The notes: generated by a model from the letters alone, not told the origin. Shown: positions 1 through 64,000, counted from the stretch's first letter. The stretch: 64,000 nt of DNA from Macrostomum lignano (GCA_002269645.1 NIVC01000328.1:101276-165275), one strand, 5' to 3'. Made by a program: numbers and translations.

Positions 1-3000
1 AGTTGCTGGGCCAGCCTCCCAGATCCTCAGTTGCTGGGCCAGCCTCCCAGATCCTCAGTTGCTGGGCCAGCCTCCCAGATCCTCAGTTGCTGGGCCAGCC
101 TCCCAGATCCTCAGTTGCTGGGCCAGCCTCCCAGATCCTCAGTTGCTGGGCCAGCCTCCCAGATCCTCAGTTGCTGGGCCAGCCTCCCAGATCCTCAGTT
201 GCTGGGCCAGCCTCCCAGATCCTCAGTTGCTGGGCCAGCCTCCCAGATCCTCAGTTGCTGGGCCAGCCTCCCAGATCCTCAGTTGCTGGGCCAGCCTCCC
301 AGATCCTCAGTTGCTGGGCCAGCCTCCCAGATCCTCAGTTGCTGGGCCAGCCTCCCAGATCCTCAGTTGCTGGGCCAGCCTCCCAGATCCTCAGTTGCTG
401 GGCCAGCCTCCCAGATCCTCAGTTGCTGGGCCAGCCTCCCAGATCCTCAGTTGCTGGGCCAGCCTCCCAGATCCTCAGTTGCTGGGCCAGCCTCCCAGAT
501 CCTCAGTTGCTGGCCAGCCTCCCAGATGTCAGTTGCTGGGCCAGCCTCCCAGATCCTCAGTTGCTGGGCCAGCCTCCCAGATCCTCAGTTGCTGGGCCAG
601 CCTCCCAGATGTCAGTTGCTGGGCCAGCCTCCCAGATGTCAGTTGCTGGGCCAGCCTCCCAGATCCTCAGTTGCTGGGCCAGCCTCCCAGATCCTCAGTT
701 GCTGGGCCAGCCTCCCAGATCCTCAGTTGCTGGGCCAGCCTCCCAGATCCTCAGTTGCTGGGCCAGCCTCCCAGATCCTCAGTTGCTGGGCCAGCCTCCC
801 AGATCCTCAGTTGCTGGGCCAGCCTCCCAGATGTCAGTTGCTGGGCCAGCCTCCCAGATCCTCAGTTGCTGGGCCAGCCTCCCAGATCCTCAGTTGCTGG
901 GCCAGCCTCCCAGATGTCAGTTGCTGGGCCAGCCTCCCAGATCCTCAGTTGCTGGGCCAGCCTCCCAGATGTCAGTTGCTGGGCCAGCCTCCCAGATCCT
1001 CAGTTGCTGGGCCAGCCTCCCAGATCCTCAGTTGCTGGGCCAGCCTCCCAGATCCTCAGTTGCTGGGCCAGCCTCCCAGATCCTCAGTTGCTGGGCCAGC
1101 CTCCCAGATCCTCAGTTGCTGGGCCAGCCTCCCAGATCCTCAGTTGCTGGGCCAGCCTCCCAGATCCTCAGTTGCTGGGCCAGCCTCCCAGATCCTCAGT
1201 TGCTGGGCCAGCCTCCCAGATGTCAGTTGCTGGGCCAGCCTCCCAGATCCTCAGTTGCTGGGCCAGCCTCCCAGATCCTCAGTTGCTGGGCCAGCCTCCC
1301 AGATCCTCAGTTGCTGGGCCAGCCTCCCAGATCCTCAGTTGCTGGGCCAGCCTCCCAGATCCTCAGTTGCTGGGCCAGCCTCCCAGATCCTCAGTTGCTG
1401 GGCCAGCCTCCCAGATCCTCAGTTGCTGGGCCAGCCTCCCAGATCCTCAGTTGCTGGGCCAGCCTCCCAGATCCTCAGTTGCTGGGCCAGCCTCCCAGAT
1501 CCTCAGTTGCTGGGCCAGCCTCCCAGATCCTCAGTTGCTGGGCCAGCCTCCCAGATCCTCAGTTGCTGGCCAGCCTCCCAGATCCTCAGTTGCTGGGCCA
1601 GCCTCCCAGATCCTCAGTTGCTGGGCCAGCCTCCCAGATCCTCAGTTGCTGGGCCAGCCTCCCAGATCCTCAGTTGCTGGGCCAGCCTCCCAGATCCTCA
1701 GTTGCTGGGCCAGCCTCCCAGATCCTCAGTTGCTGGGCCAGCCTCCCAGATGTCAGTTGCTGGGCCAGCCTCCCAGATCCTCAGTTGCTGGGCCAGCCTC
1801 CCAGATGTCAGTTGCTGGGCCAGCCTCCCAGATCCCAGTTGCTGGGCCAGCCTCCCAGATCCTCAGTTGCTGGGCCAGCCTCCCAGATCCTCAGTTGCTG
1901 GGCCAGCCTCCCAGATCCTCAGTTGCTGGGCCAGCCTCCCAGATCCTCAGTTGCTGGGCCAGCCTCCCAGATGTCAGTTGCTGGCCAGCCTCCCAGATCC
2001 TCAGTTGCTGGGCCAGCCTCCCAGATGTCAGTTGCTGGGCCAGCCTCCCAGATGTCAGTTGCTGGGCCAGCCTCCCAGATCCTCAGTTGCTGGGCCAGCC
2101 TCCCAGATCCTCAGTTGCTGGGCCAGCCTCCCAGATCCTCAGTTGCTGGCCAGCCTCCCAGATCCTCAGTTGCTGGGCCAGCCTCCCAGATCTCAGTTGC
2201 TGGCCAGCCTCCCAGATCCTCAGTTGCTGGGCCAGCCTCCCAGATCCTCAGTTGCTGGCCAGCCTCCCAGATCCTCAGTTGCTGGGCCAGCCTCCCAGAT
2301 CCTCAGTTGCTGGGCCAGCCTCCCAGATCCTCAGTTGCTGGGCCAGCCTCCCAGATCCTCAGTTGCTGGCCAGCCTCCCAGATGTCAGTTGCTGGGCCAG
2401 CCTCCCAGATCCTCAGTTGCTGGCCAGCCTCCCAGATCCTCAGTTGCTGGGCCAGCCTCCCAGAGTGTCAGTTGCTGGGCCAGCCTCCCAGATCCTCAGT
2501 TGCTGGGCCAGCCTCCCAGATCCTCAGTTGCTGGGCCAGCCTCCCAGATGTCAGTTGCTGGGCCAGCCTCCCAGATCCTCAGTTGCTGGGCCAGCCTCCC
2601 AGATGTCAGTTGCTGGGCCAGCCTCCCAGATCCTCAGTTGCTGGGCCAGCCTCCCAGATCCTCAGTTGCTGGGCCAGCCTCCCAGATCCTCAGTTGCTGG
2701 GCCAGCCTCCCAGATCCTCAGTTGCTGGGCCAGCCTCCCAGATCCTCAGTTGCTGGGCCAGCCTCCCAGATGTCAGTTGCTGGGCCAGCCTCCAGATCCT
2801 CAGTTGCTGGGCCAGCCTCCCAGATGTCAGTTGCTGGGCCAGCCTCCCAGATGTCAGTTGCTGGGCCAGCCTCCCAGATCCTCAGTTGCTGGGCCAGCCT
2901 CCCAGATGTCAGTTGCTGGGCCAGCCTCCCAGATCCTCAGTTGCTGGCAGCCTCCCAGATCCTCAGTTGCTGGGCCAGCCTCCCAGATGTCAGTTGCTGG

Positions 3001-4971
3001 CCAGCCTCCCAGATCCTCAGTTGCTGGGCCAGCCTCCCAGATCCTCAGTTGCTGGGCCAGCCTCCCAGATCCTCAGTTGCTGGGCCAGCCTCCCAGAGTG
3101 TCAGTTGCTGGCCAGCCTCCCAGATCATCAGTTGCTGGGCCAGCCTCCCAGAGTGTCAGTTGCTGAGCCAGCCTCCCAGATCCTCAGTTGCTGGGCCAGC
3201 CTCCCAGATCCTCAGTTGCTGGGCCAGCCTCCCAGATCCTCAGTTGCTGGGCCAGCCTCCCAGAGTGTCAGTTGCTGGCCAGCCTCCCAGATCCTCAGTT
3301 GCTGGGCCAGCCTCCCAGAGTGTCAGTTGCTGGGCCAGCCTCCCAGAGTGTCAGTTGCTGGGCCAGCCTCCCAGATCATCAGTTGCTGGGCCAGCCTCCC
3401 AGATCCTCAGTTGCTGGGCCAGCCTCCCAGATCCTCAGTTGCTGTGCCAGCCTCCCAGATCCTCAGTTGCTGGGCCAGCCTCCCAGATCTCAGTTGCTGG
3501 CCAGCCTCCCAGATCCTCAGTTGCTGGGCCAGCCTCCCAGATCCTCAGTTGCTGTGCCAGCCTCCCAGATCCTCAGTTGCTGGGCCAGCCTCCCAGAGCG
3601 TCAGTTGCTGGGCCAGCCTCCCAGATCCTCAGTTGCTGGGCCAGCCTCCCAGATCCTCAGTTGCTGGCCAGCCTCCCAGAGTGTCAGTTGTTGGGCCAGC
3701 CTCCCAGATCCTCAGTTGCTGGCCAGCCTCCCAGATCCTCAGTTGCTGGGCCAGCCTCCCAGAGTGTCAGTTGCTGGGCCAGCCTCCCAGATCCTCAGTT
3801 GCTGGGCCAGCCTCCAGATCCTCAGTTGCTGGGCCAGCCTCCCAGAGTGTCAGTTGCTGGGCCAGCCTCCCAGATCCTCAGTTGCTGGGCCAGCCTCCCA
3901 GAGTGTCAGTTGCTGGGCCAGCCTCCCAGATCCTCAGTTGCTGGGCCAGCCTCCCAGATCCTCAGTTGCTGGGCCAGCCTCCCAGATCCTCAGTTGCTGG
4001 GCCAGCCTCCCAGATCCTCAGTTGCCGGGCCAGCCTCTCAGATCATCAGTTGCTGGGCCAGCCTCCCAGAGTGTCAGTTGCTGGGCCAGCCTCCCAGATC
4101 CTCAGTTGCTGGGCCAGCCTCCCAGAGTGTCAGTTGCTGGGCCAGCCTCCCAGAGTGTCAGTTGCTGGGCCAGCCTCCCAGATCCTCAGTTGCTGGGCGA
4201 GCCTCCCAGAGTGTCAGTTGCTGGGCCAGCCTCCCAGATCCTCAGTTGCTGAGCGAGCCTCCCAGATCCTCAGTTGCTGGGCCAGCCTCCCAGAGTGTCA
4301 GTTGCTGAGCCAGCCTCCCAGATCCTCAGTTGCTGGGCCAGCCTCCCAGATCCTCAGTTGCTGGGCCAGCCTCCCAGATCCTCAGTTGCTGGGCCAGCCT
4401 CCCAGAGTGTCAGTTGCTGAGCGAGCCTCCCAGATCATCAGTTGCTGGGCCAGCCTCCCAGAGTGTCAGTTGCTGAGCCAGCCTCCTAGATCCTCAGTTG
4501 CTGGGCCAGCCTCCCAGATCCTCAGTTGCTGGGCCAGCCTCCCAGATCCTCAGTTGCTGGGCCAGCCTCCCAGATCCTCAGTTGCTGGGCCAGCCTCCCA
4601 GATCCTCAGTTGCTGGGCCAGCCTCCCAGAGTGTCAGTTGCTGGGCCAGCCTCCCAGATCATCAGTTGCTGTGCAAGCCTCCCAGATTCTCAGTTGCTGG
4701 GCCAGCCTCCCAGAGTGTCAGTTGCTGGGCCAGCCTCCTAGATCCTCAGTTGCTGGGCCAGCCTCCCAGAGTGTCAGTTGCTGGGCCAGCCTCCCAGATC
4801 ATCAGTTGCTGGGCCAGCCTCCCAGAGTGTCAGTTGCTGGGCCAGCCTCCCAGAGTGTCAGTTGCTGGGCCAGCCTCCCAGAGTGTCAGTTGCTGGGCCA
4901 GCTTCCCAGATCCTCAGTTGCTGGGCCAGCCTCCCAGAGTGTCAGTTGCTGGGCCAGCCTCCCAGATCCTC
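1..4971. repeat. 28-bp tandem satellite (AGTTGCTGGGCCAGCCTCCCAGATCCTC)n, truncated by the window start
   Basis: Direct inspection: roughly 175-180 units with 26-27 bp variants (GATGTC, GAGTGTC, missing G). The long + ORFs arise because the unit has no + strand stop. Confidence 0.98.
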
Positions 4972-5508
4972 AGGCTGTCACAGTCACTGTTACACTACTT
5001 TGTTACACTATCTCGCGCATGCAAATAGAATTTAAAGAATTCAGCCTATACTGCATGCGCTACCTACAATGCAATAATGAATGGACATTGTACACATTGG
5101 ATTAATCCGACAGAAACTGGCCTTCAATAGCACCTGCAGTTACGAGTATGAATGAGAGCTACAATGTATTAGTGGATTTCAGCGCCATCAAACAAACCAC
5201 GCAATGCGCATTCTCATGTAAAGTTAATGCGTTTAAGAAATTATTGTGGACTTTAATTTAGGAAGTAATGGAGGAATAACAACTTACATATTAGCATTAT
5301 GTAGACTGGTAGAAGTAGCAAATGACTAATTTGTTTTACAATTAGCCCTTGAAAACTGGGATTATTTCTGGGCGTCATATTATTCAATTTTTACAAGACA
5401 TCTCAAAGGACTTGACGACGCAAAACATGCAAAAGATAGGCAGAATTATCATTTCCTACATCATTAGCCTTCCAAGTGTTCCAAGACCTGATTTCTTTTC
5501 TAAGAAAA

Positions 5509-8294
5509 TCAGTACACGATGATGACAACAACCAGCATGATTGACACTGCCGTGGCCACCACAACGTGCAACGCCAGTAGGAAGGCTCTCAGACAGTAGC
5601 CAGCCGGCTTTGGCTCAGTTGGACGCGCCTGCGGCTTCTGCAGCGTGCCGGCGTCCTTCTGCCTCTGCTGCTGATAGTCTAGCATGTCCTGCTGGTACTG
5701 GCGCCAGCGCCGCTTGTTCCGGCGCCAATGGTACAGGGTGTGAATCTCCAGAATGATTTCGATCACGAACTGCAGTAGCACGAAGAAGATCAGCAGCCAG
5801 ATGTGGTAATCGATGGTATTAAGAGCTCCGGCGCGCTCCAGGCGCAGGCCGAGAAACAGGTTGATCACAGCTAGGATGTAGGCAATGGTGCCCACTATCC
5901 AGTGGGTCCAGTTGAACCACGGCCGCCTGTCGCTATCGGGATGGCAGCGGCAGAGGGAGATGAGCGGGTTAGCCAGGGTCAAGATGGTCACGATGATGCC
6001 AAGCACAGGGTGGACCAGGTCGGGTAGATCATCCAGTGCGCTGTAGCCCGCGACATCAGCGAAGATTACGATGAATGAGATGAGTGTGAGGATGCAGCAG
6101 GAGGCCATCAGGGCGCGGTGCACCTGGAACCAGGCCAGCTCTTTGCCAAGTAGGCGTGATGGCCATTGCGTCTTGTAGTACCTGCATGGTTTGGTGCAGT
6201 TTTGGGGTGGATGGCGTTGATGAACTGCTCTGAATTGGCGTTTATTGTAGAAGGCGCGCGATACCCCTCTGTGTGAGAGCTAGATTACTACTGCTTGCTA
6301 CACTACTAGCGAGTAGAGTGAAAATTTTTTTAACTTAATCTCTGGTACAATTATGTGAGGGTCTATGAGAATTTCCCGTAGGAAGTTTTCCCGCCGAGGT
6401 TGCCCGCGCGAGTGCTCCCGCCGCGCCGTCCTCTCTCAATGTTTTCCGTGTGCACGATTGAAATCTTTATTCGGCTACTTTACTCAGTGATCTAAATTGA
6501 ATTTCTCACAGCGCCCAAGATCACAGGCACTGCAGTGTAATCCTCTATCTTCGGACTTCTCCCCTGCGAATCACCTGGCCAACAGCATGCCGACGGAGGC
6601 GCACAGAACCCAGGCCAGCACCATCAAACAGCCGTGCGCTTTGGCCCCGCCAGTGCTGGCCGGCCCGACCGAGTCTCCACTCTCCGAAAGTGTCCGAGCC
6701 GGCCCGGTGTAGCGCCAGTCTGGCTTGGCCAGTCCGTCCGATTCCACCGGATTCCGGCCGGGCCGTCGCATGCCAACCGGATGGGCCAGGATCTCCGGAT
6801 GATGAAGCCAGTCCAGCGCTGGATGCTGGAGCCGCAGCCGGGCCCGGCACTCGAGCGTGGCGTAGCCCTGCCCCCTCACCGGCCAGAAGTAGGCGGCCCG
6901 CTCCGGCCTGTCCGCTCCGAACTTCGGCGCGCTGTCGGCCTCGGTCAGTAGGCTGACATCGTCGGCCTCGGAGGCCTGCAGGAAGTAGTAACCGCTGCTG
7001 GCTGAGGTCAGCCGCATGTGGACGCCAGAATCGGTGGGCGTCTTGTAGCAGGCCAGCAGGACGCCTGCAAGGTCGGGTTCGGGGTCACAATTGAGCGAGG
7101 TTGATGGAGACTGATGGCCCTTCTTCAGAAGGACGGGAAGTTATTTGTGAGAACGGGATCCTTTAGGTGGGCAGATATATCTTCTAGACTAGATAGACGT
7201 CCTTCTGAAAGATAGGCAGACACCCCTTCAGAAGGGCAGGCACATCTTCGTGTGGGGGGCAGACCTATTACATGTAGGAAAGACAGACGCCCATTTGCAA
7301 GGACAGACGTCCTTTGGGAGAACAGAAACATTTAGGAAGGGAAGAAGTGCCTTCTGAAGGGCAGACGTCCCTTCTGAAGGGCAGATATCCCTTCTGAAGG
7401 GTAGATATCCCTTCTGAAGGCCATACATCCTTTCTGAAGGGCAGACATCCCTTCTAAAGGACAGACGTTTGTTCTGAAGGGCAGACATCCATTCTGAACG
7501 GCAGACGTTTCTTCTGAAGGACAGACGTCCGTTCTGAAGGGCAGACGTTTCTTCTGAAGGACAGACGTCCGTTCTGATGGGCAGACGTCCCTTCTGAAGG
7601 CCAGACATCCTTTCTGAAGGCCGGACGTCCTTTCTGAAGGGCAGATGTCCCTTCTGAAGGGCGGACGTTCGTTCTGAAGGGCAGACGTCCATTCTGAAGG
7701 GCAGACGTTCGTTCTGAAGGGCAGACGTCCCTTCTGAAGGGCAGATGTCCCTTCTGAAGGGCGGACGTTCGTTCTGAAGGGCAGACGTCCCTTCTGAAGG
7801 ACAGACGCTCGTTCTGGAGGGCAGACGCTCGTTCTGGAGGCCAGACGTCCCTTCTGAAGGGCAGACGTTCGTTCTGAAGGGCAGACATCCCTTCTGAAGG
7901 GCAGAAGTTCATTCTGAAGAGCAGGCCAGTGGGTCTTCTTACCTTGACTGCTCCCTCCCCTGCCAGGCTTGAATCCCGCGGCGATGTAGCCGCCGTCCAG
8001 GCCGACCCGACCGCTCACAGCCAGCTCGATGTCGCCGCCTCCGTCTTCGGCGCGTTGCCATGTAGCCAGGAAGTCGCAGCCGAGGGCCGCAGCGCCGCTC
8101 CAGTGCACGCTGCGGCAGCCGTAGGGACTCCTGATGCAGCCCTGCGTGGTCGGATCGCACAGCACCGGGTACACCGGGGTGCCGGAGCTTTTGCTGCCGC
8201 CCGATGCTCTCGCCGAGTCAGCAGCGAAGGCGGTTTCTCGCAGCGCGGCGGCGAGGCAAATGAAAGTCAGCAGCTGCTGCAGCGGCCGCGGCAT
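5509..8294 (-). CDS. DOMON + cytochrome b561 ferric-chelate reductase-like protein, 3 exons (8294-7943, 7064-6575, 6181-5509), 504 aa
   Basis: GT-AG introns with matching phases (1515 nt total). Signal peptide MPRPLQQLLTFICLAAAL; DOMON-like segment GYIAAGF..GVLLACY; b561 with four heme His (HGCLM, WFQVHR, HPVLG, HWIVG) and the ARYYK..WFQVHR motif of the FRRS1 family. No Reeler domain seen. Confidence 0.9.
7345..7920. repeat. 20-bp minisatellite (TTCTGAAGGGCAGACGTCCC)n inside intron 1 of the reductase gene
   Basis: About 28 degenerate units lying between donor (7942) and acceptor (7065). Confidence 0.95.
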
Positions 8295-8935
8295 GGTCGA
8301 CTCTCCTGTGCCGATGAAAACTTCGAGCCGCGAAATTTGATGCCGTCTTTCGAGAGCTTTTTTGGCTGCAGTTATTGCGACTGAATGTTTGTGCAGAGAT
8401 GAGAAAAAATAGTCAGAGCTTATGAGAACGGTGCTCTGGTAAGGGCCTCTCACTGGGGAGAGGTGGTCGGTGCCCCCAGCCATCTTTGGAGTTGGTTAAA
8501 CTGTGCACTGCAGCATGAAAGAATGCAAAGCCACTGCGGAGCTGCTTTTCCTGCCTCCTGCCCGCCGCTGTGTCAGAGGTGAAAGGCCTGCTTACTGTGT
8601 GCCTTCCTGCCGAGCGGCTCTCCGCTGCGGAGGGCGCGGGGGGAGAGTGGAGAGCCGGCCAACGCGGCTCTGTGTGCTCAGCGTCTCTGCCCCGTTGCGC
8701 TCGTTTTGTGAGTTTTTTGGTGCCGACGCCCTAGCCTGGGGCTAGGTTTAGGCATGAGAACTCATTTCCGTTGGGGGTCTTTATGGTGATCTTTGCTACG
8801 GTGTACAACGAGCATTTCTGAGTGCAATTTCATAATAATATTTTCAGTAAATGACTGCAATATGCGCTTCTGTGTTGCATTTTTTGTAACGCATAAACAT
8901 TACACACTTGGGCAGCGAACTAGTTTAGGAAATTG

Positions 8936-10587
8936 GACTCAGGAGAGTAGACACTCACGGGACTCAGGAGGGTACACACGGGACTCAGGAGAGTACACAC
9001 GGGACTCAGGAGAGTACACACGGGACTCAGGAGAGTACACACGGGACTCAGGAGAGTACACACGGGACTCAGGAGAGTACACACGGGACTCAGGAGAGTA
9101 CACACGGGACTCAGGAGAGTAGACACTCACGGGACTCAGGAGAGTAGACACTCACGGGACTCAGGAGAGTAGACACTCACAGTCTCAGGAGAGTAGACAC
9201 TCACAGTCTCAGGAGAGTAGACACTCCCAGACCCCAGACTCAGGAGAGTAGACACTCACAGTCTCAGGAGAGTAGACACTCCAGACCAGACCCCAGACTC
9301 AGGAGAGTAGACACCCCAGACTCAGGAGAGTAGACACTCACAGTCTCAGGAGAGTAGACACTCCCAGACCCCAGACTCAGGAGAGTAGACACTCCCAGAC
9401 CCCAGACTCAGGAGAGTAGACACTCACAGTCTCAGGAGAGTAGACACTCACAGTCTCAGGAGAGTAGACACTCCCAGACCCCAGACTCAGGAGAGTAGAC
9501 ACTCCCAGACCCCAGACTCAGGAGAGTAGACACTCACAGTCTCAGGAGAGTAGACACTCCCAGACCCCAGACTCAGGAGAGTAGACACTCCCAGACCCCA
9601 GACTCAGGAGAGTAGACACTCACAGTCTCAGGAGAGTAGACACCCCAGACTCAGGAGAGTAGACACCCCAGACTCAGGAGAGTAGACACCCCAGACTCAG
9701 GAGAGTAGACACCCCAGTCTCAGGAGAGTAGACACCCCAGACTCAGGAGAGTAGACACCCCAGACTTAGGAGAGTAGACACTCCCAGACCCCAGACTCAG
9801 GAGAGTAGACACCCCAGACTCAGGAGAGTAGACACTCCCAGACCCCAGACTCAGGAGAGTAGACACTCCCAGACCCCAGACTCAGGAGAGTAGACACCCC
9901 AGACTCAGGAGAGTAGACACCCCAGTCTCAGGAGAGTAGACACCCCAGACTCAGGAGAGTAGACACCCCAGACTCAGGAGAGTAGACACCCCAGACTCAG
10001 GAGAGTAGACACCCCAGACTCAGGAGAGTAGACACTCCCAGACCCCAGACTCAGGAGAGTAGACACTCACAGTCTCAGGAGAGTAGACACCCCAGACTCA
10101 GGAGAGTAGACACCCCAGACTCAGGAGAGTAGACACCCCAGACTCAGGAGAGTAGACACCCCAGTCTCAGGAGAGTAGACACCCCAGACTCAGGAGAGTA
10201 GACACCCCAGACTTAGGAGAGTAGACACTCCCAGACCCCAGACTCAGGAGAGTAGACACCCCAGACTCAGGAGAGTAGACACTCCCAGACCCCAGACTCA
10301 GGAGAGTAGACACTCCCAGACCCCAGACTCAGGAGAGTAGACACCCCAGACTCAGGAGAGTAGACACCCCAGTCTCAGGAGAGTAGACACCCCAGACTCA
10401 GGAGAGTAGACACCCCAGACTCAGGAGAGTAGACACCCCAGACTCAGGAGAGTAGACACCCCAGACTCAGGAGAGTAGACACTCCCAGACCCCAGACTCA
10501 GGAGAGTAGACACTCACAGTCTCAGGAGAGTAGACACCCCAGACTCAGGAGAGTAGACACCCCAGACTCAGGAGAGTAGACACCCCA
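8936..10587. repeat. 21-30 bp minisatellite built on GACTCAGGAGAGTAGACAC with variable spacers
   Basis: Direct inspection; unit type changes along the array (21-mer, then 23-, 25- and 30-mers). Confidence 0.97.
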
Positions 10588-10877
10588 TGGACACCAGCCA
10601 GCCAGCCCCAAAGCAGGCAGAAGTGGAACAGGTCTACCTATAGTAAAATACTAAAGCCATAAAGCTAAGAAATCTTGCCCAAGTAACTATGAAATATGAA
10701 ATATTATATGCTTGATTTCTCCCGATAATGTTAAACTGATCAGAAATCAGATTAGCAATGCTAATCGAGCATTAAAACCATTCGACTGTTTAGCAAGATT
10801 AAAATTGGATTCCCATGCTGGAGCTGAGCCAGTTTTGATAAAATCGATGGCAGCTCAAGCGTGAGTGGCAGCAGAGC

Positions 10878-10884
10878 TATATAA
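10878..10884 (+). promoter_or_regulatory. Possible TATA box (TATATAA) upstream of the small secreted peptide gene
   Basis: About 100 bp upstream of ATG 10981; motif only. Confidence 0.35.
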
Positions 10885-10980
10885 CACTTGGTTTTTTATT
10901 TTTCGGATTTAGACAAGCTATAGTTCTCCCTACAATTTTATCGACACGTCAAAACAGAGCAAACGTCAAATTGCAAAGAA

Positions 10981-11300
10981 ATGACACTCGCCAAGCTCAC
11001 TCTTGTGCTGGTCATTGCGGGTAAGTTACCAGTTGCCAAGGTAGCTGTGATGAAGCCCTGTAGTTGTTGCAGTTCCAATTTCCTGACAATCCCTCGATCC
11101 AAATTCCAGCCGTCATGCTCCAGATGGCCCCTGCCGCTCCTAGCGGCGGCGGCAGCAGGGGACCTGGCGGCAGCGGTGGCGGCGGCGGCGGCAGCGGCCC
11201 GCGGCCCGGAGGCGGAGGACCACCACCAGCTTCGGGAGGCAGTTCGGCGGGAAGCGAGGAGCGAGTCCGGATTGCGATCCCCCAGCTGCCTGAGAAGTGA
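10981..11300 (+). CDS. Small secreted Gly/Pro/Ser-rich peptide, 2 exons (10981-11020, 11110-11300), 76 aa
   Basis: Donor G|GTAAG at 11021 and acceptor TTCCAG at 11109 join in phase 1 to give MTLAKLTLVLVIAAVMLQMAPA-APSGGGSRGPGGSGGGGGGSGPRPGGGGPPPASGGSSAGSEERVRIAIPQLPEK*, with a hydrophobic signal peptide. Confidence 0.72.
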
Positions 11301-11542
11301 ATTGAATCACCCAGCCAGCACAATGGACTGACTACTAGACTGAACTCATGTTTAACAGTGTTCGCATGAAATCTTATTTTGATCTCAAATATAAAGGGAA
11401 GAGAATTTCAATGCATCTCAACTATACCAACGATTGGCGGCAACAGGCAATATAATCACTGTGTCTTTTTCAATAGTGTGCCTTTACGTAACAATCAGAC
11501 TGTACTGGTGATGGATCCAAGATTTTTACGAAGATTCTATAG

Positions 11543-11870
11543 CAAAGGGTCCGGCAAACTTTTTAGAATCTAGTTCATGGCTGCGGGCTAGATATGAGTT
11601 GAAAGGAGAGGAGATAGAAGATAGAGATGAAAGAAGAGAGGAGATGCGAGAGATGGGATGAGAGAAAAGATAGAACATACGAAGAGAGAAGAGGGGAGAG
11701 AGGGGAGAGAGGGGAGGATAGGGAGGGGAGAGGGGCGAGAAGAGAAAGGAGAGGGGAGGAGAGAGAAGAGAGAGCTGAAAAGAGACACAAACCTTGAGTG
11801 GGTCCGGTTGCTATTGTGAAGTTTCAAAGGACCGAGGGCCGGATAGAGAGAGGCTTTGCGGCCCGTGGAC
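11543..11870. mobile_element. Degenerate hAT (Charlie-like) MITE copy with GA-rich interior
   Basis: Shares GGGTCCGGCAAACT and TTGCTATTGTGAAGTTTCAA..GAGGGCCGGATAGAGAGGCTT with the copies at 18.2, 20.9, 32.1 and 33.9 kb. Confidence 0.65.
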
Positions 11871-12013
11871 TCTATAGCAATACGGTTAATTTATCGGAAT
11901 GTATAAATAATAGCGCTAACTATTATATCAAACTTTAGAACAGTTACAATACGTGTGAATGAAGTTTCTGAACGATAAAAAACGATAAAGACAGCATAAA
12001 GTCCATACAAATC

Positions 12014-15000
12014 TTGACTTACTTGACTTAGCTGCAGGGCTGTCCCGGGGGGACACAGCGGGAAGGCGCGAACGCCCATTCCGCTAATCCCTGAACTGCC
12101 GACGCGTCGCTATGGACGAAGGGTTGGCGCCGCCCAGGGAGGTCCCTCAGTGTCGCCAGCAGCTATGGTGCTCTCTGGAAAGGAGAGTTCAGCCCTGCGG
12201 GTGGCCCGGAGGTAGCGCATGAGCTGATTAAAGTTTTCGGGTTTGCACGCTTCAGTAATAGATGTGTGTGGCCCGAGGTAAGTGAGTCTGGCTCGCGTAA
12301 AGGCGGGACAGATGCTGACGAAATGCTCAGCGGTTTCGTCACCTGAGTTAAATAAACTGCAGATGGCGTTGGTGGCGTTGCCCTGCAGGTACTGGTGCCT
12401 GGAGAAGCGGCCATTTAGAAGCTAATAAAAAAGGGCCTAGACAAGCCTAGAAGTAGGTCTGTCTTGCTCCAATTCATTGCAAAATTGGCGCCATTTACAT
12501 TCCTTGGCCTTGTGCACTTCAGATTTGAAGTTGCGGGAGGCTTGCCGGAAAAGCTCCATGTCCTCCGGGTTTCCGGTCTTCATGGCACGGCGATGAAGGC
12601 TTTTGGCCTTCCGCCTGAGTTTCCGCGGAGTTTCTGGAGTGCTACCGCGGTTGCGGAGCATGAGGTTTGTGTTAGAGTTGTGTTAGAGATGAGAGATGAT
12701 TAGATTGGATGATACAGAGGTCTCCATCTGAAAGATCAGTCCTCAGCCAAGCCTGGAGATGGCTGGCAGCGAGGATAGCCTCTCTAGGGCGGCTGTTCCC
12801 CGGGCCACACACATAAAAATCAGAGTAGCCATCAGAGTAGCCGTTGCGCATCCAGGGTTCCTGGATCAGGATGAGGCCTGGCCTGTACAGCTCAGCAATC
12901 TTCATCAGATTTACTGAAGCAGATACGCAATGCTGTAAATTTATTTGCAGACCGAATGTCGCTCCTTTGGCAGCGTGGAGCTTAGTCATACTGTATTAAA
13001 TGTAATGTCTGGCTAGAGCCCCGGGCCATCAAGGAGACTTGGACAGCAAATCGTCCTCGTCCCAGGCCGCTGGGGCTTGACTGGGAGATGGGAGTTGGTC
13101 GACGTCCATGGCCTCCTCACCCCCACCAGCCCCCCCCCCCCCAGCAGAGTCCTCGGGCTCGGATGACAGGATGGAGGAAGCTTCCTCATCTGCATCTTTG
13201 CCTTCAGACCCCGCCAGGGTGGCCGAGGAGAGCTCGGATTCCGAAGACCCGGCTGTGAAGTCTGGGTTTGCGTGCCGAAAAAGGTGGCCTCTGTATGGCT
13301 CTGTTTACTCAATATATTAATTAGTCAATATTGTGGGGTGGGGTGAAGCGATGCGCGATTGGTTGAGAATTAGTAAACAAGTTTAGGCGAAAGAATGAGT
13401 CATGAATAATAATGCGGGGCAGAGAGTGCAGCGCACGGCCTACGCCCTACACCGGCCTCGTCCGCAACTCCTTCTCCGACTGGCAGATTTGGTTCCCGGG
13501 GCTTGGCCGGAGCCGTTACCGCGGTCGTCGAACTGCTGCTAGCAGAGGGGCGAGACGCAGCTTCGGCTTTGGGATCGGCTTGCACCTTTCCTTGGGCCTT
13601 AGACTGCGCCCGCTCTTGCCGGAGATGCCGGGGTTGGCAGTAGCCTTTCCTTTGGCAGAAGGGAACAAGGTATTCCCTCCCCTCCCCTCGGTGCATCTTT
13701 CAAGAGCTTGAGGGCACCCAGCTGGAAAGAGGATCCGTTAGGGTACCGACTCGCCCAAGCGTTTGAAAGGCCGAGGACAACTGAGTTGCCCGTCTCCCCC
13801 CTGCGGACATTGCGGTGATACACCAGTCCACTAACAGGGAGGTCGGGATTCAGGCGCAGTAGGACCCGGCGGATAGCGTCTGGTCCAGCTGCGGTGCTCT
13901 TTGCAGAGACAAAAACCACAGGGTATTGTCTTTGGAAGCTGGCCTTCGCGAAGAAAAAGAGCTCCGCCGAGGTCAGCATCCAAGGAGACCGTCGGCAGCC
14001 GCTGGAGCAGCTGCTGAGCGTCCTCCTCACTGCTAGGAGCAATAAGAACGAATGTGCTTCGCAGCACCATCCGCTCAATGCCGATGGAGATTCCCTCCTC
14101 GACAGTCAGCTCAATCAGATAGGAGTCAACAGCACTCCACACTTTTTGAAGCTGACCAGTGGTCCAGTCCTGGTCTCGACCTTGAATGATCACTCCCGGG
14201 ATTTTGGCCTTGGCCTTCGCCGCAAAGGTAGCTCCCGAAGGAACCTCCTTGTTGGCAGCGGCCATTTGTTGCACCGTAATTTAGGAATTAGGCATCAAGG
14301 ATAGGGAATTAAGAATTGGGGATTCGGATTCCAACATTAGGAATCAGGGATAGGGAATTAAGAATCGGGGATTGAGATTAAAAATGAGCTTTTCTCGGTT
14401 CTATGATTTCTGGCAGTCTTTCAAACATTTAGACATTCAAACATCAAACATCAAATATTCTTTCAAACATTTAGACATTCAAACATCAAACATCAAATAT
14501 TCTTTCAAACATTATATATACTACACCTTGTGGGATTACACGCAGGTGCGGTTTTAGTTGGGGGGGGGGGGTTAAAGGCCTATTCATTCGTATACTTCAT
14601 AATGAAGATTTCCGTCTGCGAAAACTCTGATTCCCGCCCTCATGCGCCCCATCTCCCCCCCCCCCTACTCCTGTAGGTTAGGGTGATGAAATATCAGAAG
14701 AGTGATGTACTGTAAAGGAGAGGATCGCGAGATAGGACAATAGGTAGAGATACAGAGAGGGGGGTAGGACGAGAGTAGCATGACTGAATGACCTGGAGGA
14801 AGGTGATAAAAAGCGATAAAAGCGATATGGGCGATTCTGTGTGGCAACATAACTCATCACTAACCGTGCATCGAGTGGGTTAAAGATTAAGACAAAGGCA
14901 TTACACAATTAAGTAGTAAAAGTAAATCATAACTCAATTATAATAACAAGGTAGTAACTTCGTATATACTCAGCAACATCGAAAAGTCACCATCACAGAA

Positions 15001-16207
15001 GTCTGTGGTCGTCACTTTTGAGAGTGCCGGTAAAGTTTCTGAATCCTTGCGAGTGACGCAACTCAGCTACGCCACGCGGCAGACTTGAGTTGAGGAATGA
15101 AGTGGGGGGAGCGGTGTGCGAGGGTTGGACGGATTAAAGCAGCGGTTCTCAACCTTTTTTCAGGCGATATAAATCTGCGCTGATCCCTGAAGTCATGCCA
15201 AAAAGCCCGGACCAGCGCTTGAAAGCTCAATCAGCGCTGGAAAGCTCAAATCGGCGCTGGAAAGCTCAAATTGGCGCCGGAAGTCAAATTTGGCGCCAGG
15301 ATCACCAGATCGGCGCCAGGATCGCCGAATCAGCGCCGGAATGCTGAAACCAGCGCTGGAAAGCTCAAATCGGCGCGGGAAAGCTCAAATCGGCGCGGGA
15401 AAGCTCAAATTGGCGCCGGAAGTCAAATTTGGTGCCAGGATCCCCTAATCGGCGCCAGGATCCCCAAATCAGCGCTGGAATGTGCCAACGGGTGTAGAAG
15501 TGGCAGCATATATCAGCTTGCTACTTCTTGGCGCCAATTTAATATGCCGGCGCTAATTTCAGCCTTTGGGCGCCAATTTTAGTACCCTGGCAAGGTCAAT
15601 GCATTTAGTGCTCACGCACGGAGCCGAAAAAAAGTTTTTTCTTTTTTGAATTAGTGCCATGTATCTTGAAAACCAATGCCAGTCAAGTTCTGGCGTCTGT
15701 TTCTCCACAGCCCCGCAATGGCATATCCTAACCATTGTGGGCTGGCCCCATGGATGAATGCCCCTATTCATTCATCCATGGCTGGCCCGCGCTAAGGGAG
15801 CCCACCCCACCGTGGGGCGGACCCCGCTAACGGGCTATTTTTAGCGTGGGATGGGCTCCGCTAACGGGCGGTCATAAACTGCCCACACAGCTCGAAAAAC
15901 GAGACTAACCTTGTACAGCGGAGGGGGTGGGGCAGAGTGAGTGTCGCTTCCTGGGGAAGCGAAGCAACCAAAGAGGATTCCCTGCCTAGGGTCTGCCTTG
16001 AACACACGAGGGGACGGGTACCCCTGGTCGGCTTGCGAGACAGTGTGGGAGGGTCTGCGGCTGCCAGCGGCAAATAGAGGGTGCAGACCTCCCACCAGCC
16101 TTTACCTGCTGAAAATATGGGCAGGCGTGAAGCATCGCAGACCTTAGCCCATGGGCCAGGTCTGTCTCATACTTCACTGGGATGCTGAATACGCAATGCG
16201 AGCGAGC
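12014..16207 (-). mobile_element. Internally deleted LOA/R1-like non-LTR retrotransposon flanked by an 11-bp TSD
   Basis: TSD CCATACAAATC at 12003-12013 and 16208-16218, with the empty site in copy B (30694-30704). ORF1 remnant about 13030-14290; APE N-terminus QINLQHC..LIQEPW..RPREAI (12672-12960); EN-RT linker WRQFCNELE (12437-12661); C-terminal knuckle CSLFNSGDETAEHFVSICP (about 12150-12410); short TAAGTCAA tandem tail. No RT. Confidence 0.88.
15165..15480. repeat. About 20-bp degenerate repeat (GAAAGCTCAAATCGGCGCTG/CGGG) inside the LINE interval, probably a nested insertion
   Basis: Repeated units seen directly; preceded by hAT-like CAGCGGTTCTCAACCT at about 15140 with no visible partner end. 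Confidence 0.6.
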
Positions 16208-16271
16208 CCATACAAATCAATGTTCATCTGATGGTGTACGACTCGTACACCCGATTGAAAAGGAGAGCAGA

Positions 16272-16616
16272 GGGTTCTGACTCTGAGCGCGCGCGCCATG
16301 GATGAAGGAATAGGATCCTATTTTCTATTCTATTCTATTCCGCAAGGAAATGCTAATTTCTTTCCCTTAAACCGTCGTGGCCCAGAGGAAGAAAGCAGTT
16401 GTAGATGTCTTACGTTAATCGTGACTTTGGAATTTCCCTCGCGTACCAGCTTCAGCCAGTAAGAACTTAGTGGGGACTATTATTAAATTCCAGCAGCCAA
16501 TGAAATTCATGGGGGAATATCCCAATTTTTAGAAAGTCTTGGCCATAGACTCGCTTTCAGAAGAGCGATCCTTTCTATTCCTTCATCCATTGCGCGCGCG
16601 CTCAGAGTCAGAACCC
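16272..16616. mobile_element. 345-bp MITE-like element with about 42-bp terminal inverted repeats
   Basis: GGGTTCTGACTCTGAGCGCGCGCGCCATGGATGAAGGAATAG at the left is the reverse complement of the right end (1 mismatch). No clear TSD; absent in this form from copy B. Confidence 0.8.
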
Positions 16617-16726
16617 AAGAAGAGAGAAAGGCAGGCGGACGTGTTTTCATAGAGAGAGAGAGAGAGAGTAGGGAGAGCCACATTCTATCATTAAGCAGAA
16701 ATTATCGTATTCAAAAACAAAGCAAG

Positions 16727-18155
16727 ATGTTGTCGCTACGAAAGCTGAAGTCGGACCCGCTGGCTCCTCCAAGCGACTTCATTCAAATGCTGCTGATCGG
16801 CCACCGAGGTGTTGGCACCTGTCAGGAGCAGGAGCTGCGTAGGCGGCGCTGCTCGGAGCTCGGCCTACCGTTGCCGCTTAGATTTCGAGAAAACACGCTG
16901 CTATCGATGATGCAAGCTGAAAAAGCTGGCGCACACTTTGTTCAGTTCGAAGTGCAGCTGAGCAAAGACCGAGTGCCAATTATTCATCACAATTTCTACA
17001 CCGACGACGGCAGATTCGTTGGCAACCTGACGCGGGCTGAACTGCAGGATTGCAATGAGGAAGACGACGATATACTGCATGAGCAGCTGTACACCACTAT
17101 GGAGTCGTTCTTCGATTTTCTGCCAGAAAAGCTGGGATTTGACATTGAGATTAAGTATCCAAGGCAGTACAAGGTGAGTCTGTATTGAAGTGGTTGGAGC
17201 CCATGTCTTAGGCCTTGGGATGCTGCAGGTGTCCGAGCGAAAGTTCGTGACCCCAAAAGGTTTTGTGTTAGTTTCTTTAAAAGAGTTCTATTTGTTGCAT
17301 CCCTGACCCCTAGCCTCGGTGGTAATTAAGGGCGTACAGGGTACTATACTAGTATCCGGATCCTTGCTCGCCTGCGCCAGGACGCGAGGTGCTCGCATTG
17401 CTCAACCAATCAGCTGGCGGCACCCGACGGGGGGAGGCGCAAAGCCTCAGCCCGGGGCCCGCCCAACCAGCCAGAACCATGACTCAAAAACCATTAAAGT
17501 AAATAGACAAATAACATCAAGTAAGAGTACAAGCATAGAACGGAGTGCCCTTGTACTACGAGTACACCGAAGTGCAACACAGAACATAATTCTAATGGCT
17601 CATACATGCGACCACCACGAATCCACCTGGTCATACTATCCCAATTGTATCACACAGACAGGCGCCAGTGTCTGTCCGGAATTTCACTGGGATCTAGAGG
17701 ACTACGTGTCCAAAATTGTGAACTCAGCCAAGCGTCACAGCATCCGCAGTGTGAAGAATCGGCTAATCTTCTATTCCTCTTTCTCTTCTGACGTCTGCTT
17801 GGCCTTGCGTCGCCTGTACCCGGAGTGTTCCACTGTGTTCCTGGTGAACCACAAGGAGGGTCACAAGTACACCGATGTGCACGGTCTAAACGGACGCTCA
17901 GGACTCGAGTTCGCGACCTCAGCCTACCTACAAGGCGTAGCCATCCACTCCGAAGAGCTGCAGCCGCCCAAGGAAGGCGGCAGAAACCCCACGGAATTCG
18001 GTCGAGAGTTCATTCACGATTGCAAGCGCCGCAGGCTGCACTGTTTAACATGGGGCCCAAAAAATAATTCGGCGGAATTTCGCCGACTCCAACGAGAGTG
18101 GGGCGTTGACGGAGTCATTTACGACAACATTCATGCTGAGCGGGATGACTTGTGA
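16727..18155 (+). CDS. Glycerophosphodiester phosphodiesterase (GPCPD1/GDE5-like catalytic domain only), copy A, exons 16727-17173 and 17658-18155, 314 aa
   Basis: GHRG, ENT, VQLSKD..P..HH, IEIKYP, FYSSFSSDVC and GVDGVIYD motifs; phase-0 intron GTGAGT...CACACAG. Confidence 0.88.
17291..17590. mobile_element. About 300-bp insertion in the GDPD copy A intron
   Basis: Absent from the 195-bp copy B intron; short inverted ends TGTTGCA (17293) and TGCAACA (17579). Confidence 0.5.
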
Positions 18156-18200
18156 GCCATTTTGGATGGTGGGGGTGGGGGAGGGGGGTTCGCACTAGAG

Positions 18201-18570
18201 CAGGGGTCAGCAATCTCCGGTCCCTAAAGCCTCTGTATCCGGCCATCGGGTCCGTTGAAACTTCACAACAGCAATGATCCGGTCCACTCAAGGTTTCTGT
18301 CTCTTCCAGCTCGCTTCTGTCTAATCTCCTGCCTTCTCTTTTCTCTTCTCTCCTTTCCCTTCTTTTCTCTCCTCTCTACTCCTCTCTCCACTTCTATTTC
18401 ATTTCTCCTCTCCTCTTGTCTCCAGCTCTCTTCTCCTTTATTCCCTCACCTCTCTTATCTCCCATTTGTCTTCTCTCTACTCTATTCCCTCTCCTCTCTC
18501 CTCTCTGGCCCTCAGTCATGCGTTAGGTAGTCCATGTGGCTGTTTAAGTAAAAAAGTTTGCTGATTCTTG
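18201..18570. mobile_element. hAT (Charlie-like) MITE
   Basis: Left TIR CAGGGGTCAGCAA, degenerate right TIR TTGCTGATTCTTG; flanks CACTAGAG/TGCTAGGG resemble a decayed 8-bp CTAG-centred TSD. Confidence 0.75.
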
Positions 18571-19119
18571 TGCTAGGGCGGGACTACTGTAGTTGAAGCC
18601 GGAAGCTACACCTGAAACTCTTGGTTGAAGCCGGAAGCTACACCTGAAACTCTTAATTGAAAGCGGAAGCTACAGTCGCAAATCGTGCAAATTTTAAACA
18701 AAGAAATCATGTTTTATCACTGTTTGGACTATACATGTCCATGGAAAATAACTGTCGTAAAACTTCATTATCTAAAATCTGCCGTTGCAAGCTTATAGAA
18801 GCTGAGATAGGGCGGGCAGTTGTCAACCTTAGGTACTCAAATCTTTAGCACGAGTATATGGATAAGCAACACAGAAATATCAAAACAGCATAACTGCTCC
18901 AACGAAGTTTGCACGATTTGCAAGTGTGAGCGAGCGCCATTCTCCATGCACTTTTTTAGTTGCCCATGTTCACACTTGTGTGAATGCAATGTCGGTAATT
19001 CGGCATTCATGTTCAATTAAGTTTCCTATTCTTAAATACAATATTTTTAATACATTGAAATGTTCTTTAGACACAAAATGCGTTTTTAACGAATTACAGG
19101 TTCTTCAAGCAAAAAGCTA

Positions 19120-20570
19120 AAAACTCAAATACATGAAGAAACACCTGTCGAACTCAAATACATGAAGAAACACCTGTCGAAACTCAAATACATGAAGAAA
19201 CACCTGTCGAAACTCAAATACATGTAGAAACACCTGTCGAAAGTCAAATACATGTAAAAACACCTGTCGAAGGACTCGAAACTGAAATAAATGAAGAAAC
19301 ACCTGTCGAAACCCAAATACATGCAGAAACACCTGTTGAAACTCAAATACATGCAGAAACACCTGTTGAAACTCAAATACATGCAGAAACACCTGTCGAA
19401 ACTCAAATACATGCAGAAACACCTGTTGAAACTGAAATAAATGAAGAAACACCTGTCGAAACCCAAATACATGCAGAAACACCTGTTGAAACTCAAATAC
19501 ATGCAGAAACACCCGTTGAAACTCAAATACCTGCAGAAACACCTGTTGAAACTCAAATACATGAAGAAACACCTGTTGAAACTCAAATACATGCCGAAAC
19601 ACCTGTTGAAACTCAAATACATGCCGAAACACCTGTTGAAACTCAGATACATGCAGAAACACCTGTTGAAACTCAAATACATGAAGAAACACCTGTTGAA
19701 ACTCAAATACATGCAGAAACACCTGTTGAAACTCAAATACATGCAGAAACACCTGTTGAAACTCAAATACATGCAGAAACACCTGTTGAAACTCAAATAC
19801 ATGCAGAAACACCTGTTGAAACTCAAATACATGCAGAAACACCTGTTGAAACTCAAATACATGCCGAAACACCTGTTGAAACTCAAATACATGAAGAAAC
19901 ACCTGTTGAAACTCAAATACATGCAGAAACACCTGTTGAAACTCAAATACATGCCGAAACACCTGTTGAAACTCAAATACATGCAGAAACACCTGTTGAA
20001 ACTCAAATACATGAAGAAACACCTGTTGAAACTCAAATACATGCAGAAACACCTGTTGAAACTCAAATACATGCCGAAACACCTGTTGAAACTCAAATAC
20101 ATGAAGAAACACCTGTTGAAACTCAAATACATGCCGAAACACCTGTTGAAACTCAAATACATGCCGAAACACCTGTTGAAACTCAGATACATGCAGAAAC
20201 ACCTGTTGAAACTCAAATACATGCAGAAACACCTGTTGAAACTCAAATACATGAAGAAACACCTGTTGAAACTCAAATACATGCAGAAACACCTGTTGAA
20301 ATTCAAATACATGCCGAAACACCTGTTGAAACTCAGATACATGCAGAAACACCTGTTGAAACTCAAATACATGCAGAAACACCTGTTGAAACTCAAATAC
20401 ATGAAGAAACACCTGTTGAAACTCAAATACATGCCGAAACACCTGTTGAAACTCAGATACATGCAGAAACACCTGTTGAAACTCAAATACATGCCGAAAC
20501 ACCTGTTGAAACTCAAATACATGCAGAAACACCTGTTGAAACTCAAATACATGCCGAAACACTTGTCAAA
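19120..20570. repeat. 30-bp tandem repeat (GAAACTCAAATACATGCAGAAACACCTGTT)n, about 48 units
   Basis: Direct inspection; only 2-3 degenerate units at the paralogous site 32900-32980. Confidence 0.97.
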
Positions 20571-20924
20571 ACCAGCCGCTCTGATGAAGCACTTGTTTGG
20601 GTCTGTTAACAAGAGTTAACAAGAGTAACAAGAGTTGTTAACAAGAGAGCGCTCTGTCTTACTGAATGATGCGACTTCAAGTTTTGCTACTTGTTGCTTC
20701 GCTTGTTGTTGCGGCTTCAGGAGCTCCCACGACAACTCAGTTTGCCAGTAAGTATCTACTTTATGTGTTAAACATGTTATAAAAATTGCACCAAAACTCT
20801 ATCGCTGGGTCGCTCACGTGACGACGACAAGCTCGCAAGGCAAAGGCAAAGCGCTCTGCTGCCCCTTGACGAGTTGAAAGTGTCCTTCGACAGCGCTTTG
20901 GTTTTGATTTACCTGACTTAGCTG

Positions 20925-21294
20925 CAGGGCCGGCAAACTTATTTAACCTCAAGGGCCTAATAAAGGATCTACATGAAGCTCATGACTAGGCTGCGGGTCT
21001 TATAAGAGCGGAAATGAGAGGGAATAGAAGATGAGAGACGAGAGATGGGGTGAGAGAAAATTTAGAAGATAAGAGAGAAAAGGGGGAAGAGGAGAAGAAG
21101 AGAGAGGGGAGAGGGGAGGGGAGAGAGAAGAGAGAAGAGGGGAGAGAAGAGGAAAGAAGAGAGCTGAAATTGACAAGCTTGAAAAGTTTGAAAATTTGAC
21201 AGGATTGCTATTGTGAAGTTTCCAAGAACCCGAGGGCCGGATAGAGAGGCTTAGCGAGCCGCATGTGGCCCGCAGGCCGTAGTTTGCTGACCCC
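20925..21294. mobile_element. hAT MITE copy (opposite orientation to 18201-18570)
   Basis: CAGGGCCGGCAAACT ... GCATGTGGCCCGCAGGCCGTAGTTTGCTGACCCC. Confidence 0.75.
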
Positions 21295-21374
21295 ATCGTT
21301 AGCTACAGAGTTGTCCGAAGACACAGAGAGGTGCGAGTCGCCCATTACGTTAATATGGAGCCAAGGCGCGGGCC

Positions 21375-22440
21375 AAGCTCCAGAGATCACTGAAGCGCCA
21401 AAGACTCCGACTGTCCAACCGACTCAACGAGCTTCAGAGATCATTGAAGCGCCAAAGACTCCGACTGTCCAACCGACTTAACGAGCTTCAGAGATTACTG
21501 AAGCGCCAAAGACTCTGACTGTCCAACCGACTCAACAAGCTTCAGAGATCATTGAAGCGCCAAAGACTCTGACTGTCCAACCGACTCAACGAGCTTCAGA
21601 GATCATTGAAGCGCCAAAGACTCCGACTGTCCAACCGACTTAACGAGCTTCAGAGACTACTAAAGCGCCAAAGACTCCGACTGTCCAACCGACTCAACGA
21701 GCTTCAGAGATCATTGAAGCGCCAAAGACTCTGACTGTCCAACCGACTCAACGAGCTTCAGAGATCATTGAAGCGCCAAAGACTCCGACTGTCCAACCGA
21801 ATTAACGAGCTTCAGAGACTACTAAAGCGCCAAAGACTCCGACTGTCCAACCGACTCAACGAGCTTCAGAGATCATTGAAGCGCCAAAGACTCCGACTGT
21901 CCAACCGAATTAACGAGCTTCAGAGACTACTAAAGCGCCAAAGACTCCGACTGTCCAACCAACTCAACGAGCTTCAGAGATCACTGAAGCGCCAAAGACT
22001 CCGACTGTCCAACCAACTCAACGAGCTTCAGAGATCACTGAGGCGCCAAAGACTCCGACTGTCCGACCGACTTAACGAGCTTCAGAGACTACTAAAGCGC
22101 CAAAGACTCCGACTGTCCAACCGACTCAACGAGCTTCAGAGATCACTGAAGCGCCAAGACTCCGACTGTCCAACCGACTCAACGAGCTCCAGAGATCATT
22201 GAAGCGTCAAAGACTCCGACTGTCCAACCAACTCAACGAGCTTCAGAGATCACTGAAGCGCCAAATACTTCGACTGTCCAACCAACTCAACGAGCTCCAG
22301 AGATCATTGAAGCGCCAAATACTCCGACTGTCCAACCGACTCAACGAGCTTCAGAGATCACTGAAGCGCCAAAGACTCCGACTGTCCAACCAACTCAACG
22401 AGCTTCAGAGACTACTGAAGCGTCAATTGCTACGGTTGCC
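21375..22440 (+). repeat. 54-bp tandem repeat, about 19 units, reading as an 18-aa unit LKRQRLRLSNRLNELQRS; possible coding exon or pseudo-exon
   Basis: Direct inspection; same frame preserved in the diverged paralog 34870-35484. Copy A has three CGA>TGA stops and a -1 indel near 22157. Confidence 0.9.
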
Positions 22441-22811
22441 AGATCAGTTTGAAAGAAGGAACTAACGAAAAGGACAAAAGGGTGTTATAGTTAATTAACT
22501 TGGATATGAAAAGTTAGATGAAAAAAAATAATCGAACAGTTTTTTTCTGGACCTTTACATCGTTTCAATTTTTTTCATCGCTTTACTTTTGTCAGTCTTT
22601 CTGGATGAACGTCTTTCTCGCACCAATTTAAAGCCAAGCCGCAGAAATTAACTATATTTAGCTCGTAGTTTCGTCTAAAAACAGGAAAAAGTCCAGCTAA
22701 CAAAATTAGACTCAAGCTAAATTCTAGCATTAGTAGTACATGTAGCTCTAGAAAAAAAGTGTAATATAAGCAGCGACAGCGGGAGTTTCCATCAATTTCG
22801 CAGCTGTTTCA

Positions 22812-24443
22812 TCACAGCTCGTCTTTCGCTCGCGGTCCTTTGCTCCCTTGCTCAGTTCTCAAACTCAATTCAAAATGTTCGAGTCGGCCGCGCAGCCACT
22901 GCTGGAGTCCCGCCATGGCAGCCGCGTGGCCACCGTCGCTGCCGCCCTCGACACTTGCGTCAAGCCGGAATTCGTCCAGGTGGAACACATCTTCTCTGCC
23001 GACCGGTTCGCTTCCACCAAACCGCCGATTAATCGTCATGAGGAAGCATGGACCCCTACCGAGCTCTGGTCCGCCAAGGACACCCGACCAGTCGATCTGC
23101 GGTTCGCCAGCGAGCCTGCGCCACGGGTTGAGGGAAGCCGCCAGCCAATGGGGATTTTCGTGTTGTCGCTGCTTTCGCTGCTGGACGAGGCGCTTCATCA
23201 GTGCCAGCGCAGCGGAAGCTGCTGCTTGACTCTCAGGGTCGGCAAGCAGAATCAGGAGTGGCTTGCCGTGAATCGCTCCGCCAGCCTCATCAGCATTCCA
23301 GTGCTCCGCCTCGGAGGCTGGCAGATAGAGATTCCCGGCACTCAGTGGCATCACGGACTGGCCTGAGCGGAGGTAGCGCAGCACTGCATGCAGACTTCTG
23401 TTGCTGTGGTCTCGGAGTCGAGCTGCAGCGAGAGACCCCGTGACCGGGCTTCGATAGACTAGGGAGCCTGGCACGGTGCCGTAGGCAGTCGCCAACCGCC
23501 TGCCCGAGCCGATGTAAGCCGGCATTTCGACCGCAATTTCCGCCAGCTGGGCAGCCAAGTCTGGATGAAGTCTGTCGGAGCCCTCTGGCAGCAGCAGCAC
23601 GGCCGCCTCTTTGCTTTTGTCCTTCTTGCCGGTCAGCCAGAGCGGTTCCGACAGCATCAGCCGATCCACAAAGTCAAGCAGCAGCTGCACGTTTCTGTAG
23701 CCGAGAAAAGCCGCCCTTCGCTGCTTTGTCCAGCCGACAATGGAATGCAGCATTCCAATGCCAAGCCGAGTTCGAAGCCGGTCGCCAGCTGGTGAGGACG
23801 TGTCGACAAAGCCGACGCTTTCCACATCTCCTGGCCGCGAGTATTTCGGCAGCAGAGCCAGCAAAGACAGGCTGCTTTGAAAATTCGAGCTTTCTTCCTG
23901 GTTGAAGTTGCCGAAGTACACAATTCGAGCTGATCCACCGCGAAGACTGCCGGAAATTTCCGTTGGCTGTCTGTGGGTGAAGTTGGTCAAAATTTCCAGC
24001 TTTCTGGAGAGGTACCGATCCAACTCCAGCATGTCTAGCTGATGGCTTGCGCACCTGGACAGAAGCAATAGATGCATATTTAGACAGAAAAAATATTCGC
24101 TAAATAACAACATTTCTGCAACTCGAACTGTTTTGTTCTGTCTTGAATGAGACGCTCTTTCCGTTTGCTCTCCGGAGATCTCTCTAGAGCTCGCCAAGAG
24201 CTCGCCGCGTCGGGCATAGTTTATTATATATGACACAGAAACAACCCTGAGCTCATAATCGGACAATAGCAACTTGGAAAGGCAAAAAACAGTCAAAACC
24301 CGCTCAATCAACGCTAGATTCTTTTTTGTTAGTTTTTTTGCGCCATTCATATCTTCAAGCGATAATTGCGTAGCTGCACAAGAGTCTGAAAGCTGTCCAT
24401 AAAAAGTTTGTGTCCACTCGAAATGTTGATGCCTTGTCTGCAC
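22812..24443 (-). CDS. ER-luminal protein ending in KDEL, possibly PDI/thioredoxin-like; 5' exon structure unresolved
   Basis: 543-codon ORF ending AKDEL*. The GC-rich part 22812-24054 follows a TTCTGTCCAG acceptor. An upstream segment (24500-24700) reads PCSFCARTARVVEAA and nearby FPTVYF, both thioredoxin-like. Confidence 0.6.
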   Translation of the reverse strand: MQTRHQHFEWTQTFYGQLSDSCAATQLSLEDMNGAKKLTKKNLALIERVLTVFCLSKLLLSDYELRVVSVSYIINYARRGELLASSREISGEQTERASHSRQNKTVRVAEMLLFSEYFFCLNMHLLLLSRCASHQLDMLELDRYLSRKLEILTNFTHRQPTEISGSLRGGSARIVYFGNFNQEESSNFQSSLSLLALLPKYSRPGDVESVGFVDTSSPAGDRLRTRLGIGMLHSIVGWTKQRRAAFLGYRNVQLLLDFVDRLMLSEPLWLTGKKDKSKEAAVLLLPEGSDRLHPDLAAQLAEIAVEMPAYIGSGRRLATAYGTVPGSLVYRSPVTGSLAAARLRDHSNRSLHAVLRYLRSGQSVMPLSAGNLYLPASEAEHWNADEAGGAIHGKPLLILLADPESQAAASAALALMKRLVQQRKQRQHENPHWLAASLNPWRRLAGEPQIDWSGVLGGPELGRGPCFLMTINRRFGGSEPVGREDVFHLDEFRLDASVEGGSDGGHAAAMAGLQQWLRGRLEHFELSLRTEQGSKGPRAKDEL

Positions 24444-25409
24444 TACTTAAAGTACACAGTAGGAAACTGATTTGCTTTGACACGAGGACCATTAGAAGTC
24501 ACCGTTGTTGTATCTGGACGTAGTTACACTCGTAACTAACTTCTAGTGGTCCATGCTTTGACAATTCTGGGAAGCTAAGATCAAGTATTAAGAAAAGCCT
24601 GGCTAACTGTACATGTCTTTGTCCGGGCAGAGCAGCTTCTACGACTCTCGCGGTTCGAGCACAAAAACTGCATGGCCTGGCTTGAAGTTGCAACTCTTGC
24701 CCATTGATGGCCCAACCAGCGAGACACAGACTGTACATACACTACTTAATGATTATGAAAGGTGTCCCAAAAAGTAGCGATACTTTTTCTTGCAGGGTTT
24801 TTAATGCTTGCCTAAAATTCAACAATTTTAAAGTCATTGGAAAGTGGAAAATCTTGTCTTTCATTTGACTACAAACTTTTGTGTACATGTAGATTATTTA
24901 CCAGGTGGTGTTTACTTCTTTAGCCTGTGCAGAATCAAACAGCATATCAAAAAGGATCCCCCAGCAACACTTTTGAGTTTTGTGCATGACCTTGGCAAGG
25001 ACCACTGTACCTATTATATCAGTACGTAAAACTCAAAGATCGTGTAATTTTTAGGAGGCCAATTTGCTTGATAAAAGACCCTGTGGAGATAGGAAAAAAT
25101 TCATTTCTTTCATCACAAAATCAATTATTGGATATGATCTTTTAATTTGATCTTTTAAGGACTTTTAATTTGTATTTTATATAGTTGTGTTGGTCCTTGG
25201 ACCTTGGCAGGGGTGCAAGCTGTTTCTCAGCTCTGAGCAGTTTCTCCAACTCAGAGCAGGAGCATTTACTCGTGAGCAACAGCTCAGTTTATTCATACGG
25301 AAGATTGATGGAGCGATAAATTAGTTATACCTTGTTAAGCCACAGAAAGTGCATTTCTTGCCTCTTTCCCAGTCTCATCCTTTTACCGAGGAACAACAAC
25401 TTATATGAT

Positions 25410-27380
<1,971 letters not shown>

Positions 27381-27387
27381 GCCCTCC

Positions 27388-28862
<1,475 letters not shown>

Positions 28863-28924
28863 CTCTCTATTTCTCTCTCGCTCTCTCTCTGCCTTCGTCT
28901 TGTCTTCCTCTCTTATTTGCTCAT

Positions 28925-29100
28925 TTTTCTCTCTCGCCTAATAAAATGTCGCTCGGGTGGCCAACAACTCAGGCGTGAACTGGCCAGCGATGGCGACGCC
29001 GATGCAGCATGATTGAATTATTTGGGTGGGTCTGCTGCACCCATTTTACCCTCCATCACCCCTCTAAAATCCCATAAACCAATTGGCTAAAGCCGTGGGC
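28925..29100. repeat. About 175-bp dispersed repeat, near-identical to 39045-39222
   Basis: Both read CTCGCCTAATAAAATGTCGCTCGGGTGGCC...AATCCCATAAA..CAATTGG..AGCCGTGGG. Confidence 0.9.
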
Positions 29101-29189
29101 CGAGGGAGAGGGAGGGAGAGAGGGAGAGAGGGAGAGAGGAAGAGAAGGAGACAGAAGACAAGGAGGCCGGGGCTGTTGCCCCCAGGACC

Positions 29190-30560
29190 TCGGATCCTGC
29201 ACGCAATGGCGTGGTGAATTATCTGTGCAGTATGAGACTGGTATGGCCCTTATCCCAGCCAGCGATGCTCACACCTGCCTCCCCTGGCGGGCTGATAGCT
29301 CAAGAGACTCTGTCTCCTGTTTCTCTTGCAAGGCGTACTTCGAAGGGTACTCGTTCCGTGGGTGTTAAGGCAGGCTCTTGGGCCTTGCCGACCTGATTCG
29401 TTGGCGCCGGGTCCTGGTGTGACCATATAAACCCACCCTCTAAGGTCCCAGTGTAACTCCGTCCGGATGGACGTTTGGCCAGGGAGTATTCTGGTCGCTA
29501 ACGGTCCCCCTGGGCTTTTGGGTCCCCCCTCACAGGGTGGTATTTTACTTTTTGGGGACCTACCGCTTGGAAGTCCCACCTTTTTTACTTCCAACCAATG
29601 GCTTCTAGCCGAAGTAACCTACCGACTGTGGATGAAACAGTGCCTCCGGCCTCGGCTGGGGACGTGGACTCCGTGAACATACCATCTGCTACCATCGGGG
29701 ACGCCCCGGCGTGACCCGTGGAGCAAGCTCTGAGCGGTGCCTCCGAGAAGACACCTGCTACTCCAGCTGCCAAGCAGCTGAGCACCACCTCTGGAACTGC
29801 CCGCCGTCGATTTAGCAAGTCGAGGCGGGCCAAGGAGGGCGGAAGCCTAACCGGCGCCAGGGGCCAACGGCCCGCGGCAGCGGAAGCTTCCCAATCTGGG
29901 GCGGTGGCGGAAGAGGGCCTTGAGCCCACTGAAGTCCCTGCCCAGGATAGGGAGGCCGATGCAGCCGGGAGGGTGGACAGCCCACCTGAAGAATGCTCCA
30001 CCGACCCCGGGCCTCCTACGCTGATGCGGCAAAGAGGCAACCGGCGGTTGTCATTCTGGGGAAGGACGCGCGCCTGTCTCCCGACCAGCTGAAGCAGGTG
30101 AGAGGTGCTGTTGATGGCCTCCTGTGGAAGCTAACTCTGAAGGGCACGCCTCTGAACATTCATTCGAATGCGACGAGGGACTCGTGCCTTCTCATTTGGC
30201 CCAGTGATGCTGACTCGGGACGGCGGCTCCTTGAGCTGCTGCCCGAGCAGAGCTGGGACATCAACTTAGCCTTCTGCAGAGAGGACGAGCGCCCCCGGAC
30301 CAAGAGGCATCGAATCTGGGTTCCGGCCAGGAGCTTCGTTACGTCTGCTGACGAGCTCAGGAAAGGACTGCTAGCAGTCAACCGAGAGCTTCCCGCTGGG
30401 GCTGTCGGACGCCTGGATGAGGCCTTTGGAAGCTGCGCATCCGCTCCTACGAGGCCGACCCTCCCCGTGGCGGTGAGCAGGGCGGGCGGGATGCGGAGAA
30501 GGCTGGGGCCGAGGCAGGAGCTTCTGTCTAGGCTGCCAGAAGCCAAAGCAGCAGAGTAGC
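29190..30560 (+). mobile_element. 5' fragment of a second, diverged LOA/R1-like LINE (5'UTR plus frameshifted ORF1, 29718-30559)
   Basis: ORF1 SYADAAKRQPAVVILG..QLKQVRGAVD..LLIWPSD.. is homologous to ORF1 of the 12-16 kb element (TFAAKAK..GVIIQG..QLQKVWSAVD..VLIAPSS); 5'UTR motif also shared. Confidence 0.75.
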
Positions 30561-30990
30561 ACTCATGTATATGAAATCATCATAACGCTAATTATTACAT
30601 AAAGCTTTAGACGCTTTAAAACAGATACAATACGTGAGATTGAAGTTTTTGGCCGACAAAAGAGAGATGAAGATACGCTCGTAGCTACAAAGTCCATGCA
30701 AATCAATGTACATTAGCTACTACTGTTAGTGTACATCCGATTGAAGAGGAGAGCAGTTTATGAGCGCGCACGCGCGCTCATCCCTCGTCCGTCTATCATT
30801 AAACACTCACCCCCTAGACTAAATGTACATTCAATTCCGTCCCCGCGCTAAAAAAGCCTTAGAAGAGAGGGAGGCAGGCGGGCGGGCGTGTTCGTAGATA
30901 AGAGACAGAGAGAGAGAGTGGGGAGAGGCCATTTGCCATTAAGAAGAATTTATCGTATTCTAAGAAACTTCGGTCAACGCTGAAGGCACA

Positions 30991-32115
30991 ATGTCGGCGG
31001 ACCCACTGGCTCCACCAAGCGATGGCAGTCAAATGCTGCTGATGGGCCACCGAGGTGTTGGCACCTGTCAGGAGCAGGAGCTGCATAGGCGGCGCTGCTC
31101 GGAGCTCGGCCTACCGTTGCCGGACAGAATTCGAGAAAACACGCTGCGCTCGATGCTGGCAACTCACGCTGCCGGCGGACACTTTGTTGAGTTCGACGTG
31201 CAGCTGAGCAAAGACCGAGTGCCAATTATTCATCACAATTTCTACACCGACGACGGCAGATTCGTTGGCAACTTGACGCTGGCTGAACTGCAGGCTATCA
31301 ATGAGGAAGACGGCTGTGGACCGGATGAGCACCAGTACTCCACTTTGGAGTCGTTCTTCCGGCTGCTGCCAGATGAGCTGGGATTTGACATTGAGATTAA
31401 GTATCCAAGGCAGTACAAGGTGAGTCTGTATTGAAGTAGTTGGAGCCTATGTCTTAGGCCTTGGGATGCTGCAGGTGTCCAAGCGAAAGTTTGTGCCTCC
31501 AAAAGAGGGATTCATCTGGCAGACCGTAGTTTCTCTAATGGAGTTCTAATAGGCTCTCATGTATCCGACCACCACGAATCCACCTGGTCATACTATCCCA
31601 ATGATTTCCCACAGACAGGCGCCAGCCTTTGTCCGGAATTTCACTGGGATCTAATGGACTACGTATCCACCATAGTAGACTCAGTCCGGTTGCTAAGCAA
31701 TGGCAGTCGCAGGCGAATCTTCTATTCCTGCTTCGTGTCCGACGTCTGTCTGGCCTTGCGTCGCCTGCACCCGGAGTATCCCACGGTGTTCCTGCTGAAC
31801 CACAAGGAGGGCCACAAGTACACTGAAGTGCACGGCCTAAACGGACGCTCAGGACTCAAGTTTGCGGCCTCAGCCAAGCTGCAAGGCGTGGCCATCCGCT
31901 CCGAGGAGCTGCAGCCGCCCAAGGTGGAGTCAATGGAAGACGGCAGAAACGTTACGGAACCCGGTCGAGAGTTTATTATCGATTGCAAACGCCGCAAGCT
32001 GCGTTGTTTAACCTGGGGCCCGGCGAATAACTCGTCGGAGTTCCGCCGACTCCAGCGAGAGTGGGGCGTTGACGGAGTCATTTACGACAGCATTCACGCT
32101 CGGAATGATTTTTGA
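30991..32115 (+). CDS. Glycerophosphodiester phosphodiesterase (GPCPD1/GDE5-like), copy B, exons 30991-31419 and 31615-32115, 309 aa
   Basis: GHRG, ENT, VEFDVQLSKD, IEIKYP and GVDGVIYD motifs; phase-0 intron GTGAGT...TTCCCACAG. Confidence 0.9.
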
Positions 32116-32149
32116 GCCATGGTGGGATGGGGGGAGGTTCGCACTAGAG

Positions 32150-32520
32150 CAGGGGTCAGCAATCTCCGGTCCCTAAAGCCTCTCTATCCGGCCCTCGGGT
32201 CCTTTGAAACTTCACAACAGCAATGATCCGGTCCACTCAAGGTTTCTGTCTCTTTCAGCTCCCTTCTGTCTAATCTCCTGTCTTCTCTTTTCTCTTCTCT
32301 CCTTTCCCTTCTTTTCTCTCCCTTCTTTACTGTCCTCTCTACTCCTCTCTCCACTTCTATTTGATCTCTCCTCTCCTCTCTTCTCCTTTATTCCCTCACT
32401 TCTCTTATCTCCCATTTGTCTTCTCTCTTCTCTATTCCCTCTCCTCTCTCCCCTCTGGCCCTCAGTCATGCGTTAGGTACTCCATGTGGCCCTTGAAGTA
32501 AAAAATTTTGCCGACCCCTG
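32150..32520. mobile_element. hAT (Charlie-like) MITE, best-preserved copy
   Basis: TIRs CAGGGGTCAGCAA / TTGCCGACCCCTG; flanks CACTAGAG / CGCTAGGG (6/8 match, CTAG core). Confidence 0.85.
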
Positions 32521-33888
32521 CGCTAGGGCAAGTAAACTCTTAGCGAACGGCGGAAGCTAAAAGTACACTCACAAATCTTGCAAATTTTAAAGGACAAAAA
32601 CAGTACTGATCACTCATTGGACTACATGCTTATGGAAATAACTTTAGTAAAACTTTATCCTTAAACTCCAATTCCTAGCTTTAAAAAGGTTTTTACAGAG
32701 AAAAACTGCTCCATGCACTTTAGTTAGTTGCCCACGGTCACACCTGTGTGAGTGAAATGTCGGTAATTCGGGATTGATGTTTAGTTATGCTTCTTATCCT
32801 TAAAATTGCTTCAATAATAGATTTAAAATACATTTAAATGTTCTTTACACGCAAAATACGTTCTTAACCAATTGAAGGTTCTTCTGTATACAAAAATGTC
32901 GCAACACCTGTCGAAACTCAGAGACGTGTAAAAACACCTGTCAAAACTCAGAAATACATGTAGAAATAGAAACATCTTCCAAAACTCAGAAATACATAAA
33001 ACTCCGAAACTCAGAATTGCTATGATTTCAAGGCTCATGGGAGAATTAGTGAAATGCTGTGACTCTTGGAGAATAGCTGAGATTACTAACAAGAGCGACT
33101 GTACAAGGTTTATTTTAAAATATCCTTTTTCGTTGCCTATCCAATTTGAGAATTCGAAACAGTAATACGAGTTTCTTGGTGTTAATCCATAATAAACCAT
33201 TCTATCCATTCTAGACCAACACTTGCATATCGCTTGCCAACATATTTTTTTTCGTTTAATTTTTTTCTAAACTCGAAGGTATAAAATGTAGTGTATTCGG
33301 GGAGAATAATCTCGCTCATACCAAAAACGTTTTTACTCTTGGATATTCAACTAGAAGAAGTTAATTAGCATTGCCACCTGTATCAAAATAGATCAATTTC
33401 TTACGAAACTTTGTGATCAATTAAAATTTGCCCTGAGTTCTAAACACGTGAAAACTTGTGCCTAAAAGAATTGGGGAAAAGACGTGCAGTATAAATGTAG
33501 TTACAAATTTGTAAATTGTGAGACAAGCTAGAACTCCTGTTACACGAGAGCGCTCTGTCCTCCTGAAAAATGCGACATCAAGTTTTGTTTTTTGTTGCTT
33601 CGCTCGTTGTTGCGGCTTCAGCAGCTCCCCGGACAACGCCGTTTGCCAGTAAGTATCTACTTTCCTGAAAGCTGTCATTCATTTAGGTACGAGCGTATTA
33701 TACATACTATGAAGTTTGCACCAAAAATCAATCACCGGGTTGCTTAGGTGACGACGAGAAGCTTCCAAGCTTTTAGGCTGTCGCCGTCATGCTGAACTCG
33801 CAAGGCAAAAGCAAAGGCAAAGCGCTCTGCTATGATGCTCCTTGACGAGCTGAAAGCAATTTGGTTTTGACTTAGCTTGACTTGGCTG

Positions 33889-34202
33889 CAGGGGCTGGCA
33901 AACTGTTTTTAACCTCATGGGCCAAATAAGGGATCGAGCTCATGGCTGCGGGTCTGATGAGAGCGGAAAGGAGAGGGAATAGAAAATGAGAGATGAAAGA
34001 ATAGATAGGGGGCCAGAGATGCGATGAGAGAAAAGTTAAAAGATAAGAGAGAAGCGGAGAGGGAAAAAGGGAGAGAGGAGAGACAAGCCTGAAAAAAAGA
34101 GAGAGAGCTGAAAGACACAAACCTTGAGTGGACTGGATTGCTATTGTGAAGTTTTAGAGGACCCGAGGGCCGGACCCACAAGTGTCCGGAGTTTGCCGAC
34201 TC
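33889..34202. mobile_element. hAT MITE copy, paralogous to 20925-21294
   Basis: CAGGGGCTGGCAAACT ... GAGTTTGCCGACTCC. Confidence 0.72.
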
Positions 34203-34869
34203 CATCATTAGCTGTAGGGCGGTCCGAAGACACAGCGAGGAGGTGGGAATTGTGAGGAGGAGGAGGCGTGGGCCAAGTCAGAGAAGGCCGGTGGGCCTTC
34301 TTGGAGCGTGCTCTTTGCTGGGGAAAAAAGAGGCTCGTCTAGTTGCCTGTAAAGCCGAGAAATGTTCCCGGGTTTGTAGATCTCATCCAAGCATGGGTTT
34401 GGCCCGAGGTAGTGCAGCGGATCGTTGTTAAAGACATTGGCGGACGAAATGCTGGACGTCTCTTTGTCTAGACCTCAGAAGGGGCAAAGTTCGCTCCGGA
34501 GGTCTTTCGGAGGAAAAAGTGTCTCGCATGTCTCGACCGTGAGGGTCATGGTGATGGCCCGAATGTCTTTTCAACAGGACATCTCAGAGCCGCCTGGGGG
34601 GTGCTGATAATACGAGTTATCCTTTCAGTAGCGTTCTTGCAACATGGCTCTGCGGCGCAGAAGCTGATCTCGTTCTTAAGGACACTAAAGAGTCTTCAAG
34701 TGTGCTGGGCATGGATTGCAATCGCACGGCCGTTGATCAGGATGCGAACAATAACCCCAACCCGAACGAATTTTCTCTTTTTAAATTAAATTTTTATTGC
34801 CACAACCTGCCGGCAATCGAGTTACGCTATAAATACGTCGCATTCTAGATTCCAAACCTTGGGCTAGTA

Positions 34870-35484
34870 CTGTCCAACCCACTCAACGAGCTCCAGCGAC
34901 CACTGATGCGTCAGTTACTACGACTGTCGAACCTACTCAACGAGCTCTAGCGACGACCGATGCGTCAAATACTACGACTGTCCAACCTACTCAACGAGCT
35001 CCAGAGACCACGGAAGCGTCAAATACTACGACTGTCGGACCTACTCTACGAGCTCCAGAGACCACGGAAGCGTCAAATACTACGATTGTCCAACCTACTC
35101 AACGAGCTCCAGAGACCACGGAAGCGTCAAATACTACGATTGTCGAACATACTCTACGAGCTCCAGAGACCTCTGAAGCCTCAAATACTACGATTGTCGG
35201 ACCTGCTCTACGAGCTCCAGAGACCACGGAAGCGTCAAATACTACGATTGTCGGACCTACTCAACGAGCTCCAGAGACCACGGAAGCGTCAAATACTACG
35301 ATTGTCGAACCTACTCTACGAGCTCCAGAGACCTCTGATGCCTCAAATATTACGATTGTCGAACCTACTCTACGAGCTCCAGAGACCAGCAGTGAAGTGT
35401 CAAATACTACGACTGTCCAACATACTCAACGAGCTCAAGAGACCGCTGAAGCGTCAAATACTACGGCTGAGAGACCAGTTTTAA
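34870..35484 (+). repeat. 54-bp tandem repeat, copy B, about 11 units; open frame 34960-35484 encodes 18-aa units RKRQILRLSNLLNELQRP
   Basis: ORF track plus direct inspection; ends LRDQF like copy A (LPDQF). Confidence 0.9.
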
Positions 35485-35867
35485 GAAGAAACTAACGAAA
35501 AAGACGAAAAGGTCATAATAAATCAGTGGCAGATAACTTATGGAAAAGATATGAATAAGGAACGTTAGATAAAAAATAACGATGGAGCAACTTTGCTGAA
35601 CCAATTAAATAGTTTTATTTTTGCATCTTTATTTTTGGTAAGTCTGTCTGTCTGTCTTTCTCGCACTAATTTAAATTCAAGTTGACTTCTGAGTAGATAC
35701 ACTCGTATTCAGCAGATTGAAGCTAAAAAATCAAAAACCAGGAAAAATTCGAGCCTAGCAAAATTATTGAAGCTACTCGTAATTTTCTTTTGCATTAATA
35801 GTAGCTCTAAAATAAGGTGTAATATCAGCAGCGGTAGCGTGTTTTTTCCATCAATTTGGCAGCTGTT

Positions 35868-36260
35868 TCATCAAAGCTCGTCTTTTGCTCGCTGGTCGGA
35901 CCTCGACCGAGGGCATTCGAAAAGTTGATACCTTGTCTGCACTACTTAAAGTAGACAGTAGAAAACTGTGTAGGACCGAGGACCATTAGAAGTCACCGTT
36001 GTATCTGGACGTAACACTTGTAACTGGCTTCTAGGGGTCCATGCTTTGACAATTCTGGGAGGCTAAGATCAAGTATTAAGAAAAGCCTGGCTAACTGTAC
36101 ATGTCTTTGTCCAGGCAGAGCAGCTTCTACGACTCTCGCGGTTCGAGCACAAAAACTGCATGGCCTGGCTTGAAGTTGCAACTCTTGCCCATTGATGGCC
36201 CAACCAGCGAGACACAGACGGTGCACACAGTGCCTAATGATTATGAAAGGTGTCCCAAAA
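35868..36260 (-). pseudogene. Deleted paralog of the KDEL protein gene
   Basis: Sequence matching copy A 22810-22833 is joined via a 24-nt filler (35893-35916) to sequence matching 24418 onward. Confidence 0.8.
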
Positions 36261-37149
36261 AGTAGCGATACTTTTTCTTGCAGGGTTTTTAATGCTTGCC
36301 TAAAATTCAACAATTTTAAAGTCATTGGAAAGTGGAAAATCTTGTCTTTCATTTGACTACAAACTTTTGTGTACATGTAGATTATTTACCAGGTGGTGTT
36401 TACTTCTTTAGCCTGTGCAGAATCAAACAGCATATCAAAAAGGATCCCCCAGCAACACTTTTGAGTTTTGTGCATGACCTTGGCAAGGACCACTGTACCT
36501 ATTATATCAGTACGTAAAACTCAAAGATCGTGTAATTTTTAGGAGGCCAATTTGCTTGATAAAAGACCCTGTGGAGATAGGAAAAAATTCATTTCTTTCA
36601 TCACAAAATCAATTATTGGATATGATCTTTTAATTTGATCTTTTAAGGACTTTTAATTTGTATTTTATATAGTTGTGTTGGTCCTTGGACCTTGGCAGGG
36701 GTGCAAGCTGTTTCTCAGCTCTGAGCAGTTTCTCCAACTCAGAGCAGGAGCATTACTCCTGGTCTTGATAATCAAATTTAGTTATAAGCTATGTTAGCTA
36801 TGCTAACCCATACAAAGTGCATTTCTCGCCTCTTTCCGAGTCTCATCCATTTCCCGAGGAACAATTAACAACTTCTATGGTAATTTATCGGTTGTAAAAG
36901 GACTGAGAACCATTTCTTAGAATCACAGAATCCACAGAATCTGTGGTCCTTCTAGAGTTGTATTTAACAAATGTAAACTATAAGAAAACAAGAAGTTGAA
37001 CATAGTGAGCAATTGAAGCGTCTTGTAAGCATTCACTCGAAACCGATTTCAACAGTGTTGGTTTTACCATTTTCATTTATTTTAAGCCTTATTTTCTCTG
37101 CACTCACTCACTACGTTGCTTTGTTCCGACTCGGTTTCAAGACGGACTT

Positions 37150-37385
37150 GATGACTGACCACCAGATTGAAGAGCATGCAATACTTCAACATGGTCTTGT
37201 ACGTCAAACTGACTATAGCGCTCAATAGCTGTCGAAGAGTGCCCTGTAACACGAGCGATGTCCTCTCTAGCGAAGCCAGCACGTGTAGAGTACTTGCGCA
37301 AGTCTTGCATAGAGACTGATTAGTGTACCTTTCAGTCACTCCAGTTAGGGGAGCAGTTAATTCACGAACAATACCCTTCAAGCTG
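37150..37385 (-). mobile_element. Degenerate Crypton-like tyrosine recombinase C-terminal fragment
   Basis: With one frameshift reads RYTNQSLCKTCASTLH-RAGFAREDIARVTGHSSTAIERY; homologous to 50393-50719. Confidence 0.72.
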
Positions 37386-38401
37386 TGCCAGCCGACGGGT
37401 GACTACCAGCAGCAGGATTCGTTGCAGCAGATTCTTTTTCCTTTAAAGGCTTCCTTTTCCTTAGCCACACTGGGAAAAGGAGGAGATTCTATACTTCTCA
37501 TTATATGGTTAAAATTCATGAAAAACGTTCTTCAAAACGCCAGCCTGGTTTAAGCGCTTGTTTCATTCAAACAAGCACAAAATGAGCAGTTGAATTCAGT
37601 TTGATAACGCTTCCAACCGATCCAACAGTTCAACAGTTTATTAGGATTAAAGTTAATTGACAGAAAGTTTACAATGATCATATAGCCAGGATTTGAATTG
37701 CAGCTAAAAGTGCATAAATATATAGAAGACCTAAAATCGCTAACAGCCACAATCAGTCTTTGCCACACAGATCGTTAACCCCCAACCCCGCATCTCATTC
37801 CGGATCCCCAGCTCGGGTTTGCGTGCAGCCGGGCACGTCAGTTACCACCGCGTCGCGCGGGAGAAAAAGGTCAATAAAGCACCAAGGGGGACACAGGTGT
37901 GCCTTCTGGTGGGAGACGCAGTTGAGGGTAAAATGAAAATGGATCAAACCCATCTGGAGGAAAGCGTTGCCTTGGCGGATCACGGAATACCCCTGGTGCG
38001 GTCCTGGAGGAAGATCCTGATTACCACCTGCGCAACACCGGTTGTGCTTTACTTTTTTAATATTGACGCTAACACCAGCCAGGGCACGCAGACGAAGATT
38101 GAGGGCTTTGGAAAACCATGGGCCTGCGCTCGTCAAGTTCGGCTTGTTTGCATTTCAATCCGTTGAACTGATCAGAGTTGCACCCATTCTACTTCCGGAT
38201 GTTTCGAATCTCTCGCTTTCGCTTATTTCCCTCACCCTCTCTGTCTCTCTGCATCGCCCATAAAAATCGGCAATTCCCTTGGAGCTCTCCTGCTCCAAGC
38301 TTTCTGGCTTGAACTCTCTCTGGCCTTGCCTCTGACTGTGCCTTTGCCTCTCTGCCTCATTATCTACCTCTCTCCCTATATCCCTCTCTCCCTCTCTCCC
38401 G

Positions 38402-38408
<7 letters not shown>

Positions 38409-38495
<87 letters not shown>

Positions 38496-38935
38496 GTCTG
38501 CCTCTTTTCCTCTCTCCATCTCTCTCTGCCTCTCTGCCTCTCTCCCTCTCTCCCTCTCTCCCTCTCTGCATCTCTCCCTCTCTCCCTCTCTCCCTCTCTG
38601 CCTCTCTCCCTCTCTGCCTCTCTCCCTCTCTGCCTCTCTCCCTCTCTCCCTCTCTCCCTCCCCGCTCTCTCCCTCTCTCCCTCTCTTCCTCTCTCCCTCT
38701 CTCTCCCTCTCTCTCCCTCTCTCCCTCTCTCTCTCTGCCTCTCTCCCTCTCTCCCTCTCTCCCTCCCCGCTCTCTCCCTCTCTCCCTCTCTCTCCCTCTC
38801 TCTCCCTCTCTCCCTCTCTCTCCCCTCTCTCCATCTCTCCCCCTCTCTCTCTTTCTGCCTGTCTGCCTCTTTCCTTCTCTCCCTCCCTCCCTCCCTCCCT
38901 CCCTCCCTCCCTCCCCCCTCTCTCTCTCTCCTTCT
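38409..38935. repeat. CT-rich low-complexity tract
   Basis: Direct inspection. Confidence 0.95.
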
Positions 38936-39044
38936 CTCCTGTAGCAACTCTAGCAAAATAAAAGCATCTTCAATTGCCAGAGCGTTATACTTAAGAAGTA
39001 AAAAACACGCCAGTGAAAAAGTGCAAGCCATCAAGCATGCACTT

Positions 39045-39222
39045 TTTTCTCTCTCTCGCCTAATAAAATGTCGCTCGGGTGGCCAACAACTCAGGCGTGA
39101 ACTGGCCAGCGATAGCGACGCCGATGCAGCATGATTAAATTATTTGGGTGGGTCTGCTGCACCCATTTTACCCTCCATCACCCCTCTAAAATCCCATAAA
39201 ACAATTGGTTACAGCCGTGGGT
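39045..39222. repeat. Second copy of the about 175-bp dispersed repeat
   Basis: Near-identical to 28925-29100. Confidence 0.9.
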
Positions 39223-39579
39223 CGCTATGTTGGAAATAACAGTTTTAGCCTCTCGTCTCCAATGCTACACTGTGGCTGGGGGCGGGGAAGTGCTTTGGCA
39301 GGAATTTCCCCAAAGAGATCAGCCCGTGTCTAATCCCCCCGTTTTCTGGCATGGCAACCCCAGCTTCTGCACTGCATCTTGCTTTACCACCAAGGACTGG
39401 CTGATGGGCGAAAGGAAGCTGAGAAAATGATGAAGCTCGTGTACTTTAAGTCTTCCAGCCAGCAGCCTCCCCAGTTCCCAGAGCCGCACCTCCCTGGAGG
39501 GTTAAAGAAGAACTTTGAAAGGAAAATTCAATGCGAGGCGTTGCCAGCCTCAGCTCGAGGGTGCGTTTCAATTTTACAG

Positions 39580-41180
<1,601 letters not shown>

Positions 41181-41929
41181 GATGGGTGCAAGAGTGAACA
41201 GTGCCACTAGATGCCTAGGGGCTGATTAGGAAGTGTCTGGAGCACAATGCCGGGAGAGAGGCGCAGACCAGAAGCAGACAGTTCAGATGACTCGCAGACA
41301 ACAAGCTGAGGCCGAAGTCATGCTGAGACACAGGCGGAGTAGCAGTGGAGTGTCGGCCGGCTCGGCACTTGATTGAATTCCCTCAGCCTGAGAGGTCCCT
41401 CGCATCGTGTTTTGCCTTTGCCCGGAAAAAGGTCCTCTGCCCTCTTTTTAGCCTGGTATGTCCGGCAGGCCTCTCGCCAATTCCAATCCTCCTTCTGCTG
41501 ATCGATTTTCCCCCGAGCAAAGTTTTTGCCTGTCTTTCTTATTTTTTCCATGGCACTCGACTGTTTATATGAGCTGCATCTTTTCCTCTCCAATAATCCG
41601 ACCAACTTCCTGAGGAGCAAAACTCAATGTGGCTTCACCTTGTTTTGCTGTCTCGAAGTGCATGAAATCTATATGCCAATTTTATTTTTGAATAAGCCAA
41701 CAGTGAATTTTTCAAGCAGTCAATTAATAAACTGGAACTCGAGAAATTAGGTAATGCGAGTAATGAAAGAGCGACTTAGCAGATGTGATATGAGGGCAGT
41801 ATTTTGTTGCCAGACAGTGAGGGTATCAAACTTTTTGGTTAATTCAACAGTCTTAGTTGGAGTAATATTTTCTTTTTAATTTGAATGAATCGAAACATCA
41901 ACACATAGCTTGGAATCAAACTCCTCTTG

Positions 41930-43700
41930 GAGAAGTTGGGATCTTGAAGAAGCTGGGATCTTGGAGAAGCAGCTGGGATTTTGGAGAAGTTGGGATCTTG
42001 GAGAAGTTGGGATTTTGGAGAAGTTGGGATCTTGGAGAAGTTGGGATTTTGGAGAAGTTTGGATCTTGGAGAAGTTGGGATTTTGGAGAAGTTGGGATTT
42101 TGGAGAAGTTGGGATCTTGGAGAAGTTGGGATTTTGGAGAAGTTGGGATCTTGGAGAAGCAGCTGGGATCTTGGAGAAGTTGGGATTTTGGAGAAGTTGG
42201 GATCTTGGAGAAGTTGGGATTTGGAGAAGTTGGGATTTGGAGAAGCTGGGATCTTGGAGAAGTTGGGATCTTGGAGAAGTTGGGATTTGGAGAAGCTGGG
42301 ATCTTGGAGAAGTTGGGATTTTGGAGAAGTTGGGATTTTGGAGAAGTTGGGATTTTGGAGAAGTTGGGATTTTGGAGAAGTTGGGATCTTGGAGAAGTTG
42401 GGATTTGGAGAAGTTGGGATTTGGAGAAGCTGGGATCTTGGAGAAGTTGGGATCTTGGAGAAGTTGGGATTTGGAGAAGCTGGGATCTTGGAGAAGTTTG
42501 GATCTTGGAGAAGTTGGGATTTGGAGAAGTTGGGATTTTGGAGAAGTTGGGATCTTGGAGAAGTTGGGATTTTGGAGAAGTTGGGATCTTGGAGAAGTTG
42601 GGATCTTGGAGAAGTTGGGATCTTGGAGAAGTTGGGATCTTGGAGAAGCTGGGATCTTGAAGAAGCTGGGATCTTGGAGAAGCAGCTGGGATCTTGGAGA
42701 AGCAGCTGGGATCTTGGAGAAGTTGGGATTTTGGAGAAGTTGGGATCTTGGAGAAGTTGGGATTTGGAGAAGTTGGGATTTGGAGAAGCTGGGATCTTGG
42801 AGAAGTTGGGATCTTGGAGAAGTTGGGATTTGGAGAAGCTGGGATCTTGGAGAAGTTGGGATCTTGGAGAAGTTGGGATTTTGGAGAAGTTGGGATCTTG
42901 GAGAAGTTGGGATTTGGAGAAGTTGGGATTTTGGAGAAGTTGGGATTTTGGAGAAGTTGGGATTTTGGAGAAGTTGGGATCTTGGAGAAGTTGGGATTTG
43001 GAGAAGTTGGGATTTGGAGAAGCTGGGATCTTGGAGAAGTTGGGATCTTGGAGAAGTTGGGATTTGGAGAAGCTGGGATCTTGGAGAAGTTGGGATCTTG
43101 GAGAAGTTGGGATTTGGAGAAGTTGGGATTTTGGAGAAGTTGGGATCTTGGAGAAGTTGGGATTTTGGAGAAGTTGGGATCTTGGAGAAGTTGGGATCTT
43201 GGAGAAGCTGGGATCTTGGAGAAGTTGGGATCTTGGAGAAGCTGGGATCTTGAAGAAGCTGGGATCTTGGAGAAGCAGCTGGGATCTTGGAGAAGCAGCT
43301 GGGATCTTGGAGAAGTTGGGATTTTGGAGAAGCTGGGATCTCGGAGAAGTTGGGATTTTGGAGAAGTTGGGATCTTGGAGAAGTTGGGATCTTGGAGAAG
43401 CTGGGATCTTGAAGAAGCTGGGATCTTGGAGAAGCAGCTGGGATCTTGGAGAAGCAGCTGGGATCTTGGAGAAGTTGGGATTTTGGAGAAGCTGGGATCT
43501 CGGAGAAGTTGGGATTTTGGAGAAGTTGGGATCTTGGAGAAGTTGGGATCTTGGAGAAGTTGGGATTTGGAGAAGCTGGGATCTTGGAGAAGTTGGGATC
43601 TTGGAGAAGTTGGGATCTTGGAGAAGTTGGGATCTTGAAGAAGCTGGGATCTTGGAGAAGCAGCTGGGACCTTGGAGAAGTTGAGATCCTGAAGAAATTG
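41930..43700. repeat. 16-20 bp minisatellite (TTGGAGAAGTTGGGATC)n
   Basis: Direct inspection, about 100 units. Confidence 0.97.
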
Positions 43701-43827
43701 GGATCATGGTTTGAGTGAGTCAGTGGAGAGTCGAGCTGAGAAGATCGGAATGGACCAAAAGGAAGGTTTGGGATGACGGTAATAAGTTGTGAGTTCCTCA
43801 GTGATGCCCCGGCTTGCGGTGCGGTGC

Positions 43828-44865
43828 TCAGACTCTGCGGCTGGCGCAGCCCGGCACGAGAAGTTGCAGAAAAACGTTGCGAAATTTCTCGCTCTGTCGA
43901 ATGTAGACGGCAAAGTTGAACGAGCAGCTGGCAGCTTCCAGCGCCACCACCAGGCTCGCCAGCTCGCGCTGGCCGGCAGAGGGCGCGAACCACGGCAGGG
44001 CGTTCGGTCGAAGGACTCGAACCCGGGCCAGGGCGCTGAGCAGAATGGCTGGCACCAGCAGCAGCAGGTGGAAGGTGGACATGTACACCAGCATGCAGGT
44101 GGTCTTGCGCTGCCGCTGCAGGACATTCTGCCCGTTCGGCGGCAGGTGGCCGGGCCGGATCAGGGCGCGCTGGATGCCCAGAAAGCCGGACAGCAGCTGC
44201 TCGCGCTGACGGAACGACTCGCGCAGCAGTCGGACGATGCCCAGGTTCAGCAGCAGGATGGCCAGCAGCGGCAGGCCGCGGAGGCTGGCGTCGACTGCGG
44301 CGAAAGCTACGGCTGACGGAGTCAGATAGACGTGCACAGACGGCAACGCCGTTGACAGCGCCGAGTAGTTGGACTCTGCGATGACGAGCCCGGCAGCTGC
44401 TGGACGCTGGCCGCTGGCGAACTCGCTGCCGTAGAACAGGAACGGCGCCGCAGTCACCAGGCTGAGGGCGACGTGCACCGTCGACTTCCTCGAATTGCCG
44501 GCCTGCAGGTGTCGGGGCTTGCGGACGGCGCAGAACCGCTCGGCGCTGATCACCACGATGACCAGCAGGGAGGCTCTCGCTAGCGACGGCAGCAGGAACC
44601 GGCGCAGCCCGGCCGCTATGGCGACGCCGTTATTGTCGTCGTGCTCGCCGGCAAGAATCGATTCGGCGCACAGAGCCGAGTGGGCCAGGGCGGTGGCCAG
44701 GTAGAACAGGTCAATGATTGACAGGGCCAGCAGGCAGCGGTTGATGAGGTGGCCCCGCATGGACTTGTGCAGCGTCACGCGGATGGTGAGAGCGGCGCCC
44801 AGCATCCCGGCTAGGCAGCAGGTGGGCACGATGGCCAGCATGCAGAATGCTTCGAGGCGCTGCAT
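43828..44865 (-). CDS. Intronless class A GPCR, FMRFamide/peptide receptor-like, 345 aa
   Basis: Seven hydrophobic segments; LALSIIDLFYL (TM2), ISAERFCAV..P (DRY variant), RQRKTTCML (ICL3/TM6), SFNFAVY...SEKFR (TM7/H8). Confidence 0.88.
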   Translation of the reverse strand: MQRLEAFCMLAIVPTCCLAGMLGAALTIRVTLHKSMRGHLINRCLLALSIIDLFYLATALAHSALCAESILAGEHDDNNGVAIAAGLRRFLLPSLARASLLVIVVISAERFCAVRKPRHLQAGNSRKSTVHVALSLVTAAPFLFYGSEFASGQRPAAAGLVIAESNYSALSTALPSVHVYLTPSAVAFAAVDASLRGLPLLAILLLNLGIVRLLRESFRQREQLLSGFLGIQRALIRPGHLPPNGQNVLQRQRKTTCMLVYMSTFHLLLLVPAILLSALARVRVLRPNALPWFAPSAGQRELASLVVALEAASCSFNFAVYIRQSEKFRNVFLQLLVPGCASRRV

Positions 44866-46467
44866 CGTTTCTCTCGCCGGCTGAGCAGCAACTGTCAGCT
44901 TCCGGGCTTGATGGCGCTAGCGGCGCACTTGGGATCTGGGAAGCTAAAAGTGCGGCGTTCAGCTTGCAGTGTTCAGCCCAACAGTCCATGGGATTTGAAT
45001 AGGGAAGTCAATGGGAAATAAAAATGCTCTCCGCTTGAAACTCTCCCACTCTCCGCCCAGTTCCCATCGGGCAAATTCTGGCTGAGCGATTTGCCGCTAT
45101 TGGCTGGGACTGCTGCTGCGTCCCCAGCGCTCTCTGCCCGATCCCCCCAGCTAAGCCAGATCCCAGACCAGCAGCCCTACACTCACTGGCTCTGCAAGCT
45201 CTATGTCGGACCCTCTGCCGCACCTGAGGAGCTCAAGCATCGGTGCAGGGAATGCCCCGCGTTCCTGCAGCATTTCCTGGGTGTTTTTTGTTGGAACACG
45301 AGCGCGGAAAGAGGCCGGGTTAGGGGAGGCTTTTGCATTGGGGAAACTCTAGTCCAGAGGGGTGGCGGCTCATGGGGATAATGCTGCCAGGGATTATTAA
45401 AAAAGTATGGAACTCTTGCCTCGAAGTTCATCCATCCCTGGACTGTGGGGCAGATTTAGAAATCCGGATGGGCTGGGAGCTTCAGTAGAAAGTGAAAAGC
45501 GAAATGTTAGTTTTGCGATTTGAAAACGCATATTGATCTTTAATAAAGTTATCAAGCAGTTTTATAGCTTGAAACATCGTTCGTCTAAATTAGGGGTCCG
45601 AAAACTCCCGCTCAAGGTCTCCTCTCACGCCTCTTCTCCCCTCTCCCCTCTTCTCCCTTCTCCCTCTCCCTCTCTTTTATTCTCTCCTCTTCTCTCATCT
45701 TTTCTCTTATCTCTTCTCCATTTCATTTCTCATCTTATCGATCCTCTCATCTCCTCTCTTCTCTATTCCTTCTCCTTTTCTGTCTCGTCTCATCTTTTGT
45801 CAATTTAGTGCTAAAATGGCTGAAAATGTCAGATCTTCGTAATTCATTTAGCAGCCAAAACCCTAGCCCTAGAAGCTCAGCCAGTCCAGACGTTCTCTCT
45901 AGTACTCCCTGGACAAACCCACATCGATTTCCCCCTCTCTCCCTCTCTCAGTCTCATCTCCCCCCCCATAGCTCGTGTGCCCGCCTCAAATCCCTCTCCA
46001 ATCCCATTATGAATTCCCGCAGCGTAAGTTTAAATCCCAAATCCCCAGCGGACCGCTGGGATAAAAGCAGAGCTTGATCTCTAAGTGCGAAATCCCGGTT
46101 CAAATTCTCCTCTCTCGCTCTTTCTTTGCCTTGTTCCCATCACCCTGATTCGTGCCGTTGCCGTAGAAACCCACCCCTTTTGCCCCTTTAGCAGACAGCG
46201 GCTGTAAGTGAACACTTTAAGGCGTTGCCCATAGCCTACACTACACTGATGTTGGTTTGAACTCTTTTTCTTTTGATCTTCAGTCATGTGCTGAAATTCT
46301 GATGCTTGATAAATCTATTTGAAATGTCGCTGGGGACCACATTGGATGTGAATTAATTTGGAGAATTAGTTTTCAAATTAGATGCATTGAGAAGAGGGTA
46401 GGGTCGACCTCTGGTGCCTCAACTATCACGTTTCCGAAGCTATCTTAATTGTGTGAAGCTGGGGTGC

Positions 46468-46790
46468 CTGGAAAGGGTGTGAGGTTGGGGTTTGGAAAGG
46501 TTGTGAGGTTGAGGTTTGGAAAGGGTGTGAGGTTGGGGTTTGGAAAGGTTGTGAGGTTGGGGTTTGGAAAGGGTGTGAGGTTGGGGTTTGGAAAAGGTGT
46601 GAGGTTGGGGTTTGGAAAGGGTGTGAGGTTGGGGTTTGGAAAGGTTGTGAGGTTGGGGTTTGGAAAGGGTGTGAGGTTGGGGTTTGGAAAGGGTGTGAGG
46701 TTGAGGTTTGAAAAGGTTGTGAGGTTGGGGTTTGGAAAGTGTGTGAGGTTGGGGTTTGAAAAGGGTGTGAGGTTGGGGTTTGAAAAGGGT
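46468..46790. repeat. 24-bp G-rich minisatellite (GGTTGGGGTTTGGAAAGGGTGTGA)n, about 13 units
   Basis: Direct inspection. Confidence 0.96.
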
Positions 46791-47084
46791 CAATTCTAGT
46801 TTTTGGCAGTTTTTTAACATCAAACGCATTGACGCAATTCAACGCATAAAAAAGGAAAACTCGGGTGAATCTTTATTTTTCACGTCTCTCAAGAGTATGT
46901 TGAAAAAAGGCACCCGGTCAAAAAATTAGTGCTTTAAAAGTACAGCAAGTTCCACTTTTGGCTCGTCTGGATTTAGCGACAGTCTGGACTTTATGACATG
47001 CAGATGGAGAATGAAGCAATAAATCGAGCATCTGGCTTTTATGACTTTGTCGTACGAGTGTTGCTGGAGTTTCTAAACAACGAA

Positions 47085-47300
47085 TTTCAAGGTCGAATCT
47101 GGGGGATTTTCCATCACGCCTTCATTCAGCAGAGTTCAAGGTCAAATTTGGGGGTATTCCACCACACCTTAACTGATTTAAGATTTCAAGGTCGAATTCG
47201 GGGGGATTCCACCACACCCTTACTGGGCAGGTTTCAAGGTCGAATTCGGGGGGATTCCACCACAACCTTACTGGGCAGCTTTCAAGGTCAAATCTGGGGA
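47085..47300. repeat. About 48-bp degenerate tandem repeat (TTTCAAGGTCGAATTCGGGGGGATTCCACCACAC...), about 5 units
   Basis: Direct inspection. Confidence 0.8.
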
Positions 47301-47383
47301 GCTCTATCACGCCCTGTTAGAGCATATTTGAATGCCACGCTGGCTTTTACACGCATAATAACCCTTCCGTTATTATGCATTAC

Positions 47384-49574
47384 TCAGTCGCGCCTGTGCG
47401 CAGTGAGCACAATCCTCATCGGTTCATAATTTCGGTCTTTGTGAGCATCGTGCAGGTCGTCCATGATTTTTCCGATGAGGCTGTGCAAAAAATTCGACCC
47501 ATGCTTCTGCGTGTCCTTGATATCGTTAGCCAAGGCCTCCGACACAACCTTTTCAACCGAGTTCTTCAACTGATCAATGTATTTTCCGATTGCGTCGCAA
47601 GTTTCCTGCTTGCCCTCGATGTACTCGATCTCGATCGCCTTCTGCAGGATGGCCTTGTAGCTGCTGCAGACTCGCTCGAAGGTTTCCGGCGGCGCGGCCG
47701 CGGCATTCTCGGTTTTCAGCAGTTCGCTCTGGAACAGCTGAGCGGCTTCCTCGGCTTCGTTGCCCTGGCGACCGCGTTGAGCCTTTGAATGGTTCGTTGT
47801 TTTGGCATTTTTTCGTCCAGATTCAAAGTGGTTGACAGGGGAGGACGGAAAGTTCGACGATTGCTTGAGATGATATAATACGAGACGTAGAGGAGAAAAG
47901 GACACTTTTACGATGAAAGTTTGTCTCTCATGAAATCTAGGAACAGAAACATAAAGCAGAAGCTTTTGGACTCAACCTGAATGTACTCCGTGGCCACTTG
48001 AGACCGGCTAATCTCGGGTTTATCCGGCGGCAGCGACACCAGGGTGAGCTCGTCAATCGGCATTGAGAACTGCTTGCGCCAGTCGGTGCTGCCGCTGCTG
48101 ACAAGGCCTGGAGCCACCCAGGATAAATTATCAACGTCGAAGCTCTCGTCGATCAGCCGCATACCCTCTTCGAGCATCATCACCTGGAAAAAAAGATTAA
48201 TTTTGCACTTTAGTAGTTCGTTTATTATTACTTAAAGTAGTGCAATTGACAATTTACAAAGTACACGGGTACTTTAAAACGATAAGATCGTTTGTAATAA
48301 AAGTTTCTAAAAAGTCAACGAAATTGTGCTATAGTGAGTCCAATAAACCGCGATGTTAAGCCCGAGACTCCTGGTTTACCTTCCAATGGTCCATGAGATC
48401 CGGTGTGTTGGCAATGAAGCTGTTCAGCCGCATGTTGCCCATCTCGAACGGGTTCTGCTCGATGGCGATTTCGCTCATGTGCAGCACCTCGTCGCGTAGC
48501 TGACGTCTTACGAGCGCCAGCACCAGCATCTTCAGGTCTTTGGTCGGCTCTTTGCTCTCTTTGCTGTAGCTCAGTATGGTCTTCTGGCCGACCTTTGGCT
48601 GGCTTGTGTTGGCGAAGTTGATCAGGCCGTGCTTCTCCGCTGGCGGCGGACGGCGATGCTGTCTGCGGGAATTTGAATGAATCAGTATTGCATGACAAAA
48701 ACCGATTTGTGCGGATAAACAGTCACTCCCTGGCGCAGGGTGTACATGTACAGGGTACTCTGTGGACCGCAAATGATGGAGCCATTATTAGGGTTTAAGA
48801 ACGAGGAGCCTACGATATCTTCATTTGCTTGACCTCATGGACGCTACAGAAGCAGTGAGTTCAGGGCATTTTTAGTAAGCTTTTGTCGAGTTGTAGACTA
48901 AAAAAATAGCTCTTGCATCGATTGCTTTCATCGATTTTACAGAGCACAAACAGTTTGGTCTGGTCTAAAATAGAAGGGAACCAGGAGCAGTGCGGAAGAG
49001 TCCAGGGGGTCGAGTCCACCTGCAGCTTAGGTAGAGCTTGTCAAACAATTCACAACCTGAAGTACCGACCCGCAAGGCCCAGTGGGTATACATGTACACT
49101 GTATGTGTATGCGTATTCGTGAACGCGTGTTACGTGCTCAGAGCTCAACGGAATGAATATAACTGCTTGCATAACTGCTTTATATTAATTTTTAACATTG
49201 GCGTCGTCTTGATAATTAGCGGCGGAGCCAAAACGCCCCGTTGCGTTTTAGTCTGGTGATGAGTCCGTCTCAGGAATCAAGAGACTCAGCCACGCTTCTC
49301 TGCATGATCACAACAATGCTAAGAAACCTTCGCTGGTAGCCTACTAAATATCGGTGATTAAATCTCACCTGCTCTGACTGGGTCGCCTGTCCTTCCGCAG
49401 ATACCGCATCCGGGCTTCGTACAGACCTTCATCCTCGTTGCTCATGGAAGCCAGGTAGTCGTCAGCCAAGCTGATTCGCTCCGGCTCCTTCTGCTGCTGT
49501 CTCCGATGCCTCTGACATCGGAGTTCGTCGAGAAGTTCATTGTTGCCGCCGCGGACTCGAGCCTGCCGATCCAT
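47384..49574 (-). CDS. Hypothetical protein, 4 exons (49574 or 49622-49369, 48662-48380, 48183-47977, 47863-47384), about 391-407 aa
   Basis: Three canonical GT-AG introns with matching phases (2,0,0) join four ORFs; helical, charged sequence with no motif I recognise. Confidence 0.72.
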
Positions 49575-50392
49575 CGAGGACAGACGACCCGTCGTTACGA
49601 GATGTTTGGAGTGACGCGGCATTCTCAAAGTCCAGTTAATTATATTCAGGCTTATGCCTGTGAGAAAGTTATCAACTTTTTTCCCAATATAGCTGACTTT
49701 AACTTCATTCCATGCTAGCTGCCAGCAGAGGCCATAGACTAATTACTAGCTGAGTTCATTCTTCAACACTTCAACTTTAAATAAATTTTAATCAAACTAA
49801 AGCACCTCAGATAACGTAGAAAGGTTTTCCATAGTGAGAGTAGGCGTTCTTTGGAGTTCAAAGTTTGCTTAGAAATGTATTAGCGGGATAGGAATTTGCT
49901 GTTTTTCAACTCTGACCGAACACTTTATCTTGTCTGGACTTTAAAAACGCTTTGAACGACTCGTTTATGCGTTTAATTTTTTCTACTAATGCGAACTTCT
50001 CAGGCCTAATTTAACGTGTAATTTTCTGCATGTACTAAACTTGAATTTTTCTATGTATACAGCCGCACAGCTCTCATATTGTTTTGACCGTCGGAACCAT
50101 AGACATAACCGACTAGAACTCACTCCATTTCGAGGGCCAAATGAATACAGGTTAACCTACAGATATGACAGTTCACACTAAATTCCTAGGCTCCTCTTTT
50201 CTAGTGGAACGATAGTCTATGGCCAAACCTCACTAAAAAACGAAGCCTGAGAACTCAAAACGAGTCCTGTTAACCGGTTAACAGGCCTAAGAACAAGGCC
50301 TGAGAATATTTTAGAACGACTATAATTTGTCAGTTAGTCCATTAGAAGTATAAACTATCAACAGCAGTAAAGACCGATTCATTCTTGCCGAT

Positions 50393-50985
50393 TTACTCGA
50401 ACATGATTTCTACGCTGTTGGTGTCACCATGGACAGTCATGCGCATCTTCTTGGTAGTACCCTCAGACACGACATCTTGCTCATTGGTCCGCCCATTGGA
50501 CTCCACGGCTCCTCTGGCGTGTAGAGCGTAGGTCATACGCGAATGGTCCTTGACGTCTAGCCGTATGTACCTCTCTATTGCGTTGGACGAATGTCCAGTG
50601 ACGCGGGCTATATCGTCCCTAGCCAGTCCAGCCCGATGCAACCTGCTGGCACAAGTCTTCCTTAGAGACTGGTTTGAAAATTTACCATCCGTAGACACGG
50701 GTTTGGTGATATTCGCCACAATTGGAGTCGAGAGTAAGCCGGCCGATAGGTAGACACAGATAGACCGCAGGCGTCTCCATGAAGCAGTTTGGTTTGCCTC
50801 TCCTGAAACCAGTCGTCAAATTGCTTTAGTGCCCATCGTTCCTTCCGGCGTGTCGATTCCGGCACAGCAGCGTCAATCCTTTCAGCAACCTCGTTATCGG
50901 ACAGTAAAGCAAATCTAGAAGCCTCGTTTTCTCTCAGTTCAATGTCATTCAACCAGTCGAAAGCGAGTTCCAAGTCGTGTTTCAT
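50393..50985 (-). mobile_element. Internally deleted Crypton-like tyrosine recombinase element
   Basis: N-terminal RFALLSDNEV..IDAAVPESTRRKERWALKQFDDW (Crypton/DUF3504-type) lies almost directly against the C-terminal KFSNQSLRKTCASRLH..VTGHSSNAIERY. Confidence 0.78.
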
Positions 50986-51075
50986 GATTCTCAGTTCTCT
51001 CTGATTTCCTCTAGCTGCCCAAACCTTATCTTTCTCGCTTTTAATTTAAGCATCGAATCTTTTACTTTAATTTTT

Positions 51076-51490
51076 GTCTATGGTTAAATGTGGGGGGGGG
51101 GCTGCGCCCCCACACCCCCGCTTTTGACGAATACCTCACTCCCACTCCCAGTCGTTTCCAATATCTGTAGATTAAGTACGATCTTCGTCTGTTCTTTTGG
51201 TGTCTATGGCAGAAAGACCTCGGACGCAATTCTAAGGCCTCGGCTTCGCCTCGGCCTGAGAACAGCGTCCTCGGCCTTTCTCTGCCATAGGAACCAAAAG
51301 AACAGACAAAGATTATATACCTGAACTCATTAAATTCATACCAAAATAAAAAAGAAATGATGCCGCACGAGTGAACTTGAACCATAGACAAAACTGGGCC
51401 AGGTGTGGGGGCGAAGCTCCACATACTTGAGCAATAAACAAAACGGGGGTGTGGGGACGTAGCCATCGACAAATTAACCTTTACCATTGA
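51076..51490. mobile_element. About 415-bp fold-back (nested palindromic) non-autonomous element
   Basis: Outer arms GTCTATGGTTAAA..CCCCACACCCCCGCTTTT vs AAAACGGGGGTGTGGGG..TTTACCATTGAC; inner hairpin 51181-51313 with apex GGCCTCGGCTTCGCCTCGGCC. Confidence 0.7.
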
Positions 51491-52379
51491 CACACTTTAT
51501 AAACATTAATTCACCCAATCCTCTATACTAAAACTTTTCATCAGCTTGTCATTTCGATATCATTAATTGCTATCTCCATTCACTTTGAAAATCAAAGTCA
51601 TCTAAATGTTTTTTTTACGCCAGAACAATCTGCTGGATAATACTCGTTTGTAGGTAAAATAAAAATAGTAGAAAATTAGCAAAAACTATTAAATATTTTT
51701 GCATCTGAGTGTCATAATTTTCTCTCAAGATTTTTAAATAACAAGATGGCTTCCATTTGACAATATATTTAGATCATTGCTCAGTCGAATGTTCACGGGA
51801 AACAGCATCATTAACAAGTTATCATTGCTTTTTCTTGTATCTTAGCGCAGTAGTAGCACAGGAAAGTAAGGAAGGAATTTATAAATACGAGTTTACGTAA
51901 TCAATTATTGTTAATTCGTTAGAATATCCGCAAAACCGCTTGGAAGCAACTGCAAGCGACAAGAAAAAAGGAATTAAACAAAGCATTCGCTAGCAGTCAG
52001 AGACGCAAAGAATTCGGAGCGCGGACTGGACTGACGCACGGTTGAAGCAATTGCAAATAAATAAACAGAATAATTCTGCAAACAGGCAGGCAGTCTGAGA
52101 TGGGGAAGCCCAATCTGATTGAGAAAGATGCCGAGAAAGACCGATAGACATCTGCGAGACAGTCCAGGTATCAGAGGCGCTGACTGCGTGGTCATCCGTG
52201 GACGACGGATCGTATTATCGTGATTAATCGTCAAAGACTGAGGGGATCCTTCTCTGAAAGATGAATTGATAAAATCTAGCAAATCTTGTCGGAAGGCGAA
52301 CTAACGGTAAGCGGTCCTCAGTGTTTATGCTGCAATAATTCACGTCATCAGCTGGAAAGTATCGGTCCTTTCTCAATCA

Positions 52380-53124
52380 TCAGATGGCTGTGATGGTGCC
52401 GTTTCGTCCACCGTAACTGGACCGGCTGGAACACCTGCCTCCGCCGCCGCCGCCTCCACCTCCGCCTCCTCCGCCTCCGCCGCTAGCCATCAGGCTGGAT
52501 GATGCATTGGTATCCAGGGAAGATGCAGCCATAATTGGTCGTAAATTTTGCTGCTGTTGCTGCTGCTGCTGCTGACGTCCGCGGTCGAGACTCACCTGAC
52601 TGCTGCTGCCGTAGCCAACGCCAATAACGGAATCCGTGCCTGCGCCGTCGCCATAGTCGGTACCGGCAAGAGGTCGCCGCTCGGTTTTGTAGTAGGTGTA
52701 CACAGGCCGAGGCGTTTCCGTTGACAGCTCGCTGGGACTGTGCTCGATAATGTCTCCGGTGCCGAAATCGAAGTGGGCAAAGCAGGGGACAACTGCAAAG
52801 CGTGGCATAGGCTATTGCGAATATGCGTGTTTTTGTGTGCATTTTGGTAGCCTTTTAAGACCTTGTACGCTCGTAGTTATAACTCTACATTAACTTTTCC
52901 GTTTAGAAAAATCTCATTGGAGAGACAGGAGTACCAGCGGTGCATCAGAAGCCTAAGGTGAACAAACACTCACCTTGCTTGTTGTCCATGAAAGATTCGC
53001 GAAGCGGCACGTTACCTATGATGACTGGCAGGCTCAGCTCAAGCACCTGCGTTTGCCCGAAAGCTCCCGAGGCCTCGATTTGAATCTGTAGGATGCAAAA
53101 CGGGATGGGGGAGTGTGTAATCAG

Positions 53125-53192
<68 letters not shown>

Positions 53193-55445
53193 CTAATCCA
53201 GTTCAATTGCGTAAGTAACTTTTTGTGGTAGCCATGTGACAGCCATGTCATGCACCGAAAAAACCCTATCTGAGCACCACTTTGGGTAATACTTTTCCCA
53301 ACTTCTAAAACGCGATGTAATAAAGTGCTCTCTGTTCTCGGGGGTACATCTTGCCTTCATCCGCTCCGTTGGCATTCGATTTTTTCAAGCAACGGCATGT
53401 TCTGTGGCATCGCGGATCGGATCAATAATAGCAATGATTTGTACTAAAGCAATGCTCAAGCATGCTATTCCCTAGCTAAGGAGTCTTAACTAAGAAACCA
53501 GAAGAAGAAAAACTCGGCAAGATTGAGTCGGGTGCAGAGGACCGAGAGAGGCTGCCGAAGTTAAAGCTGGCTTGGTGCGGAATCGAAATCGAAATTCGTT
53601 ACATTCGGCAGCATGGGATTAATTGAGTTCCGTCTCGTGTGCCAGACTCGCTCAGAAGCAGTTTTATTAGGCAGAACTGGTCTCGGCTTGATTTGGGGTT
53701 TTAGCGTTGACGCCTTTCTATTGATACTTGCATTTTATAGCTGTTTACTGTCCTAAGCTAGCTAATTTAGCTCGCGTGTCTGAATTGGTTTATCGCGAAT
53801 TCGATCAAAACCTGGTAAGTTCCCGCTCGTGACTATGTGCGGCTAGTCCCGTCAACGGCTAGCTTCTTCTGAGTTATACTGATGCAAGAAAAATGATTCA
53901 AATCTTGCTATAAGAAACTGTCTTGCGTCTTCAAATGCATAAAAACTTCAGTACTCACCTGCACCACATATTCCAGATCGATAATCTCGCAGTGCGGCAT
54001 TCCAGTTGGCGGCAGAGGTGGGATGTGGATCACGTCGTGGTAATAACCCGAAGCGCCGGGTTTGACGCGTTGGCCAGAGATGCTGAATATCAGCGCCGAG
54101 GCCACTTTCCTATGACTGCCTGCCGACAGGAACACGCGCTGCTGGAAGGTGATGTGGGTGCTGCGGACGCAGGCGGAGGAACTGTTGAACAGGTGCACGC
54201 TAATGTCCATTGTCTCGCCAGGCACGTAGCCAGTTTTTGCCAGCGATAATTCGCAGATTATCCGTCCTTTGCTCACGCAGCAATAGGCTAGGGAGATCTC
54301 CTTTTTCAAGCAGACCCGATCCTGGATGATAATTTTGATTCGAAATGTCGCGTCATTGGTTATGACGACAGTTTTTAACGCTCTAGAGATTTCGACGGCG
54401 TTTTCTACTAAGCATCTGCTCTATTCCTTCATCATGCTCATACTCGTACTCATTACTGATTATGGCGAATCACTTACAATAAGATGACGGTGAGCGTTCA
54501 AGTCATAGTAATTCACAACTAGTATCGTTCGCTCCCGACTATGACTGGCCGAGCGCTTCGCGTTTTCAACTTCCGCCTTGACGTTGAATGTAATGCGCGC
54601 CTTGATTCGGCCTGTCTCTGAGTAATATTCGAATGATGAAGGCAGCCTTTCTGGCAGTTGAAACTTGAATGGAAACTGGTGGAAACCGGGACTGATTGTG
54701 TAGCAGGATCCGTCGCTATTTTCGTCAAAGTCTGGAAGAAATAAAGCAAAATTTATGCTTCAATAAACAAAATACAACATATACTTCGACGGCATCTAGT
54801 TCAGCTCCACTGTGTGCTGTAGTTCTAGTTTGGCGTATTTGTCTGCCTATATTGGATGTTTTTCTGTCCCGATTTCCTGAAGCTTCCCTTGCTCCGAAAT
54901 TGCTACTAGCAATACTCAAGCCGGAGCTCTCAATCGAAGAAAACAGACCACACAGTTATTGAGACCGAGCCCTCAGCCTAATCGATTAACGTGTCACTTA
55001 AAAACACTCAAGAAACGGAACCAGGCGGGATCAAGTCCTTGCACAGTGGGGGTAAAAGTACCATTGGGGAGACATGGACGCGCTTTGTCTAAAATAATCT
55101 AAATGAGCACGGAGTCCAGTAAGCCACTCAAATGAGGCAAACTGTGCTCCTGCTCTTATAGTTAGCACATTGCCGGACTTTTTATGGTAGATTTTTCCAG
55201 TAAGAAGTAAGCTAAGGCACTTGGGCAGGATTTTCTATCCGTCTAAAATTAGAACCAATTTAAAACTTTATGAGAAGAAAATCAAGAAATTTCCACATCA
55301 AAGCTGCACATTAACTGACCCTTGCCGAATAGTTTGCAGCACGTCTGAAAGAAGACCTGATGCCCGGATATGGTTTCGGGACCGTCGGAGCGTGTCATCT
55401 CGATCCACGATGTCTCCGCACTTCCGTAGAACCACATGCGGCCGC
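52380..55445 (-). CDS. Alpha-arrestin (arrestin domain-containing) protein; exons 55445-55320, 54731-54478, 54321-53959, 53085-52974, 52792-52380 (or to 52596); first exon unresolved
   Basis: Arrestin_N (G.AETSW.E; GFHQFPFKFQLPERLPSSFE), Arrestin_C (KTGYVPGET..; LPPT..IIDLEY; LSLPVIIGNVPL) and tail RPVYTYY; all junctions GT-AG and in phase. Confidence 0.88.
53125..53187. repeat. (GT)n microsatellite in an arrestin-gene intron
   Basis: Direct inspection. Confidence 0.98.
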
Positions 55446-56284
55446 CTGCAATGCAGAAATTAGATGGCAGACCGTAAACTGAGCAGGAAATGATGCCCAC
55501 AAGGGATTTTTAGCGTGTCGCTTGGCGTGTCGACACCAACTACGAACTAACAACTAGGCCTGATATCGTAGGCGGCTGCCCAGGCCATCTCTCCAAGGCA
55601 ATGGGTCCCATTGGGGCCAACCGTGCCAAACTTTGATGAGAGTAAACTATCAGCAATGACTTTTAGCAGCTAATTACGTCCTGCACTTTCCCAGATCTGC
55701 TAGAGATGACGAGGACTGTGAGGGTCTGGCCTGAACTTCTCATCAAAATTATCTGCAACGGTGTTGTGAATCTTCATAACTTTCAGATATTTTTCTATTC
55801 GCTAAGTAGATTTTCTTCCTGGGTGGTCGAGAGTTTGAAGTTATAATTTGCTGTACAATGGCTTTTGCTTCAATAAATCAAAATCCAAGTTGGACCTCAT
55901 ACTTCCAATAATATTTACTTTTAATATGATTTTACATACAAGTTACAAGCTTACAAGTTTACTTTAGCCGCTTCGGTTTGAAATGCGGCATGCTACATTC
56001 AAAGCCTTAATAAGTAAACAATGGTCTTGATAGAATTCACTATTTATTAATAAAATTGATTTTCGAATTTTAAAAGACAGGGTAATTGACTTCCACACCA
56101 GTGTACGCACAAAGTACAGTCTCGCGTACAGCGCATGTGCAGCGTGTACACTGAATTTTGCAGCAAGGGCAAGAAAAATTCGGGTGCTCAGAGTGAAACG
56201 TAAATACGCATGACAGCAAGTTCCACTTAGAGTTTTCGATCTAATCTTTACGCTCGTACGTCTGGTAGAAAAGCTTTCACGACC

Positions 56285-59200
56285 ATGATTACACGTGCGA
56301 GTCTGGAGCAGCATATCCCCGATCAAAACCTTATATCGGCTGAAGGCGAACAACTACTTCGAGTAGCTGAAAAAAATGATTACAAGGAATTAAGAGACTC
56401 ATCGACGCAGGCGCCTCAGTAAACCATGCTGATAAAGACGGCCAGACGGCAGTTTGGTTCGCGTCTAGGAACGTCTGTTTAGACTGTCTCAGAGTTCTCA
56501 TCGAGAAGAAGGCTAACCTCGACGCTCAGTTGCGAAACGGCAATGTGACGGGACTGTGGATTGCAGCGGCCAACGGGCACATTGAAGTCATTCAGACTCT
56601 GCTCGACGGGGGAGCCGATCCCGAGATTCCCGATTCTCGGGGCGTGACGGCCCTGTGGACGGCCACTTCTTACGGATTCTACGAAATTGTGAAACTGCTG
56701 ATTGACTCTCGCTGCAATTACAACGCGACCAGAAGCAACGGAGAATCCTGCCTGTGGGTGGCGTGCCATCAAACTTTCGGCAAATTGTTGAACTCCTAAT
56801 CGGGCATGGTGCAGACTCGGAGCTGGCCAGAGATGACGGTCACACACCTCTCATGGCGGCTGCCGAAGGCGGCTTTGTTGATATTGTGAAGATCCTCATC
56901 GACTATCAAGCCAATATTGAAGCTCGCTGTACTGATGGACAAACAGCTCTATCGCTGGCTGCATGCAACGGACACGATTCGGTAGTGAAGCTGTTGCTGA
57001 GCTCGGGTGCCAATCCGGATATCGATGAATCCGACAGTTCAACCGTGTGCCCTCTGGCGCAGAGCTGCGCCTACGACCGCCGTTCCACCGCTCGCCTGCT
57101 TTGGGACCAAGTGTCTGAGCAGCAGAGGCGTCATGCCATTGAGATTTGCAAAAGCCTTGGTAACGAAGAGCTGAAAGCGCTTCTTCAAGTTCTTGAAGAT
57201 CTTCAAGATCTTCATGGTCAAGAATCGTCGGCATATTGTCTAGATATGGGGTAAATGCCCGGAATATTTTCTTTCGATTTTAAATTCTTAAGTAGATTAT
57301 TTAAAACGACGAGAACATTTTGCCCCACACATGATGGACATATATGAAAAATCGGAGCTAAATTCCTTAAATATTTTAGTGAATTATCGGCAGAGATGAA
57401 GCGGTCAGGATTTACAAAGGAAAGGTCGCTAGTCATCGCCGCCGCAGCTGATGTTGTGCAAGTCATTTTCAGGTGTTATTTTCATATCGACAACTTCTAT
57501 GTTCTTGGAAGCTTCTGCGATGGCTTGGGCTGCAATCTCAGCACAGCGGACGGTTCCATAGGCCTTGACTCCGATATTGATTTCGCAGAGATCATGCGTG
57601 GCCAAAAGTTTCACCTGAAGAACTTTTGCAAGTGCAAAGACGTGTCTGAAGAGGAAAAGGTTGTCTACAAAGCTGGGCACGTTATGCTTGCCGGAAAACT
57701 TACTGTTGGTTAGTTTTTCTTCCAGTGTCGAACTTAAAAGAATATTATCCAAAAAATTACCAATACATTTCTCGCAATAAACCAATAAATTTAGGTTCGC
57801 GTCCAGCCATGACAACTCAGGCGTCTCCTGTAACGCCCAGCATGGACGTTGTTTACGCCTATTCCGCCTGCTGCTATCCAGCACTGAGCATTGTAACCGA
57901 TAGTGAAGAGGACTGCAAGCACTTTCCAAAGCAAATCACGGCACTGCTGAAAAAAGAAGTCGCACTGGTGACGCACCTGGTTCAGCTAATACGCGCTGGA
58001 ACGCCAGACGAAGAGGGCACTCAGCTGAGATTGAGCACTTCAATCCTGGAGAGCATAGTTCTACGCTCACTGAGCACCGAGCAGGGTCAGTTTTACATTC
58101 TACTGAAGTTCATCATCAAGAGAGTGCTTGGTACTAGAAGAGAAGAGTACCAATGCGTTGGCCTCAAATCGTATCACGCGAAATCGCTGCTGCTCTTCAT
58201 GCTGAAGGAAACTGACAGCGACGCGTGGTCAGTCGATAATCTTCGCCAGCTGCTGATCTCAGCGCTCGCTATGCTAAAGTCTTTTATGAACAACTACCCA
58301 GACGATGAGAAGTACTGCATGCCGCATTTCTTTCTGAAGGATGCGGTGTTGTATTTGAAGAGAGACCATCTCCCAAAATCTAGGATCATACAGCTCATTA
58401 GTCACGTGATTGAAAATATCGATCGATACTTGGTCGAATTTAAAAATCAACTGAAGCCACTTGAACGCAACGATCATCTTTCGCTGCATGTTTTTACGCT
58501 TTTTCCATTCGGCTTTTCTCTGTTTGACGATTCGACAGAGTCGGAGAATGTGTTTCACAATGCCTACATTCGCATCAAGAAGTACCTGAAGCTTACACTT
58601 GGAATAGCCAAGGACAGCGCGCTGCCGGAGGACATTGGCTCGGGTATTGACTGTCTTCCAGAGTTCGCTCGCACTGCCAAGCTCTGTCTAAAAGTGTTGA
58701 TGCTCATTCGTCAAGGTGAAAACGAAGATGCCAGACGCCTACTACTCAAGCACAGCGAGTTTACTGCCTGTCGATACCTGTCTGTCAGTGCAGACAAAGA
58801 AAGCAGCTTCGAGAGTATCAAGCTGAACATCTTGGAGCAGTTGAAAAGCTGCGATTCAATGTGGCGAATGTGCTGCCGGATCGATTTTGAAGACAACGAG
58901 AGCTTCTCTCCCGTTGTCTGCCGGGCGTGCTTCCCCAGCCGGATACCAAACCACGACAGGCGGCTGTACCTGAATTTTGAAGTGCTGCTGCAGCTCCTCA
59001 GACTGCGACTTCTAAATCCCTCTGATACAGACCGCGGCCTCGCTTGGTCGCAACTTGTCATTGATGACAGCTGCAGAGGCGCTGATTTCGAGGAGTTGTT
59101 TGCAGCCGCTCAGCTCGCCACTGATCGGGACAAAAAGCGAGTGGCCTTGCAGGCGATGCGCAGACTTTTCAATTTGCGTCACGAGAAGACGGACGTCCTC

Positions 59201-59293
59201 ATCAATCAAATTCTTGGTCGGAAAGTTGACTGTTCGGCTGTCCGTCACGACTCTGACGCAAAAGCCTGCTTCAATAGACTTGCTGATGTTTAA
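56285..59293 (+). CDS. Ankyrin-repeat + Mab-21/cGAS-like nucleotidyltransferase (cGLR), copy 1; exons 56285-57250, 57380-57708, 57795-59293; two -1 frameshifts in the ankyrin exon (about 56397, about 56769)
   Basis: 7-8 ANK repeats; NTase GSFCDG...DSDID and MDVVYAYSAC; Mab-21 core HLV..AG..QLRLSTS..E..L..L..EQ...Y.LLK, LKSYHAK..L, W...NL, MPHFFL; introns GT-AG in phases 2 and 1. Confidence 0.85.
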
Positions 59294-59476
59294 CCTAACA
59301 TGTATCTACTGTAGATCGGTAGGAATTTTTTTCATATAGGAATTATTTTATTCCGCATGCCAAACCATTCTAACCCCATAGTAAATTTCGCATGGCGCAC
59401 TTTGAATTGGCATTGTTTCAGTTTAAAATGTACGAGGTAAATTGTTGCCTTTTGGTTTTTATCTTGCCCTACAGTC

Positions 59477-59964
<488 letters not shown>

Positions 59965-60416
59965 GGTGAGCGCGCATTTCAGCAGCCAGACACAGACAGA
60001 GAATGGTTGGCCGGTGAGTGTGAGTCATCCATAGTAGATTGGTAGAGAGGAACTTATGTTCCTTTTTGAATTTGTCAGGCTAAGTGTACTCGTGCATGAG
60101 TACGAGCGTATGCGGGCATGAAGTACCTTATTTTAGGCTTTCTCCATAACAGTGCGCCCGTACAAGGCAGCGCTGTACATTTTGCACGGTACACTGTACA
60201 GTTTCATTGTTCTGTTTATATAGCTGCGATGCTCATTCATTTATAGTAAGCTACTCTATATTCAGCTATTATATCATAAACACAAGCATATAGCTCGTAG
60301 CCGCTTATAACCACTTGTTTCAACCAATTCATACCTGGTGCCAATTAAAAGGTACTAAACACAAGAACTGAAGAAGCCACTCCTCTGCAGCAGCAATGCC
60401 ACTCAGATCTGCCTGA

Positions 60417-63410
60417 ATGGCATCGGCAGACTCTGGCGAAGAGCTGCTGAAATGTGCGAAAGAAAACCTGTCGAGACGGCTACGCGACTTGATCGACACT
60501 GGAGTAGATCCCAACTACGAAAATAAAAACGGCGAGACTGCAGTTTGGTTCGCGTCTAGGAACGTCTGTTTAGACTGTCTCAGAGTTCTCATCGAGAAGA
60601 AGGCTAACCTCGACGCTCAGTTGCGAAACGGCAATGTGACGGGACTGTGGATTGCAGCGGCCAACGGGCACATTGAAGTCATTCAGACTCTGCTCGACGG
60701 GGGAGCCGATCCCGAGATTCCCGATTCTCGGGGCGTGACGGCCCTGTGGACGGCCACTTCTTACGGATTCTACGAAATTGTGAAACTGCTGATTGACTCT
60801 CGCTGCAATTACAACGCGACCAGAAGCAACGGAGAATCCTGCCTGTGGGTGGCGTGCCAGTCAAACTTTCGGCAAATTGTTGAACTCCTAATCGGGCTTG
60901 GTGCAGACTCGGAGCTGGCCAGAGATGACGGTCACACACCTCTCATGGCGGCTGCCGAAGGCGGCTTTGTTGATATTGTGAAGATCCTCATCGACTATCA
61001 AGCCAATATTGAGGCTCGCTGTACTGATGGACAAACAGCTCTATCGCTGGCTGCATGCAACGGACACGATTCGGTAGTGAAGCTGTTGCTGAGCTCGGGT
61101 GACAATCCGGATATCGATGAATCCGACAGTTCAACAGTGTGCCCTCTGGCGCAGAGCTGCGCCTACGACCGCCGTTCCACCGCTCGCCTGCTTTGGGACC
61201 GAGTGTCTGAGCAGCAGAGGCGTCATGCCATTGAGATTTGCAAAAGCCTTGGTAACGAAGAGCTGGCCGATTTGCTTCATCCAGAAGCGTCTTTGCGTTC
61301 TGAACAAAAACCCGCCTGTAGCTCTTTGTAAGCTTCTTACTATTGATTGTAGCTTGATGCTCATGTGAATGCGTTTACTCGTATTTTTAAGTTAAGCGGA
61401 AATGTCTACATATTTTTGTTTTTCAGGCAGCCTGTCGATATGAACGAGCTGAGCAAAAGGATGTCTGAAGCAGGCTTCACCAGGGAACGATCGCGAGTGC
61501 AAACCGCTGCGCCGACGTAGTGCAGGGCGTCTATAGGTCTTTCTTCCAAAAGAAGCAAGGAAATAACCTGGAGAAGGATTCTAGAACCATTTTCATCCTG
61601 GGCAGCTTCGGCGACGGCTGGGGCTGCAATCTGAGCTCAGTGGATGGCTCGGTCAGCAGAGAGTCGGACATAGACTTCACCGAGATAATGCTGGGACAGA
61701 GCTATCACATCCAAGGTGCTTGCCAGTGCGCTATTGACGAGGGCATGAAATACATCTACAAGAATGGGCACATTAGAATTAAACGCTCTGTTGGTAAGTT
61801 TGGCATGGCTGTTGCTATTTGAATCTTTGAAATATAATTGGCATCTACAGACTCCCGTGCCTCTTGTTAATAATTGTAGTGTCGCAGCCAGCGATGACAA
61901 CCCAGGCATCGCATGTGACACCCAGCATGGATATTGTTTACTCATATGCAGCGTGTGGCTATCCGGAAATCAGCATGCTTGCTTCGGTAGAAGACAAGGA
62001 ACACTTTCCAGATGAAGTGCTTCAGAAGCTCTGTAACGCAGTAAAGTCACCAAAGTATCCTTGCCATCTGATCCGCGCGGAACGCCGAACAAGGAAGGAA
62101 CTCAATTGAGAGTGAGCACATCAATTCTGGAGAGGATTGTTCTCCGCTCACTGACCACTGAGCAGGGTCAGTTCTATATTATTCTCAAGTACATTGTCAA
62201 GAAAGTGCTCGGTATTCGCACTGCAGAACACGAAAGTTTCGGTTTAAAGTCTTACCACGCCAAGTCCATACAGCTGTTTATGTTGAAGAAGACGCCGAAA
62301 GAAGCTTGGAAGACGGAGAATTTTCGAACCCTATTGATTACAGCTCTACACATGCTGCGAAACTATATGACAGAAAAGTCCAACATTGAAGAGTACTGCA
62401 TGCCGCATTTCTTCCTAAAAGATACCATTTTGTTTTTTAAAAAGGATCATTACCCAAAATGCAAGATTGTGGAGCACATTAACCATGTGATTGGAAATAT
62501 TGACAGATACATAACTGAATTCCGAGATCAACTGAAGCCGCTGGAAGATCCTGGATATTTATCAGTGCACCCGTTTGCGTTGTTCCCGTTCGGCTTCTCG
62601 TTAATTTGCGACCAGGAATCGACTGATGCCTACCATAATGCTTACATTCGAATCAAGCGGATCTTGATGGAGCTAATTAAGTTAGACAGGCCTCTTTCCC
62701 AGAATTTTATGCTCGAACTAGACAAGATTCCAAGCTTTGCTAATACGGCCAAGATTTGCCTTAGAGTCTTAGCCTTAATGAGACTGGGCGATGAGGAAGC
62801 AGCACGGAAGGTTTTGTTGGACAATCAAAGCAGCCGCGTTCTGCGAAACTTGACTATCAAGGAAGGACTGAGTAAAACTAAAACCAGAGAGGCGATCTGG
62901 AGTCAGCTGACTGGCCACGACACTCTGTGGCGAATCTGCTGTCGCATGGGCCACGGAACAGTGGACTGCATCCGGTTCGCTCCAGATCGAGATCAGTCGA
63001 TCAACCTGGTCTGCCGGGCGTGCTTCCCCAGCGTGTTGCCGTTTCACGAGAGGAGAGTCTACTTGAACTTTGTTGTTTTGCTGTATCTTCTGCGAATGAG
63101 TTTCTCTGATAGCCCTGATCAAGCTGGATCTGCTACCAAAGCCTTTCTGGATGATGTCCGCGGCGATTGGCGGAGTGCCGACTTTGAAGAGCTTCACGCG
63201 GTAGCGTTGATTACAGATAGTACAACTGAGGCCAGGCAGATGCTCAAGGAGATGCTCAAGCGCTACGATAAGCGCCATGTGAAGACCGATGAAGTTATCA
63301 GGCACATCTTGACGAAATGCTCTGTTAGGGTGGATCAGCTTGGACAACCGAGACTGCACCATGACAGTAGCGCGGCCGTTTGCTTATTGAACCGGAAAAT
63401 TATGATATAA
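60417..63410 (+). CDS. Ankyrin-repeat + Mab-21/cGAS-like nucleotidyltransferase (cGLR), copy 2; exons 60417-61327, 61427-61793, 61880-63410; two -1 frameshifts in the NTase region (about 61511, about 62078)
   Basis: Intact ANK exon; GSFGDG...ESDID and MDIVYSYAAC; same Mab-21 motifs and same intron phases (2, 1; second intron 86 nt in both copies). Confidence 0.85.
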
Positions 63411-64000
63411 CAAATCCGTCCTTCAGCTCCTGCTTTAAGTATTCATTCAGATGCTGTACATTATACATTAGCGTTTTGCTTTTACTGGTATCTGCAAATT
63501 ATTCTCATCATGCGAGGCTATTTTCGTTTGCAAAATTTAAACTAAATCTTAAAGTTTTCTAGAAGATGGGGACTGAAAAGTGGAAACGGGTGTCTCAGAC
63601 AAAGAATGTTTATCATTTTGTTTAAATGTCTCGGTTCCCACAACGACAAATGGCCTCGCATGCAAATTATTTTGCTCAAAGCAGATTTGAAAGCAATCGA
63701 TTTTGTTTATTATACAGGTGCGAGTATGTCAGATTTTTGAAGCAAGATAAATGTACCAGGTATATTTCGAGAGTATATGCTCAGCAACATTAAAAATTCG
63801 CCACTCTATGCACCAGTGAGCGCTTTCTCATAAACTATTCTGAAATATCTTTAATAGCTTTAATCCGCCCAACCTCGCACACCGCTCCCCACTTCATTCC
63901 TCAACTCAAGTCTGCCTGAGACTGCCTGATGATTGAGACTTTACTTGCTCTCTTAAAAGTGGCGACCACAGACGGAATGTTCTGTGATGGCGACTTTTCG

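Follow-up and report, generated by a model that had tools for sequence, protein, structure and literature searches.

In 2023 Li et al. published a survey of cGLRs in which fusions of ankyrin repeats to the cGLR core were described (PMC9980059). The ligands of their screen were nucleic acids. Macrostomum is absent from the main text of that paper. Table S3 gives PAA45980.1 (BOX15_Mlig022265g3) as cloned cGLR no. 90 and includes four further cloned cGLRs of the flatworm Macrostomum lignano, the five being nos. 89-93. These entries stand beyond the first 15 rows of the table and were presumably outside the 15 enzymes analysed in depth. In those parts of the paper and its supplement that were available, the M. 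lignano constructs belong to the 140-enzyme screen, with no activity reported for them, and the species does not appear in Table S5.

On the usual account (Wu et al., 2014; planarian work of 2026), flatworms have lost both cGAS and STING. Published work reports the loss of STING from Schistosoma mansoni and Schmidtea mediterranea, which counts against the cGLR reading given below.

Two neighboring genes of M. lignano, here called copies 1 and 2, are with a probability of about 0.8 paralogues of the cGLR family of this animal, each comprising approximately seven ankyrin repeats, a linker, a bilobed Mab-21/cGAS nucleotidyltransferase (NTase) with an intact active site, and a helical C-terminal domain. 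The gene of copy 2 is already in the literature's catalogue of cGLRs, and the find is to that extent not new and largely ordinary. What is new is copy 1, the size of the family, gene conversion in the ankyrin exon, and the disruption of copy 1 by a LINE in another haplotype.

Structure of the locus

The window analysed is a stretch of 64,000 nucleotides (GCA_002269645.1 NIVC01000328.1:101276-165275), which is 99.9% and 98.3-99.8% identical to contigs of GCA_002269645.1. Its part from 54556 to 64000 agrees at 99.9% identity with GenBank contig NIVC01000673.1 (L002). The original prediction, made from the sequence alone, placed here two genes of three exons each, in which splicing joins ankyrin repeats to a Mab-21/cGAS-family nucleotidyltransferase. 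Both are found at the positions it gave, in tandem, head to tail and on the + strand:

56285..57250, + strand, copy 1 exon 1: N-terminal cap, ~7 ankyrin repeats and linker; Ank_2 E=4e-50
56432..57173, + strand, gene-conversion tract of copy 1: partner 60523-61265, 98.8% identity over 743 nt
57380..57708, + strand, copy 1 exon 2: first part of the NTase core; GS at 57507-57512, DIDF at 57573-57584
57795..59293, + strand, copy 1 exon 3: MDV at 57842-57850 (third catalytic Asp), Mab-21 helix bundle, C-terminal helical domain at ~58481-59290, stop
59478..59964, no strand, (GTAA)n microsatellite: spacer between copies 1 and 2, differing in length among assemblies
60417..61327, + strand, copy 2 exon 1: ankyrin module at ~60528-61226 and linker, frame intact in the window; Ank_2 E=1.7e-48
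60523..61265, + strand, gene-conversion tract of copy 2: partner 56432-57173
61427..61793, + strand, copy 2 exon 2: NTase core; GS at 61601-61606, DIDF at 61667-61678; 1-nt deletion after 61509
61880..63410, + strand, copy 2 exon 3: MDI at 61927-61935, Mab-21_C at ~62181-62450, C-terminal helical domain at ~62565-63407, stop; 1-nt deletion after 62078

All four introns are GT-AG: 57251-57379 (129 nt), 57709-57794 (86 nt), 61328-61426 (99 nt) and 61794-61879 (86 nt). When copy 2 is spliced with an X at each of its two frameshifts, the product has the same sequence as the 936-aa protein annotated in M. lignano as PAA61004.1/PAA78648.1, exon 1 supplying residues 1-303. Since the spliced product matches an existing annotation, the junctions of copy 2 are independently confirmed. 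Copy 1, spliced likewise, yields a protein of 931 aa that is colinear with copy 2; its exon 1 is an unbroken reading frame of 968 nt in NIVC01000673.1, and its exon 3 is open throughout in the window. The predicted three-exon splicing is thus upheld for both copies, and the joining of ankyrin repeats to the nucleotidyltransferase is confirmed by the annotation match, by the Pfam and structural results below, and by the survey of Li et al. (2023).

Domains and fold

In both copies about seven ankyrin repeats and a linker are followed by a domain of the Mab-21/cGAS fold and a helical C-terminal domain of ~280 aa. Pfam detected Ank_2 (E=1e-48 to 1e-50) and six stretches of Ank in each, corresponding to some seven tandem repeats of 33 residues with caps. 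Mab-21_C (PF20266) scored 27.6 bits in copy 1 and 27.1 in copy 2, against a cut-off of 24.1, and the NTase-core model PF03281 matched neither. Of the Pfam matches that had been proposed as a check, Ank and PF20266 were therefore found in both proteins and PF03281 in neither.

The cGAS fold that had been expected is borne out by structure prediction. An AlphaFold model of residues 305-936 of copy 2 reached a pLDDT of 89.4 and a pTM of 0.91, and the top 50 Foldseek matches in the PDB were without exception cGAS, Cv-cGLR1 or MB21D2 (probability 1.0, target TM 0.5-0.6). The alignments to cGAS and cGLRs run over 350-425 columns, that is, the entire catalytic domain. A profile of the NTase part, compared with PDB sequences, found only cGLR1 (8gjy, E=1.6e-5), cGAS (1e-4) and, weakly, MAB21L1 (0.47). 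Likeness to solved cGLRs at the level of sequence is limited to the helix bundle, which counts against the cGLR reading. The family-specific C-terminal helical domain, which had no match in the PDB, is confidently predicted and conserved throughout the family.

With human and mouse cGAS and Crassostrea virginica cGLR1 (4K97, 8GJW, 8GJY) the M. lignano proteins have in common the bilobed Mab-21 fold, the GS and [DE]h[DE]...[DE] site, and the sequence of the helix bundle. They differ in being only 12-16% identical, with no sequence match in the NTase core, in a Leu before GS, in a 20-residue spacer, and in the additional ankyrin and C-terminal domains. MAB21L1 and MAB21L2 (PDB 5EOG) belong to the same superfamily and have the same fold.

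MAB21L proteins are approximately 360 aa in length, stand alone, and are highly conserved across animals. Membership of that subfamily was rejected: the present proteins are multidomain, of 931-936 aa, lineage-expanded, with paralogues ~48% identical, and their match to MAB21L1 is at E=0.47 vs 1.6e-5 for cGLR1. An assignment to OAS (OAS1_C type) was also rejected, there being no Pfam match to OAS and no OAS structure in the Foldseek top 50. Pfam together with AlphaFold and Foldseek sustains the original assignment to the cGLR type rather than the MAB21L type.

The family in M. lignano

The family has at least 60 clusters, counted by their representatives (50% identity, E<1e-30); all ten members sampled were from M. 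lignano, and 40 of 43 representatives contain ankyrin repeats. These counts support the earlier description of a diversifying family, which is large and seemingly species-specific. The only named relatives identified outside M. lignano, the other distant matches carrying no source name, are bivalve Mab-21 proteins of ~700 aa (Dreissena polymorpha XP_052245803.1; E ~1e-9 to 1e-5), which are longer than a bare cGLR core and resemble the flatworm proteins mainly in the helix bundle.

That ankyrin-cGLR fusions occur in invertebrates, as had been stated, is confirmed by Li et al. (2023). The ankyrin-cGLRs of Stylophora pistillata and the 'ANK' class (PMC9980059, Fig. 1C/4C) follow the same logic, a cGLR core with ankyrins read as a module for ligand or protein interaction; this likeness is one of description. 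The Stylophora fusions are from a coral, a member of another phylum, and the flatworm proteins have in addition the ~280-aa helical C-terminal domain. In M. lignano, moreover, ankyrin fusion is the rule, whereas 87% of all cGLRs stand alone (PMC9980059). Copy 2 and cloned cGLR no. 90 (PAA45980.1) are one gene and fall in the same 90% cluster, with one difference noticed (H to R) in the stretch given in Table S3. In that stretch the construct begins RERSRVQ, past the ankyrin module, unlike full-length copy 2.

Frameshifts and gene integrity

The window contains four frameshifts, two in each copy: 56389/90 and 56767/68 in exon 1 of copy 1, and 61509/10 and 62078/79 in copy 2. Compared with NIVC01000673.1, the window lacks one base at each of these sites. 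An A7 run at 56370-76 was considered as the site of the first and rejected, the position being 56389. It would be possible to take these lesions as genuine, one or both copies as pseudogenes, and the locus as the decaying remnant of an expanded family, a reading we consider improbable. The window and NIVC01000673.1 differ over 9.4 kb by 2 substitutions vs about 10 indel events, and few substitutions with many indels are the signature of long-read consensus error. NIVC01000673.1 has a 1-nt deletion of its own in exon 2 of copy 1, and within an A-run of a third contig there is a further one; no two of the three sequenced versions have a frameshift in common. Because they are private to the assembly of the window, its four frameshifts are most likely assembly or consensus errors rather than pseudogene lesions. 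Copy 2 is annotated intact on two contigs, there are no in-frame stops beyond those due to indels, and the enzyme part is under long-term purifying selection, dN/dS between the paralogues being 0.12 over the NTase.

The evidence that favors decay is found in copy 1. The called-gene tables of two GenBank contigs (L001 and L002) list no gene model where copy 1 lies, and its protein was absent from the protein collection searched (5.8 billion clusters). In haplotype L001 its exon 3 is split at ~58901-58909 by a 5'-truncated LINE of 2054 bp with a 9-bp target-site duplication. Between haplotypes its dN/dS is ~0.5 overall and ~0.9 in the ankyrin exon. Copy 1 may be dispensable or decaying. The concern that these are pseudogenes, largely lifted for copy 2, persists in part for copy 1.

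Gene conversion and the role of the ankyrins

Identity between the two copies is 98.8% in the conversion tract vs 68-73% in the remaining exons. The tract holds three amino-acid differences and has a dS of 0.017; elsewhere dS is saturated. At 56806, 56921 and 57044, copy 1 of haplotype L001 has the base of copy 2. Recurrent gene conversion has kept the ankyrin exons of the two copies alike. The ankyrin module is a candidate sensor, with the caveat that divergence in this pair lies elsewhere.

These observations bear on a second reading, in which the NTase is active and the ankyrins are not the ligand sensor. They would instead serve localisation, oligomerisation or autoinhibition, and specificity would lie in the divergent surface of the NTase or in the C-terminal helical domain. 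In its favor, conversion keeps the ankyrin core nearly identical, the NTase and C-terminal parts are just ~48% identical, and the C-terminal domain is present family-wide. In cGAS and the known cGLRs, moreover, nucleic acid is bound by the surface of the NTase itself. The wider family argues the other way: its N-terminal ankyrin arrays are of very unequal length, in proteins of 600 to more than 1500 aa, which fits variable recognition modules. We hold this account of the ankyrins as a tentative one, with somewhat less than an even chance of being correct.

Active site and signaling

The retention of GS and the acidic triad, proposed for both copies, is evident in the motifs: ILGS-x20-DIDF-x54-MDI in copy 2 (GS363-364, D385/D387, D444) and VLGS-x20-DIDF-x57-MDV in copy 1 (GS366-367, D388/D390, D450). 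Motif and spacers fit the description of cGLRs (GS, [DE]h[DE]h and h[DE]h, separated by 8-20 and 50-90 residues), although the 20 residues from GS to the first Asp are at the upper limit of the published range, which counts against the cGLR reading. An alignment of 13 family members shows no variation at S60 and D81 and at least 90% conservation at G59, D83 and D140. Immediately before GS both copies have Leu, and family members V, F, L or C, where the published h[QT]GS calls for Q or T; taken literally, this departs from the motif and counts against the cGLR reading. The authors of the motif nevertheless placed the copy 2 gene, with four of its paralogues, in the set they curated, so this position is evidently not decisive.

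By analogy with cGAS, cGLRs and CD-NTases, the triad of an activated enzyme would bind two metal ions and join two NTPs to form a cyclic di- or oligonucleotide messenger, which in turn would switch on a downstream immune effector. Activation would be governed by the ankyrin solenoid or the C-terminal domain, or by the two together, through the binding of a ligand or partner protein or through autoinhibition.

Alternatively, these proteins could be folded cGLR-like scaffolds, pseudoenzymes or adaptors that have ceased to produce a nucleotide signal and act by ankyrin-mediated protein binding, as with MAB21L proteins, for which we know of no demonstrated product. The Leu before GS, the reported absence of STING and cGAS from other flatworms, and the fact that the available account of the 140-enzyme screen records no activity of M. 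lignano constructs (PMC9980059) are consistent with this. That negative is nevertheless uninformative, given that the ligands were nucleic acids and that the stretch of no. 90 given in Table S3 begins past the ankyrins. The preservation of GS and three acidic residues in both copies and in at least 90% of the aligned members is hard to explain without catalysis, and we judge a loss of enzymatic function unlikely.

With regard to STING, a word-seeded search with the human ligand-binding domain returned deuterostome proteins only among the matches listed (the best 120 of 357 candidates), a result that says nothing on M. lignano. A more speculative proposal, to which we assign a small probability, is that the ankyrin-cGLRs of M. 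lignano form a flatworm-specific nucleotide-signaling immune system without canonical STING, triggered not by nucleic acid but by protein ligands or pathogen effectors acting on the ankyrin or C-terminal modules. If true, cGLRs that sense protein would here be seen for the first time, together with a new receptor downstream.

Significance

The value of the locus is modest and practical because the field already knows these genes, five of them having been cloned in the 2023 survey. It contributes an unannotated paralogue, copy 1, and draws attention to a conserved C-terminal domain that has no structural relative in the PDB. M. lignano is a tractable laboratory animal in which RNAi and transgenesis work. 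Its large expansion of ankyrin-fused cGLRs makes it an exception among flatworms. An ankyrin exon held identical between neighbors whose enzyme and C-terminal parts have diverged bears on where specificity lies, and the polymorphism of copy 1, present in one haplotype and disrupted in another, is of a kind known from fast-evolving immune gene families.

Two ankyrin-cGLR genes and their annotation

Two genes for putative animal cGAS-like receptors (cGLRs), each joining ankyrin repeats to a Mab-21/cGAS-type nucleotidyltransferase (NTase), lie head-to-tail on the plus strand with three exons apiece.

Copy 1: 56285-57250, 57380-57708 and 57795-59293, plus strand, colinear 931-aa translation
Copy 2: 60417-61327, 61427-61793 and 61880-63410, plus strand, 936-aa translation

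An X was set in the translation of copy 2 at each of two single-base frameshifts; the two frameshift sites of copy 1 are both in exon 1. With the junctions of the original prediction all introns are GT..AG and short (129, 86, 99 and 86 nt). Spliced in this way, copy 2 is residue for residue the annotated M. lignano protein P0001 (PAA61004.1/PAA78648.1), an independent published gene model that confirms the junctions proposed for this gene. The GenBank title of P0001 is "hypothetical protein BOX15_Mlig022265g5/g1" and its UniRef title "Mab-21-like HhH/H2TH-like domain-containing protein". It is encoded on two GenBank contigs of GCA_002269645.1. NIVC01000673.1 (L002) is 99.9% identical to the window over 54556-64000, and the second contig (L001), the other haplotype of the same locus, is 98.3-99.8% identical. 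These matches identify the window as M. lignano DNA. Copy 1 is without a gene model in L001 or L002, and its protein is absent from a collection of 5.8 billion clusters. When the enzyme half of copy 1 was the query, a single cluster was found, from M. lignano, with P0001 as its representative.

Frameshifts and the state of the genes

Over 9.4 kb, 2 substitutions and some 10 indel events separate the window from L002. Each of the window's four frameshifts is the loss of one base that L002 retains, after 56389, 56767, 61509 and 62078. The first, in copy 1 at 56389, is not in the A7 run; the true reading in L002 is ...AEKNDYKEFKRLIDAG..., and exon 1 of copy 1 is there an intact 968-nt frame. A separate 1-nt deletion is found in L002, at window position 57424 in exon 2 of copy 1, and L001 lacks one base of the A-run at 56370. 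Since no frameshift is common to two of the three sequences, and each site is in frame in two of the three, the pattern is, judged from these alignments, one of long-read consensus error and not of inherited lesions. The view that copy 2 is a pseudogene was rejected on this comparison of indels and on dN/dS.

In L001 a 2054-bp insertion (L001:6672-8725) breaks exon 3 of copy 1 at about 58901-58909 of the window. Its target-site duplication is 9 bp long (TTCTCTGCC), its tail is (AGTA)n, and its 662-aa ORF reads, by eye, as the C-terminal portion of a reverse transcriptase with an RNase H after it; these features are interpreted as those of a 5′-truncated LINE. Exon 3 of copy 1 is thus polymorphic, present or disrupted, between haplotypes. 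The dN/dS of copy 1 between the window and L001 is 0.5. The gene looks dispensable; it is probably intact in the haplotype of the window, and that it is a pseudogene has a low probability. That the two are functional cGLR-family genes with frameshifts that are assembly errors is given a probability of about 0.8.

Fold and active site of the enzyme domain

Pfam recognized about seven strong ankyrin repeats in both copies, and Mab-21_C (PF20266) just over the gathering score. Of the domain models proposed for the HMMER check, these were recovered, and PF03281, the NTase-core model, was unmatched in both copies. The proposed fold test was also carried out. AlphaFold2, given an alignment of 61 of the relatives found by HMMER, modelled residues 305-936 with a pLDDT of 89.4 and a pTM of 0.91. 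The top 50 Foldseek matches in the PDB were all cGAS, oyster Cv-cGLR1 or human MB21D2, with probability 1.0, target TM of 0.5-0.6 and 350-425 aligned columns, which span the entire catalytic domain; the cGAS/cGLR fold was thereby recovered. Because a profile of full-length homologues was swamped by ankyrin proteins when compared with the PDB, an NTase-only alignment was used. This family profile matched the sequences of cGLR1 (8gjy; E=1.6e-5), cGAS (about 1e-4) and, weakly, MAB21L1 (E=0.47), and no further PDB sequences; the matches were always in the helix bundle. MAB21L identity was rejected on the Pfam result, the Foldseek top 50 and the contrast between the E values for MAB21L1 and cGLR1, and OAS identity on the Pfam result, the same top 50 and the profile search.

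The active-site pattern is VLGS-x20-DIDF-x57-MDV in copy 1 and ILGS-x20-DIDF-x54-MDI in copy 2. Among 13 aligned family members, all have the Ser of GS and the first Asp, and the Gly of GS and the second and third Asp are each kept in at least 90%. The published cGLR motif has Q or T before GS, whereas both M. lignano copies have Leu. The identification of the pair as ankyrin-cGLR genes was right, and the observation behind it is confirmed.

About 280 residues follow the cGAS-like domain. This C-terminal domain is mainly helical, conserved across the family and modelled with confidence. It had no family match in the Pfam scan, and its HMM found nothing credible in the PDB (best E 0.58). Foldseek with a separate model of the domain returned generic TPR, 14-3-3 or PPR-like helical noise (best E 0.76).

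The family in M. lignano

An exhaustive HMMER search found 197 relatives, 60 of them at E<1e-30. All 10 representatives whose species was checked are from M. lignano; among the 43 scanned, 40 have ankyrin repeats and 35 Mab-21_C. The sole named relative identified from another organism is a Mab-21 protein of the bivalve Dreissena, about 700 aa long. By the species found and the frequency of ankyrins, the ankyrin-cGLR fusion is thus the usual domain arrangement in a large expansion, which appears specific to the M. lignano lineage.

One family cluster from outside the window, P0058/P0173 (PAA59752.1, PAA80948.1), is titled "Caspase family p20 domain-containing protein". Pfam Peptidase_C14 was matched in one of the 43 scanned members, and the cGLR-like part of P0058 is residues 2-445. 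This cluster could be a sensor-effector fusion. In another member, P0008, the query aligned twice, over separate stretches, and this protein may contain a pair of cGLR domains.

Gene conversion and selection

A 743-nt tract of exon 1 (56432-57173 in copy 1, 60523-61265 in copy 2) is 98.8% identical between the copies, and the remaining exons are just 68-73% identical.

Divergence between copy 1 and copy 2
Ankyrin core: dS 0.017, dN/dS 0.31
NTase: dS saturated (about 2.9), dN/dS 0.12
C-terminal domain: dS saturated (not computable), dN/dS not computable

At 56806, 56921 and 57044 copy 1 of L001 has the base of copy 2, and at 57010 and 57109 it does not, so that gene conversion between the neighbours is recurrent. 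The enzyme halves are old duplicates under purifying selection, with the ankyrin module kept alike, which for this pair argues against the ankyrins as the diversifying part.

Divergence from L001 is uneven along the locus: 65 substitutions in the 5.8 kb of 53156-58909 (98.3% identity) and 3 in the 4.3 kb of 59722-64000, the copy-2 half (99.8%). A sweep could account for this, as could recombination or conversion between homeologous copies.

The remainder of the window

Other features of the window
1-4973: 28-bp satellite, 179 copies, 94% identity, running off the left end
7336-7924: 20-bp tandem units
8935-10587: 23/46-bp tandem units
19121-20566: 30-bp tandem array, 48 units
21376-22426 and again 34869-35469: 54-bp tandem units
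25412-26164: (TCTC)n
27422-28870: (TCTA)n, 362 units
40134-41182: 20/50-bp GA-rich units
41925-43709: 17-bp tandem array, 104 units
43828-44865, minus strand: 345-aa ORF, rhodopsin-family GPCR-like (Pfam 7tm_1 27.8 bits, cut-off 30.5)
50393-50985, minus strand: two overlapping ORFs, one with a weak Phage_integrase match (E=6.5e-4, under cut-off)
53908-54309, within ~52380-54800, minus strand: arrestin C-terminal domain exon (Arrestin_C E=9e-18)
59478-59964: (GTAA)n microsatellite, 122 copies, between copies 1 and 2

Spurious ORFs in the satellite reach 1700 aa. The region 7336-43709 is mostly tandem arrays, which explain its strong GC and AT skews. At 50393-50985 the part of the tyrosine recombinases that is weakly matched is their C-terminal end, and the site may be what is left of a Crypton- or DIRS-like element. 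By coordinate mapping, the arrestin exon appears to be part of the gene next upstream of copy 1, called at L001 163-2554 on the minus strand with a 403-aa product. The minus strand of the microsatellite between the copies holds a spurious 189-aa "TYLL" ORF, and the repeat differs from L002 by shifts of the 4-nt unit in both directions; the AGTA repeat of the L001 LINE tail is similar to it.

Signalling and earlier work

If the proteins work as cGAS, cGLRs and CD-NTases do, two metal ions would be bound by the Asp triad and, after an activating event, the NTase would make from two NTPs a cyclic di- or oligonucleotide, to be read as a signal by a downstream receptor. Both cGAS and STING have been reported missing from other flatworms. 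With the human STING ligand-binding domain as query, only deuterostome proteins were among the best 120 of 357 candidates, and no relevant paper on STING or cGAS in Macrostomum was found in a literature search. The present analysis establishes architecture, fold, conserved catalytic residues and selective constraint. Candidates for the route of activation are the ankyrins, the C-terminal domain and the NTase surface; the ankyrins as sensor, the role first proposed for them, are given about even odds.

cGLRs have been defined by motif, two-lobed homology and AlphaFold similarity, and some of them have TPR or ankyrin modules (Li et al., 2023, PMC9980059). Five of the 140 cloned enzymes in Table S3 of that study, nos. 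89-93, are from M. lignano, a species unnamed in the main text; given this numbering, we take them to be outside the 15 studied in depth. According to the table entry, no. 90 is PAA45980.1 (BOX15_Mlig022265g3), with a construct from RERSRVQTAAADVVQG... on. This construct is copy 2 without its ankyrins, and PAA45980.1 and P0001 share a 90% cluster. Copy 2 is therefore already in the literature, and beyond it the locus contributes just a new paralogue and some details of its evolution.
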